Shown: positions 1 to 64,000 of the stretch, piece after piece
Layout: every line of letters begins with the position of its first letter
Position numbering within the stretch: position 1 is the first letter of the stretch
Assembly (NCBI GenBank): GCA_963742415.1
Contig: CAVULX010000002.1
Location: forward strand, 64,001-128,000
Length of the DNA: 64,000 nt
From: an uncultured Parachlamydiaceae bacterium
Lineage (GTDB): Bacteria > Chlamydiota > Chlamydiia > Chlamydiales > Parachlamydiaceae
Direction: 5' to 3'
Translations under genes and position numbers: made by a program
The notes under the pieces: model-generated
Databases searched by the model: none
What the model saw: the letters and a program-made list of their open reading frames with translations, nothing else
Told to the model about the DNA's origin: nothing

Positions 1-3000
1 TCTCATTATTGAAGCTGCACACGCTTCTTTGTCAAAATATCAATCCAGACTGGCTTTTGAGCCCAGCAAATTTCACAAATCCCAAGTTAATGCAGCCCCC
101 TTTATATCCTCCAAATTGCACGATGTCTCGCGAGGTCTGCTTTTCAAAGATCTCCTATTATGTCGATGATTTTTCTGTGCTTAACTATTCTTGCCCCCTT
201 TTTTCAAGTTTAGAATCAGGATTCAGCCCATGCCTCAAATGGCCTCAACAAAACGAGATGCTGATCCTTGACCCAAAAGCTTGCGAGGATGAACCTCACG
301 TTACACACTGCTCAAATAACCAACAGCATACAAATGTAACTACACTTTTTCAAAATGCTTACCCCGAAATAGAAATTTTGGAAATCGCAGGAAAAACTCC
401 TTCTGAAAGAATCATCCGCCTCATGAATTATCTTCAAAAACACAAAGAATCTTTAAACTTATCCTCCAATAGTTCAAGCAGTTTGCATTTATTGGTCGAA
501 GCCATCCTCTTCGCCCCAGGGGCATTGAAAGAACAAATACAACATTCATCCCAATTTCCTCAAGCTATTGGCAAATGTTTTGCAGAACTTCTGCAACATT
601 TTGAGAAAACCAACCAACTAAAAAATATTATCTGGCTTGCTGATTTGGGGCTTAGGACCAAGCGATATTGCGAATATTATGAAAAAAAAACCTCCGATTT
701 TCCTGATTTTAATTCACTTCTACGCCGATTCCTCAATTCTAAGGATGAATCTTTAGATCCTTTCTTTCACACTCTCTATGCTCGTTCGTTTGGGTTTCCT
801 AAAAAAGGATCGCTATGTCATCCAATAGAGCCGGTTATAGCCTTTTTGAATGCGTGGATCCTCCTTCCACATGAAAGTGCTATTCCTACGAAATTAGGGA
901 TGAATATCTATGCCTTCTTCATCGAAGAATTTTCACGATGGCTTCCAACTATCGAACAAATTTTAAATATTCCACTACATCGAGATTCAATTCTAAATGC
1001 CTTGGCAAAAAAATTGGATTGGACGCTCAAAGATCCAGATTCTAAATACTGGAAAAAAATGCCCTATAACTGGTTGTGTTTTTACAATGCAAACATATGC
1101 TTTGATTTTGAAAAACCTTCTTTTTCTACAAATTATTTTCATGAAGCCGATCCATTTTCTAACGTTTCAACAAAATTTTTGTTAAAAAAAACGAAGCAAA
1201 ATCATCTTGTGAAAAGGCTCGTCGGAAACTCTATTTCAAAGCCTTGGAAAGAAGTAGCCCCCTGCCAATTTCAATCAGAAGATAATCGTTTCCTAATTTA
1301 TTTTTCAAATGTCAGCAAAGGTGAAATCATCATTTTACAAAATTGGAAAAAAGCTTGGTATAAACCTGTTGAATTCACTTATAGTTCCGAATACTTTAAT
1401 CCTTCTCTCTTAAAAAAACTAAAAGTAAAAAGCGTTGAAAACCTCAATTTTTGGTCAAATGGAAGCGGCCCTATTAAAAAACTTCTCATCCAAAATAAAG
1501 ATGATCATGGCACATTTTTAATTCTTCGCTACAACCCTTCTCAACCAGAAAATTTCCTCCGCCCCGGATTAAAGGGATCGTCCTCTCTTTCCTCTTTGAC
1601 TGCACATGCCGTTCCTCAAAATCAATATATCGATGGGTTGAAACCTTTAATTAGATTCAGCCCTGCAAACAAAATTTCAGCCAAAGCCAGTCCAGGTCAA
1701 AATTCCTTATCTGAAATTGTGTTAGAAAACCGGAAGCTTCACTTTGACATCAAAAAAAACTCCGGCAGTCAAGAAATCGCCTCCTCAAGAGAATTTCTAA
1801 ACTTCCACATAGCTCCTTTGCAAAGCCATCCTGTTCTTCAGCATATCTCTTCGTATTTAGTCTTGGAAAGTCCAGGAGGCCGAAAAAAAGTACTTATCGA
1901 TAAAAAACAATGGCTTACAGGGATCGCTTCACGCTTAACCTTTCTAGCAGGCCCCTTTGAGCGTTATTGTTTAGATCTTTTTGCACAACAAGAGGGATTT
2001 ATTTCTGACGAATATTTTACCTTCGAAATCGTAGAAGAGGGTTCCGGCAAAAGTTCGTTAATGAGTTCTGATCCTGCGGCTCTAGGTTTTTTGTTGATTC
2101 TCTATATCTGCCAAGGGGAAAAAAATGAAGCCAACCTGATTTGTCAAAAGCTCGAATGGCTTTATAATAGCCAAAAAGTCCCCATTACAGCCTGGGATTC
2201 GATATCCTTGCTGGCTTTTATCCCTATTGAATTCGAAGGGATCGGCCCTATCCGCAGACGTCTTTTTTCAGCCTTTGAATTAAACCGTCTCCGGTTTATG
2301 GATAATCCAAAGCCTCCAAAAAAAGAACCGGAAATAAAGAAGAAGGAAAACGAACTCAAATTAAAAGATCGAATAGATTCAAATATAAAAAGCAAAGATA
2401 ATTTGGATTGCCCCCCGAAAAAATCAGCTTATGACCATTTATTTTCTCTTTTTGACTTTTTCCAGGAAGATGCAAATTCAAATAAAAGCAAAACTCCGTC
2501 TGATCCAGGCAATGATCTGAAAAAAGGGTCCGAGCCCAATCAAAGTTCTCCCCTCCTTGCAAAACTGCCCGAAAACTGCCCCTCTTTTTTGCGCAATATT
2601 GCTGTTGCCGGATCCATTTTAATCGACCTGCGCCAACATCTCTCAAACCCTCAATATCCATTCTCGACAACCCAAGAGCTTTTTTTATTTAAATGCGCAT
2701 TCCACCAGCTTGAAATCATTTTGAGGGACCAAACGGGCTCAAGTGATGATGTACTCGAATTTTTCGATGCTGTGGGTTGGGATACCGTTATTGAAGCCAC
2801 GTGTTTTTCTCCAGGACTCAGCAAAAGGTACAGAACCTTAAAGAAAAAAGCAGGTATAAATGATTCTTTAATAAGCACCCTTTTTAATGGATTAATTTGC
2901 CTTTTGACTACTTCTTCAGGCATTAATCAACTCCTTCCGGGCAATACGAAATATGGCCATCTGCCCTGGAACCAAAAAGGGGGCTTTTTAGGAACCCTTT

Positions 3001-6000
3001 CTCAAGTTTTTAGCCGTTTTCGGGATAAAAAATATATCAATGTCCAAGCATTAAATCTTTCTGAGCTCCACAATTGCATGAAGCCGTATTTAGAGGGATA
3101 TCCCCCCATTGAGCCGGAGCGTTTGAAACCTGAAGAATTTAAAGAATACTTTGCCACGTATTATTCATTAGCTAGGGAAGATTTTCCCTATCTCGATCAA
3201 GACTTTATGAGACCCCACCACCCTACCAAACAGCAATTAATCAGGCTGCTTAAATTTCATAAAGGGGGGTGGGATAAACAAACAGAAGTGTTGGTATTTA
3301 TTCTCCAAGCCGTGCTGGCTTATCCCTCCTCTTTTCCACCTACAGCTGAATTATTATCCGCTCATAAAACAGCGTCAAACTCAGCATCAGATCAAAAAAA
3401 GAATGCATGGCATGAATTATTTGTTTCGCTAAATGACAAAGCTTTTTTAAGTTATTTGGCCATGGAATACATTGAGCCGCTGTACCGGTGCCTCCTATCA
3501 TCTTCCCTTCTTCTGTCAGCCCATGTACATTTTTCCGAAGCTATTCCTGAGGAACTTCTTTCAATCCCCTATTTGGCCCCTTTGATAAAAATTGCAACTA
3601 CTACAACAAAAGATATTTCGAGTGTCTTATTTGCCGATAAAACGGCAAAACTCCTCTATCCCATTACACCAAATATTGGGATGGAAATCATTGCTTTGAT
3701 AGAAAAAAGGGATATTTCCTATATCATATCCTTTATTTTGAAAATTTTTCTAACATGGTTAGTTTTAGTAATTCTAGAGAAAACTACCCTTAAAACAATA
3801 AGTAGGGCTGCAAAAATAACTTCCATTGCGAATTCAGCTCTTATTCCCATCACTGGCGCCGCATCTCAAAGCCATCTCTTTACATTAGCAGGAGCCGGAA
3901 CAGCTAAATACTTCGCATGTAAAAAGCTCCAAATGCCATTAGAGTGGCACCAGCTCCTTCCTTGTCCAGCCTTAACTGTTCCCCTTTTGCACCTAGCAGG
4001 CAAATCATATCATCTCTTATCGAAATCAAAACAGGCGAATATCATCAAAACCCAAGAGAAAAAGCAACACAATTCTGCCGACTTCTCGGCATTAAATTGC
4101 GATGAAAATCTCTTTAATACCTTCTTCAAAAAACTTTTTTCTCTTGCATTCGTAGAAAATACCTCTCAAAGCATTCCAACAGAAAAAATTGTACAGAAAA
4201 TTCAGTTAAAAAATGGAGTCAATGCGATTGTGAAAGATCGGATCCAACGGGTCAATGACAGCATCGAAGCCTTTTACAAGAAGACAACGGGTATCCTCTC
4301 TTCCTACGAACTTACCAAACCTGGAGCCCTAGCCGATATCTACATCCACCTGCAAACATTTTATTTCTCCTTGTCCAGCCATCTCAAAGAGGAAAAAGCC
4401 CTTTTGCTCTCAACATTGAATCTGTCAAAACGGGGAAAGACTCAAAATGAAATAACATTGCCCCAAGTTCAAAATTATATCGAAAAAAGTACTTTTGGCT
4501 CTTTGGGTAAAGAAATCTGCTTGTCGGATGCTGAGCTACCCAAAATCGAACTGGCCATTGGAAGGCTCCATTTAAAAACTTCCCGCTTGCAACAAATCGA
4601 GCGTCTCCTCGAGTTTTTTAATCTACTTTTTAAACTATCGCCCGAATCCAATTGGGAAAAATACTATGAAACCGTCGAAGCAATTGCTATCGAACTCAGC
4701 AACAAAACCGGCTTCAGCCTAGACAAAAACCCTTCCAAGCTCACAAGATATAATTTGCAATTTGAAGCTGGCTCAGGCAATTTACTATGGGAACATCAAA
4801 CCAATAACAGAAAAAAAGTTCTCTACGACTATCCTGGCAATGTCGTCACGGAAGAACCTCCAGGCAGCGGAAAAACCCATTATGCTCTTCCTCTTACGAT
4901 CGCTCATGAACTCAACGGCCATCAGCTTGTCCTCTCCATCGCCCCCCGCCAATTAGCCGGCGATAATCAGCCTAAGATCAATTCCCAGCTGAATACTATT
5001 TTCAATAAGAGATCTTATGCCCAATCCTTCCATAGAGATATATGGCTAAATAAAAAAAATCTTGAATCTCTTGTGATCCTATTTACACAATCCAGGGAGG
5101 TGGGAGAAGCCATCCAAATCACTAAAGAAGATATTCAAACTTTACGCGCCCTTTTGGATGACAGATTATACAACTACTTTTACAAAATCGAATGCAAGAA
5201 TTCATCTGAAAAAGAATGTTTGATCCTTCTCCACAAAATTCTAAATGAATTCTATTCCCATGGGCTAGCCATCATCGACGAATCCCACGAAGCCTATCGC
5301 CATCGGCATCAATTAAGTTTCACTGTCGGCCTCCCCCAAAGGATCAACAAAGACTTTTATGTCGTGATGGAGGCCACCGCCCGCATTTTAATGCGTGATC
5401 GTGATCTAAAAAAAGCGATCAAAGAAAATAAGCTCTATAAAGTCGATCGATCTTCCTATAATACTACCATCAAGCCACGCCTGGCCAAAGCCATGAGCCA
5501 ATATTGGCGGTTTAACATTACCGATCCCGCCCGACAAAAAGAATTTATCGCTTTTGTATGCGACCAAGCTGAGGAAATCCCCTCATGGATCGCAAATTCC
5601 CCTTTGTTATATCAACAAATTTCTTTAGTCAAAGGGATCCTAGGGATCTTATTTCCCATGAATTTTAAAAATATGGCCAATGTCGACTTCATGGCTTCAA
5701 AAAAGGGGAATGGTGAATTCGCACGCCCAAGCGATGGAAACAGCCATGTAATCGAACAGGATTCCCTTCAAAATCCTTACGAAACTATGGTGAAGACCAT
5801 GTTGATGTTGTTTACAAAAGGTCTTTCCAAAGAGCAGTTCCGGCAACTCCTAACAATATTGCATGAAAGAGCCTCTAAAGAAATCAAGGACAACAAACTC
5901 CTTTTTAAAGATTCCAAAGTATTCAAAAAATATGGAAAAAGCCTTCCCCAGCAATTTATGCAAAAAAATTGGAGCGATCATGACTTTAAAGTCTCTTATA

Positions 6001-8168
6001 GAAAATTGCGGCGGGATCCTGATGCTTCCCTTTTATATATCCGTTATCATATCTGGAAGCAGATCCTCTATTGGAAAAAATCGATCCAAATTACGGCGCA
6101 AGATTTTTCCATGTTATTCCATAGGCAAATTTCTTCCACAGGAACCCCCTTTAACGATGGAACATATCCGGCTTGGATAAAAATGCTGCGGGATCCTACG
6201 ACCATCGGAGAGCTCTTGCACATCATCTACCAAAAATGTCCCGAGAATGGTATTCATGTCCTCAAATCCAATGTTCCTAAAAAAATCCTGGCAGAAATCT
6301 TATCCAATTACTTTGCCGCCGGCACCCAGTTTTCAGCGATCATCGATGGTGGGGCTCAATTCACCGGTCTAAGCAACGAAAAAGTGGCGCGCATCATCAT
6401 GAAGCACTGTGATAAAAACAGGGAGGATATCAAAGCAGTGAAATTTTATAAGGAAGATGAAACCGGAAAGGAAAAGGTCTTTTGCTTTGTCAAAGGAAAC
6501 CCTCTTCCAGTTCCCGAGGCTTCTGCTCCTTTTGATCCAAAAATCTGCATCACATATTACGATCAATGCCACGGCTTCGGGGCAGATATTAAGCAGCTAG
6601 GCGATGGCTTGGTAACAATAGGCCCCAATCACCCTTTATACCGATGGCTTCAAGAACTCTTTCGGATCCGAGGCCTAAAAAAGCAGCAGCGTTTGAAGAA
6701 AGTTAAAGAAATTGATTTAAATTTCCCAACTCAACGCATTCACCTTTGTATGACCCCCGACATACAGAGGTTAATCATGGGGATGGCATTCGACGCTGTC
6801 AACGTCCCCACACCCACTCTCCCTGAAATTGTCGAATATGCTGTTCATAATGAAGCTGCCATCGCCGAAGAGGAACACTTCCCCTCAGCATGCAGAAAAG
6901 TCCTTATGGCCGTCAAGAAAGCAATCTACGAAAAAATTATTCTAACACCTTCAGAGAAATTTAAGGTCTGGAGCGGGATTTGGAAACAATTCGAAGGTTT
7001 ATTCGTCAATGAGATCGAAGATGATCCCGCCAAGCTTTTTGGTTTAGTAAAGGACAACCCAGACTCAAAAAAAGCCTTGTTAGAAGCTGCGAATGAAGCT
7101 TACGAGATAGTTTCCTCAAGCTCATTATTTACAAAAGAGGAAAAAGAAAAATTAAAAGATGAAATATCGAATTTACCTTTGCCCGTGTTAAATGATACTG
7201 TCACTATTTGGAGAAAAGGAAAAAATGGCGCTATTAAATTGTCCGCCTTGGATAGTCTTGAAACCTCTCAAACGGTTCAAACAAGCAATGAAGCCAACGA
7301 AGCCGCCAATGAAACAAATGAAACTGAAAATCAAAACGAACATCAACTCCAAAACCAGCAGCTTCTGCCCCAAGATAAATTCAACATGTCCCTATTCCAA
7401 GAGCGTGATTGGCCTGAAATAAAAGACCCCTCATCCATCGATTGGCTTAAAATCAGTTCCCCAAAATGCAAATCCCGATTCTTCCTTTCGGAATCATCCC
7501 TTATGGGGTTGCGCAAAAAGACAACATGCCGATTTTATTTGGCTCAAGATTTAATCGCCGACGCCAAAGCGGAAGTGATTAGCAAAGCCGCCGAATATTT
7601 TGACGATAGGCTGTGGATTCCTAATAATTTCGTGGCTCGAAAAGTTGCTTGGGGAGGTTTTTCACGTGAATATCCCTTCGACATAGGAAGCAAAGGTCAA
7701 TTCCGACTCAATACCGTTCTGATCCATTTCGTCGAGAAGGATCAAGGTCTTCACGAAGTTTTATCTATGGGGCCTTTATCTACACGAGACACTGGGCTGT
7801 GGCGAAAAAAGCTTTCGCGCAACCCCTCCTACAATTGGGCTGATAAAAAAGTCAAAACAGTCCTTTGGGATGTGCATTCTCAATCTATCCTCGCAGGATG
7901 CCCAATCGATCAAAATGGCCTACGACGTAATGAAGACCTGTTATTACTCGTTGGCCAATTGAAATTGTTAGATGGAGACCCCGAAATATCAAAAGAAAAA
8001 AAAGCAATGTCCCATTGGCTTGCCCAAGAAAACATCAATGCTGAAATTGTGAGAAGCGCTTTTGAAGCCATCCATTGGCAAAGGGGGCGCTTACCTTATC
8101 CCAGTTCCCCGGCAGACAAACTCTTCAGCAAAATGACTCCTAATCATCCTTTCGAAGAAGAGATCTAA
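1..8168 (+). CDS. Giant (>2719 aa, probably 5'-partial) protein with a C-terminal SF2-helicase-like P-loop region (DUF3638-like)
   Basis: Frame is open to the window edge. Motifs in order: PPGSGKT (Walker A), IIDESHE (DExx), SSTGTP, IIDGGAQF, YYDQCHGFGADIK, QELFRIRGL, then an E/N/Q-rich linker. Confidence 0.6.
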   Translation, partial: SLLKLHTLLCQNINPDWLLSPANFTNPKLMQPPLYPPNCTMSREVCFSKISYYVDDFSVLNYSCPLFSSLESGFSPCLKWPQQNEMLILDPKACEDEPHVTHCSNNQQHTNVTTLFQNAYPEIEILEIAGKTPSERIIRLMNYLQKHKESLNLSSNSSSSLHLLVEAILFAPGALKEQIQHSSQFPQAIGKCFAELLQHFEKTNQLKNIIWLADLGLRTKRYCEYYEKKTSDFPDFNSLLRRFLNSKDESLDPFFHTLYARSFGFPKKGSLCHPIEPVIAFLNAWILLPHESAIPTKLGMNIYAFFIEEFSRWLPTIEQILNIPLHRDSILNALAKKLDWTLKDPDSKYWKKMPYNWLCFYNANICFDFEKPSFSTNYFHEADPFSNVSTKFLLKKTKQNHLVKRLVGNSISKPWKEVAPCQFQSEDNRFLIYFSNVSKGEIIILQNWKKAWYKPVEFTYSSEYFNPSLLKKLKVKSVENLNFWSNGSGPIKKLLIQNKDDHGTFLILRYNPSQPENFLRPGLKGSSSLSSLTAHAVPQNQYIDGLKPLIRFSPANKISAKASPGQNSLSEIVLENRKLHFDIKKNSGSQEIASSREFLNFHIAPLQSHPVLQHISSYLVLESPGGRKKVLIDKKQWLTGIASRLTFLAGPFERYCLDLFAQQEGFISDEYFTFEIVEEGSGKSSLMSSDPAALGFLLILYICQGEKNEANLICQKLEWLYNSQKVPITAWDSISLLAFIPIEFEGIGPIRRRLFSAFELNRLRFMDNPKPPKKEPEIKKKENELKLKDRIDSNIKSKDNLDCPPKKSAYDHLFSLFDFFQEDANSNKSKTPSDPGNDLKKGSEPNQSSPLLAKLPENCPSFLRNIAVAGSILIDLRQHLSNPQYPFSTTQELFLFKCAFHQLEIILRDQTGSSDDVLEFFDAVGWDTVIEATCFSPGLSKRYRTLKKKAGINDSLISTLFNGLICLLTTSSGINQLLPGNTKYGHLPWNQKGGFLGTLSQVFSRFRDKKYINVQALNLSELHNCMKPYLEGYPPIEPERLKPEEFKEYFATYYSLAREDFPYLDQDFMRPHHPTKQQLIRLLKFHKGGWDKQTEVLVFILQAVLAYPSSFPPTAELLSAHKTASNSASDQKKNAWHELFVSLNDKAFLSYLAMEYIEPLYRCLLSSSLLLSAHVHFSEAIPEELLSIPYLAPLIKIATTTTKDISSVLFADKTAKLLYPITPNIGMEIIALIEKRDISYIISFILKIFLTWLVLVILEKTTLKTISRAAKITSIANSALIPITGAASQSHLFTLAGAGTAKYFACKKLQMPLEWHQLLPCPALTVPLLHLAGKSYHLLSKSKQANIIKTQEKKQHNSADFSALNCDENLFNTFFKKLFSLAFVENTSQSIPTEKIVQKIQLKNGVNAIVKDRIQRVNDSIEAFYKKTTGILSSYELTKPGALADIYIHLQTFYFSLSSHLKEEKALLLSTLNLSKRGKTQNEITLPQVQNYIEKSTFGSLGKEICLSDAELPKIELAIGRLHLKTSRLQQIERLLEFFNLLFKLSPESNWEKYYETVEAIAIELSNKTGFSLDKNPSKLTRYNLQFEAGSGNLLWEHQTNNRKKVLYDYPGNVVTEEPPGSGKTHYALPLTIAHELNGHQLVLSIAPRQLAGDNQPKINSQLNTIFNKRSYAQSFHRDIWLNKKNLESLVILFTQSREVGEAIQITKEDIQTLRALLDDRLYNYFYKIECKNSSEKECLILLHKILNEFYSHGLAIIDESHEAYRHRHQLSFTVGLPQRINKDFYVVMEATARILMRDRDLKKAIKENKLYKVDRSSYNTTIKPRLAKAMSQYWRFNITDPARQKEFIAFVCDQAEEIPSWIANSPLLYQQISLVKGILGILFPMNFKNMANVDFMASKKGNGEFARPSDGNSHVIEQDSLQNPYETMVKTMLMLFTKGLSKEQFRQLLTILHERASKEIKDNKLLFKDSKVFKKYGKSLPQQFMQKNWSDHDFKVSYRKLRRDPDASLLYIRYHIWKQILYWKKSIQITAQDFSMLFHRQISSTGTPFNDGTYPAWIKMLRDPTTIGELLHIIYQKCPENGIHVLKSNVPKKILAEILSNYFAAGTQFSAIIDGGAQFTGLSNEKVARIIMKHCDKNREDIKAVKFYKEDETGKEKVFCFVKGNPLPVPEASAPFDPKICITYYDQCHGFGADIKQLGDGLVTIGPNHPLYRWLQELFRIRGLKKQQRLKKVKEIDLNFPTQRIHLCMTPDIQRLIMGMAFDAVNVPTPTLPEIVEYAVHNEAAIAEEEHFPSACRKVLMAVKKAIYEKIILTPSEKFKVWSGIWKQFEGLFVNEIEDDPAKLFGLVKDNPDSKKALLEAANEAYEIVSSSSLFTKEEKEKLKDEISNLPLPVLNDTVTIWRKGKNGAIKLSALDSLETSQTVQTSNEANEAANETNETENQNEHQLQNQQLLPQDKFNMSLFQERDWPEIKDPSSIDWLKISSPKCKSRFFLSESSLMGLRKKTTCRFYLAQDLIADAKAEVISKAAEYFDDRLWIPNNFVARKVAWGGFSREYPFDIGSKGQFRLNTVLIHFVEKDQGLHEVLSMGPLSTRDTGLWRKKLSRNPSYNWADKKVKTVLWDVHSQSILAGCPIDQNGLRRNEDLLLLVGQLKLLDGDPEISKEKKAMSHWLAQENINAEIVRSAFEAIHWQRGRLPYPSSPADKLFSKMTPNHPFEEEI

Positions 8169-8766
8169 AACCTAACCGGTAGTAGACAATAAGGACACAA
8201 AATACACCTAAAACTAATAGCGTTGACGGCTCAGGGGTTGATATAGTCGCAGATAAATTATTCAGCAATATGTCACTACCCCCCTGGGCTTGTATTGAGA
8301 GATATTGATATGAATTTGAAATTGACTGAGACGAATTACCGGTATTAATATCAGTCACTCCATTAAATAAGAGCTGACCCAGCGCGCCTTTTGAATTCGA
8401 TCCATAAACATTCCAAGACTCCCCCCCGCCTACTCCCCCTAGAGAGAGATCCACTTCATTAGGATTCAACATCCAGACCTTAGAAACGTCCAGCTGAATA
8501 AAGCCCTTCTGGTCCTTGCCGCTCAAACCCAGGCCATTGGTCGATCTATTAGAGTCGCTATACCCATACAAAAGGTGAGCATTCCCATTTGCATCAAAGC
8601 CGTATACGCTAACTTCTGCTCCATTATCTGTGTAGATTTGAAAACTTCCTAAAGCCCCTGTATAGGTATTAAAATTGTAAAAATAGACAGAGCTTGACCA
8701 AAGATTTGTGACTAGACAACACCCTAAAATTAAACCAAATAGGAAAGAAAAGACTTTTTCTCTCAT
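8140..8766 (-). CDS. PEP-CTERM sorting-domain protein with N-terminal signal peptide
   Basis: N-terminus MREKVFSFLFGLILGCCLVTNLWS is signal-like. C-terminus TPEPSTLLVLGVFCVLIVYYRLGFRSLLRK is PEP motif + TM helix + basic tail. GGAGG-like RBS upstream. Confidence 0.8.
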   Translation of the reverse strand: MREKVFSFLFGLILGCCLVTNLWSSSVYFYNFNTYTGALGSFQIYTDNGAEVSVYGFDANGNAHLLYGYSDSNRSTNGLGLSGKDQKGFIQLDVSKVWMLNPNEVDLSLGGVGGGESWNVYGSNSKGALGQLLFNGVTDINTGNSSQSISNSYQYLSIQAQGGSDILLNNLSATISTPEPSTLLVLGVFCVLIVYYRLGFRSLLRKDD

Positions 8767-8854
8767 CTTCGCCCCTCCCCCTTATCTCAAGAGGAGTTTT
8801 CTGACCCTCTAACCAGAAGCTATCGCTTTACAAGAATATACACAAGGCATTTTT

Positions 8855-10426
8855 TTATGATTCATGCTCTAGAACTAAATTTAAATAAGGTTTCATCTTT
8901 TTTATTTCTTTTATTGTGCTTTTTGAAGCTTTCCATTGTATAATAATTAATTCATGTAAGTTATTTATAAGAGATATTGATTTTTCTATTGCCTTGTCAC
9001 TTAATCTTTCACAACGGGTTAAATTTAAAGTGTTTATCATTTTGCATCGGGAGGATATTTCGATGAGGGGCAAATCGGAAATATAAGTCCGCGCTAAATT
9101 AAGATAAGTCAACTGCGAATTAAAATTCGGAATGTCGATAAACCCTGCATCTGAAATCCCTCGGCATTCTTCAAGGCTTAATGAAACGAGCTCCGGAGCA
9201 GCTTCTAAAATAATTTTCAACTCTTCATCACCCACCTGTGAACAACGGGTTAAATCCAGACTGTGTAAAGCAGGCAGTTTTTTTAGCGCCCCCCACCCCT
9301 CAAAATCGACTTTAATGTTGCTTGTTAAAGTTAATTTTGACAATGCAGGGCAAAACCCTACGAGATTTTGAAAATTATCGTTTGTCATCCAACTACAAGC
9401 TCCCACATCCAACTCTTGCAAATCCTCAGGGATTTCCTTTAAATACTGGGAAAAATTGTTGGAGCGACTAATATCAAGGCAGATCAATTTAGGACATTGA
9501 TTCACAACCTTTGTGAAATCGATCTCCTCAGTCAAGCTCCCTCCACAGACAAGATGGGTAACAACCTCTTTGACCTGGTTAAAAATGCCCATTGAATTTT
9601 CTGTGAACTCAAAAAACTCAAAAGCCAATGTTTCAGGCCCCCGATTTTCCACTCGACAGCCAAGCTTGAAATCATTGATAAAGTTGCAGCAAAATGTCTT
9701 TAACTCTTCCCGATTATTTTTGATGGCTTTTAGTAGAGTCTCTACCACGTTTTCCTGCGTTAAATACTTCTTCAACTGAATTTGACACTCTCTAGATAAT
9801 TCTTTTAGATCCCATTTTGCTGCTATATTTAAAATTCTTATCAGCTCCTGTTTGTCCTTTAATGCCAAATCAAACGTGGAGCCTTTCAAGATATATTCTT
9901 CCACTGCATTAAAAACAGACCAGGAAATCTCTTGTAAAAAGAGCTCGCGGATGTTTCTATCCCTACATTCGCGACGACACATTTCACGCAGAAATTCACT
10001 GCTGGAGGCAAACATGAGGCCGCTGATCGATAATTGCGAATCCTTGAGCTTAACCTTTAAATTGAGCGGAAGGAAAGGCATTACCGTTTCATAATGGTTT
10101 CTCACCGCTTTCGCGATCCGTTGAGCAAAAGACATTAAAAGATGGTCTTGATAAAACTGCTCGGTCACCCAGCTTAAGGCCGCCTGCATAAATTGAGGAT
10201 GCATTTCTGCCCACGTTTCATCTTCGCAAGCTCTTTCAAGAAATTTAATCAAATGGGGAGGATGGGCAACTAAAAGTTTAAAAAGAATTTGATCTTCCGA
10301 AGCTTCTGAACAATATTGTAGAGATTTATGTAATAAGGCCGGCAATTCCATAGCTGCCCTAATTAATTTTTTTACCAGCTGCCAGTGCCTGTTTTTGGAG
10401 TGCGACGGCTTGCCACTGCACTCCAA
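8855..10426 (-). CDS. BTB/POZ-domain + leucine-rich-repeat protein (eukaryote-like effector candidate)
   Basis: BTB-like segment (LMFASSSEFLREMC...VEEYILKG...AAKWDLKELSRECQ) followed by cysteine-containing LRRs (LDLTRCSQVGD, LSLEECRGISD, LNLTRCERLSD). Confidence 0.75.
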   Translation of the reverse strand: MECSGKPSHSKNRHWQLVKKLIRAAMELPALLHKSLQYCSEASEDQILFKLLVAHPPHLIKFLERACEDETWAEMHPQFMQAALSWVTEQFYQDHLLMSFAQRIAKAVRNHYETVMPFLPLNLKVKLKDSQLSISGLMFASSSEFLREMCRRECRDRNIRELFLQEISWSVFNAVEEYILKGSTFDLALKDKQELIRILNIAAKWDLKELSRECQIQLKKYLTQENVVETLLKAIKNNREELKTFCCNFINDFKLGCRVENRGPETLAFEFFEFTENSMGIFNQVKEVVTHLVCGGSLTEEIDFTKVVNQCPKLICLDISRSNNFSQYLKEIPEDLQELDVGACSWMTNDNFQNLVGFCPALSKLTLTSNIKVDFEGWGALKKLPALHSLDLTRCSQVGDEELKIILEAAPELVSLSLEECRGISDAGFIDIPNFNSQLTYLNLARTYISDLPLIEISSRCKMINTLNLTRCERLSDKAIEKSISLINNLHELIIIQWKASKSTIKEIKKMKPYLNLVLEHES

Positions 10427-10483
10427 AAAGAGGCCTCCATCAAGACCCCAACTCCAAAGTTATCTCTGCAATTGCTCAAATAT

Positions 10484-11653
10484 TTAAAACAAATCAAATT
10501 CAAGCAAGCGAGAGTCTATTCCACTATTGTTAATCACATGACGCTTTTTCGGAGCAAGACCAATTTCTTTTGCCAACTCGGACTGGCTGGTAAATATAAA
10601 TCCTCGAGCCGGCTTAGCGCTCCGCAGTTTCATAAAGTCTCCTAAAGCCCGATACAAAGGTTTAAGATTTTCCCCCTGCTCCAGCCGTTTCCCATGAGGG
10701 GGATTTGTAAATACCAGCGAGGGCTTTTGCGGGGGAATATAGTCCCGAAAATCATTTTGCATAATCTCTATAGCAGGGTGAAAACCTGCTGCTCGTATAT
10801 TTGTCTTGCAAACACGCACCGCATTTTTGTTATTGTCACAACCAAAAAACTGCCCTGCAACTAATTCCTTTCGTTTCTTATCCATGCCAGCTTTGATTTT
10901 GAGCCAAGCCTCCTGGGAAAATCCCGGCAGCAGCATAAATCCCCATGAAGAGCGTAAATAGCCAGGGGGTGTCTTTGTCGCCATCAAAGCAGCTTCTATC
11001 AGCAGGGTTCCCGAACCGCAGCATGGATCGCAAAATACTTCTTGTCCTTCAAAATTGGCCAGCGAAAGAAGGGCAGCCGCCACAGTTTCCTTCACGGGGG
11101 CCTCCACACTCTCTTGCCTGTACCCCCTCTTATGCAGAGGAATACCCGAAGTATCAAAGCTGATCACGGCAAAGGGTTCATTGATAAATAGGTTTAATTG
11201 GATATCCGGACGAGCGACATTGATGTTTGGGCGATACCCTTTTTCCTGCCTCAACTGATCGCAAATAGCGTCTTTGACCACCTGGGCGGCAAAAAGGCTA
11301 TGCCTAAGCTGTTTGTGAGTTACATTTGCATCAATAGCCAATGTTTTGCCCTTGGGTATAAAACGACTCCAATCAATTTCAGAGATCTCTTTATATAATG
11401 ATCGCGCGTTATAACAACGAAACTTCTTCAACGGAAGCAAAACACGGCTGGCTAGCCTAGAGCCATAATTAATCTTATAAATTTCTTCATAAATCTTTTC
11501 AGAAGAAGTTTGAACATAGACCCCACGAAAGCTCTGTTTTAACTTTTGACACCCAAACCCCTCGAGTTCCTTCTCTAATAAACTTTCTATCTCTTCCCCA
11601 CAGGTGACAAAAAGCTCATCCTTAGGAAAATTCTCTTTTTCCCTTTCTTTCAT
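10484..11653 (-). CDS. rlmL: THUMP-domain rRNA methyltransferase, RlmL-like
   Basis: SRLASRVL, LHKRGYR, APVKETVAAALL, DPCCGSGTLLIEAA and TNPPHG motifs. Confidence 0.75.
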   Translation of the reverse strand: MKEREKENFPKDELFVTCGEEIESLLEKELEGFGCQKLKQSFRGVYVQTSSEKIYEEIYKINYGSRLASRVLLPLKKFRCYNARSLYKEISEIDWSRFIPKGKTLAIDANVTHKQLRHSLFAAQVVKDAICDQLRQEKGYRPNINVARPDIQLNLFINEPFAVISFDTSGIPLHKRGYRQESVEAPVKETVAAALLSLANFEGQEVFCDPCCGSGTLLIEAALMATKTPPGYLRSSWGFMLLPGFSQEAWLKIKAGMDKKRKELVAGQFFGCDNNKNAVRVCKTNIRAAGFHPAIEIMQNDFRDYIPPQKPSLVFTNPPHGKRLEQGENLKPLYRALGDFMKLRSAKPARGFIFTSQSELAKEIGLAPKKRHVINNSGIDSRLLEFDLF

Positions 11654-11702
11654 CTTCGTTCCTTCATTTTTGCATTAAAAAGATCAATAAGTTCCAGGCA
11701 TG

Positions 11703-12797
11703 CTAGTGATGCATGAAAATAATGACATCACCATCTTTAACGACATAATCCTTCCCTTCAAAGCGAACTTTCCCCATTTCCCGAGCTCCATTGCGCCCCC
11801 GAAATTTCACCATATCTTCATATGTGACAACTTCAGCCCTTACAAACCCCTTTTGTAAATCGGTATGGATTTTACCCGCGGCTTCGATCGCCGGGGTACC
11901 ATTTTTGAGGGTCCACGCACGCGTTTCCATTTCCCCCGTAGTTAAAAAGGTAATGAGATTCAACATCCCAAAGGAGGCATGGATAAGCCTTTGCAATCCC
12001 GATTCTTTCAGACCCAAGCTTTCCAGGTACAAAGTACGTTCAACAGGGGGCAGTTGCGCAATTTCCTCCTCTATCTTAGCACAGATGGCAATGACCCGGT
12101 TCCCTTCTGCTTCAGCATATTCCCGGACTTTGGCCACATATTCGTTTTCCATCCCTGGGAGATCTTTTTCATCTATATTAGCGGCATATAAAACTTTTTT
12201 ATTTGTCAAAAAAGGGTAGGGCTTGAGTAATTCTTGTTCTTCAGGAGTTAATTCCAAAAGGCGGATCGGCTTATTTTGATCCAAACATTTCTGCACTTTT
12301 TTCAAGGCTAAAATAACCTCCTCCTGCTCCTTTTTCCCTTTGGCCTGCTTTTCCAAACGGCTCAAAGAATTCTCAACCATTTGCATATCCGCCAGGCACA
12401 GCTCTAAATTGATCACCTGGATGTCTTGAATAGGGTCTATCTTGCCCGCCACGTGGATAATATCCGACGATTCAAAGCATCTCACAACATGGACAATGGC
12501 ATCTGTCTCTCGAATGTTGGCAAGGAATTGGTTGCCTAACCCCTCCCCTTTCGAAGCTCCCTCAACCAAACCGGCAATATCGACAAATTGCATCGTTGCA
12601 TACACAATTTTACCGCTATTTGAAAGTTGAGCTAAGCTCTGCAGCCGGGGATCAAACACGTCCACAATTCCAATATTAGGCTCTATGGTGCAAAAAGGAT
12701 AATTGGACGCTGCCGCCATAATCGATGTTAATGCATTAAACAGCGTCGATTTGCCGACATTGGGAAGTCCAACAATACCACAAGAAAGACCAGGCAT
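11703..12797 (-). CDS. ychF: Redox-regulated ATPase YchF
   Basis: [48 protein letters not shown] and C-terminal TGS domain ([11 protein letters not shown]). ATG at 12797 preferred as start. Confidence 0.95.
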
Positions 12798-12874
12798 AAA
12801 TTTAAACCTCAATTAATACTTATTTCAAAACAAATACAATAGCATAACTCATATAATAAATATTCATTTTTTTC

Positions 12875-12904
12875 TTGACACTCGTAAAATTCATTATCTA
12901 TACT
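12875..12904 (+). promoter_or_regulatory. sigma70/sigma66-type promoter of the T3SS sctU operon
   Basis: TTGACA-N18-TATACT, about 125 bp upstream of sctU. Confidence 0.55.
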
Positions 12905-13027
12905 TAAAGTATACGGTAGTTTTGAAAGAGTTATAATGTTTTTTTAAGCGAGTGGGTTTTTTTCTGCGTGTTAAGGGCTGCCCTAAAATTCTCGGGATAA
13001 TAAAAGCGGCATTTAAAGAGGCTAATT

Positions 13028-14104
13028 ATGGCTGAAAAAACCGAAAAAGCAACCCCTAAAAAATTAAGGGATGCAAAAAAGAAGGGGCAAGTCGCCAAAT
13101 CGCAAGATTTGCCTTCCGCTTTTACGTTTATCGTGTCTATTTGGCTGACTGTCGGCCTTTCTCAATTCGTTTACTATAACATGAGCGAATTCACCGTAGG
13201 GGCTTTTCGCATGATTCCCCATGCAGATTTAACGAAAATTGTAACCCAACTATGGATGAATTCCTTTAGCGTCATCTTTATCTGCAGCATTCCCATCCTC
13301 GCAATCGTGTCCCTCCTAGGAGTTGTCGTCAACTTCCTGGTCGTCGGTCCCGTCTTTGCCCCAGAGGTTTTTAAATTCGACCCTAAAAAATTCGATCCAA
13401 TTCAAAATCTTAAAGCTAAATTTAAGATGAAGACTTTCATCGAACTTATCAAATCCATCCTTAAAATAGGGGTCGCGTCGTACTTGATTTATAACGTCAT
13501 GTATAATAGCTTGCCCGTTCTTATTAGAACAGTCTCCGTCCCAACAAGCGCCGCATTGCTCATCTTCAATGAATTCCTTATGGAAGTCGTTTTGAAGGTT
13601 GGCCTCTTCTTCCTCATCGTAGCCGTTTTTGACTTCGCCTATCAGAAATTTGACTTCGCTAAAGAAATGATGATGGAAAAGTTTGAAGTAAAACAAGAAT
13701 ATAAGAATACTGAAGGCGATCCGCACATTAAAAGCAAACGGCGTCAAATAGCCCAAGAAATTGCTTATTCCGAAGGCCCGGCGGGAGGTGTCCGCAGAGC
13801 GCAAGCTGTAGTCACTAACCCGACCCATATCGCTGTCGCCATCGGCTATAATAAGGAATTGGACTCAGCCCCTTATATCATTGCAATGGGGCAAGATATT
13901 CTTGCCGAAAGAATTGTCACCCTAGCAAAAAGGTATGAAATCCCTATTGTACGCAATATAAAATTGGCACGAAAATTGTGGGATGAAGGCGACGTCCATG
14001 AATTTGTGCCTGAAGAAACTTACGAAGCTATTGCCGAAGTGCTGCGATGGATTAATTCTTTGAACACAGAAGACGCCTATGAATATTCAGAACGATCAGA
14101 ATAA
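13028..14104 (+). CDS. sctU: Type III secretion export switch protein SctU/CdsU
   Basis: MAEKTEKATPKKLRDAKKKGQV N-terminus and NPTH autocleavage motif. Confidence 0.95.
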   Translation: MAEKTEKATPKKLRDAKKKGQVAKSQDLPSAFTFIVSIWLTVGLSQFVYYNMSEFTVGAFRMIPHADLTKIVTQLWMNSFSVIFICSIPILAIVSLLGVVVNFLVVGPVFAPEVFKFDPKKFDPIQNLKAKFKMKTFIELIKSILKIGVASYLIYNVMYNSLPVLIRTVSVPTSAALLIFNEFLMEVVLKVGLFFLIVAVFDFAYQKFDFAKEMMMEKFEVKQEYKNTEGDPHIKSKRRQIAQEIAYSEGPAGGVRRAQAVVTNPTHIAVAIGYNKELDSAPYIIAMGQDILAERIVTLAKRYEIPIVRNIKLARKLWDEGDVHEFVPEETYEAIAEVLRWINSLNTEDAYEYSERSE

Positions 14105-14119
14105 TTGGAGAATCTATTA

Positions 14120-16274
14120 ATGGGTTTAATTAGAAAAATTTTGGATGGAATCACTGCCCGGCTGGGAGGGGAGCGTTCGTTAGATACCATTTCTCGCTCT
14201 AGCGACCTTGTTCTCGCAGGGGTTATCATTGGTATTTTAGCGATGATCATTTTACCTGTCGGCCCCAATATCATCGACTACCTTATCGCCTAAACCTCAC
14301 CGTCTCGTTTCTCTCCTGATGGTTGCCCTCTATATCCCCAGTGCCGTCCACCTCTCTATTTTCCCGTCCCTCTTATTGATCACAACTCTCTATCGCCTCG
14401 GCGTCAACATCGCTTCTACCCGCCAGATTCTTTTGCACGCCAACGCCGGTCACATCATCTTCCCATTCGGGAACTTTGTCGTCGGGGGTAACTTCGTCGT
14501 TGGCGGTGTTATCTTCTTAATCATCACCATCGTCCAGTTCATCGTGATCGTTAAAGGTGCTGAACGGGTCGCCGAAGTCGCTGCTCGCTTTACTTTGGAT
14601 GCTATGCCGGGTAAGCAAATGAGTATCGACGCCGACATGCGTTCCGGGATTCTCGATTCCAACCAAGCCCGCGAAAAACGTCTGGCCATCCAAAAGGAAA
14701 GCCAACTGTATGGTGCCATGGACGGTGCCATGAAATTCGTTAAAGGAGATGCCATTGCCGGTATCGTCATCACCCTGATTAACATCGGCGGCGGTATCAT
14801 GATCGGGATGGGCATCCACGAGATGAAAGCCATGGACGCTGTCCAAACCTATTCTCTTTTATCCATTGGAGATGGTTTAGTCACCCAAATTCCCGCCCTT
14901 TTGATCTCTATCACTGCCGGTATCGTCACCACCCGCGTATCTAGCGAAAAAGAATCGACTAACTTGGGTAGTGAAATTTCAGGTCAATTGTTAAAACAAC
15001 CTAAAGCTTTACTTATTGCAGCCGGGTTTTTAATGGGCATGGGAGTCCTTCCGGGCTTCCCCACAGCTCCGTTTATGATCTTGTCCGCAGCCCTTGGATT
15101 GATCGGCTATGCCCTCTGGACAAATGAGGCCCAAAGAACAGCTGCTGCTACAGCCGGCGGGGTTACCTCTATGGAAGCTCCGACAATGGAAACTTCGGTC
15201 AAAGGCCACAAGGTCATCGCGGGAGGTGGAATAGATAGCTATGCTTTAACATTGCCTGTCATCCTCGAATGTGGAAAAAACCTCAGCTTAGAAGTTCAAA
15301 AAACCCCTAAAGGGCAGGGTTTCATCGACCAAATGATCCCCAAAATGCGCCAAGCGCTTTACCACGATTTAGGGGTCCGCTTCCCGGGTGTCCACGTCCG
15401 CACCGACTCCCCCATCCTCGACAAAGATGAATATTCTATCCATTTAAATGAAGTGCCTATTGTCCGGGGAAAAGTCGTAGAAGGGTACGTTTTGACCAAC
15501 GAAACTGAAGAAAATCTAAAACGATATAACCTCCCTTTCACTTCCTATAAAAACTCCTTGGGATTGCCTTCTCTTTGGGTCGAAGCCAAACACAAGGAAC
15601 TCCTGGAAAAAGCCGGCATCAAATTCTGGAACCACCTGGAAGTGATGATCCTGCACCTCTCTTACTTTTTCCGCCATTATGCCAATGAGTTTGTCGGGAT
15701 CCAAGAGGTCAAATCGATGCTCGAATTTATGGAAAAATCCTTCCCCGATCTAATCAAAGAAGTGACCCGGCTGATCCCGCTCCAAAAAATGACCGATATT
15801 TTCAAACGGCTGATTCAGGAACAAATTTCCATCAAAGACCTCCGTACAATCATGGAAGCCCTAAGCGAATGGGCCCAAACCGAAAAAGATACTGTTCTTC
15901 TGACTGAATATGTACGCTCTTCCTTGAAGCGCTATATCAGCTATAAATACTCACAAGGGCAATCGGTCTTATCCGTCTACATCCTCGACCCCGAAATCGA
16001 AGACATGGTGCGCGGCGCTATCAAGCAAACCTCCGCAGGCTCCTATTTGGCCCTCGACCCAGATTCCGTTCAGCTGATTTTGCAAGCGGTGAGAAATACC
16101 GTTGCTCCACCTCCACCCGGAGGCCAGCCCCCAGTCATCCTCACAGCCATTGACGTCCGCCGCTTTGTGCGCAAACTGATCGAAATGGAGTTTACCGATA
16201 TTTCTGTTGTCTCGTATCAAGAAATTGTCCCTGAAATACGAATTCAACCATTAGGAAGGATCCAAATATCTTAA
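14120..16274 (+). CDS. sctV: Type III secretion export gate SctV/CdsV (LcrD); apparent indels at about 14290-14315
   Basis: GAERVAEVAARFTLDAMPGKQMSIDAD and GAMDGAMKFVKGDAIAG. The N-terminal part (14120-14293) and main ORF (14319-) join if two single bases are restored (..LIA[I]NLTVS[V]SLLMVALY). Confidence 0.9.
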
Positions 16275-16327
16275 AGGGCACGGATGCCCATAGTATCTTG
16301 ATTTGATTCTCTCCAAGGAGGGGGAGT

Positions 16328-17530
16328 ATGCCAGATCTAGGAGGAATTCAACGCGGCCATGTTAACGTCACGCTTGAGGCAATGAAAGCAGTTGCCAAAG
16401 AAGAAGCTGCTGAACTGCGCGCTGAACAGCAAGAAAGCCAAGTGGCCTTTCTCGACGCCCAAAAAGATGCTGTCAACCCATTTGCCACCCGCGTCAAATC
16501 AGAAAAATCACTCGCCTCTCGCCGCGGTGCGATCAAAAAAAATGTCAAAGCCGGAGAAAAAGCCTACCGTCTTCTACCCATTGAACAAATCAAAGATTCC
16601 GCCGAGCAGTTTCAAAGGCGCAATCCGGAACTCAGAGCAACCACGCTCCAAATGCTCCGCGAGGCCATCAAACCCGGTGATACTAAAGAAGAAATCCTAA
16701 AAAAAATTCAAGAGTTCTATCCAGACGTTTCCTTAGCCGATGAAGCTTTGGAATTTTTACTGGAAACAACAGATGGAGAACTCTACCGTACCATTCAAGA
16801 AGCTAAACAAGATTTTAACGCCCTTTATGGCAGAGAAATCATCGCCGGACGCAACATCAGCGCTCAAGCTCGCCAAGCAGCCGAAAAAGGGTTAGGAACC
16901 CCCACAAATTTGAGAGATCTTTATCGGGATATCACAGCCAATCCTCGCGAATCCTCGCTCCTCTTCGAGGAGCTCGCCAACCGTTATTCCTTCAAAGAAC
17001 TTAAAAAAGTCATCGATTTTCTCCTTCACTCTTTAGGCGCAGATATGAAAGCTAAAGGAACTTCTATCCCCCGCGGCCTTCTCCACCGGCTCTTCACCGA
17101 AACACGTTCCCTGCAAGCTATCCTGGGTGTGTACCGCTTCTTTAAGGGACGGATGGGATTAATGGAAAAATTATTCGAAAAAGAAGGGCTCGACCTTCCA
17201 GATCAACTGACTTTTGAATCCATGGCCAAACAATTCATGGCTCTAGCCAGCGAACGGTATCCTTCAGCAAGTAAAGTCCTTCAGCTTGCCCTCAAGCTGG
17301 GAATAGAAAAATGGCTCATCGCTAAAATCATTGTCTTCAGCCAGCTCCGCGATGCTATCCGGGAAGTCGCCGTTAACCAGATTTACAAATCGATTCAACA
17401 CCGCGATGAGCTGTACATGGCGATCATCGAAGCCTTAGAAGACCTCGAAGATGAGTTAGAAGAAATTTCAGAAAGGGAAGAAGAAGGGGAAGGCGAGGAA
17501 GAGGAGGAAGAAGAAGAGGAGGAAGAATAA
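16328..17530 (+). CDS. copN: T3SS gatekeeper CopN/SctW
   Basis: Position after sctV. RRNPEL, DVSLADEALEFLLETT, GRNI and LRDLYRDIT motifs; acidic tail. Confidence 0.85.
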   Translation: MPDLGGIQRGHVNVTLEAMKAVAKEEAAELRAEQQESQVAFLDAQKDAVNPFATRVKSEKSLASRRGAIKKNVKAGEKAYRLLPIEQIKDSAEQFQRRNPELRATTLQMLREAIKPGDTKEEILKKIQEFYPDVSLADEALEFLLETTDGELYRTIQEAKQDFNALYGREIIAGRNISAQARQAAEKGLGTPTNLRDLYRDITANPRESSLLFEELANRYSFKELKKVIDFLLHSLGADMKAKGTSIPRGLLHRLFTETRSLQAILGVYRFFKGRMGLMEKLFEKEGLDLPDQLTFESMAKQFMALASERYPSASKVLQLALKLGIEKWLIAKIIVFSQLRDAIREVAVNQIYKSIQHRDELYMAIIEALEDLEDELEEISEREEEGEGEEEEEEEEEEE

Positions 17531-17531
17531 T

Positions 17532-17987
17532 ATGGTAAAAGCTTTATTTGATAATCTCCTAGAGGAATTAGGAAAAACCATCGGAATTCCTACCTTGCAT
17601 CCCGATAATAATAATTCCTGCTTAATTACCTTCCCCAATGGATTGCAAATGCAATTGGAAATGGATTCACAAGCTCTAAACATTCTACTAGGATGCGATC
17701 TAGGCTCTATTCCTCAAGGACGCTACCGGGAAAATGTTTTCCGAGAAGCGTTGAAAAATAATGGCCTCCCCGCTGCCCGCGCCATTTTAGCCTTCAGCGA
17801 AAAAACCGAGCACATGGTGCTGTTTGAATATATCAACACCAAAGACCTTACAGGGGAAAAAATCGCTGATGAGATAGCTCCTTTCACAGAAAAAGCCCTC
17901 CAATGGAAATCAGCTTTGGAACATGGGGATATCCCCTCCAGCTCCAATGTCTATACTTCCTCCGGCATGTTCGGCCTTCGTCCTTGA
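17532..17987 (+). CDS. scc1: T3SS chaperone Scc1 (CesT/SycE family)
   Basis: 151 aa with LHPDNNNSCLI and GRYRENVFREALKNN; directly after copN as in Chlamydia. Confidence 0.8.
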   Translation: MVKALFDNLLEELGKTIGIPTLHPDNNNSCLITFPNGLQMQLEMDSQALNILLGCDLGSIPQGRYRENVFREALKNNGLPAARAILAFSEKTEHMVLFEYINTKDLTGEKIADEIAPFTEKALQWKSALEHGDIPSSSNVYTSSGMFGLRP

Positions 17988-18025
17988 CAAATAAAAAAAA
18001 ACGCTTTTATTTTAATACCAAGACT

Positions 18026-19612
18026 ATGGCAATTCAAGCAGACTCATTACTTTCAACACCCGCTGGAACACAATGGCGCGAAATTGGCGTACGGCATCAT
18101 CATGGAATCAATGTTCCCCTATTTTCCCTCCGCAGCCGCTCCAGCTGTGGAATTGGTGAGTACACCGATCTTCTTCCTCTCATCGAATGGTGCCAACAAA
18201 TTGGCTTCGATGTGATCCAGCTTCTTCCTCTTAATGATGGAGGCCTAGACACAAGCCCTTATTGCGCCCTTTCCGCTTCAGCCCTTAATCCCCTTCATCT
18301 TGGCTTGTCCCACCTCAAAAACATCGAAAATGTACCTCACTGCCAAGAACAGCTCGATAGCCTGCGCGCCCTTTGCTCATCCCAATGGGTCGACTATGAA
18401 AAAGTGCGCACCCTTAAAGATCGATTTTTACGCGCTTATTTCCATGTGCAAGGTCCTTCCATCCTTTCAAGCTATGACTACCTCCTATTCTTAAGCCGCC
18501 ACCCTTGGTTAGATAGCTACGCCCTATTCAAATCTTTAAAGTTGGCGAAGCATTGGCAATCATGGAATGAATGGCCTGAAGACCTGAAAAATATTTCTAC
18601 CCAATCCTACCACCATCTCCTGCATGAATATAAAAAAGAGATGGATTTCCACCGATTTATTCAATATCTGTGTTTTCAGCAGCTTATCAGCATAAAAAAT
18701 AAAGCCACAGAAAAGGGCATTTTCTTAAAGGGGGACATCCCCATCCTCATTAACCGGGAAAGCTCCGATGTTTGGCGATACCGCCATTTTTTCTCCTTAG
18801 ATCGAGAAGCAGGCGCCCCTCCCGATATGTACGCAGAAGAGGGTCAAAACTGGGGTTTTCCTTTATACCACTGGGATAGCATGGAGTTTCACCACTTTAG
18901 CTGGTGGAAACAACGTCTGCACACAGCCAGCTCTTTTTACCATCTTTACCGCCTCGATCACATCGTAGGTTTTTTCCGGATTTGGGCCATACCCCTCGGA
19001 AAAAAAGGCTCCGAAGGAAGCTTTATCCCTTCAAATAAAGATCTCTGGATCCCCCAAGGGGAAAAGATTTTGCAAGTCATGTTAAAACACTGCTCGCTCC
19101 TCCCTATCGGAGAAGATTTAGGTGTTGTCCCACCGGAAGTGCGCTCTTGCTTAAAACAGCTGGGGATCTGCGGCACCAAAGTGATGCGCTGGGAACGGAT
19201 GTGGAATGAAGACAAAAGATTTATCGATCCCAAAAATTATCCTATCGATAGTATGACAACTGTCTCCACGCATGACTCCGATACATTATTTTTATGGTGG
19301 AAAAATAGTCCTGATGAGGCTCAAGAATATGCCAAATACAAGGGATGGTCCTATACACCCGAACTTTCCCCCGAACATCAGAAAGAAATTTTATTCGACA
19401 GCCACCACTCAGGAAGCTTATTCCACATCAACCTGCTCAATGAATACTTGGCTCTCATCCCGGGTATGACATGGCCTGATCACGCCGACGAACGGATCAA
19501 TTTTCCTGGCCTCATCTCGAATAGAAATTGGACCTATCGCTTCCGCCCTTATGTCGAAGATATTGTCTCCAACACCCCTCTCACCCAACTCATGCACAAT
19601 CTAATAACCTAA
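18026..19612 (+). CDS. malQ: 4-alpha-glucanotransferase (GH77)
   Basis: IQLLPLND, SPYCALSA, GDIPILI, GAPPDMY, GQNWGFP, RLDHIVGFFRIW and IGEDLG motifs. ATG at 18026. Confidence 0.93.
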   Translation: MAIQADSLLSTPAGTQWREIGVRHHHGINVPLFSLRSRSSCGIGEYTDLLPLIEWCQQIGFDVIQLLPLNDGGLDTSPYCALSASALNPLHLGLSHLKNIENVPHCQEQLDSLRALCSSQWVDYEKVRTLKDRFLRAYFHVQGPSILSSYDYLLFLSRHPWLDSYALFKSLKLAKHWQSWNEWPEDLKNISTQSYHHLLHEYKKEMDFHRFIQYLCFQQLISIKNKATEKGIFLKGDIPILINRESSDVWRYRHFFSLDREAGAPPDMYAEEGQNWGFPLYHWDSMEFHHFSWWKQRLHTASSFYHLYRLDHIVGFFRIWAIPLGKKGSEGSFIPSNKDLWIPQGEKILQVMLKHCSLLPIGEDLGVVPPEVRSCLKQLGICGTKVMRWERMWNEDKRFIDPKNYPIDSMTTVSTHDSDTLFLWWKNSPDEAQEYAKYKGWSYTPELSPEHQKEILFDSHHSGSLFHINLLNEYLALIPGMTWPDHADERINFPGLISNRNWTYRFRPYVEDIVSNTPLTQLMHNLIT

Positions 19613-19694
19613 GTTTTGTTTCAGAAAATTCCTTTCTAAAAATAACATCAGGCTTATATACTGTGGCAAACAATTACAAACCGAGGAATCTCTT

Positions 19695-20234
19695 ATGATT
19701 TATATGGACGGAGTTCAAAGTTTCATTGTTCCAAGAGATAGCACTCATTTATCTGCACTTGAGCAGAGCAGCCTCCACACTGACGAAAGAAGTCCTTTAC
19801 TAAAATGGTTTAAGTCAACAATAGGCAATAATCGATTTGCCGAATTGCCTAGAGTTATATTAAACGGTCAAGAACCTCCCGAAAGTCTCCAATGCCACCG
19901 TCTAATTCATTTAGCATTTCAACAAGAATTTTTTGCAAATACTCCCCCTTCTATCATCTATGGAAAAACTCTCAGCAATGCCGCTTTCGTAGCCATCAAA
20001 GTTCTTAATAAAATCCAGCATAAAGAATGCATTTTAGTTTTATCTGAAAAAAGAAGCCACCTTGACCAAAGTTTGAATTTTTATGTAACCGACGTTCATT
20101 TTAACCCTAACCGCTTTGACCACTCAACTACCCGAATGGATCAAAGGCTACAACAACGTATAATCCGATTTTTGAAGGGTGAACCTAGCGAATCATTAGT
20201 CATCCCAAACTTATTTGCCAATGCTAAGTTATAA
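19695..20234 (+). CDS. Hypothetical protein
   Basis: 179-aa ORF with GAGG RBS upstream; no recognised motif. Confidence 0.6.
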   Translation: MIYMDGVQSFIVPRDSTHLSALEQSSLHTDERSPLLKWFKSTIGNNRFAELPRVILNGQEPPESLQCHRLIHLAFQQEFFANTPPSIIYGKTLSNAAFVAIKVLNKIQHKECILVLSEKRSHLDQSLNFYVTDVHFNPNRFDHSTTRMDQRLQQRIIRFLKGEPSESLVIPNLFANAKL

Positions 20235-21840
20235 TTGTATAACGGCAACAATGGAACAATTTTTTTTTCTAAACCGCAAATGTAAAAAAACTCTTTTCCT
20301 GAGGGGGAGCAAACTCCTGAGCTTGTTGAGCTCATTCATTATCTTATCAGGGGCAACCCCTTCCCCCGCTAAAGTACGAGCCCTATACAATAGCCTTGAT
20401 CCAAAATCTTTACCCCAACACCTCGCGTTTTATAAGCTTTATAAAGAAACTCCTGAAGGGGAAAAATCTCTAAAAGATGCTTGGCAGCTTCTGTCAAAGT
20501 CTTTTCCTGCCTCCAACATCCCACCTCCTATACTGCCAACCACAATCGAAACCATTATCTCACTTGTTAACAAACAACCCGATCATCAAAACATTACTCT
20601 AGATCCATATGAATTAGCTGAAATCGAAAAACTTTCCTCCTCCCTACCCCACCTAAAACTTAAAGGACATTATGCTCTAACGGAAGAAGCCGTCCTCGCT
20701 TTGCCAACAGAAGAGGTCGACCTTGCACGAGGATTACTCCTCAGCCAACTACCCCCAACCCCAGATCGTCTTAGCATTATTCGCAGCTACGAAGCAACCC
20801 TCGATTTAATGGCCCTGCAAATTCTAACCCAAGTTGACATGCAGTCCACGCCAGAAAAAAAAATTAGGGCTCTAAACAATTTTATTTTCGAGGAAATGGG
20901 TTACCGCTTCCCCCCCCATTCCCTTTATGCAAAAGATATCGACCTTTACACTTTCCTCCCCTCTGTCCTCGATTCACGCCGCGGCGTTTGCCTAGGGGTA
21001 TCTATCCTCTACCTGTGCTTAGCGCAACGGCTGAGCCTTAACTTGGAAATTGTCACACCCCCCGGACACATTTTTGTGCGGTACCACGATGGAAATAAAA
21101 CAATTAACATCGAAACCACAGCTAGGGGGATCCATCTCGATTCGGAAGAATATCTTGGGATTGACACTCGCCAGCTGCAGCAACGAGCCATCAAAGATGT
21201 CACTGGCCTTGCTCACTACAACCAAGCCTCCGTTTATTGGCAACAGAATGACTATGCAAAAGCCCTTGCCTCCTATAGGAAAGCCCTCCCTTACCTGCCC
21301 GAGGACATGCTTTTAAAAGAACTGATGGCTTACAATTGCTTGTTTGAAGGACTCTATGAAGAAGCCAAGCAACTTCTCGAGCTCGTCAAAGATCATCTGC
21401 CTGAATACGCCATATCCAAACAAACTATCTCAGAAGATTACTTAAAGGGTAACGTCAACATAGAAGGAATCAAGCCTCTCTTCATGCATGTCGATGAAAA
21501 GCGGGAATCAATCTTAAAAAAAAGGGATGCCCTGGAAGCCGTCTTGAAACAATATCCCGCTTTTCGAGCAGGGATCTTCAGCCTTGCGATCACATGGCTT
21601 CAACTCCATCGCTTCGATGAAGCTTTAACCCTCCTAGAACGGTATCATGCTTTGGATTCCAATGACTCCACAGCCGAATATTACCTCGCTGTCATCTATG
21701 CAGAAAGGCTAGATTATAATAAATCTTGGAACCATCTGCACAACGCAGAAGCGATCACTGCCGTCCATCAACACCACCCCAAAGTCCTTAAAGAATTCCG
21801 TAAAGAATTGTCACGCCTTTGTCCCGAGTTCCTTGAATAG
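20215..21840 (+). CDS. Transglutaminase-like (SirB1-type) + TPR protein; start uncertain
   Basis: SVLDSRRGVCLGVSILY...PGHIFVRY...NIETT core followed by TPR-like helices. Confidence 0.7.
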   Translation: MPMLSYNCITATMEQFFFLNRKCKKTLFLRGSKLLSLLSSFIILSGATPSPAKVRALYNSLDPKSLPQHLAFYKLYKETPEGEKSLKDAWQLLSKSFPASNIPPPILPTTIETIISLVNKQPDHQNITLDPYELAEIEKLSSSLPHLKLKGHYALTEEAVLALPTEEVDLARGLLLSQLPPTPDRLSIIRSYEATLDLMALQILTQVDMQSTPEKKIRALNNFIFEEMGYRFPPHSLYAKDIDLYTFLPSVLDSRRGVCLGVSILYLCLAQRLSLNLEIVTPPGHIFVRYHDGNKTINIETTARGIHLDSEEYLGIDTRQLQQRAIKDVTGLAHYNQASVYWQQNDYAKALASYRKALPYLPEDMLLKELMAYNCLFEGLYEEAKQLLELVKDHLPEYAISKQTISEDYLKGNVNIEGIKPLFMHVDEKRESILKKRDALEAVLKQYPAFRAGIFSLAITWLQLHRFDEALTLLERYHALDSNDSTAEYYLAVIYAERLDYNKSWNHLHNAEAITAVHQHHPKVLKEFRKELSRLCPEFLE

Positions 21841-21876
21841 CAATCTTTTTTCTTTTCATATTTTGGGGCAGCTTCT

Positions 21877-22482
21877 ATGATGAACACTATGGGAACGAAG
21901 ATTTATACAAAAACCGGAGATCAAGGGGAAACGTCTTTGTTTAGCGGTCAACGCGTTTCCAAAAATGATCCATTCATTGACGCTCTTGGAACTGTGGACG
22001 AATGCAATAGCGCCATTGGTGCTTCCCTTGCATTTCTTCCCCTTGTCCCTAAGTTCCATACCGTCAGAGAACAATTAATCACTATCCAACACGCCCTCTT
22101 TGATTTAGGGGCCGCTTTAGCAACTCCGAGAACAACGTCTTCTAACTATAAAATCGATAAAACCCGATTTGATAATGAAGGCACAATCATGCTTGAGCAA
22201 TGGATCGATGAAATGGATAGTCAACTCCCCGAGCTTAAAACTTTTATTCTTCCAGGTGGCCACCCTTCGGGAGCCATGCTGCATCTGGCACGGAGCATCT
22301 GCCGTCGCGCCGAGCGTCTCATCGTCCCCATCCATCACCATACAGACGTCTCAGACCATGTCATCATATACATCAACCGCCTTTCCGATTACCTTTTTGT
22401 AGCATCCCGCTATATCAACCACTTAAACCACACCCCTGAAACTTTGTGGGAACACCACAAACACCCCACAAATATTTCGTAA
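21877..22482 (+). CDS. PduO-type ATP:cob(I)alamin adenosyltransferase
   Basis: KIYTKTGDQGETSL, GTVDECNSAIG, FILPGG, RSICRRAER and NRLSDYLF motifs. Confidence 0.9.
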   Translation: MMNTMGTKIYTKTGDQGETSLFSGQRVSKNDPFIDALGTVDECNSAIGASLAFLPLVPKFHTVREQLITIQHALFDLGAALATPRTTSSNYKIDKTRFDNEGTIMLEQWIDEMDSQLPELKTFILPGGHPSGAMLHLARSICRRAERLIVPIHHHTDVSDHVIIYINRLSDYLFVASRYINHLNHTPETLWEHHKHPTNIS

Positions 22483-22523
22483 AGACTCGGTGCCAATACC
22501 GAACGTGACTCAAAAACTGAGAT

Positions 22524-23717
22524 TTGGAGCTGAACGAAATGGAACCAAGCCAAGGATCTAATAGTTTTAATACTTTGACTCCCGGCTATTATCCTATTTA
22601 CAGCCAAGGGGAAAGTCTTCCAACGTCAAATGAATCTTCAACCTCCCCAAGTTTAAAGGAGCGAGTTGCCAAGGTCTCCCTTGCGCAATTGCAGCTCAAT
22701 GTGGAAATAGCAGAAGAAAGACTAAATATGGCCGCTTTTCCAGATGCAGCCACGTTTGCCGCAGAAAATGATCAAGAGGCAAAAACGATAAAAGCTCAAA
22801 TAGAAATTTGGATCAAAAATGAAGAGGATATTAACGCTAAAATTAAGAAAAATCTTTTTGACCAAAATCAATCAATTTCTCGCATCTTCAAAATAGAGGA
22901 AGAAATAGAGGAATACAGTGAGACTGATTTGAATTCTCTAAAGGAAAAGTATGGATTACTTCTCTATGAAGCTATACCATTGAAAGTGGAGATTCAAAAT
23001 CTGGAATATGTAAAAAGCAAATATAAAAAAACGATCGCGGAATATAACAAACTTCAACCATTGAGAGATTCCCTCTATAAGGAAGCATGTATTTGTAGTA
23101 GCACTCAAGAACCTTTTACTCAATCTATTACAGAAATTCTTGCATCAATAAATCAGTTAGAAAAAAACATTAATGAGAAGACTTCCAAGAAAGAATTTTT
23201 TTCTCCTCAAGAATTATCAGCGATAGATATAAAACAAGTCCAAAATAAAATTAATTATAACAGCGATCTGTTAATTTCGATTAAACTAAAGTTAATAGAA
23301 TGTAACAAAATTGCAGAAGCTATTAAAAATGCATATTTAGAGCTTTTACCTTTGAGGTTTTCAGTAGCTGCAAATACAAAAGAATATTTAAATTTACAAA
23401 CACAGCTAGAGAATATAACTGCTGAGAAATCTAAACTGGAACAAACGTATAAAAAATTTGTCTCAGAGAAATCTCAAGAATTTTTGATGGCATCAATATC
23501 AAGTCTTTTTGAAAAGGAAAAAATGAAAATAGCTTTCAATGACCTGCACGTAACCCTGGCCAGCAACTTTAGAAAAGCACAACAGGAGCTATATGCTTAC
23601 GAATCGAAACTTAGCTCCCTCACGTTAGAGAAGTATGGTTTGCAGCCCCCCGATTTAAAGGCTAAACTGAACGCATCTTTAATTAGGTTCGAGCCACCGT
23701 CCATGAGCTTTGATTAG
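22524..23717 (+). CDS. Hypothetical coiled-coil protein
   Basis: 397-aa AT-rich ORF with Ser/Thr/Pro-rich N-terminus and E/K/L heptad-rich body. Confidence 0.65.
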   Translation: MELNEMEPSQGSNSFNTLTPGYYPIYSQGESLPTSNESSTSPSLKERVAKVSLAQLQLNVEIAEERLNMAAFPDAATFAAENDQEAKTIKAQIEIWIKNEEDINAKIKKNLFDQNQSISRIFKIEEEIEEYSETDLNSLKEKYGLLLYEAIPLKVEIQNLEYVKSKYKKTIAEYNKLQPLRDSLYKEACICSSTQEPFTQSITEILASINQLEKNINEKTSKKEFFSPQELSAIDIKQVQNKINYNSDLLISIKLKLIECNKIAEAIKNAYLELLPLRFSVAANTKEYLNLQTQLENITAEKSKLEQTYKKFVSEKSQEFLMASISSLFEKEKMKIAFNDLHVTLASNFRKAQQELYAYESKLSSLTLEKYGLQPPDLKAKLNASLIRFEPPSMSFD

Positions 23718-25622
23718 GTCGACAAGCCTGTCGTCTGCATCGCTAAAGGGGATATCTTTTTCAACGACTTGTTTTCCAACATACAGATCCACCCTATCCG
23801 GCTTTGATCCCACATACCCAAAATCGGCGTCCGCCATCTCACCCGGTCCATTGACAATGCATCCCATGATGGCAATCTTCACCCCAGGCAAATGGGCTGT
23901 CCTCGATCGAATCCGCTTAGTCACTTCTTGCAAATCAAAGAGCGTACGCCCACAGCTAGGACAAGAAATGAAATCTGTTTTCGATGTCCGCATTCTTGCC
24001 GCTTGCAAAATATTAAATGACAAGCTCCGTAAAAAATCGAGCTCATATGGACCCTCTAGCCATATCCCATCCCCTAATCCATCACATAACAAGGCTCCAA
24101 GCTCAGCCGCAGATTGAATGATGAGATCTTCTTTCGCACAGTTGTAAGAAAAATTCAAAATGACGGGCTTTTGAATCTGCTGCTTTTGGAGCCATTCAAA
24201 GAAATGGCGGCAATAGTGCAGCTTATTTTCTAAAGGAGATAGAATGATCATGGCTGGGTCAATTTCACGTAAAATTTCCCAATCGGTCGTATCTTCATCC
24301 CGCACGATAACAGCAAAAGGTTCCTTGCCTTTCGCGGCTAATTTAACGACAAATTTGTCTATCTGTTCTCGAAAAAGAGCTTCTTGCCGTGCATATTTTA
24401 AAGGGATGAGGCGCACATTTTCCCCGATCGGATGCTCTGAAAGAATTCCTATCCCTATTTCCCTTAAATTTTTGAGAACCCCATAACCTTTCCTGTCTGT
24501 TAATGGATCAACCAAAACAACGTTATCCGCGCTGGAAATTTTTAACTTCGGTTTATCATTCTGTATTTCGCAGCCCAATGCTTTGTAAAAGCTAGGATCT
24601 TGAACATCCCGATTTTTTACGCTGACCATGACCGTCCCATCACGATGCATAGAAACATTTTTGGGAAGAATCACCGGGCGCCTCTTAATCTCCTCGATCG
24701 TGCGGAATGTTTCTTTGAAAGGCGCAACGCCTTGATCTATATAGCTTTCGGCAAACTTTACCAATCTCTGGCAAGGCTCGATCTCGTACCATGGATCTTC
24801 CGTTAGAGAGACCCTTATCGTATCTCCAATTCCATCCAATAACAGGGAGCCAATCCCCATCGCAGATTTAATCCGTCCATCTTCACCAAGGCCTGCTTCA
24901 GTCACTCCAAGGTGGAGTGGATAATCCCAGCCTAGGTTCATCATGGCAGCGACAAGCAGCCTATAGGCTTGGATCATCACTTGGGGATTGGAAGATTTCA
25001 TGGAAAACATAAAATCGTGGTAATTATTTTTACGGCAAACGCGCGCAAACTCAAGGGCTGATTCAACCATCCCTTTAGGTGAGTCCCCATAACGGTTCAT
25101 GATCCGATCAGAAAGAGAACCATGATTGGTTCCAATCCGCATGGCACGATTTAAACGGATGCACTTTTCAACAAGGGGGGTAAATTTTTCTTCAATTTTT
25201 TCTAATTCTTCAGCATAGGAAGCATCATCATATTCAATCGTCTTAAATGAAGCGCGCTTGTCGGCATAATTTCCCGGGTTGACCCGGACCTTATCGACAA
25301 AATCGACGACCCGCATCGCCGCAGGGGGGAAAAAATGGATGTCAGCGACAAGGGGGATGGAATATCCCCTTTTAACCAGGGTGTTTTTAATCTGTTCGCA
25401 CGCATCCGCCTCTTTCATCCCTTGAACTGTCACACGGGCAATTTCACAACCACAATCAGCAAGCTTTATAATCTGATCTACCGTGGCTTCTACATCTCGA
25501 GTATTAGACGTGGTCATCGATTGAATCCGAATGGGATTATCTCCCCCCACTCCAATATGACCAACCATCACTTCTCGGGTCTTCCACCTTTGAGTTTTAT
25601 AAATAGATTCACAATATTTCAT
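23679..25622 (-). CDS. ispG: HMBPP synthase IspG/GcpE (long, three-domain type)
   Basis: IRIQSMTT, PLVADIHF, RVNPGN, RIGTNHGSLS, GDTIRVSLT, ISCPSCGRT and MGCIVNGPGE motifs. Confidence 0.95.
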   Translation of the reverse strand: MKYCESIYKTQRWKTREVMVGHIGVGGDNPIRIQSMTTSNTRDVEATVDQIIKLADCGCEIARVTVQGMKEADACEQIKNTLVKRGYSIPLVADIHFFPPAAMRVVDFVDKVRVNPGNYADKRASFKTIEYDDASYAEELEKIEEKFTPLVEKCIRLNRAMRIGTNHGSLSDRIMNRYGDSPKGMVESALEFARVCRKNNYHDFMFSMKSSNPQVMIQAYRLLVAAMMNLGWDYPLHLGVTEAGLGEDGRIKSAMGIGSLLLDGIGDTIRVSLTEDPWYEIEPCQRLVKFAESYIDQGVAPFKETFRTIEEIKRRPVILPKNVSMHRDGTVMVSVKNRDVQDPSFYKALGCEIQNDKPKLKISSADNVVLVDPLTDRKGYGVLKNLREIGIGILSEHPIGENVRLIPLKYARQEALFREQIDKFVVKLAAKGKEPFAVIVRDEDTTDWEILREIDPAMIILSPLENKLHYCRHFFEWLQKQQIQKPVILNFSYNCAKEDLIIQSAAELGALLCDGLGDGIWLEGPYELDFLRSLSFNILQAARMRTSKTDFISCPSCGRTLFDLQEVTKRIRSRTAHLPGVKIAIMGCIVNGPGEMADADFGYVGSKPDRVDLYVGKQVVEKDIPFSDADDRLVDLIKAHGRWLEPN

Positions 25623-25710
25623 CGATTTTTCCCTTATTTAAAAAACACCGCTTGCGTAGTATATCTATAAATTAATAAATGATCAATTTATAACAGATGT
25701 AGGAATTGTT

Positions 25711-28337
25711 ATGTCTCCCAATTTCACAGATGCTGTTGCTCAAGCTATTCAAACAGCTTTTAACGAGGCACAACAACGAAAAAATACAGAAGTGACCGAA
25801 AACCACCTCCTTTATGCTTTTTTAGAAGATCCTCAAGACCTTTTTACTTCCGTCCTCACAAGTTTGCAAGGCAACATTTCAAAGCTATTAACCGAAGTCC
25901 AACAAGCCTTAGATAAATTGCCCACCTTTTCTACAGATAGCTCACAAGCCCCTGTTCCCTCTCGCAACTTCCAGAAGCCGGATCGCAACCGCCCAAGGCA
26001 TAGCCAAACAATGGAATGACACCTACATCAGCACCGACCACTTCCTCATCTCTTATTGGAAAAATGGAGGCGACCCTTTCGCAAGCTGGAAAAAACAATC
26101 AGGGATCACTCTCAAACAATTAGAAGATTATATCAAAAAAATCCGAGGCGACCGTCATATGGATTCTCCCAACGCCGAAGCAAGCCTTCAAACTCTCGAA
26201 AAATACTGCAAAAACCTTACAGCTCTCGCCACAGAAGGAAAACTCGATCCTGTCATCGGCCGGGATGAAGAGATCCGCCGCACCATGCAAGTCCTGAGCC
26301 GCCGCACAAAAAACAATCCGATGTTGATCGGAGATCCAGGAGTCGGAAAAACAGCCATTGCCGAAGGACTTGCCCCCCGGATCATCTCAGGGAGATGTCC
26401 CCGATTCTCTCAAAAATAAACAGCTACTCGCCTTAGATATGGGCAGCCTGATTGCAGGAACAAAATATCGCGGGGAATTTGAAGAGCGGTTGAAAGGGAT
26501 TCTGCACGATATCGAGAAAAGCGAAGGGCAAATCATCCTTTTCATCGATGAAGTCCATACTCTGATCGGCGCCGGAGCCACTGAAGGCGCCATGGATGCT
26601 GCCAACCTGCTCAAACCTGCCCTGGCCCGCGGAACGCTGCATTGCATTGGCGCCACCACTCTCAATGAATACCAAAAACACATTGAAAAAGATGCTGCCC
26701 TAGAACGGCGCTTTCAACCCGTCATGGTCAATGAACCCAGCGTCGAAGATTCGATTGCCATTTTGCGCGGCCTACGGGAACGATATGAAATCTTCCATGG
26801 TGTCCGCATCACCGAATCTGCTCTCCATGCCGCTGTCTTCCTCTCTTCCCGCTACATTACCGATCGGCATCTTCCCGATAAAGCGATCGATTTGATCGAT
26901 GAAGCTGCTAGCTTGATCCGTATGCAGCTGGGAAGCCGCCCTCTGCCCATCGATACCAAAGAACGGGAACTCGCCAGCTTAATTGTCGAACAAGAAGCCC
27001 TGAGGCGCGAAAACACACCCAGCTGCTAAAGCTGAAGCGGAAAAACTAGAAACTCGGATCGCTCAAATTAAAGAAGAACTCACCCTTCTGCGGCAACAAT
27101 GGGAACAAGAAAAAAAGATGATCGAAGCTCTCAAAGAGAAAAAAAATCAAACTGGAGCAGCTGCGTTTCCAAGAAGAAGAACTGGAACGAAAAGCCGATT
27201 ACAACAAAGTCGCCGAATTGCGCTACAACACCATCCCCAAACTTGCAAAAAGAGATCGAAGAGACAGAATCAGGAACTCAACAAAAAGCCCAACCGCCTT
27301 CTGCAAGAAGAGGTGGATGAAAACCTCATCGCCCATATCGTCTCCAAATGGACAGGAATTCCTGTCAGTAAAATGCTCGAAGGCGAAGCCGAGAGACTTC
27401 TGCATCTTGGAAAAGGAACTTGGAAAAACGGGTTGTCGGCCAAGATTTAGCCATCAAAGCAGTCAGCGAAGCCATCCGCCGCTCCCGCTCAGGTCTAAGC
27501 GACCCAACCAGACCTATCGGAGTCTTTCTCTTCATCGGACCCACAGGCGTCGGTAAAACAGAACTTGCCAAAGCGCTAGCAGAACAGCTTTTCAATCAAG
27601 AAGAGGCCATGATCCGCCTTGACATGTCGGAATACATGGAAAAACATAGCGTCTCCAAACTGATCGGCTCCCCTCCAGGCTATGTCGGCTATGAAGAAGG
27701 GGGACAACTGACAGAAGCCCTGCGCCGCCGCCCCTATTCCGTCGTGCTCTTCGATGAGATTGAAAAAGCCCACCACGATGTCTTCAATATCTTGCTGCAA
27801 ATTTTTGACGATGGACGCTTAACCGATAGCAAAGGACGGATCGTCAATTGCAAAAATGCCCTCTTCATCATGACTTCAAATCTTGGCTCAGAGCAACTGC
27901 TGGATAAACTTGGCCATCCGCAATCCAAAATAACCAAAGACTCCATCATGGCTGTCTTGGATCCCATCATCAAGATCCATTTCCGCCCTGAATTTATCAA
28001 CCGCCTCGATGATATCCTCCCCTTCCTGCCTCTGCAAAAAGAAGACATGGAAAAAATCGTCAACATCCAACTTAACCATCTAACCCGCCGCCTGAGAGAT
28101 CGGGAAATTGGTCTAAAATGGACAAATGATGCCGCCGATCACCTCGCAGAAGAGGGATACGATCCCATTTTTGGCGCGCGCCCCCTCAAACGCTACATCC
28201 AACAAGAAGTCGTCAACATGCTCTCTTTTGCTATCCTAGAAGGAAAAATCCCTTCAGACAGCGTGGTGGAACTAAAACTTGAAAAGAAAAAATTAGTTTT
28301 CTCCGTCGTCGGCGGAAAACAGACAACCTCTTCATAA
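25711..28337 (+). CDS. clpB: ATP-dependent chaperone ClpB; split by several apparent indels
   Basis: Fragments in successive frames: [46 protein letters not shown], middle coiled coil, [12 protein letters not shown] and [10 protein letters not shown]. Confidence 0.88.
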
Positions 28338-28361
28338 CTTTATGCTTTATCAAGGATTTTT

Positions 28362-28931
28362 ATGAACGGGACTATATTCGTCCTTCTCCAACAATACACA
28401 AAGAAAAAAGGGCTCTCCGATCTATGGATCGATGTCTTAAAAAAAGAAGGGTTCCCAGAGTCTAAGCTTTTCTTTAGCCACGAACAATATCCTGACAACA
28501 TTTTATTTCATGTGATCTTTCAAGCAGCCCAAGAACTTCGCCAAACTCCCGATCAATTTCTTGAAGAATTCGGCCGTTCTCTAGGCTCATATTTTTTTCT
28601 TACATATAAATCTGTCATCGACCCGTGTTGGAAAACTTTGGATCTTCTCGAAAAGCTCGAAGAATTTAACAAAAATATCTTGCAAAAAGGGATCCCTCTC
28701 ACTTTAACAGGAACATTCTCCTCTAAGAGGGTAAACCCCAATAACATCATCGTGGTCTATTCGTCCCCCAGGCAGCTATGCTGCTTATGCATGGGTCTCT
28801 TCAAAGCCTTTGCAATTCATTATAACGAACAGATTCTCATCCATCAACCTAAGTGCATGCTCAAAAATGACCCCTGCTGCGAATTCAACATCACCTGTAC
28901 AGAAATGGCAGAGGCCTCAAATCCATTGTGA
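28362..28931 (+). CDS. H-NOX/HNOB-family domain protein
   Basis: MNGTIF N-terminus, YPD, LEEFG, YxSxR motif (YSSPR) followed by LC, and C-terminal HxxxCM...CCEF. Confidence 0.75.
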   Translation: MNGTIFVLLQQYTKKKGLSDLWIDVLKKEGFPESKLFFSHEQYPDNILFHVIFQAAQELRQTPDQFLEEFGRSLGSYFFLTYKSVIDPCWKTLDLLEKLEEFNKNILQKGIPLTLTGTFSSKRVNPNNIIVVYSSPRQLCCLCMGLFKAFAIHYNEQILIHQPKCMLKNDPCCEFNITCTEMAEASNPL

Positions 28932-29385
28932 AAGATCCAGCAACCCAAGATCTGTCCGCACCCTCTCTCATCTTTCAACCAAAATCACACCTACATATAC
29001 TTGTAAACTGTCTTTTCAGAGCTGGCAACCTCTCTTCTTGCAACTATAGAAAAAAGTTTTGAGAAAATTGTAACTACCCGTTAACTAGGTTTCTCGATAA
29101 TAAATAAGGTTCCCTTCGAAAAAAACATCCCTTTTTTAAATTTTTTTAAAAAATTCATTATCAACACCTTATAAAATTTTTTAGAAAAATTTACACGACA
29201 AGTAAAAAATCTACTGGAGAAATTATTCCTTAATGCGTATCTAAAATAGGTAAATCCTTTTTTACCAATCGGCATAGCAGCCGTCATTGTGAAAGGCAGT
29301 GAAAAACCGATTGAAAGAGGTTCAGGAAGAAATGAAAGGACCTAAACAAAAAGAAACAAAAAACACTAAAAATAGGAGTGTTGTT

Positions 29386-29599
29386 ATGAAGAAAGTTGGA
29401 TTTTTCAGCTCAATGATGGCATTAGCTGCTACAGCATTTGTGCTGGTAAGCTGCTGCTGCTGGGACCGTGATCCTTGCTGCAATCCTTGCCCAAGACCAT
29501 GCTGTCCACCAAGACCTGCTGCAAGCCATGCTGTCCTCCAAAGCCATGCTGTCCACCAAAACCATGCTGTCCACCACCTGCGATCCTTGCTGCTACTAA
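29386..29599 (+). CDS. omcA: Small cysteine-rich outer-membrane lipoprotein OmcA (two apparent single-base losses)
   Basis: GGAG RBS, signal peptide with lipobox LVSC, and PCCPPK repeats. The corrected frame ends CDPCCY*. Lies upstream of omcB. Confidence 0.75.
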
Positions 29600-29725
29600 G
29601 ACAAGGTTTTAGCAGTACAGGCACATGCATGATCAAAAGGACGAGGCATTGCCTCATCGCTTACATGAATGAAACGCATAGCGTTCAGAAATTCCAGAGG
29701 AATTACAAGTTTTAGGATGTATTCA

Positions 29726-29949
29726 ATGAAGCCCTGGCAAAGAGAGCCATTTACTAACAATGTCGATGATGGCTAACGACGACATTGTATTAACAGGCTG
29801 CAGTCTGTGGTGCTGATTGGTTCCTCTTATTGTGAAACTTGTTGCTGCCCTCGCCGCCTCCACACGTAAGCCATGGTGTGCAAGCCATCTCGGATGTCCA
29901 AGGCACCGTTGAGGGAGTTCCCTGACAGATGCGAGTGACGCATGACTAG
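29726..29949 (+). pseudogene. Second OmcA-like small Cys-rich lipoprotein, degenerate or error-ridden
   Basis: Fragments in different frames: LLTMSMMA...VLTGCSLWC (lipobox LTGC), CETCCCPRR and KPWC. Confidence 0.4.
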
Positions 29950-30089
29950 GCCATGAAAATAATCAGCAACAAGGCAAAAAGTTATCAAATATCCCGCGAA
30001 AAACGACAGTGGAATCAATGATAAAATGCAATCTGATAAGGATTGAATAAAAGCTTTAACAAGATGCTTAAACTAAAAGGAGTACTTTA

Positions 30090-31732
30090 ATGAGAAAACA
30101 ACTGGGATTCATGACCTCGTTGGTTTTTTTGTTAACAACAGCAGTACTCTGGATGGGTTGCTCCCAATAATTGGTGCCATGAGATCAGTATGTTGTGACT
30201 CCGCATGCCCACCAGTTTGCTGCGGAACCATGCGCACCCAGCTCTGCGCGGCCCCGCGCACCTGTATGCCAGCCCCATGCGCTAGGCCATGCACCTGTAT
30301 GACCGCATGTCCGCCCATGCGCACCATGCTCAGACCTTGCAATCCAATTGGCAAGATGCCATTATCCCACAGCTCAAACGAACTTTGCTGCCGCGATGGC
30401 ATCATCGTTTCAGCCAGAAATCCCAAGCATGTGCATGCTCGGCGACCAATATCCTCTCGAATTCGACATCAAAGCTTGCGATGATGTTTGCGACGTCGTT
30501 GTCGTCACACATCTTCCAGAAGGCGTTACTTTCGTAAGAAGCCAGCCAGAAGCAAAAGTGGAAGGCCGCCGCGTCGTCATGGAACATCGGCCCAATGAAA
30601 AAAGGCGAATGCCGTCCAGCTAAAGTGTGGGTAAAGTGCGAATGCGAAGGCGAACTGTGCGCTTGCTTCTGCGCAACAGCAATTCCTGTTAGATTCTGCT
30701 CTCTGCTCTGCGCAAAGCCAGTTCTGTACTTGCGAAAAGTGCGGACCTGAAGAAGTTTGCCCAGGCGATGCAGTGCACTATACAATCACTGTGACAAACC
30801 GCGGAAGCTGCACAGCTGAAGATGTTGTTGTTACAGACCAAGTTCCAGATGGACTTGAGCATAGCAGCTGCTTGAGAACGCTGACATACAAACTGGGCTG
30901 CCTCGAACCTTGCCAAACAAAGAAAGTCAACCTCTGCTTCACAGCTGTTAAGCGTGGCAAAATCTGCAATACAGCTGTTGTCACAGCTTGCAATGCAGAT
31001 TCCGTTTCCTGCCAATGGTGCACAAATGTCTGCAAAGAGTGTGTCGAAATTGCACAAAACTGGTCCAAAAGAACAGCAAATTGGCAAAAATGCTGATTAC
31101 CAGATCACCGTCACCAACCCAGGCGACAAGCCTTTGACAGAAGTTGTCGTGACAGATGTTGCTCCAAATGCAACATCGATCGTTTCAGCTAATGGCGCCA
31201 CAGTCAACGGCAACCAAGCTGTATGGAGACTCAAAGAGTTGAAGCCAGGTGAAAAAGTAACGTTTAACCTCACTTTGACAACTTGCACACCAGGCTGCTT
31301 CACCAACCGCGTCAATGTCACAGACTGCCAAGGCTGCATGCTTGTGCAGAGTTCACAACACGTTGGAAAGGACGTCCTGCTCTTAACGTCCAGATCTGCG
31401 ACACAGAAGATCCAATCTGCATTGGCGAAACAACAAGCTACTGCATCACAGTTGTCAACCAAGGTTCTGAATCTGACAGCAATGTTGTTGTTACCGTCAA
31501 CTTCCCCAAAGAAATTGTACCGCTTAGCTGCAACAGGCGATACTCAAGGGACAGTCTCTGGTCAAACAGTAACATTCGCACCTGTTCAACAATCTGGCCC
31601 ACGCTCGACACTGAAATACCGTGTCGATGCAAAGGGCTGCAGCTTCAGGCGATGCACGTATCACTGTAAGTGTGACTATCTGATTCGATTAAGACACCGA
31701 TCACGCAACAAGAAAGCACGATCGTTAACTAA
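30090..31732 (+). CDS. omcB: Large cysteine-rich envelope protein OmcB; many apparent indels
   Basis: AAGGAG RBS and signal peptide. DUF11-like repeats (YTITVTNRGSCTAEDVVVTD, YQITVTNPGDKPLTEVVVTD, DTEDPICIGETTSYCITVVNQG). Ends QQESTIVN*. Confidence 0.85.
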
Positions 31733-31756
31733 TCGGGTATATAATCCATTGTCTTC

Positions 31757-31795
31757 AAAGGGCAGGCACTGTTACAGTGCCTGCCCTTTTTTTTT
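31757..31795 (+). terminator. Rho-independent terminator of omcAB
   Basis: AAAGGGCAGGCACTGT-T-ACAGTGCCTGCCCTTT followed by a T run. Confidence 0.9.
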
Positions 31796-31816
31796 CTTGA
31801 TGACAATTTTAACCAC

Positions 31817-31977
31817 AGACACAGAGAAGGAACAGGATAAGCAAGATCGTAAACGGCAGGATAAGTAGGATAAAAAAAGTCTTAACTTAATCATATCCGC
31901 ATATTCTTACTCTTTATTCAATATCTTGCTTATCCTGCCGTTTACGATCTTGCTTATCCTGTTCCTTCTCTGTGTCT
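31817..31977. repeat. Fold-back element: perfect 49-bp inverted repeat around a 63-bp spacer
   Basis: 31817-31865 is the exact reverse complement of 31929-31977. Confidence 0.9.
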
Positions 31978-32086
31978 AGTTACTTAGGAGCCTTCATCCC
32001 TGGAATCTTGGATAAATAAACCCGTTTGTAAGAAAAGTACCAATCCGCTATGTTATCCTTTGATCAATTGATAGAGTCCAACACTC

Positions 32087-32395
32087 ATGGAAAAACTGCT
32101 TAATGACCGGGTCCTCGCCAAAATTTTTATTGGCTGTACCATCTCTTCAGAACTTCGGATGCATCTTCGTGATAGCAAAAAATGGAAAACCGATCTCATT
32201 GATAACAAAGGACTTAGCGAAATCCACTACCAAGGCAAAGATTTCATTGGCAAATTTTTAGAAAACCCTGTTGTTACTCTAGATGAGTTGCGCAGACAAG
32301 AACAAGAAGTAAGACACATTCTACAAACCTATTGCCCCTCTGTCGACTTCGATTCCATACCAATCAAAACTTTTCCCCAAGTTTTCATCTCTTAG
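32087..32395 (+). CDS. Hypothetical protein
   Basis: 102-aa ORF ending 11 bp before maf. Confidence 0.65.
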   Translation: MEKLLNDRVLAKIFIGCTISSELRMHLRDSKKWKTDLIDNKGLSEIHYQGKDFIGKFLENPVVTLDELRRQEQEVRHILQTYCPSVDFDSIPIKTFPQVFIS

Positions 32396-32406
32396 GACTT
32401 ATTTCC

Positions 32407-32994
32407 ATGACTCGACTCATTTTAGGCTCCCAATCCCCTCGACGAAAAGAAATCTTGAATCTTTTTGCTCTCCCTTTTGAGCAAGCTATCCCCCCTTTCT
32501 TAGAAGAAAACGTCCCATACGAAGGCGATCCAATCACCTACGCCCTAACTTTAGCTCGAGGAAAGGCTCTCTCTCTTTTCCATTCTTTTCCGAAAGAAAT
32601 TATCCTCACGGCAGACACCGTCGTTTATTGCAAAGGCGCTCTTTACAATAAACCCCAAAATCTTCAAGAAGCGATCTCCTTCCTATCGAATTATTCCGAT
32701 TCGTGGCAATCGGTCTTCACCGCCGTAACCGTCCGGCAAGGCTCCGCTGAATACTATGCCTGCGAAGAAACAAAAGTGCTCTTTAACCCCTTAACCACAA
32801 ATCAGATCGAAAGGTTCCTGCAAGCAATCACATGGCAAGATAAAGGGGGCGGTTACACAATTCAAGGCCTGGGCAGCTTATTAGTCCGCAAAATTGAGGG
32901 GTGCTATTATAATGTCACCGGATTGCCCATCAATACCGTTAGAGAGCTTCTTTTACATACAGGTCTCGATCTCTGGAATTATATCAAACATTAA
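32407..32994 (+). CDS. maf: Maf-family nucleoside triphosphate pyrophosphatase
   Basis: LILGSQSPRRKEIL, ADTVV, KP, DKGGGYTIQG and GCYYNVTGLP motifs. Confidence 0.92.
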   Translation: MTRLILGSQSPRRKEILNLFALPFEQAIPPFLEENVPYEGDPITYALTLARGKALSLFHSFPKEIILTADTVVYCKGALYNKPQNLQEAISFLSNYSDSWQSVFTAVTVRQGSAEYYACEETKVLFNPLTTNQIERFLQAITWQDKGGGYTIQGLGSLLVRKIEGCYYNVTGLPINTVRELLLHTGLDLWNYIKH

Positions 32995-33014
32995 ACATAT
33001 TTAAAGGTTAGTTT

Positions 33015-34463
33015 ATGGTCTCTCTCTCTACCATTGTTCCCTCAGTCACATATAAATCCTATTTTTCTTCTCTCCAACCACCCCCTTCTGTAACAACAAA
33101 CTCAGATACAACTTCTCAGAGTTCACACTTCAAAGAGTACCCCATTGAAACATATGAGGATGTGATTCAACACACCGCTCCCAAGATACTAAGAGATTTA
33201 GAAAAAAAGATGGATTGTCTTATTGACGGTCATCTAAATCTGGACCTATTGGTCGATGCGATCAATCGGAATGATCTTAATTCTTTTCTCTTCACGAACC
33301 CCAAGTTTGATTTGCTAAATTTACGCGCATTAAGGGAAAAGAAAATAAATGGAATGACATACACAACAGCTCAACTTTTTTCAAATGCCATCAGCCACCT
33401 CAAAAATCCCAAAAACTTCGAGCAAGTTCCTTTATTAAAGGATACCGGCATCAACCCTGAAGCCCAAATTTTAATAGAAGAAACAAATCAATTTTTCCAA
33501 GGTACGCAGTACACTGATGAACTAAGCTTTCATAATAGCTCAAAGAAAATCAAAGGGGAGTGGATGAGCGAAGAACAACTCGCTCGTTTCTATAGCGCGA
33601 TCAAGGAACTTCCCTCCCCTTTTGAACAACAAATCATTCTTATCGAAGAACCCCGCCCTATAACTCTCCGACAACGTCGCGAAAAGACATTAAGCATTCT
33701 TATAGCAGAGAGATCCCGTTTTAATCTTTTCAGCAGGCTAGCTGCCAACGAGGATTTTTCTCCTAGGAGAATCATTGTTTCTAAAGGTATCATCCTCGCC
33801 TATCTCCACGCCATCAAGGGCCCTAATTTAATCACTCGCTTACAATTATCCCCCCACTCCTCATTGAAAGCGGGTATGATCAAAAATGAAAGAGCTTTTT
33901 ACTTGCCCACTTCACTATTCCCAGAATCTTATGTCGATGGATTTCGTGCTTCTCGAGGTACTAATACCGCAGCTATGCATGATGTCTATCATGGAATGGT
34001 ATTTTCTTACATCCCTGAGGCCGACAGAAAAAAATTTCATTGCTGCGGAGAAATTTTTGAAACTTTGAACAACAAAGAAGTCGGAACCCGCATTGCCAAC
34101 GTGATCTATGACATGGATCGCCCCTCTTATAAATTGCACCAGCATGGACTATTGGGAGAATTAGATCCAAAAGCTCTTTTTTGGTTTGCGATGGCACAGG
34201 CGCTTTATAGCGCTGAAAGTCAATATCGACGAGAAAACGATCCCTATTACTATGAGGCCATCGGGGAATCATTCTGGACAAGTGTCGAAGAGTTTATCCA
34301 TAAAATTAAAGAAAATCAGGATAAATGCAAGGAATCTGGTTTGGATATTGATTACTTGCAAAGAACAAGAATTTCTTCCATTCAAAAGGAGGCATCTGAG
34401 AGTCAGATTTATTATTCTCTTATATCTCTTTTAACTATCGCTCAAGATGGAAGGAACACTTAA
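33015..34463 (+). CDS. Hypothetical protein, effector candidate
   Basis: 482-aa ORF with Ser/Thr/Pro-rich N-terminus and an HDVYH motif. Confidence 0.7.
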   Translation: MVSLSTIVPSVTYKSYFSSLQPPPSVTTNSDTTSQSSHFKEYPIETYEDVIQHTAPKILRDLEKKMDCLIDGHLNLDLLVDAINRNDLNSFLFTNPKFDLLNLRALREKKINGMTYTTAQLFSNAISHLKNPKNFEQVPLLKDTGINPEAQILIEETNQFFQGTQYTDELSFHNSSKKIKGEWMSEEQLARFYSAIKELPSPFEQQIILIEEPRPITLRQRREKTLSILIAERSRFNLFSRLAANEDFSPRRIIVSKGIILAYLHAIKGPNLITRLQLSPHSSLKAGMIKNERAFYLPTSLFPESYVDGFRASRGTNTAAMHDVYHGMVFSYIPEADRKKFHCCGEIFETLNNKEVGTRIANVIYDMDRPSYKLHQHGLLGELDPKALFWFAMAQALYSAESQYRRENDPYYYEAIGESFWTSVEEFIHKIKENQDKCKESGLDIDYLQRTRISSIQKEASESQIYYSLISLLTIAQDGRNT

Positions 34464-34465
34464 CG

Positions 34466-36211
34466 ATGGCTTCACCGCTGTATTTTTTTATCCCTTTTTT
34501 TCTTTCACTATTCCACGGAGATCAGCTCCTCTCTAATCTTGAAAATTCCCCACATAGCTTTCCTGAAGTCGAAGAACAGCAACCAGAGCTGCAGACCAAT
34601 GATCAAATCAATAGGCAAATCCTCTACTCGCTCCATACAGGCCACCTTCACCAAGCTTTGGAACTGTATCAACAACACCGTCAGAAAAATAAGCGTCACG
34701 ATCTGACGCTCGTCCAACAAATCGGCCTTACCCTTTTAGATAGGGGTTCACACAATAGAGATCCCCAAATCCAATTGCTGACCCTGTTTGGAGCAGGAAT
34801 TTCCTCAAATGAGAGGTGCCTTTACATCCTAGAACAGGGCCTAAATAGCCCCGTACCTGAATTGCAAATCATCGCCCTAAACTTCCTTGCTAAATACCAA
34901 AACGATCGTGCTGACGAAGCCTTGAATAAAGCTTTAGCCGCTAATCATCTCCTCATCCGCCTTGAAGCCCTCAACTGCTTAGCCCAAAAGAAACACCCCA
35001 AAGCCTTAGGTCAAATCGAAGCCTTAATGGCCAAAGTCGACGAAAAATTGCTTCCCCTTTTTCCCCAACTCTATGCAATGATTGACGATGTAGCTTCCAC
35101 AAAAGTATTGAAACGCCTTTTGGCCCATCCAGATGAAAAAGTGAGGATCGCCTCTATCTTAAGCGTCGCCAAATACGACTGCGATGACTTGCTTCCTCAA
35201 ATCCGGAAACTCGCCGCACAACATAGCCTTATCCAGCAAGAAGCCTGTGCCATCGCCCTGGGGATGTTGCGCGACGAAAGCTCCATCCCCCGCCTAGAAC
35301 ATTTAACCCGCTCCAACAGCCTTACAACAAAACTCGCCGCACTCCAAGCTCTCTATCGCCTTGGCAAAAAAGAGGTGCGGCAACCCGTAGAACAAATCGC
35401 TAAGGAAGGGAATCTCTTCGCCATCTCAATCCTCGGCGAATTCCAAGGAAGTGAAGATGTTTTATACGAACTGACAAAAAGCCCTCAACTGCAAATAAGG
35501 CTCAATGCCGGCTTAGCCTTGCTTGACAGGGAAGATCCTCGCTGTTTAAAAGCTGTAGCCGAAATTTTATTAAAGGATTCCCGCGATTTGGCTTTTGTAA
35601 AAACAGCCTCGATAAGTGGAGGACTGATCGCCTGGAAAGTCGTCCCTTCAGCCAGTCAAAATCTAAAAGAAGAACCTATTGCGTTTGAACTCTCTTTGAA
35701 CTTGCGCGAGGCCACCCTCGAGAAGACCATGACTCTACCCCCCGACGAGTTTCTTAAATTAGCCGAACTCATTTTTGAAACACACCAAAATGAACTTGTT
35801 TCCTTGACAACCCATCAACTAGAAAATATTCGCTCCCATGCCGCTATCCAACTGCTCAAAACCTACGCCCAAAAGGCAGGAGCTCCTTTAGTACGCAATT
35901 ATTGCAATTTAGCTCTATTCAATCTTAAAGAACCCGGCCCTTATGAGGAAAGCCTCCGTCAATGGATCACCGCACAACAAGAAGAAGATTTTATCCGGTT
36001 GCGCCCCTACATCCCCTGGGACGAACGGGATCTGACGGCACATTACGAGTTGTCTCCCCATGAAACCTCCAAGTTACTCATCGAGGCTTTCGAAGCCTTC
36101 GCAAAAACGCAAGAAGATAAAGGGGTAGACGTCTTATTAGATGCCCTCTTACATGGAAATACGAAAAACCGTTATGCTATTGCAGGCCTCCTTATTAGAG
36201 CAACTAATTAA
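34466..36211 (+). CDS. HEAT-repeat protein with N-terminal hydrophobic leader
   Basis: Repeated helical units (LIRLEALNCLA, KVRIASILSV, QEACAIALG, KLAALQAL); sits between maf and lptD as in Chlamydia. Confidence 0.75.
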   Translation: MASPLYFFIPFFLSLFHGDQLLSNLENSPHSFPEVEEQQPELQTNDQINRQILYSLHTGHLHQALELYQQHRQKNKRHDLTLVQQIGLTLLDRGSHNRDPQIQLLTLFGAGISSNERCLYILEQGLNSPVPELQIIALNFLAKYQNDRADEALNKALAANHLLIRLEALNCLAQKKHPKALGQIEALMAKVDEKLLPLFPQLYAMIDDVASTKVLKRLLAHPDEKVRIASILSVAKYDCDDLLPQIRKLAAQHSLIQQEACAIALGMLRDESSIPRLEHLTRSNSLTTKLAALQALYRLGKKEVRQPVEQIAKEGNLFAISILGEFQGSEDVLYELTKSPQLQIRLNAGLALLDREDPRCLKAVAEILLKDSRDLAFVKTASISGGLIAWKVVPSASQNLKEEPIAFELSLNLREATLEKTMTLPPDEFLKLAELIFETHQNELVSLTTHQLENIRSHAAIQLLKTYAQKAGAPLVRNYCNLALFNLKEPGPYEESLRQWITAQQEEDFIRLRPYIPWDERDLTAHYELSPHETSKLLIEAFEAFAKTQEDKGVDVLLDALLHGNTKNRYAIAGLLIRATN

Positions 36212-36231
36212 CTGAAAGGCATACCCTTTTC

Positions 36232-38388
36232 ATGTCAAAACACTTTATTTATTCCTTAGTTATCGCGATTTTGTTCCCTTTGACTCTCCTCTCCATCGCA
36301 ACAGAAGATGTAGAAAAAATCTTCGCCAAAGGGATCGTAGTCGACCTACGGGAACCCGAATACTGTGAAGGGGTTCTAACCACAGAAAAAGGGGGCGTCG
36401 TGACAGGCCCCGATATCCGGATTCAAGCCCGCAAAATCATCTATACAAAAAAAGAGGTCGCCGGAACCCTGGTCTACACTCTCGAAGCTGAAGAGGACCT
36501 CATTGTAGAATTTGGCGACTACGTTTTTGTAGGCAGCCGCCTCGAATACGACTTCCAAGAAAAAACAGGGATCTTATACCAAGGACGATCCGCCATTGAA
36601 CCTTGGTTTTTTGGAGGATCGGTCATTTATCTGCTTCCTGACAACTCTTACTACATTGAGAACGCCTACGTCACGACCTCAGAAAATTATTTCAATGATT
36701 GGCAAATCGAAACAGAAACCGCCACCATCTCTGAAGATCATTACCTTCGTGCACGGAAAGTCAAATTTCGCTTCAAAGGCGTCCCCTTGTTCTGGCTCCC
36801 CTCTTTTAGGGCTAACCTAGATTCCATTTTTGACTCCCCGATCCGTTATACTTTGCGCTGGGGCGGCAGCCAAGGAACTCGCTTTGGGATGACCTATGAG
36901 ATCTTTTCATGGAAAAGGCTAAAAACCTTCCTGCGGCTAGACTACCGAATTAACCGGGGTTTAGGCGGCGGGCTTGAAACCTATTACCTTTCCGAAGACC
37001 ATAAAGAACAGCTGGAAACCATCAACTATGTTGCAAGAGATTCCTCCCTCGTCCATCGCCATGAAAAAATCCGGTTTCGCTTCCAAGGGGTCTACAATAA
37101 CCTTCTTTGCGACGATCGTCTCAACGTTAACTTGACCTGGGATAAGCTCAGTGATAAAGACATGGCCACAGACTACAACGACCGGGGCTTAGAGCTCGAT
37201 ACCGCTGGATTAACGCAATTGCATATGCGCTATGAAGACTATGCCTGGGTGTCAAACTTCTTCACACGGGTTCGGGTCAACCAATTTCAAACCGTCAAAC
37301 AAGAGCTTCCCACACTACAAACTCAGTGGCTTCCCATCACTTTAGGATGGACTGGAATCGTGTCCGATACGCAAGCCTCAACTTCCTATCTCGACTTCCA
37401 ATATTCGAAAGGCTCCTCCCATGTCCACAACTACCATTCTTCCCGCATGGAAGTTGCACAAAAGTTCTACCGCCCATTTTCTTTGAATTATTTTACATTG
37501 ACTCCACAAGCCGGCGGAGTGGCCATTTTTTATGGAAATAGCCCTTCAGAACACGAACGGTGGGTCGTTTTTGGTCAGTTTGGGGGAAGTCTCACCACAC
37601 GCCTCCACCGTTATTTCTACGATTGCAAGCATGTCGTTATCCCCTATTTAAATTATACTTATTACACCTATCCTACCGCCTCTCCAAACGAACACTATAT
37701 TTTTGATATCGATGACGGCTGGTACCGCTTAAATACCATGCGTTTGGGAGTACAGCAAAATTTCTACCATAAAAACAAAGCGGGATGGATCAACCGCTAC
37801 CTTTTCACCGACATCTATGCTTACGCCTTTTTTCACACCAAAACAATCCATGCCGTACTTCCCAAAATTTATGGATCGTTTATCATCCATAGCTTGCCTA
37901 CCCTGCGCCATACGATCGAAACAGCTTGGGACATCCAGCGCAATAAACTCGATCATCTCAACATAGGAATTGCCTGGACCATCAGTCCACAAATGGCCAT
38001 CGCCGTCGAATACAGGCATCGGGATGCTTTTGATTGGCGAAAAGCGGATAAGACAAATTTTATTTTGGATTCCTTCCGCCCTGTCCATGAATTGCTGCAT
38101 TCCACCCTCTCCGATCGGCGCGATACCCTTCTTCTCCATTTTTTCTACCGCTTCCATCCCAATTGGGCTGTGCAGTTTGAATCTCGCCAAGGTTGGAACC
38201 GAAAAACAGAACCCAAATATACCGAATTTGAAATCGATGTCTTAACAACGTTGCAATCGGCCTGGAAAGTCAAATTTTACTACCGCCACCGGGAAGATGA
38301 TGACCGTGTTGCCATCAACCTCTCCGTCGGCCTCTCCAGACCCGACATCAACGATTGCACCGACATCGTCCCCGCCATCGAGTTTTAA
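36232..38388 (+). CDS. lptD: LPS-assembly outer-membrane protein, LptD-like
   Basis: Signal peptide, OstA-like N-terminal beta region (GVPLFWLPSF), aromatic-rich beta-barrel with LSDKDMATDY, and terminal Phe. Confidence 0.7.
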   Translation: MSKHFIYSLVIAILFPLTLLSIATEDVEKIFAKGIVVDLREPEYCEGVLTTEKGGVVTGPDIRIQARKIIYTKKEVAGTLVYTLEAEEDLIVEFGDYVFVGSRLEYDFQEKTGILYQGRSAIEPWFFGGSVIYLLPDNSYYIENAYVTTSENYFNDWQIETETATISEDHYLRARKVKFRFKGVPLFWLPSFRANLDSIFDSPIRYTLRWGGSQGTRFGMTYEIFSWKRLKTFLRLDYRINRGLGGGLETYYLSEDHKEQLETINYVARDSSLVHRHEKIRFRFQGVYNNLLCDDRLNVNLTWDKLSDKDMATDYNDRGLELDTAGLTQLHMRYEDYAWVSNFFTRVRVNQFQTVKQELPTLQTQWLPITLGWTGIVSDTQASTSYLDFQYSKGSSHVHNYHSSRMEVAQKFYRPFSLNYFTLTPQAGGVAIFYGNSPSEHERWVVFGQFGGSLTTRLHRYFYDCKHVVIPYLNYTYYTYPTASPNEHYIFDIDDGWYRLNTMRLGVQQNFYHKNKAGWINRYLFTDIYAYAFFHTKTIHAVLPKIYGSFIIHSLPTLRHTIETAWDIQRNKLDHLNIGIAWTISPQMAIAVEYRHRDAFDWRKADKTNFILDSFRPVHELLHSTLSDRRDTLLLHFFYRFHPNWAVQFESRQGWNRKTEPKYTEFEIDVLTTLQSAWKVKFYYRHREDDDRVAINLSVGLSRPDINDCTDIVPAIEF

Positions 38389-38440
38389 AATAATACAGAC
38401 TTAGGCTGACAAAATTTAAGATTTTCCTGTTGATTAATTT

Positions 38441-38770
38441 TCAGGGTAAAAGAGCATTAAATCCTTTTCGACGAATAACATTTAGCAATACAAGTACCGC
38501 GCCTGAAGGTTCTTTCACCCCCCTTTCCAATTGTGAAATATAGCCAACTGTTAAATTAAGATAACTAGCAAATGCTGCTTGACTGAGATGTGTTTTTTCT
38601 CTCAATATCCGAATTTCTTCACTACTTATCGGATCTATTTTCGGGAGGTTCCCTTTTAGATGCCGCATTGTGATTTTTTCATACTCTTCCATATCAATAA
38701 TTTCGCCTTCTAGCATATCTTTTGCCGTCTCGAGAATGGCTTTTTTTAATCGACTAGATTTTTTAGTCAT
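38441..38770 (-). CDS. XRE-family HTH antitoxin (HigA-like)
   Basis: EIRILREKTHLSQAAFASYLNLTVGYISQLERGVKEPSGAVLVLL; overlaps the toxin stop codon. Confidence 0.85.
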   Translation of the reverse strand: MTKKSSRLKKAILETAKDMLEGEIIDMEEYEKITMRHLKGNLPKIDPISSEEIRILREKTHLSQAAFASYLNLTVGYISQLERGVKEPSGAVLVLLNVIRRKGFNALLP

Positions 38771-39131
38771 AATCTACCTCTTGTAATAGACCATTAGAAA
38801 GGGAGCGATTGAGTTCTTTATCGCTTACTTTGAACCATGCAGCTGCAACTTTTTTTAAAGAAATTAATTCTTCATCATCAATATTTTCACGTTCGTTTTT
38901 TGCAAATCCATAGAGAAATATAGCTATTTTGTTTTTTTGATAAGCAATGAGAGTCCGATAACCTGATGATCGCCCATGTCCTTTTCGAGCAATTCTCAGT
39001 TTGATGACACTTCCTCCTAAATCCGCATCTATAAGCCCGCATTCCCGTTTTATAGCTTCGCACAAAGATTCATCCTCAATTTGTACTCGTTTTGCATAAC
39101 GCGCAAACCATGTCGTTTTAAAAACTCGCAA
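38763..39131 (-). CDS. Type II RelE/ParE-family toxin (HigB-like, toxin-first operon)
   Basis: RVFKTTWFARYA, DADLGGSVIKLRIARKGHGRSSGYRT and FLYGFAKNERENI. Confidence 0.85.
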   Translation of the reverse strand: MRVFKTTWFARYAKRVQIEDESLCEAIKRECGLIDADLGGSVIKLRIARKGHGRSSGYRTLIAYQKNKIAIFLYGFAKNERENIDDEELISLKKVAAAWFKVSDKELNRSLSNGLLQEVDYD

Positions 39132-39142
39132 AATAATCCTCG

Positions 39143-39183
39143 CTTGTAAACAGAGTGTAACACTATGAACTATAGTTTACAAG
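39143..39183 (-). promoter_or_regulatory. Promoter/operator of the RelE-XRE module
   Basis: Minus strand TTGTAA-N17-TACACT, bracketed by the IR CTTGTAAAC/GTTTACAAG. Internal palindromes AACTATAGTT and AGTGTAACACT. Confidence 0.65.
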
Positions 39184-39224
39184 AGGGAATTCATGCACGG
39201 ACGTTAAATCAATCTTTCTCTTAA

Positions 39225-39404
39225 AAAGCGGACTGGTTTTGTAAACCTCAATTCATCGATTATCTGGCTGACGATGGCGATCGAGCAGAGTGGGCTCTGT
39301 TCATTAATAAAATGCATGGTATACCTGCGAGTCCCCATGTTCAGAAAACCCTAAATGAGGTCAGAAAAAGACTCATCTTCTTCCTGCAAAATGCAAAAAA
39401 ATAA
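39225..39404 (+). pseudogene. 3' remnant of a paralog of the 43482-44611 gene
   Basis: Translates DRAEWALFINKMHGIPASPHVQKTLNEVRKRLIFFLQNAKK*, compared with DRAEWYKIVNSFDKPDPPHIQKIKKEIRERLIFFLQKANIK* at 44611. Confidence 0.7.
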
Positions 39405-39711
39405 ATCGCGAAAACTTAAGCTGATTGATCAAAGTTGACCATCAGAGATTTTCTTCAAAAGTTTAGGCCTTGTTGCCTAAATCACCACAGCCGGTGGGTT
39501 CACAGAGAAAAGGTGAGAGCGGGAGGTCAGGCCGCTTTCCTCTCACTTTGTGACATTCATAATTTAATCGAGTATATAATCCCCTTATGATTTATGCATT
39601 CGCGAGAGCTTTAACGCCAGCCGAAAGTGCAGAAAAACCCAAAGCTCAGTTTAGTATCACTTTGTGGATGGTTCAATCATTAGTGCTGAAAAGCTGTTTA
39701 CTAATCCAGAT

Positions 39712-39759
39712 TTGACAATAATCATGTCAGTATGTACGATAAATACATACATACTGACA
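39712..39759 (+). promoter_or_regulatory. abiE promoter with palindromic operator
   Basis: TTGACA-N17-TACGAT. Perfect 12-bp IR TGTCAGTATGTA (39725-39736) / TACATACTGACA (39748-39759). Confidence 0.75.
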
Positions 39760-39766
39760 AGGCACA

Positions 39767-40408
39767 ATGACTAATATAATGATACAACTCCGAAGCAAAT
39801 CTCAAGGCGAAGAGATCGACTATACTTTTGTCATGGATTGTCTTAAGGACTATAAATCTCCTAGGGCTAAGTTAACTACACTTCTCCAAAAAGGAGATTT
39901 AATCCGAGTCAAAAAAGGCCTCTACCTGTTTGGTTCTGACTACCGAAAAGGACCATACAGCCCAGAAATCATGGCGAATAAGATTTATGGCCCCTCCTAT
40001 GTTTCTAGGGAATATGCCCTTGCTTATTACGGGTTAATTCCCGAACATGTTGCAGAAGTCACAAGCATTTCTACAAAACGCGCTCGTAATTTTGATACCC
40101 CAATCGGCAGGTTTAGTTACGCCCATCTTCCACCTAAACTCTATCAAGTCAATTTCAATCTAGTTCCAGTAAGAAATAACGAAACTGCACTCCTAGCTAC
40201 AGCTGAAAAGGCACTTGCCGATCTTCTTTATTTTCGCAATGATCATCCTGAGACGTTGAATGAACTCATTGACCTGCTTTTCGATGACCTGCGTCTTGAT
40301 GATGCACTAGTCAGTCGGATGCGGATTGGGATGTTCACTGAAATCCTGAAGGCTGGAGGGTCGCCAACGCTTAAACTTATAATTGAATGGTTAAAGGGAC
40401 AAAAATGA
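39767..40408 (+). CDS. Type IV TA antitoxin, AbiEi-like transcriptional regulator
   Basis: LIRVKKGLY, YGPSYVSREYALAYYGLIPE and ATAEKALADLLY motifs. Confidence 0.85.
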   Translation: MTNIMIQLRSKSQGEEIDYTFVMDCLKDYKSPRAKLTTLLQKGDLIRVKKGLYLFGSDYRKGPYSPEIMANKIYGPSYVSREYALAYYGLIPEHVAEVTSISTKRARNFDTPIGRFSYAHLPPKLYQVNFNLVPVRNNETALLATAEKALADLLYFRNDHPETLNELIDLLFDDLRLDDALVSRMRIGMFTEILKAGGSPTLKLIIEWLKGQK

Positions 40409-41274
40409 ATCCGGCCTTAGAGACAATATTACGAAGATACAAATGTGAGACACGTTCTCAATACGAGCGAGCATTAAAAGAGATTCTTCAGGAATTGGCA
40501 CTTGTTGGTCTATGGAGGGCACATTTTTTCGAGCATGCGGCGTTCTATGGAGGCACAGCACTTCGCATTCTCTATGGACTTGACCGCTTTTCTGAAGATT
40601 TGGATTTTACACTCCTTGCGCCAAATCCAAAATACTCTCTAGAACCCTATCATGAAGCTATCACCAAAGAACTCACATCATATGGTTTTTCTGTGGAAAT
40701 CGATACTAAAGATAAAAGTTGGGTGACACCTATTCGTTCTGCTTTTATCAAGACAAACACCCTCGGCGAACTCTTGAAAATAGGAATTCCCAGAAACCTC
40801 GTTCGTGGATTACATCCCGATATGATTCTGAAAATTAAATTGGAGGTCGATACAGATCCTGCACCCGCTTATGATTTCGAAACGCGATTCCTCTTGACAC
40901 CCTTTAGCGTCGGTATCCGCACTGTGGTATTGACAGATATCTTTGCGGGAAAAATGCATGCCGTCCTTTTCCGGGAATGGAAAGGGCGTGTGAAAGGACG
41001 TGATTGGTATGACTGGTACTGGTTAGTGCGTCAAAAAACTATTTTACCATTACAACGTCTAGCAATTTACATGCGGCGAGCAGGCACTCTCCAAAATAAT
41101 GAGATCTTGACAAGGGAACGATTTGAACAACTAATGCACGATAAAATCGAGCGCGTGGATTTCGCCTCTGCGAAAGCAGATATGCAGCCCTTTATTACTG
41201 ATTCTGCGCAGATTGCCGACTGGTCGGTTGATCTTTTCCGCCATTTGTTGATGCAAACAAAAACAATTGAATGA
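40405..41274 (+). CDS. Type IV TA toxin, AbiEii nucleotidyltransferase
   Basis: FYGGTALRILYGLDRFSEDLDF, KIKLEVD, GKMHAV and KGRDWYD motifs. ATGA overlap with the antitoxin stop. Confidence 0.88.
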   Translation: MNPALETILRRYKCETRSQYERALKEILQELALVGLWRAHFFEHAAFYGGTALRILYGLDRFSEDLDFTLLAPNPKYSLEPYHEAITKELTSYGFSVEIDTKDKSWVTPIRSAFIKTNTLGELLKIGIPRNLVRGLHPDMILKIKLEVDTDPAPAYDFETRFLLTPFSVGIRTVVLTDIFAGKMHAVLFREWKGRVKGRDWYDWYWLVRQKTILPLQRLAIYMRRAGTLQNNEILTRERFEQLMHDKIERVDFASAKADMQPFITDSAQIADWSVDLFRHLLMQTKTIE

Positions 41275-41327
41275 AGGGTTAATAACAGCTTGATAAAATC
41301 TATACAAATCTGATAATATCTACTCAT

Positions 41328-41948
41328 ATGAGTAGATTTGTTAAGATTGGAAAAGCAGCAGAAATATTAGGTGTTTCTGTTCAAACTTTGAGGCGATGGG
41401 AATTGCAAGGATCACTTAATCCCGACCGCCGAAGTTCCGGTAAAACACGATATTATGATTTAGACAAGCTATTAGGATTAAAATTCCCTAAAAGCGATCT
41501 AACAATTGCCTATGCGAGAGTTTCAAGCCACGACCAAAAAGAAGATTTAGTAAGACAAGCCAAATTGCTTTCTTCCTTCTGTACCTCACATGGGTGGGAT
41601 CATGAAGTCATTCAAGATCTTGGATCCGGAATGAATTATTATAAAAAGGGCTTGAAAAAGCTTTTAGATTTGATTTTAGACAAAAAAATCCGAAGATTGG
41701 TTTTAACTCATAAAGATCGCTTGCTTCGATTTGGGGCAGAGCTTATATTTGCACTCTGTCAAGCACGTCAAGTTGAAGTTGTCATCATCAATCAAGGTGA
41801 TGATGTTTCTTTTGAAGAAGAACTTGCCAAAGATGTATTGGAGATTATTACAGTATTTTCTGCAAGATTATATGGGGCGAGAAGCCACAAAAATAAAAAG
41901 CTTGTTGAAGCAGCTAGGGTTTTAATTAATGGCAACGCTCACACATAA
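41328..41948 (+). CDS. tnpA: IS607 serine recombinase/transposase with N-terminal MerR-type HTH
   Basis: KAAEILGVSVQTLRRWE, YARVSSHDQKEDL, DLGSGMNY, DRLLRFG and FSARLYG. Confidence 0.93.
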   Translation: MSRFVKIGKAAEILGVSVQTLRRWELQGSLNPDRRSSGKTRYYDLDKLLGLKFPKSDLTIAYARVSSHDQKEDLVRQAKLLSSFCTSHGWDHEVIQDLGSGMNYYKKGLKKLLDLILDKKIRRLVLTHKDRLLRFGAELIFALCQARQVEVVIINQGDDVSFEEELAKDVLEIITVFSARLYGARSHKNKKLVEAARVLINGNAHT

Positions 41949-43107
41949 AATACGCTTAGATTTTACCTGCAAGCAAGAAAAATATTTTCGCAAAGCCTGT
42001 GGAATAGCCCGCTTTGCATGGAATTGGGCCCTGGCAAAATGGGAAGAAATATATAAAGCTGGTGACAAACCAAATGCCTTAGAGCTTAAGAAAGAATTTA
42101 ATCGATTAAAAGAAAAAGAATTTCCTTGGGTATATGAAGTTACCAAATATGCATGTCAGCAGCCTTTTATTTACCTTCAAAGAGCTTTTCAATCGTTTTT
42201 TGAGAAAAAGACAAAATATCCGAGATATAAAAAAAAGGGAATTCACGACAGCTTTTACATAGGAGGAGATCAAGTTAAAATTATAGGAAAACAGGTAAAG
42301 ATTCCAAACCTAGGATGGGTTCGGTTGAGGGAATCTTTGCGATTTGAAGGCAAAATCAATGGTGCAACAATTTCAAGAGTAGCAGATTATTGGTTTATCA
42401 GTGTTAGTGTAGAGACAGATCAACGGCCTTCGCCATGCAAAAGCCAAGCAAGCGTGGGAGTAGATTTAGGTATTAAAAATTTGGCCACACTTTCAGATGG
42501 AAAAGTCATTCCAAATAATCAACCATTGAAACAGCAATTATATCGATTAAAACGCTACCAAAGGCGCTTAACGAAAAGACAAAAAGGCTCGCTAAATTGG
42601 CAAAAAGCAAAGAAGCGAGTGGCAAGATTGCATTACAAGATTGCATGCAATAGAAATGATGCATTGCATAAATTGACAACGATGCTGACTAACAATTATG
42701 GGAACATTAGTATCGAGGATCTAGAAATATCAAAAATGGTAAAAAATAAAAGATTATCAAGGCATATTCTAGATGGAGGCTGGTATGAATTTAGAAGGCA
42801 GCTTCAATACAAATCTGTGCTAAGAGGCAATAAAATTTTTGTTGCAGACAGATGGTATGCCTCATCAAAAAAATGTTCTTCATGTGGACATTATAAAGAA
42901 GATCTCGCTTTGTCAGAACGGGTGTATAACTGCATGGAATGCCAATTAGAAATCGATCGCGATTTGAATGCAGCTAAGTGCCTTGAAAAACTTATTAGTA
43001 CGGTAAGCTTTACCGGAATTAACGCCTGCGGACAAGACGGCTCTGTAATAATGCTCAAAACATCATTACAACCAGCTTGGATGAAGCAGGAACTAAGCCC
43101 TGTATAG
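41929..43107 (+). CDS. tnpB: RNA-guided endonuclease TnpB
   Basis: RuvC D-E-D intact (GVDLG, IEDL, DRDLNAA) and Zn finger CSSC...CMEC. Confidence 0.93.
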   Translation: MATLTHKIRLDFTCKQEKYFRKACGIARFAWNWALAKWEEIYKAGDKPNALELKKEFNRLKEKEFPWVYEVTKYACQQPFIYLQRAFQSFFEKKTKYPRYKKKGIHDSFYIGGDQVKIIGKQVKIPNLGWVRLRESLRFEGKINGATISRVADYWFISVSVETDQRPSPCKSQASVGVDLGIKNLATLSDGKVIPNNQPLKQQLYRLKRYQRRLTKRQKGSLNWQKAKKRVARLHYKIACNRNDALHKLTTMLTNNYGNISIEDLEISKMVKNKRLSRHILDGGWYEFRRQLQYKSVLRGNKIFVADRWYASSKKCSSCGHYKEDLALSERVYNCMECQLEIDRDLNAAKCLEKLISTVSFTGINACGQDGSVIMLKTSLQPAWMKQELSPV

Positions 43108-43251
43108 AAATGTACAGATTTTAGAAAGCGGAATCTGTTCTGTTAATCCAACGAGCCATTTTTAATCCTTTTGATAATGTTCATGAAAATGAACGTTATT
43201 TTGCTTAACGTTAAGAATTACGAACTTTATGCGAATGAGCAAATAAATTAA

Positions 43252-43350
43252 AAAAAAGAAGCTAGATTTTTTGAAATCAGCTCTTCTGAAATAGAGAGAA
43301 TGGCCTTAGCCTTTGATCATGAAGATCTTATAGAAGCTTTAACTTTCTAA
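43252..43350 (+). pseudogene. Possible C-terminal remnant of a HipA-family toxin
   Basis: Translates EARFFEISSSEIERMALAFDHEDLIEALTF*, resembling the EIxRMxxAFxHxDL tail of HipA-like proteins (recalled, not searched). Confidence 0.4.
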
Positions 43351-43481
43351 TGTTTACCTAAGGTGGCCCAAAAATTAGAATTTGGAGCTGCGTGAAAAGT
43401 TCAGTTTTTCTATTAGTTGCATTTTACAATAAAGAAATGTTTTAACATAATACGGACTAACTTGCAACCGCGGAGAAAAAC

Positions 43482-44611
43482 ATGAGTAGCATCACTTTGG
43501 GGATGGTTCAAACATTAGTGCTGGGAAGCTGTTCCTCTACAGAAAAATGCCCAATGAATGCGTATGAAATCACTTTAATAAAAGGAAGGGGTTTAGAAAA
43601 TGGAAAATTAAACGCCCTTAAACTTCGTTCCTTGGTGATGCATCTAGCAAAAGACAAAATCATTTACCAAGATGGCGTGACGGAAAAAGACTTTGATGAA
43701 AAGCGGGTGCGTGGAGCCAGAAAGGGTCAAATAATAACTCCATTACCGGAAGAAGTCTTATCTGAAATTTTTCATACTAACGAAAAAAAAAACTAAATTC
43801 TCCAAATAATCCTAGCAACATCAATAACTCCTGCCAAAATATAGAACTTTTCTACATTTACAACTCTTTCACTGGCATTGGAACAAACATAAAAGTCCCA
43901 GATAGATTTGTCGTTAGAGAAAAGGTAATAGAAAATTATGAAAATGAATTTGATAAAAAAATCAAAACATACGATTTGGGCAGGTTATTTGAAATGGCAA
44001 GAAAAAATGCATCTGATGTCCAAGAACCTAAATTGAATCATCCAGAATATGCAAATCTTACTTATATGAGCGAATCTAGTTATATCCGTGTTCTGGAAAG
44101 AAAAATTGATGACAGTTTCTATTCTAAATGTGCTGAAGACGACATAAATGATGCTAGAAAAAAACTTATAACCTTCATACAGAACACTTGGGCAAAATCT
44201 GCAGCCGCTGCAATGCAAGAAAACTCTAATTTAGAAAACAATAACCGGGAAACTTACTATATTTTCGATGAACTGCTTGGGTGGGGTTATAACAGAGAAA
44301 TCCCAAAAAGATTTTGTGCCCCGATAGAGAAAAAGGAATTTGTAATTATTAATGATGATTTTACAGAAATACTTGAAGATCTCAGTTTCAAGCAATTATT
44401 TGAAATGGCAAAAGAAAAAGGCACTGGCATCAGAGAAACTTATTTTAGTGAACGTGAATTTATTCTTCTTCTTGAAAAAGATCTTGATCGCGCAGAGTGG
44501 TATAAAATTGTTAATAGTTTTGATAAGCCTGATCCTCCCCATATTCAGAAAATCAAAAAAGAGATCAGAGAAAGACTCATCTTTTTCCTGCAAAAGGCAA
44601 ATATAAAATAA
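43482..44611 (+). CDS. Hypothetical repeat-domain protein (about 376 aa) split by one frameshift at an A10 run
   Basis: GGAG RBS. ORF1 reaches the A10 run at 43783-43792; the downstream frame is open from 43781 to 44611. Two LFEMA...RxxLIxFxQ units. Confidence 0.6.
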
Positions 44612-44820
44612 TGGACTTCTTTCGAAATTCGCTTTGATTAGAAAAAAGAGTCATTTTAATAATCAAATGGAACTTCGAAAGAATTCTAATATCGAATGGA
44701 TTTGGGCCAAATTCTGTTAAAAAACTGTATAAATAAACTTAAGAGGAAAGAGACGAACCATCTACCCTTTAAGTGTATTTGCACATTTTTACAGACCTCT
44801 CATTTTTATCTCCTAATTTC

Positions 44821-44849
44821 TTGCAGTGAGTTTCGCGCTGGTATATAAT
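44821..44849 (+). promoter_or_regulatory. sigma70-type promoter of ugd-ispA
   Basis: TTGCAG-N17-TATAAT, 37 bp upstream of the ATG. Confidence 0.6.
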
Positions 44850-44886
44850 GTAAATTCTTAACTCATATAAAGTTGGGATCAGTCTT

Positions 44887-46257
44887 ATGAAATTACTCGT
44901 CATCGGCACCGGTTATGTAGGGCTTGTTACAGGCACCTGCTTCGCAGAAATGGGTCACCATGTCACCTGCTTAGATATAGACAAAAGTAAAGTGGATAAA
45001 CTCAACCAGGGGATCATCCCCATTTATGAACCAGGCCTCGAAGAAATGATCAAACGGAATGTCAAATCCCATAGGTTGACATTTTCCAGCGACGCTTCCT
45101 CCTCTTTTGCCGATGCTTTCGTTTACTTCGTCGCGGTCGATACCCCTGTATCCCCCGATGGACATGCCGATATGCGCTCTGTGCAAAATGTGGTCAAAAC
45201 GATCGCCCAAAATATGAGGGAATATCGGATCATTGTTCTCAAATCGACAGTGCCTGTTGGCACTTTTAAAATTGTCAACAACTTAATACGAGAGGCTCAA
45301 AAAGAACTCGGGCTTTCTGTCCCCTTTGATGTCATCTCCAATCCTGAATTTTTGAAAGAAGGCAATGCTGTCAATGATTTCATGAAACCCGACAGAATCA
45401 TTATTGGATCCGATAGCGAGCGGGCCATCTCCGCCATGAAAGAGATCTATTCCCCTTTCATGCTCAGCCACGATAGGCTGATCATCATGGATAACGCTTC
45501 AGCCGAAATGACCAAATATGCCGCCAACGCGATGCTTGCCACCCGTATCTCATTCATGAATGAGTTCGCAGCCCTTTGCGAAATTACAGGGGCGGACATT
45601 AATAAGGTGCGGAAAGGGATCGGATCGGATAAAAGGATTGGATACAACTTTTTGTACGCAGGCCCCGGTTTTGGCGGATCCTGTTTCCCTAAAGACCTCA
45701 AAGCCATTCAAGCCACGGGAAAATCCCTCGGCTTTCCTTTACAAATCATCGAAGCTGTCGATGCCGTCAACACACGTCAGAAGGGATTGATTTGTCAAAA
45801 GATAAATCACTATTTTTCTGCCCAGGGAGGCGTAAAAGGAAAAACAATCGGAATTCTCGGTTTGTCCTTCAAGCCCGATACGGACGACGTAAGAGAGTCT
45901 TCTTCCTTAACTCTCATTCAAGAACTTTTGAAGACAAACTGTCAATTGCGCCTGTACGATCCTGTAGCGATGGGCAATGCTAAAAAGGTTTTACCAAATT
46001 CTTCCTCAATCACCTGGTGCGAAAATGAGTTAGGCGCGGCTCAAGGGGCTGACGCTCTCGTTCTTATGACCGAATGGAAACAATTTCGTTACCTCGACTT
46101 TGAACAGATCTCATCCGTCATGAAAACTCAAGTGTTTTTCGACGGCCGCAATCAATACCATCCTCAAGATATCGTCAAGTATGGCTTTGATTATATCGGC
46201 ATCGGTCAAAAGCCCGTTTTTGCCGAAGAAATGCAACACAAAAAAATGAGCCTATGA
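44887..46257 (+). CDS. ugd: UDP-glucose 6-dehydrogenase
   Basis: GTGYVGL, KSTVPVG, SNPEFLKEG, GFGGSCFPKD and LSFKPDTDDVRES motifs. Confidence 0.92.
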   Translation: MKLLVIGTGYVGLVTGTCFAEMGHHVTCLDIDKSKVDKLNQGIIPIYEPGLEEMIKRNVKSHRLTFSSDASSSFADAFVYFVAVDTPVSPDGHADMRSVQNVVKTIAQNMREYRIIVLKSTVPVGTFKIVNNLIREAQKELGLSVPFDVISNPEFLKEGNAVNDFMKPDRIIIGSDSERAISAMKEIYSPFMLSHDRLIIMDNASAEMTKYAANAMLATRISFMNEFAALCEITGADINKVRKGIGSDKRIGYNFLYAGPGFGGSCFPKDLKAIQATGKSLGFPLQIIEAVDAVNTRQKGLICQKINHYFSAQGGVKGKTIGILGLSFKPDTDDVRESSSLTLIQELLKTNCQLRLYDPVAMGNAKKVLPNSSSITWCENELGAAQGADALVLMTEWKQFRYLDFEQISSVMKTQVFFDGRNQYHPQDIVKYGFDYIGIGQKPVFAEEMQHKKMSL

Positions 46258-47171
46258 AACAAGCTGGCGACTTAAAAGCACCTCCTACCTTCTCAGTTGA
46301 CAACTATATGAAGTCAAAAAAAGGTGTTATAGAAAGCCGGTTGAAGGAACTCGTTCCAGAAGAAAAAAACGCTTACCGCTCCTTATTTGAAGCCGCACGC
46401 TATTCTCTCGTCAATGGAGGTAAAAGGATTCGCCCCATCTTGGCGCTCGCGACAACTGAAACCCTCGGCGGTCGTGAAGAATCAGCCCTCGTTCCGGCTT
46501 GCGCCCTTGAGATGATCCACACCTATTCGATGATTCACGATGACCTCCCCTGCATGGACAACGATGATTTCCGTCGCGGCAAGCCTACATTACATAAGAT
46601 TTACCCTGCAGGACACGCTGTCTTAACAGGAGATTTCTTATTGACATATGCTTTCCAAATCCTTGCAGAAGCTCCCCATCTTTCAGCGGATCAAAAAATC
46701 CAAATGATTCACGTTCTCGCCAAAAATGCGGGGGGCTCAGGCATGATTTCAGGTCAAATTATGGACATTGAAGCAGAAAACAAAATCCTCTCCCAAGACC
46801 ATTTGAATTTATTACACCAATATAAAACAGGCGCTTTACTTAAAGCCGCTGTTCTTTTTGGATGCATTGCTGCTGGAGCTGAAAAAAGGGTAGCGGACCA
46901 ACTAGAAATCTTTAGCGGAAATATCGGCTTGGCTTTTCAAATTGTGGACGATATCCTAGATGTGACTGCGAGCGAAGAAAAACACGGACGAAAGCTCCCA
47001 TCCGATGTCAACAACCATAAAACCACCTATGTCTCATCCTTGGGAATGGAGAAATCCCGCCAAACTGCTGACGCTCTACTGAAGTCTTCCTTAGAGATTC
47101 TACAAGGCCTTCCTTATAACACATCCTTGCTTGCCGGACTAGCAAAGTTCATCGTCCACCGAAATAAATAA
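46254..47171 (+). CDS. ispA: Farnesyl/geranylgeranyl diphosphate synthase
   Basis: GGKRIRP, HDDLPCMDNDDFRRGKPT, KTGAL and FQIVDDILD motifs. Confidence 0.9.
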   Translation: MKQAGDLKAPPTFSVDNYMKSKKGVIESRLKELVPEEKNAYRSLFEAARYSLVNGGKRIRPILALATTETLGGREESALVPACALEMIHTYSMIHDDLPCMDNDDFRRGKPTLHKIYPAGHAVLTGDFLLTYAFQILAEAPHLSADQKIQMIHVLAKNAGGSGMISGQIMDIEAENKILSQDHLNLLHQYKTGALLKAAVLFGCIAAGAEKRVADQLEIFSGNIGLAFQIVDDILDVTASEEKHGRKLPSDVNNHKTTYVSSLGMEKSRQTADALLKSSLEILQGLPYNTSLLAGLAKFIVHRNK

Positions 47172-47215
47172 TACTACTAGGATAAGCAGATAAATATCCC
47201 GATTTTGAAGATGTG

Positions 47216-47244
47216 TTGACATTAATAATTTAAGTTTCTACATT
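47216..47244 (+). promoter_or_regulatory. sigma70-type promoter of the M1 peptidase gene
   Basis: TTGACA-N17-TACATT, followed by a GGAGG RBS. Confidence 0.6.
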
Positions 47245-47273
47245 GCATTTTTTATTTTACTTGGAGGCAAGAT

Positions 47274-49379
47274 ATGACTTCTACAAGCAGTGTAACACCC
47301 GTTCAACCAGCGATTTGTCCTAACCCTAATCCATTACCACCTAACCCAGAGCATTGTCGAAATGTTGACTTGAAAGGATCTAATGATGCATCTCCACAAA
47401 TATCTGATGATGCATCACCACAAGTAGTTGTAAGCCCCCCAAAAGACGTATCAGTGTTGCTTACCGAAGAAGAGCAAGCCCGCGGATTAAAGCCCTGGAT
47501 GAAAGGATTTACTAAGACCTTACCCCCTCTTCCAGTGGATCATTACTCAAACGCCCGCCCGACAGAAGCCAAAACAACACACATGAGGTGGTACATTGAA
47601 GACTTTGACTTTGAAGCAAAAAAAATGACTGCAGAGGTGGAATACGATTATAAAAATATGAAACAAGAGGTGGTCGATCAAATAATACTTGATGTCAAAA
47701 ATCTAAGTATTTCATCCGTTACAGTAAATGGCCAAGAATTATCATCAGATCAATGGAGTGTGGAAAAAACAGGAGAATACCGGACCCAAGCGTTAAAAAT
47801 ACCAATACCAAAAGGGCAACAAATCGGAAAAATTTCAATTAAGTACAGCACCTCACCCGATGCTACTGGCCTTTTCTGGAGGTCTCCTGAAATGACGGAT
47901 AGTAAAAAATTTCCGATGCTGTTTACCCAAGCTGAATTTATTGATGGCCCCAGCTTTCTTCCAGGACAACATTCTCCCCAAGTCCGGATGACTTATGACC
48001 TCTGTATCAACACCGGAAGTGATGATTTAATGGCTGTAGCTAGTGCTGTTGACAACCCTGCTGAACGGAGCGATTCAGGCATCTATACGATGAAAATGCC
48101 TAATCGGATCCCTCTCTATTTGTTGGGAATTGCAGTGGGACATTTTGAGTACAAACCTTACGATGATCGTTGCGGGATCTACGCTGAAATCTGTAACTCA
48201 TCCACTGCTTATTCTAGATTCATACAACTCCCAAAATTTATTGCTAAAGCTGAGAGTCTCTTAGGGCCCTACCAATGGCAATGTTATAAGCCGATTTTGC
48301 TAACAGTGGCTTACCCTTTCGGGGCTATGGAGCATGCTTGCGCTAGCTTTTTAGGCGGGGATTGCATCGATCGGATCGAAGTGCTCATCCACGAACTCGC
48401 CCACGCATGGTCGGGAAACTGGGTCACCAATGCAAATTGGCTCGAATTCTTTTTCAACGAAGGGCTGACTTCTTATGTGGAATACAGAATCTGCGCGGAA
48501 TGCATTTCCCAAGATTACGCCTTGATGAACGTACAAACTAACCTAGATCACATGCGCGCAGAAGCGGAAAAGTGCAAGCAGGACGGGAATACGGAAAGTT
48601 TAAAACTTTGTGGAAACTTCCAAAATCAAGACCTTCACATCAGTTTAATCCCCTATGGAAAAGGGCAGCTCTTTTTTATGATGCTGGAATCAGCCATGGG
48701 TAGGGAAAAATTTGACCGGTTTTTGAAAGATTACATCGAAGTTTTTGCCCTCAAGTCGATGTGTAAGGAATGGTTTCTCGCATTTTTGAAAACATGGATC
48801 GAAAATAGCCTGCCAACAACGAATTATGCTGATTTTATGAGTAACAATAAAGTTGAAGAGTGGCTTACAGGCACTGAAATGCCTGAGAATGCTCCAAAAA
48901 TCCAAAGCAAACTTCTGGATAAAATCAACATGGCAGCCGAAAAAGCGATCCACGGGGAAGTGATGGTGGATGAGCTGAAGTCATTCAATGCAGTCATGAC
49001 GAGAACTTTCCTGAGGATGCTGGTGGGAAAAATCAGCAAAGAAAATATTGAAAAACTGGAAAAAGAAGGGATGTACTCTTCAGCCGAAAATGAAACTGTG
49101 CGTTACAGTCAGTTAAATGATTTTATTGTAAGAGGCGCCTGGGCCCAACTTTGTGCATCGGCTGGATATTTGACGGATGATTCTAAAAAATTAATTAAAG
49201 ATTTTGTGATTGCGAGAAATAGTCTGTTTTATGCCAATAATATTGTATCTGGACTCATCAAAACAGAGGAAGGGATTGAATTGGCAAAATCTATCCTGGA
49301 GCAAGGTAAAGATGAGCTTTATCCTGCTACAAAAAAAGTTATTGAAGACAATCTAGCCAAAATTAACAACCCGACATGA
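47274..49379 (+). CDS. M1-family Zn aminopeptidase, leukotriene-A4-hydrolase-like, with N-terminal extension
   Basis: FGAMEH exopeptidase motif, HELAHAWSGNWVTNA...FFNEGLTSY and PYGKG. Confidence 0.88.
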   Translation: MTSTSSVTPVQPAICPNPNPLPPNPEHCRNVDLKGSNDASPQISDDASPQVVVSPPKDVSVLLTEEEQARGLKPWMKGFTKTLPPLPVDHYSNARPTEAKTTHMRWYIEDFDFEAKKMTAEVEYDYKNMKQEVVDQIILDVKNLSISSVTVNGQELSSDQWSVEKTGEYRTQALKIPIPKGQQIGKISIKYSTSPDATGLFWRSPEMTDSKKFPMLFTQAEFIDGPSFLPGQHSPQVRMTYDLCINTGSDDLMAVASAVDNPAERSDSGIYTMKMPNRIPLYLLGIAVGHFEYKPYDDRCGIYAEICNSSTAYSRFIQLPKFIAKAESLLGPYQWQCYKPILLTVAYPFGAMEHACASFLGGDCIDRIEVLIHELAHAWSGNWVTNANWLEFFFNEGLTSYVEYRICAECISQDYALMNVQTNLDHMRAEAEKCKQDGNTESLKLCGNFQNQDLHISLIPYGKGQLFFMMLESAMGREKFDRFLKDYIEVFALKSMCKEWFLAFLKTWIENSLPTTNYADFMSNNKVEEWLTGTEMPENAPKIQSKLLDKINMAAEKAIHGEVMVDELKSFNAVMTRTFLRMLVGKISKENIEKLEKEGMYSSAENETVRYSQLNDFIVRGAWAQLCASAGYLTDDSKKLIKDFVIARNSLFYANNIVSGLIKTEEGIELAKSILEQGKDELYPATKKVIEDNLAKINNPT

Positions 49380-49403
49380 ACCAAAGAAATTATTAACAAC
49401 CAT

Positions 49404-49490
49404 ATGGACGAGATGGGCAAAATGATCATGAATGGAAACCATTGCCCCTTATGTCTGTCCATCTCGTCCATGTAGTCCATTTTGTCCATT
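49404..49490. repeat. Fold-back with 9-bp-period GTCCAT units
   Basis: ATGGACGAGATGGGCA (49404-49419) pairs with TGTCCATCTCGTCCAT (49456-49471). GTCCAT occurs at 49457, 49466, 49475 and 49484. Confidence 0.7.
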
Positions 49491-49495
49491 CTAAA

Positions 49496-49560
49496 ACCTC
49501 CCGGAAGGGAGGTCAGTGGGGAGCCCCGCGTGAAACGAGCGAAGCGAATGAAACCTGGGG
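49496..49560. repeat. REP-like GC-rich double hairpin
   Basis: ACCTCCC-GGAA-GGGAGGT, then CCCC...GAGCGAAGCGA...CCTGGGG. Confidence 0.5.
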
Positions 49561-49566
49561 AAACTC

Positions 49567-49679
49567 TTCTTTTTTGTTTTACCGGGAGACGAAACGCAAA
49601 TCCAAGAACTCTATTCAAGATGGCATGCGGGGCCAAAGTTTTAATCGTCCGATAAGCATTTGTTTGGCAGTTCGAATGT
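49567..49679 (-). repeat. Displaced copy of the ribF 3' end plus downstream DNA (direct repeat of 52464-52576)
   Basis: 113 bp with 5 mismatches; encodes the same IRTAKQMLIGRLKLWPRMPS*. Confidence 0.9.
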
Positions 49680-49936
49680 ATTTCAGATCAAACATATATT
49701 CAAGTAATTGGCTTTTTAATTCGCTTTTGATTAATACAATAAATTTTAAGTAAAAAACAAATGAATTAAATTTAATTCTAAATTAAAACTCACAAATAAA
49801 AAGAATATGTTTCCAATAAATCTTTCAAGTTCAAGCGATAGCTTTAAAAATATTTGTACCCAGCTAAGCCGCTTTGGAGAAAAAGGGTTAATAACAGCTT
49901 GATAAAATCTATACAAATCTGATAATATCTACTCAT

Positions 49937-50557
49937 ATGAGTAGATTTGTTAAGATTGGCAAAGCAGCAGAAATATTAGGTGTTTCTGTTCAAACTTTGA
50001 GGCGGTGGGAATTGCAAGGATCACTTAAGCCCGACCGCCGAAGTTCTGGTAAAACACGATATTATAATTTAGACAAGCTATTAGGATTAAAATTCCCTAA
50101 AAGCGATCTAACAATTGGCTATGCGAGAGTTTCAAGCCACGACCAAAAAGAAGATTTAGTAAGACAAACCAAATTGCTTTCTTCCTTCTGTACCTCACAT
50201 GGATGGGACCATGAAATCATTCAAGATCTTGGATCCGGAATGAATTATTATAAAAAGAGCTTGAAAAAGCTTTTAGATTTGATTTTAGACAAAAAAATCC
50301 GAAGATTGGTTTTAACTCATAAAGATCGCTTGCTTCGATTTGGGGCAGAGCTTATATTTGCACTCTGTCAAGCACGCCAAGTTGAAGTAGTCATCATCAA
50401 TCAAGGTGATGATGTTTCTTTTGAAGAAGAACTTGCCAAAGATGTATTGGAGATTATTACAGTATTTTCTGCAAGATTATATGGGGCGAGAAGCCACAAA
50501 AATAAAAAGCTTGTTGAAGCAGCTAGGGTTTTAGTTAATGGCAACGCTCACACATAA
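49937..50557 (+). CDS. tnpA: IS607 serine recombinase/transposase
   Basis: Seven amino-acid differences from copy 1; catalytic YARVSS intact. Confidence 0.93.
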   Translation: MSRFVKIGKAAEILGVSVQTLRRWELQGSLKPDRRSSGKTRYYNLDKLLGLKFPKSDLTIGYARVSSHDQKEDLVRQTKLLSSFCTSHGWDHEIIQDLGSGMNYYKKSLKKLLDLILDKKIRRLVLTHKDRLLRFGAELIFALCQARQVEVVIINQGDDVSFEEELAKDVLEIITVFSARLYGARSHKNKKLVEAARVLVNGNAHT

Positions 50558-51716
50558 AGTACGCTTAGATTTTACCTGCAAGCAAGAAAAATATTTTCGC
50601 AAAGCCTGTGGAATAGCCCGCTTTGCATGGAATTGGGCCCTGGCAAAATGGGAAGAAATATATAAAGCTGGTGGCAAACCAAATGCCTTAGAGCTTAAGA
50701 AAGAATTTAATCGATTAAAAGACAAAGAATATCCTTGGGTATACGAAGTTACCAAATATGCTTGTCAACAGCCTTTTATTTACCTTCAAAGAGCTTTTCA
50801 ATCGTTTTTTGAGAAAAAGACAAACTATCCGAGATATAAAAAAAAGGGAATTCACGACAGCTTTTACATAGGAGGAGATCAACTTAAAATTATAGGAAAG
50901 CGGGTGAAGATTCCAAACCTAGGTTGGGTTCGGCTGAGGGAATCTTTGCGATTTGTAGGCAAAATCAATGGTGCAACAATTTCAAGAGTAGCAGATTATT
51001 GGTTTATCAGTGTTAGTGTAGAGACAGATCAACGGCCTTCGCCATGCAAAAGCCAAGCAAGCGTGGGAGTAGATTTAGGTATTAAAAATTTGGCCACACT
51101 TTCAGATGGAAAAGTCATTCCAAATAATCAACCATTGAAACAGCAATTATATCGATTAAAACGCTACCAAAGGTGCTTAACAAAAAAACAAAAAGGCTCG
51201 CTAAATTGGCAAAAAGCAAAGAAGCGAGTGGCCAGATTGCATTACAAGATTGCATGCAATAGAAATGATGCATTGCATAAATTGACAACGATGCTGACTA
51301 ACAATTATGGGAACATTAGTATCGAGGATCTAGAAATATCAAAAATGGTAAAAAATAAAAGATTATCAAGGCATATTCTAGATGGAGGCTGGTATGAGTT
51401 TAGAAGGCAGCTTCAATACAAATCTGTGCTAAGAGGCAGTAAAGTTTTTGTTGCAGATAGATGGTATGCCTCATCAAAAAAATGTTCTTCATGTGGAAAT
51501 TATAAAGAAGATCTCCCTTTGTCAGAACGGGTGTATAACTGCATGGAATGCCAATTAGAAATCGATCGCGATTTGAATGCAGCTAAGTGTCTTGAAAAAC
51601 TCATTAGTACGGCAAGCTTTGCCGGAATTAAAGCCTGCGGACAAGACGGCTCTGTAATAATGCTCAAAACATCATTACAACCAGCTTGGATGAACCAGGA
51701 ACTAAGCCCTGTATAG
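50538..51716 (+). CDS. tnpB: RNA-guided endonuclease TnpB
   Basis: RuvC D-E-D and Zn finger intact. Confidence 0.93.
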   Translation: MATLTHKVRLDFTCKQEKYFRKACGIARFAWNWALAKWEEIYKAGGKPNALELKKEFNRLKDKEYPWVYEVTKYACQQPFIYLQRAFQSFFEKKTNYPRYKKKGIHDSFYIGGDQLKIIGKRVKIPNLGWVRLRESLRFVGKINGATISRVADYWFISVSVETDQRPSPCKSQASVGVDLGIKNLATLSDGKVIPNNQPLKQQLYRLKRYQRCLTKKQKGSLNWQKAKKRVARLHYKIACNRNDALHKLTTMLTNNYGNISIEDLEISKMVKNKRLSRHILDGGWYEFRRQLQYKSVLRGSKVFVADRWYASSKKCSSCGNYKEDLPLSERVYNCMECQLEIDRDLNAAKCLEKLISTASFAGIKACGQDGSVIMLKTSLQPAWMNQELSPV

Positions 51717-52049
51717 AAGTGTACAGATTTTAGGAAGCGGTGTGAACGTATTCAAATAGCAAAAACTGATTTAGGGTATATTCCATGTGCGGTATCTTCA
51801 TCAAAAGATTGGATAGAGAAGATCTTATCTATTTTTCGATATAAAACGAGAGACCGCCGTTTAAAAGAAGTAGCCAATTTTTCTTTGAATTGGCTGAGAG
51901 CTCATGCTTTACAATATAACAAAGAATTACAATATAACAAAGAATTCCATAGTCAAATTACTGAGATTAAAAATTTGCGACCATTAATGACAAAAGCGAA
52001 TCTTGGTGACGATTTTGATGCTCTTATCTCTTCAAATGTTGATGATATA

Positions 52050-52387
52050 TTAACTGACAGCAATACAACCTTTACGTCTGAATATTCCAATTCGAGAACG
52101 AGGTTTTTTTACCCGAATTTCTACTTCACATCCTAAAATGGCAAGATAGTGCAATAAGATATCAGTGCTAAAAACGGACAGCCGACCGGAAACCAATAAG
52201 GAAACCTTGGTTGGGTAATTCCTAGTTTTTTAGCTACCTCTTGTTGAGATAAATTACTTGCTTTGATTAAACTTCCAACTTCATGTAAAAGTTTTGCTTT
52301 CGCGAGCAATTCATCCGGCTCGTTTAATCCAAGATCAGCAAAAATATTGCTTGTTGTAACTTCATAGTCTTTGCTTTGTTTACTCAT
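52050..52387 (-). pseudogene. XRE HTH antitoxin with one frameshift
   Basis: SNIFADLGL...LSQQEVAKKLGITQP, continuing in another frame as VSLLVSGRLSVFSTDILLHYLAILGCEVEIRV...IAVS*. Confidence 0.7.
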
Positions 52388-52470
52388 TGGATTTTCCTCC
52401 ACTACGCTTCCAATTTTTATATAATCCCTCAGCTAATTTAAGCCGCGAACGAATGAGATCCATTTCTTTT
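52380..52470 (-). pseudogene. C-terminal remnant of a Gp49/HigB-like toxin
   Basis: Translates KEMDLIRSRLKLAEGLYKNWKRSGGKSNE* and overlaps the antitoxin start; the 5' part is missing. Confidence 0.5.
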
Positions 52471-52511
52471 TTGTTTTACCGGGAGACGAAACGCAAATTC
52501 AAGAACTCTAT

Positions 52512-53468
52512 TCACGATGGCATGCGGGGCCAAAGTTTTAATCGGCCGATGAGCATTTGTTTGGCTGTTCGAATGTCTTTACTAATTTGGGTTTGGAGTT
52601 CTGGAATACTTGCAAACCGAATTTCTGGACGGATAAACTGCACGAAAACAACTTCCATAAAACTGCCATCTTTGATCTCTTCATGGGGATCCAACAGATG
52701 AATTTCAAGCAGAGGGATTTGGTCTTGCCTTACGGTAGGTGCAACCCCTAAGTTAGCAACACCACGCAAAATATTGCCATTTTGAATCACTTTGACAGCA
52801 TATACCCCCAACGGAGGCACGCACAATGTCTCCACATGGCAATTGATCGTAGGGAATCCAATTTTTTTACCCAACCCCTGCCCGCTCTTCACCGGAACAT
52901 ACAAGGAATACTCTCTTCCTAACATTTGACCCACAGCTTGTAAATTTCCTTGCTTGATCAGTTCCCGGATTTTGCTGCTCGACACCTTTTCATTTTCAAC
53001 GACAACTTTATCGAGATAGGTTAAATCGAACTTCATTGTTGCAGCTAGCTTTAACATCGAGCTTTTATCGCCCGTTCGATCCTTTCCCATGGTAGCGTCG
53101 GGACCCAAAATAAGCTGAATAAAAGGGCATTTAGACCGCACTTTTTTTAAAAACTCTTCGGCTGTCTGCAAAGAAAATTCTTTGGTGAAAGTTAATAAAA
53201 TCAGATCATCGATCCCTGCCTCTTCTATTAACTTAAGCCGATGTTCTAAAGTGCACAAAAAAGATAACTTTAGCTCTGGCTTTAAGACCTCCAGAGGATG
53301 GTTGGCAAAGGTGATGACGACAGTAGCTCCTTGCACGGGCCTCATCACTTCTTTAAGCTTGGAGAGAATTGCCTGATGGCCTCGATGAACACCATCAAAA
53401 TTGCCTATAGTAAGTGCAATGTCACTCGCTGCATTCTCATATGTATCTAAATCATAATAAATTTTCAT
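52512..53468 (-). CDS. ribF: Bifunctional riboflavin kinase/FAD synthetase
   Basis: IGNFDGVHRGHQ, VSSSKIR, GKKIGFPTIN, GVAPTV and LEIHLLD motifs. Confidence 0.93.
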   Translation of the reverse strand: MKIYYDLDTYENAASDIALTIGNFDGVHRGHQAILSKLKEVMRPVQGATVVITFANHPLEVLKPELKLSFLCTLEHRLKLIEEAGIDDLILLTFTKEFSLQTAEEFLKKVRSKCPFIQLILGPDATMGKDRTGDKSSMLKLAATMKFDLTYLDKVVVENEKVSSSKIRELIKQGNLQAVGQMLGREYSLYVPVKSGQGLGKKIGFPTINCHVETLCVPPLGVYAVKVIQNGNILRGVANLGVAPTVRQDQIPLLEIHLLDPHEEIKDGSFMEVVFVQFIRPEIRFASIPELQTQISKDIRTAKQMLIGRLKLWPRMPS

Positions 53469-54183
53469 GGGCTTGCAAATAAGGGTAAAGGGCTTCTATA
53501 CAAGCATTACGGTCAAATTCTAAAGATTCCAGAGACTTGCCATCAATACAATTTTCCAACCGAAACAACCCGCTGCGCAACCTTTTCAAAGCCGAAAGAT
53601 GCGCTCCGCAAGTTAACACCTCTCCGAGATCATAAGCTAAACTGCGGATATACGTGCCTTTGCTGCACGTGACTTTCAAATATAAGTCTGGATACTCGTA
53701 GCTGATGACTTGAATTTGAAGGGAAACTTTAACAGGTTTTCTTTCGACCGTTTGCCCCTTTCTGGCCAATTCATAAAGCTTCTTGCCATTTATTTTTTTG
53801 GCCGAAAACATCGGAGGGACTTGCTCGATTTCCCCTTGAAATTGTTTTACAGCCTCCTCAATATTTTCTCTGGTAGGGATAAAATCATTAGAACGCACCG
53901 TTTTCCCATCACAATCATAGGTGTCTGTAACGATTCCGAGACGAATATTGGCTGCATATTCTTTGTCCTGGCAAAGAAAACGATCTGAAAGGCGAGTATA
54001 CCTCTTGCCGATCAAAAGGACCATGACTCCGGTCGCGAAAGGATCGAGTGTGCCGGCATGCCCAATTGTCCTTATATTTATTCTTTTGCGTAGAGCTGCA
54101 ATAAGGCTAAAAGCTGTTTTGCCTGAGGGCTTATCGACAAGAAGGATTCCTTCCACTTCTTGCCCATTGCTATATGTCCCCAT
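53452..54183 (-). CDS. truB: tRNA pseudouridine(55) synthase
   Basis: LLVDKPSG, GHAGTLDPFATGV, QVPPMFSAKK and CSKGTYIRSL motifs. Confidence 0.95.
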   Translation of the reverse strand: MGTYSNGQEVEGILLVDKPSGKTAFSLIAALRKRINIRTIGHAGTLDPFATGVMVLLIGKRYTRLSDRFLCQDKEYAANIRLGIVTDTYDCDGKTVRSNDFIPTRENIEEAVKQFQGEIEQVPPMFSAKKINGKKLYELARKGQTVERKPVKVSLQIQVISYEYPDLYLKVTCSKGTYIRSLAYDLGEVLTCGAHLSALKRLRSGLFRLENCIDGKSLESLEFDRNACIEALYPYLQAHENLL

Positions 54184-54568
54184 CTGTTTCCTGCACACTG
54201 CTTTCGCGCGAATTACGTTCGGCTGAGATATCCCCTAACAACTTCTGAATACGCATATGTTTTTCGACACTATCATCCAGCTTAAAGGTCAATTCGGGAA
54301 AATAGCGGAGCACAACTTTTTTTGAAGAATGGATAGCAATAAATCCGGCTGCCGTTTGCAAAGCCGCAATCGTTTCCTGCTTGTCTTCATCGGTGCCAAT
54401 AACACTAATGTAAACTTTAGCATGATGGAGATCCTTGGTAATGTCTACCCTTGTGACAGTCACTAATTGATTCACATGGGGGTTTCTGACATCCTTACGG
54501 ATGACTTCTGAGATAACCTCTTTCAGCAAAGAGTTTAATCGATCTGTACGCTGCCGTTGTCCTGCCAT
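54170..54568 (-). CDS. rbfA: Ribosome-binding factor A
   Basis: VTVTRVDITKDLHHAKVYIS and LRYFPELTFKLD; located after infB. Confidence 0.93.
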   Translation of the reverse strand: MAGQRQRTDRLNSLLKEVISEVIRKDVRNPHVNQLVTVTRVDITKDLHHAKVYISVIGTDEDKQETIAALQTAAGFIAIHSSKKVVLRYFPELTFKLDDSVEKHMRIQKLLGDISAERNSRESSVQETDGDI

Positions 54569-54574
54569 AAAATC

Positions 54575-57388
54575 TTATAATTCTTGAGTAATATAGGTAA
54601 CTTCATAAGCTTCTAAAATATCCCCTTCCTGCAAGGCATTAAAGCCAGACAGAAGGATTCCACATTCAAGCCCCTTTTGCACTTCCCGAACGTCCTCTTT
54701 GACCCGTTTAAGGGAAGCGATCGATCCCTTCCAGAAAACTTCACCATTCCGTTTAGCCCGAATTTGATAATTGCGATTAATGAGCCCTTCAGTCACTAGG
54801 CATCCAGCAATTGTCCCCACCTGAGAAGATTTAAACAACGCTTTAACTTCAGCTTTTCCTTTCTCTGTTTCAATCGCAATCTTGTCAAGCAATGCAACCA
54901 TGATACTTTTGACATCATCAATTGCATGGTAAATAATGTCATGGAGTCGAACTTGCACTCCATATTGTTTGACAAGCATGTCTGTATGGCTTTCAATCGC
55001 TGTATGAAAACCGAGGATGACGGCTTTGGAAGCTGCAGCTAGCTGGACATCAGATTCTGTGACTTCACCCACGCCTGCAAAAATGATGCTCAATTCCGCT
55101 TTGTCAGATTGAATCTTTTCAAGAGCTGTCTTGAGGGCTTCCAGAGATCCTTGAACGTCTGCTCGAAGGACAAGGTTTAAAACTTTCTTAACTGCCGCAG
55201 AAGTTTGCTGCAAAAGGCCTTCCGCTGAAATTTTCTTTTTCTGCTGTAAAGCAAACTGGCGCAAATCTTGCTTCCGCCCTTCCGCTATCTCACGGGCTTC
55301 TCTTTCCGATTTAACAACAATGAACTCCTGTCCCGCATCGGGTAAACCTGAAAGGCCCGTAATCTCTACAGGGGTTGAAGGACCGGCTTCAGTTAATTCG
55401 ATGCCAAACTCATCTCTCATCGTTTTCACACGGCACCACATATTGCCGAAAACAAGGGCATCTCCCATCTTTAACGTTCCGTTTTGCACTAACACTGTAG
55501 CAACAGCCCCCATCCCTTTGTGCATTTCAGATTCTAAAACAGTTCCGCGGGCACGCGCACTTCTGCTAGCTTTCAATTCAAGAACTTCCGCTTGCAAGGC
55601 TAACATTTCCAGAAGCTGTGAAATCCCTTCTCCTGTCACAGCAGAACAGTTCACGCAAATGGTTTGACCTCCCCACGATTCCGGTAGCAATTCATGCTCA
55701 GCCAGCTGCCTGTATACATTTTCAGCATTGAAATTGGGCTTGTCACACTTGTTCAAGGCAACAACAATGGTGACATTTGCCGATTTGGCATGTTGAATGG
55801 CTTCTTCAGTTTGCTGCCGAATCCCTTCGTCACCGGCAATGACCAAAACAACAATATCGGTAACATCAGCGCCCCGTGCGCGCATGGCAGAAAAAGCTTC
55901 GTGACCAGGTGTATCCAAAATGGCGATGTCGCCGACGGGAGTGTGGCAGCAAAAGGCGCCGATATGTTGTGTGATAGCTCCCGCTTCTCCGGCAGCTCGA
56001 TTGCTTTTGCGGATGGCATCAATCAAACTCGTTTTACCATGATCCACATGCCCCATAAATGTGACCACAGGGGGGCGGATAGTAAGCAAAGAGAGGTCTG
56101 TTGCCTGGATTTCCTCTTTAATGCTTTTATCGGTAATCCGCAGCCGTTCTTCTTCCGATGTATCGACCGCGATTTCACATCCAAACTCCTGACCTAATAA
56201 CTGCACCACCGTTTCATCTTCCAACAAATCGTTGAGGGTCACTACCATCCCTTGCAAAAATAATTTCTGGATAAGTTGGGAAGATTTTAATTTCATTTCA
56301 ACAGCCAAGTCTTTGATCATGATGGGGAGACGCACTTTAAGGGCGTTCGGGCGGATTGTGGTATCTTCTTGAACATACCTCACTTTACTTTTCTTTTTAC
56401 GCCAAACGCGGACTTCCTCCTCCCCTTGCCGTAAACCATGCCGATCTCGAGCATCAAAACTTTTCTGCAACTCTTGCCTCTTCGCAGGCTTAATATCTCG
56501 AAATTCTTTAAATTTAGAGGTTTTAGCGGCTTTTTTAGCTTCTGCTTCTTCCCCAGTAAGCGCCTCATGTACCCCCTCCTCTTTCCCACGACCACGCTGC
56601 TTGACTTTTCCTTTTTCTTTGGAGGTTTCAACAGTAGTCTGCGCATTGGCAACTTTGGGCGGGGCTTCCGCCGTTTTTTGCTTTTCAGGCATTTTCTCTT
56701 GAACAGGTTCTCGCGCAACTATCGGTGCTGGTTTTGGTTTTGAGGGCAAGAGATCATTAATATGCTTCCCTGTAGGGCCTAATTTGATTGTTTCTTTGCC
56801 TAGTTCCCTAGTGGGTGAAGCGGCTGCCTCGCTTGCAGTCGAAAAGGCTCCCCCCTTGCCATCTGTCTGAAGCTCCAAAGGGCTTTTTTCATGCTGCCCG
56901 GTCTCTTTTTCTGGATGCGGGGCGCCTTCACTTTCGGAAAAAAGTTTAGCCTTTCGTTTTATTTCTGCAGCCTTAATCGCTTCGGCTTGTTCAACGATCT
57001 CTTCGGCAAAAATCTCTTGGCGCAATTCTTCACTGGTCTTTTGACGGAAAATCCCCTCTTCTCCGCGGATGGCTTCCTCGGCCTTAAATAAATGTGGAGC
57101 TTCTTGTTCTGGAAGGTGAAGAGCCTTATGTTTGGCTTCAGGAATACCCCCTTCTGCAAAAGCCGATTTTGAACGGGCCCGTATTCTAGGGGCTTCTTCA
57201 GAAGCTGGGGGCTGAACAGCACTAAGGGGTGGAGTGCGCTTTCCTTCTTTGCTTGGTGGAGCTTCCTCTTCCGTTTTACCCTTCTCGGCATCTTCTTTAT
57301 TTTTGGCAAGTTTGCCCTTTATTTTACCGAGATTGATCGCTTCAGCAATTTGAGTGTTTTTAATGTTAATTTTAAGATTTTTAGCCAA
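54575..57388 (-). CDS. infB: Translation initiation factor IF-2
   Basis: [38 protein letters not shown] and [10 protein letters not shown] motifs. Confidence 0.96.
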
Positions 57389-57392
57389 AGCG

Positions 57393-58664
57393 TTACATCC
57401 TTTGTTTTCTAATTTGTTCTATAATTTTTTCAGCCTTTTCCAAGCTAATTCCAGGAATTTCAGCGAGTTGCTCGGGTGTTGTCGTTAATAGGCTGCGCGG
57501 GGTGTTGAGATTTTTTTCCACCAGCAGCTCAAATATTAAGTTGTTAACTCCTTCAATCCCTTCCAATGGCTGATCTAAAGTGAGATCCTCCATCGCTGCC
57601 AACTCGCTGCGCTGCAAAGCCATCGTGCGATTGTAATCTGTCATCTTTTGAACTTCTAGCTCATAACCAATCAGCTGACTATTCAGCCGAGCATTCATCC
57701 CTTTCTTGCCTATCACGGCTGCAAAATCATCATCATCTACAACGATCGAAATTGTGCCATCCTCTTCGTTGCTAATTTTGCGAATTTCAATGGGAGAAAG
57801 AGCATTTTGAAGCAGTTCGACAGGGTCTGCCGAAAAAGGAATGATATCGATTTTTTCATTATGAAGTTCTCTGACAACGTTTTTAACCCTGTTACCTCGC
57901 ATCCCTACGCAGGCTCCAACAGGATCCACTTTTGGATCCGTTGAGCGCACTGTCAGTTTGGTACGGTAGCCAGCTTCCCTGACGATTTTGTCGATGATCA
58001 CAATCCCATCGTTAATTTCAGGAACTTCTTGGATCATCAGCTGCTTGACAAATTCTGGATGGCTTCGAGATAAGACCACTTCAGCGCCGCCATTTTCGGT
58101 ATCATTGACTTCATACAGGAGGGCTAAAACTTTTTCACCGACATGATATTTTTCTGTTTTAGGATAGTATTTCATCGGCAGAATCGCTTCGACCTTGCCC
58201 AAGTCAACGATCAGATTAGCCCCACGGACAAAACGTTTGACTGTTCCGGAAATGAGTTCATTAATCCGATGGCGGTATTCTTCATAAATAACATCCCGTT
58301 CAGCACCCCGTAGTTTTTGTGTGATAATTTGACGCGCTTTTTGTGCAGCAATACGTCCAAAATCTTTCGGTGTTACGATGACATCAATGAATTGCCCAAG
58401 TTGAGCTTCGGGATCGATCTCCCGTGCCTCTTCCAGCAAGATTTCTTGAGCAGCCACTTCTACATCTTCGACAATTTCTTTTTCGCAGAAAACATCGATA
58501 TTTCCTGTTTTAGGATTAATGGTCACAGTGACATTCGACGCACCGGTAATGCTTTTCCGGGCGGCTGCACGAAGCGATTCTTCGATCGCGCTGATCACTA
58601 CTTCCCGTTTAATCCCTTTTTCACGCTCTAAGTATTCAAAGACGGCTATGAGATCTTTATTCAT
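57393..58664 (-). CDS. nusA: Transcription factor NusA
   Basis: [30 protein letters not shown] and [10 protein letters not shown] motifs. Confidence 0.96.
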
Positions 58665-58730
58665 TTAATATGCCTCAATAAAACTTGTACAAAATTACAT
58701 TTGTGCCTTGCGGGCAATGATGATGCAAGA

Positions 58731-60503
58731 TTATAAGATATCGTCTTCTTCCTCTTCCCGCTTTTTATCTTTCCCTTTTTCCTTGTCTTTTCCTTCATCC
58801 TTTTTCTTTCGCTTTTGCGCTGTGACAACGATATCATCACGGTTTACTTGATTTTGATCAATTAGGTATTCCTTAATCGAAAGAGCAATTTTCTTATGCT
58901 CAGGATCGAGCTTAATCACTTTTGCTGTGACTTCGTCCCCTTTGGAAACAACATCTTCAACTTTACCAAAGGCTTGATCGGACAGTTCGGTCACATGGAT
59001 CAATCCTTCAATGCCGCTTTCCAATTCAACAAAAGCCCCAAAAGCGGTGATTTTAGTCACTTTACCTTTGACGAGGGATCCGACCGGCATGGTCTTTTCA
59101 ATTGTTTCCCATGGATTTTGGCTCAATTGCTTCACTCCAAGAGTGATTTTTTTGCTCTCTTTGTCTACAGAGAGGATCACGGCATCGACGATATCCCCTT
59201 TGCGCAAGACTTCTGAAGGATGGGAGACTTTCTTGATCCAGCTCAGATCGGAGATATGGATCAGCCCTTCAACACCAGGTTCAAGTTCAACAAAAGCGCC
59301 ATAGTTGGTCAAGCTTTTGATTTCTGCTTTTACACTGCTGCCCACCGGATATTTTTCTTCTACATCATCCCAAGGATTATGTTCAGCTTGCTTTAAGCCT
59401 AAAGAGATTTTTCCTTCTTCTTTTTGGACAGAAAGAACAATGGCTTCAACTTCATCGCCTTTTTTGACAACTTCGCTTGGATCTGTGACGTTTTTCACCC
59501 AAGACATTTCTGAAACGTGGATCAACCCTTCGATGCCGGGTTCAATTTCAATGAAGGCGCCATAAGGCAGCAGATTGACAATTTTGCCTTTGACACGTGT
59601 TCCAGGAGGATATTTTTGTTCGATTTGATCCCATGGATTGGTTTCTTTTTGCTTCAGGCCTAGAGCCACACGTCCTTTTTCTTTGTCGATGCTGAGGATC
59701 ATCACTTCGAGTTTTTGACCCAGGCTGACCATTTCGGAAGGATGCTTGATCCGCTTCCATGTCATGTCGGTGATATGGAGCAGGCCATCGATGCCATCTA
59801 AGTCGAGGAAGACGCCGAAGTCTGTGATGTTTTTGACAACACCTTCGCGAACATCTCCTACTTTGATATTTTCCAGCACTTCGGCTTTCTTGGAGATTCG
59901 TTCAGCTTCTAGAAGTTCGCGGCGTGAAACGACGACATTTTTTCGGTCGATATTGATTTTAAGAATCTTAAATTCATAGGTCTTATCAATGTAGTCATCG
60001 AGATTTTTGATTCGCTTATTGTCGATCTGAGAACCAGGCAGGAAGGCTTCCATCCCGATATCGACCATCAAGCCGCCTTTGACTTTGCGCATGACGCGCC
60101 CTTTGACAATCGAGCCTTCTTCGCAATGCTCGAGGATATATTCCCATTGGCGCAGTCGTTCCGCTTTTTCGCGGGAGAGGACGATTTGACCATTATCATC
60201 TTCGGGTTGATCAAGGAGGACTTCGACTTCTCCATCTAGAACAACGTAAGAAGGATCGGAAAATTCTGCGATCGGCACGAGACCTTCTGATTTAAGGCCC
60301 ACATCGACGACGACGTGATCTTTTGTGATTTCTACAATTCTTCCTTTCAGAATCGTTCCGGGAATCGGTGCGGGAATCTCGGCTGTTAATGTTTTTTCTT
60401 CTTTATTCAAAAGACTTTTAAATAGTTCGGCATCTTGCTCTTGAAATGCAACATCATCGACGATATTCTCTTCATTCCAAGAATGTTGTGGGTTATTAGA
60501 CAT
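58731..60503 (-). CDS. rpsA: 30S ribosomal protein S1
   Basis: Six S1 domains ([37 protein letters not shown] and others). Confidence 0.96.
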
Positions 60504-60727
60504 TTAAAGGTTTCTCCTTATTTTCTTGCTAAAGCAGCAAGCATAACAGAGAAAAAGAAAACTGAAAAGAAAAAAGATCTTGCTAAAAAGGAGCAAAAAA
60601 AGGAATTTCCTATTAGAGGCAATCAATTTCTAAAAAGCATCTCCAAATCCAATTTTTGACAAGCATTTGTTGCTAAATCGAATAGATTGCTGAGGTATCA
60701 AGAAAAATAGATTTAATAAAGGGGGAT

Positions 60728-62680
60728 TTGATGTACTCTTCTTTCCCTGATAGTCAATGTTTTGCTTGGCCTCGGTCTCTTGAATCTCCGGTTTTTGGCT
60801 TACCTGCAAATGATGGATCTTCCACTGTATCGGCCATCAACGACGACTTATCAAAGCTTAAGAAAAACTTGCAAAATCCTCTACGTGATTGTCTTTTTCG
60901 ATTTATAAACGCACGAGAGGAAACCCGAAATATCGGTCAAACCCTGACCTCCGTCATCTACATTTTGAAACAAAATTCAGCGATACCGGAAGAACTCCCC
61001 TCGGTAAAAAAAGTCCTTGATTCCTTCCAAACATTCTTGTTTGACTTTAATCCTTCCTATGGGCAAGGGGATAACTTCTATATCTCTAGCTTGCTGAAAG
61101 AGATCTCTCAACGCCTTTTGCTATCCTTAGCCGATGATCCTAAAATCGATTGTGAAACATTTCAAGCTTCTTTTGATTATTTTGCACAAATCCTCAGTTT
61201 CCTAACTGATGAAAACAAGCCTTCTACACACACCTGGAATTTTACTTGGCACATTCTTTATCGGACGAAAAACGACAGTATTTTTATTTGGCTTTTTACA
61301 AACATTTTTCACCTCTCAGAAGATCTGGCCCAACCTATCTTTCCGAGAATATTTGAAGAGCTAATTATTAAGGCTTTACAAAATATAAACATCAAATATT
61401 CTGTTGCACTTCATTGCATTAAACATGTGATCAACAGCTTTCAAGTAGCACCGGAAAGTGGCGAGAAATTTCTCTCCTTTCTCTTGAAATTAGGTTCAAA
61501 GCTTTCCTCTTTAACCAAAGAAGAGGCCGTTGCAACCCTCGAATTGATTTATCGCCGAGGGCTATTGAATGATCCATCGTCTTTTATTAACCTGCATCGA
61601 AATGTATGTATGAAATTTTTAATTGTCCCTATCGACATTAAGACCAATTTGATTCCTTTAAATGTAAAACATTCCTCACCAGAAGCTATCATTGAACATT
61701 ACTTCGGAACTTTAAGATCTTTGCAAAATAAAACAATCAACTTCTTAAAAAAAAAACCCGCCAATCTGCAGATTTCTTTAACACATCAATCCCTTTGTTC
61801 TTTTAATTCAGCTTCAAAGCATTTAGAAAAATTGTGGTATGCAGCCCAAAATAAGCAAACAGCACTCCAGAAGTCTAATACCCGGACACTAGAAATAGAT
61901 GGCAAAAGCATGAAGAAAGTTAGGTTTGTAGATATGCCTTTAGAACTACTCTTCAAAGCTGATCCTATTCGGCTGCCGATTGAAGCAACTTTTGAAGAAT
62001 TAGCAAAAGCGATTAAATTTCAAAAAAAAATATTAACTTCAGAATTTCTTAGTTTGTTTTCAAGTTTGTATAAAACTACAGTAAAACTCGTGGATCCTAC
62101 TGCATCAAAAAAAATGCCCTGGATGGATTTCTGGCTTTTCTTCAAAAATTCTATAATATTTTATGAGGATTTACGTTTCTTGTTGGAGAATAACGAACAA
62201 CTTTTCGGAGCAATAGAAAAGGCCCCCCCCCCTAATAAAGAACCTACTTCTAATTCAATCAGAACAGAACAAAGACTTTTGAAACTGCAAATACAAACCA
62301 TGAAAGAGGATTGGGAACCCAAGTTAGTCAGTAAGAGCAAAAAAGAGCTTATCAACATTTTTTGCTCGTTCCACATCTCTAGAATGAGCGGAACCGTGAC
62401 AGATCAAACTCGCTCTGCTTTAGAAAAAAGAGGAAAATGCCTTGTACAACAAATAGGGGAATTTGAATTAGCTTTTAAAGATAAAGATCCAAAATATTCG
62501 GAAACAAATTTCTATCAAAAAGAGGTATTAACCTCTCTTCGGTGCGGACTCGATGAATGGCAAACAGATTTGATTGATGATGAAGCCAGTCTAAAAAATA
62601 TGGCACAGAAGCTCGAACCCACCTACGGGCATGAGATCATTTCAAGCTTATTGCCTTTAACGGCGGTACATTACTTTTGA
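60728..62680 (+). CDS. Hypothetical helical protein
   Basis: 650-aa ORF with GGGGG RBS-like run upstream; no recognised motif. Confidence 0.7.
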   Translation: MMYSSFPDSQCFAWPRSLESPVFGLPANDGSSTVSAINDDLSKLKKNLQNPLRDCLFRFINAREETRNIGQTLTSVIYILKQNSAIPEELPSVKKVLDSFQTFLFDFNPSYGQGDNFYISSLLKEISQRLLLSLADDPKIDCETFQASFDYFAQILSFLTDENKPSTHTWNFTWHILYRTKNDSIFIWLFTNIFHLSEDLAQPIFPRIFEELIIKALQNINIKYSVALHCIKHVINSFQVAPESGEKFLSFLLKLGSKLSSLTKEEAVATLELIYRRGLLNDPSSFINLHRNVCMKFLIVPIDIKTNLIPLNVKHSSPEAIIEHYFGTLRSLQNKTINFLKKKPANLQISLTHQSLCSFNSASKHLEKLWYAAQNKQTALQKSNTRTLEIDGKSMKKVRFVDMPLELLFKADPIRLPIEATFEELAKAIKFQKKILTSEFLSLFSSLYKTTVKLVDPTASKKMPWMDFWLFFKNSIIFYEDLRFLLENNEQLFGAIEKAPPPNKEPTSNSIRTEQRLLKLQIQTMKEDWEPKLVSKSKKELINIFCSFHISRMSGTVTDQTRSALEKRGKCLVQQIGEFELAFKDKDPKYSETNFYQKEVLTSLRCGLDEWQTDLIDDEASLKNMAQKLEPTYGHEIISSLLPLTAVHYF

Positions 62681-63022
62681 TGTCGCGGTCTCATAGATAG
62701 TGACCGCATACAAACCGGGAAGAAGAGGCTCCAAATAATCAAATATCCATTTAGCAATAAATTCTGCTGTCGGGGTGTCATTGTTCAAAGAATCGTTAAG
62801 CCATTTATGATCAAAATATTGATCAATCATCGGCTTAACTATTGTGTTCACGTCTTGGAAATCGATGACCATATTTTTTTTGGGACCTGTAGCGATCAGA
62901 TGGGGCGTCGCAAGATGAACAATTAATTGATAGGAATGCCCATGCGGAATGCTGCATTTGCCATCATGATTAAGAAGAACGTGACCCGCTTCAAAACTGA
63001 AAGACTTTTCAAGTTCAAACAT
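62657..63022 (-). CDS. queD: 6-carboxytetrahydropterin synthase
   Basis: FEAGH, KCSIPHGHSY, VIDF, DHKWLND, PTAEFIA and YET motifs. Confidence 0.9.
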   Translation of the reverse strand: MFELEKSFSFEAGHVLLNHDGKCSIPHGHSYQLIVHLATPHLIATGPKKNMVIDFQDVNTIVKPMIDQYFDHKWLNDSLNNDTPTAEFIAKWIFDYLEPLLPGLYAVTIYETATSKVMYRR

Positions 63023-63105
63023 CGCTTTCCTAAATCGAACTTTGGGTTGCCATCGCTTGTAATCCGTGGTAATCTTCTCATAAACGAGCTTATTTAGTCA
63101 AAGAA

Positions 63106-63909
63106 ATGCCTTCATCCCCTAAAACACTGATCCTCAAATTTGGCGGCGCTTCTGTTGCCACCCCTGCCCATTTTTCAAATATCGCTAACATCGTTTTGGC
63201 CCGCAGGCAACATTATCCACACATTGGGGTTGTAGTAAGCGCCATGGGAAACACCACAGATCAACTCATTGCCTTAGCCAAAGAAGTTCATCCCAATCCC
63301 CCCCGCCGGGAGTACGATATGCTTGTCTCCGTAGGTGAACGGATCAGCATTTCCCTTTTAGCGATGGCTCTCGCAGCTCATGGACATGAGGCTGTCAGCT
63401 TTACCGGCAGCCAGTCAGGCATCATCACATGCAATCGGCACACCGATGCAAAAATTATGGATGTCCGCCCCTATCGGCTCATACCCCACCTTGAGGCCGG
63501 CCGCATTGTCATCGTCGCCGGATTTCAAGGGGTCAGTAAAAGCGGCGAAATCACTACCCTAGGCCGCGGTGGTTCTGATACCAGCGCTGTGGCTCTTGGA
63601 ATAGCTTTAAAAGCGGAAATAGTTGAATTTTATAAAGATGTCGAGGGGATATATTCTGAAGATCCCAAAATGAACCCTGAAGCAGCTTTGCAGGATGAAT
63701 TGAGCTATGATGAAGCCTTAGCTATCACAACTGCCGGAGCCAAAGTTCTCCATCCCAGAAGCATCCAATTGGCAAAACGAAATGGAATTCCCCTCTGTGT
63801 TCGCTCTTTCAAACCAAACAATGTCGAAACTAACGCATTGACGGGTACTCTTATTCATAGCAAGTCTGATACCTCCTGCTCTTCTCCCGCTGTTTACGAA
63901 AATGAATAA
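63106..63909 (+). CDS. lysC: Aspartate kinase, catalytic domain only
   Basis: KFGGASV, VVVSAMGNTTDQL, AGFQG, TLGRGGSDTSAV and GAKVLHPRS; no ACT domains. Confidence 0.85.
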   Translation: MPSSPKTLILKFGGASVATPAHFSNIANIVLARRQHYPHIGVVVSAMGNTTDQLIALAKEVHPNPPRREYDMLVSVGERISISLLAMALAAHGHEAVSFTGSQSGIITCNRHTDAKIMDVRPYRLIPHLEAGRIVIVAGFQGVSKSGEITTLGRGGSDTSAVALGIALKAEIVEFYKDVEGIYSEDPKMNPEAALQDELSYDEALAITTAGAKVLHPRSIQLAKRNGIPLCVRSFKPNNVETNALTGTLIHSKSDTSCSSPAVYENE

Positions 63910-63949
63910 AAAAAACAGGATGGGCAGGCATGCCCATCCTGTTTTTTTT
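63908..63949. terminator. Bidirectional Rho-independent terminator
   Basis: A8-CAGGATGGGCA-ggca-TGCCCATCCTG-T8. Confidence 0.9.
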
Positions 63950-64000
63950 GTTATTTTTTAGCGGTTATTTCTGAGGCCTCTTTAACAGGCGAAAAACTTC

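Follow-up and report, generated by a model that had tools for sequence, protein, structure and literature searches.

The window, a stretch of 64,000 nucleotides from an uncultured Parachlamydiaceae bacterium, carries two closely similar copies of a transposable element, and the question raised by this locus is whether these are IS607 elements whose ends, target site and RNA-guided nuclease TnpB can be defined, as a preliminary description had claimed. The copies are located at 41277-43131 and 49886-51740, the second 8609 bp downstream of the first, and each spans 1855 bp from GG to GG, or 1853 bp if one GG is left out. Both are preceded by AAGGG, start with TTAATAACAG and finish with AAGCGG, exactly as described before; their right flanks differ in the way that had been quoted. 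The alignment of the two copies showed 47 substitutions and no gaps, with identity running from 41274 to 43131. The features of both copies are the following:

41274..41278, plus strand: left flank of copy 1, AAGGG; recombination core in the final two G, predicted TAM GGG, possible preference for the A at -4
41277..43131, plus strand: IS607 copy 1, GG to GG, 1855 bp; net insertion 1853 bp, target duplication absent
41296..41321, plus strand: three A(A/T)ATCT motifs in 10-bp phase, predicted TnpA binding sites by analogy with the sites described in PMC6188088
41318..41337, plus strand: 20-bp perfect palindrome with the tnpA start codon (ATG) at its centre
41328..41948, plus strand: tnpA, 206 aa, MerR-type HTH and serine-recombinase domain, YARVSS at residues 62-67
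41929..43107, plus strand: tnpB, 392 aa, RuvC residues D179/E263/D345, zinc finger C316/C319/C335/C338
43106..43121, minus strand: two right-end motifs, AAATCT and ATTTCT
49883..49887, plus strand: left flank of copy 2, AAGGG
49886..51740, plus strand: IS607 copy 2, tnpA 49937-50557 and tnpB 50538-51716, both intact

Every IS607 feature that could be tested is present in the element. TnpA contains the domains PF00376 and PF00239, passes the IS607 transposase model NF033518 (213 bits, cut-off 110) and matches the TnpA structures of ISC1926 and IS1535. The tnpB gene is located directly downstream, its start at 41929 overlapping the tnpA end at 41948, and its product passes the general TnpB model NF040570 (291 bits, cut-off 100). 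Against NF038280 (NCBIfam IS607_TnpB) it scored 254.6 bits, below the cut-off of 350, but this model is narrow and membership of the IS607 family does not depend on it. The residues D179, E263 and D345 and the four zinc-finger cysteines (C316/319/335/338) are present in all four full-length TnpBs of the genome. For tnpA and tnpB, dN/dS was 0.11-0.37 in a comparison of the three intact copies, which differ by few changes, and purifying selection acts on both genes.

The left end holds the hexamers AAATCT, AAATCT and ATATCT at 41296, 41306 and 41316. The repeats, previously described as about 10 bp apart, have a spacing of exactly 10 bp, and they overlap a promoter-like site at 41290-41319. The AGATTT noted before at the right end is present at 43116-43121, together with a degenerate AGAAAT at 43106-43111. 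The termini are otherwise unrelated: terminal inverted repeats are absent, and the short motifs lie at 18/28/38 on the left and at 11/21 on the right. The palindrome at the tnpA start codon folds (-15.5 kcal/mol) in a read-through RNA and not in an RNA starting just behind the left-end promoter-like site, and 5-8 of its 8 pairs are kept across 21 related variants. It may act as a guard against outside transcription or as a TnpA operator.

In the 2.69-Mb genome (about 42% GC) we found five two-ended copies, one left-end fragment and two degenerate left ends; these three remnants measure 29 bp, 166 bp and 234 bp, and the longest stops at a hairpin. The two-ended copies outside the window, with C1 and C4 denoting contigs, are:

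C4:806851-808705: third copy
C1:14444-16297: C1 copy, with a tnpA frameshift
C4:934160-935526: fifth two-ended copy, with an internal deletion at a short repeated sequence

GG is present at both ends of all five two-ended copies, with insertion at GG. The six canonical left flanks read AAGGG three times, GAGGG twice and TGGGG once, so that GGG was found in 6/6, AGGG in 5/6 and AAGGG in only 3/6. Against the background of this genome, G at -3 (25% expected given GG) had a p-value of 3e-4 and A at -4 (5/6; A background 29.5%) one of 0.01, and A at -5 was not enriched (3/5, p = 0.40). Once GGG is fixed, two random genomic GGG sites share both upstream bases about 7% of the time, by arithmetic from the counts. 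Given this figure and the three AAGGG flanks among the six, the fifth base that both window copies share is no more than chance. The preliminary description had derived a TAM of about (A)AGGG from the two window copies. Its GGG core and, in five of six cases, AGGG stood, but the full motif was over-specified, and AAGGG as TAM is not supported. A logo of the genomic left flanks, which had been proposed as a check, thus contradicts it in part: AGGG is missing from one of the six left ends (TGGGG) and AAGGG from three.

Related elements were sought in 400 genomes of the order and in a metagenome collection (genome G117 unscored in part). Of 48 distinct regions upstream of tnpA, the 39 whose 49-bp left end was 60% identical or more were kept and nine were dropped; seven of the 39 came from this genome. 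The 32 related left ends outside this genome carry GG in 31 cases and GGG in 28. A at -4 was found in 18/28 related GGG left ends (p = 1e-4) and A at -5 in 11/18 (p = 0.12), p-values that are overstated since the elements are related, several are paired from one genome and the background is that of this genome. Eight related loci were retrieved, five genomic and three viral, all with at most 65% identity. Of 24 right-end matches, five do not extend to the terminus and each of the other 19 closes with GCGG; the C at -3 of the right end is invariant, and A, T or C occurs as the first base of the guide.

Our best prediction from the flanks and the relatives is that the TAM is GGG, with at most a soft preference for A at -4; a preference for a purine or A at this position is possible, though doubtful. 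Insertion flanks report the preference of TnpA plus selection and not the specificity of TnpB. The leading alternative, tentative as it is, is that TnpB needs a longer TAM, AGGG or RGGG and less likely AAGGG, and that the bias at -4 reflects selection for sites which TnpB can defend. The A at -4 in 5/6 own and 18/28 related GGG flanks, compared with a background of 29.5%, is consistent with it, as is AAGGG being the commonest 5-mer (14/39), and other IS607 TnpBs are reported to use TAMs of 4-5 nt, namely TGGG (bioRxiv 10.1101/2023.11.20.567912) and GAGGG or AGGAG (PMC11061315). However, TGGGG precedes one of the intact full-length copies and GAGGG two of the left ends, the -5 position shows no enrichment, and the nearest tested relative is described as using GGG only (bioRxiv 10.1101/2023.08.09.552727). 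Moreover, a preference for bases upstream of GG may lie with TnpA itself, as reported for the TnpA of CboIStron (bioRxiv 10.1101/2023.11.20.567912). A prediction of the -4 base from TAM-contacting residues was dropped, the alignment to ISFba1 being loose there. Whether the -4 base is set by TnpA preference or by TnpB selection can be examined on natural material, namely the six genomic flanks and the 32 related left ends.

A GGG flank leaves two possible GG cores, and the state of the site before insertion is best seen at the C1 copy. This copy is located inside one arm of a palindromic repeat family (REP-like, 23 arm matches in the genome), and in the intact opposite arm three G stand before nine bases that are identical to those of the right flank. 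The empty site therefore keeps GGG, and the net insertion is 1853 bp without duplication. Less strongly, window copy 2 points in the same direction, as three G are required for the frames on either side to stay in register (41+131 codons); for its spanning or downstream frame no match was found in any of 40 other genomes (40/40). For copy 1, the 3′ ends of AbiEii in genomes G003, G009 and G021 diverge past the stop codon and gave no empty site, and at the fifth two-ended copy the spacers of 29 related loci were too diverged to count G. Six sequencing runs, no RNA run among those listed, had a sampled-word share of 0.05-0.08. Four of them were compared with the locus and corresponded to contigs of relatives; they showed no joint at the element ends and are neutral with respect to excision and expression. 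The window contains long inverted repeats as well (31757-31977 and 63899-63957), which are similar in kind to the palindromic repeat families of the genome.

The surroundings of the copies differ. Copy 1 directly follows the AbiEii stop codon, in an islet with RelE/HTH and AbiEi/AbiEii pairs (38441-41274), and short direct repeats lie around it (39332-39404/44536-44611 and 39652-39698/43487-43533). Copy 2 is part of a 2.9-kb islet (49567-52580). A 117-bp direct repeat (95%), into which the 3′ end of the FAD synthetase gene falls, marks its two borders. Besides copy 2, the islet contains an orphan frame and, on the minus strand at 52133-52387, an HTH_37 gene, which suggests a small integrated element. 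Elsewhere the window carries a type III secretion cluster with CopN adjoining a glucanotransferase, a ClpB-like AAA gene (26358-28337) that appears split over several ORFs, and a 2719-aa ORF (9-8168) with DUF3638 as its sole Pfam match. The secretion cluster with its neighbour would suggest an environmental chlamydia as host. The copy at C4:934160-935526 is located exactly between umuD and umuC (C4:932864-936045), its target AAGGG lying 6 nt before the umuC ATG, as aligned with the start in relatives, at a Shine-Dalgarno-like spacing. All 29 related loci hold umuD and umuC, adjacent in 28 of them.

We also considered a chlamydia-associated IS607 subfamily with an active 392-aa TnpB and its own 4-nt TAM (AGGG/RGGG), a purine-rich preference that would steer insertions to Shine-Dalgarno-like sites and operon junctions; one copy splits umuD and umuC at a likely ribosome-binding site, and one directly follows a stop codon. 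This extension is speculative and we regard it as improbable. If it were true, the TAM would differ from those of the IS607 TnpBs tested so far (GGG, TGGG and GAGGG), and the system would represent a compact editor that recognizes a new G-rich TAM and whose target choice is linked to host gene expression.

The RNA of the right end and the guides were analyzed for the following features:

43007..43131, plus strand: predicted right-end RNA scaffold with an approximate 5′ end, overlapping the last approximately 100 nt of tnpB and ending with GCGG
43132..43151, plus strand: host flank, would-be guide of copy 1 by analogy with studied elements
51741..51760, plus strand: host flank, would-be guide of copy 2 on the same grounds

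The fold of the single right-end sequence was weak (z = -1.48; 13/200 shuffles folded equally well). When 12 right ends were aligned (11 distinct, five from this genome), five helices were obtained over 43007-43129 with 98% of cells paired. In the consensus fold, 6/38 pairs were changed on both sides, a value reached by 0/500 shuffles, and slid controls gave 27-40%; this covariation is scored on a structure that came out of the same alignment, in a region that also encodes protein and with few related sequences. These data are no more than suggestive of a conserved, structured right end. The preliminary description had further held that the nuclease is fully specified by the window. This went too far: the window does not fix the 5′ end of the scaffold, the TnpBs of the two copies differ at 18 residues, and the flanks do not equal TnpB specificity.

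The would-be guides differ between copies, as expected if each guide is the local host flank. For the guides of the five copies, no match beyond a 10-nt seed was found next to GGG elsewhere in the genome, so each guide would be confined to the empty site of its own copy, as is usual. Self-targeting had been considered for the best matches next to GGG, a 10-nt seed for copy 1 and 9 nt with 13/16 for the C1 copy, and was rejected as 34% of random 20-mers have a 9-nt seed match and 3.8% also reach 13/16. At the C1 copy (C1:14400-16400), the opposite palindrome arm about 60 bp away offers GAGGG and a 9-nt seed (13/16) to the element's own guide; this near self-target is probably too short to be cut.

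We favor the reading, with a probability of roughly 0.8, that the locus holds a multi-copy IS607 element of the IS607/ISXfa1 type that works as known relatives do. The IS607 identity, the GG crossover core and the intact TnpB claimed earlier are borne out by the protein models, the ends, the empty site in the palindrome and the relatives, which also support guides taken from the flank. By analogy with these systems, TnpA would bind the phased end motifs and excise a double-stranded circle by exchange across GG, and the circle would be inserted by TnpA at (R)GGG. Transcription through tnpB into the right end would give an RNA that is processed to a scaffold of about 130-145 nt with a guide of 16-20 nt from the host flank. 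TnpB may then cut the scarless empty site, in which the GGG of the left flank has come to lie next to the sequence matched by the guide, and the element would be regained by repair with a sister copy as template. The occupied site would be spared because the right end offers CGG and not GGG.

An unlikely alternative is that the elements are at rest, with TnpB or its RNA poorly expressed or weakly active, and that the GGG pattern reflects the preference of TnpA alone. The four full-length copies differ pairwise at 17-47 positions (1-2.5% divergence) and no pair is identical, so the sequences do not support current mobility; one tnpA frameshift, one internal deletion and three fragments fit the same picture, as do the stops in the related TnpBs of genomes G181 and G007. 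In addition, the TnpA of IS607 alone is described as preferring (G)GG (PMC6188088), and only 23/43 tested IS607 TnpBs are reported to cleave (PMC11061315). However, three copies keep both ORFs and all catalytic residues with dN/dS well below 1, and the right-end C is invariant, which argues against this alternative.

A special IS607 class is highly improbable, even with a weak Rfam match to RAGATH-18 (43025-43092, 23.7 bits, E = 0.22) and a host that is probably an intracellular chlamydia-like bacterium, a plausible route to eukaryotes: the RAGATH-18 score is below the gathering threshold of 44.9 bits, with the match inside the tnpB ORF and the predicted RNA overlapping tnpB instead of lying downstream; an IStron is contradicted by a left end of only 49 bp to tnpA and by the lack of an intron among the six Rfam matches; a pro-Fanzor or Fanzor2, defined for pro-Fanzors by DPG at RuvC-I and a C-terminally shifted glutamate (bioRxiv 10.1101/2023.08.09.552727), by GVDLG at RuvC-I (DLG, not DPG) and the canonical E263 (IEDL); and a nuclease-dead TldR, which has an inactivated RuvC, by the intact triad.

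Among the papers listed for IS607 in chlamydiae and for TnpB with an AGGG TAM, no title or abstract opening dealt with this element. For close relatives, both the mechanism and the discrimination of self by CGG versus GGG have been published before, so the element is a new example and not a new mechanism. Its value is modest and lies in a candidate compact nuclease whose boundaries, scaffold and likely TAM are defined well enough for an assay.

Among more distant systems, RAGATH-18 IS607 TnpBs are reported to have the TAM AGGAG in 18/22 strains and GAGGG in 4/22 (PMC11061315). ISFba1 and these TnpBs resemble our element in size (387 aa there), AG-rich TAMs and the weak RAGATH-18 similarity, but ISFba1 is more distant (156 bits versus 187 for ISDra2), and its RAGATH-18 RNA is described as starting downstream of the ORF (PMC11061315). 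ApmFNuc, a mimivirus Fanzor2 in an IS607 element with an NGGG TAM including AGGG (PMC10530073), shares the IS607 context, whereas our TnpB is without the DPG motif and shifted glutamate described for Fanzors and pro-Fanzors (bioRxiv 10.1101/2023.08.09.552727). The IS607 element CboIStron, with the TAM TGGG, a scaffold ending with UCGG and TnpB-driven retention, is similar in its GG core, NGGG-type TAM and CGG scaffold end (bioRxiv 10.1101/2023.11.20.567912); in contrast, our element has no group I intron, and the preference at -4 is A or G, not T.

The founding member, IS607 of H. pylori, is reported to use a (G)GG target without duplication and to carry short phased direct motifs at its ends (PMC6188088), all of which recur here. 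TnpA and TnpB are 60% and 43% identical, respectively, to those of the H. pylori IS607 copy in phage KHP30T, but the end sequences are different and TnpB has 392 aa versus 419 aa. The right ends of the Xylella and H. pylori elements also finish with CGG. The nearest tested relative that we found is ISXfa1 of Xylella fastidiosa, although a closer one may stand in published TnpB sequence tables. Its TnpB is reported to use a 144-nt scaffold with a 17-nt guide and to cut GGG but not CGG, the natural copies being located at GGG (bioRxiv 10.1101/2023.08.09.552727 = PMC10711439). Our TnpB is 44.7% identical to a Xylella plasmid TnpB over 99% of the query, and the tnpA remnant of the latter is 72% identical over 82 aa; this Xylella protein is probably that of ISXfa1. 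Still, the two TnpBs are unlike at 55% of their residues, the WED loop being one such place (YIGGD here, TLSND in the Xylella protein), and the flanks, unlike those of ISXfa1, lean to A at -4. With ISXfa1 our element shares the tnpA-tnpB order, an RNA (predicted here) overlapping tnpB, a predicted TAM of GGG and not CGG, a CGG right end and insertion into GGG (PMC10711439).
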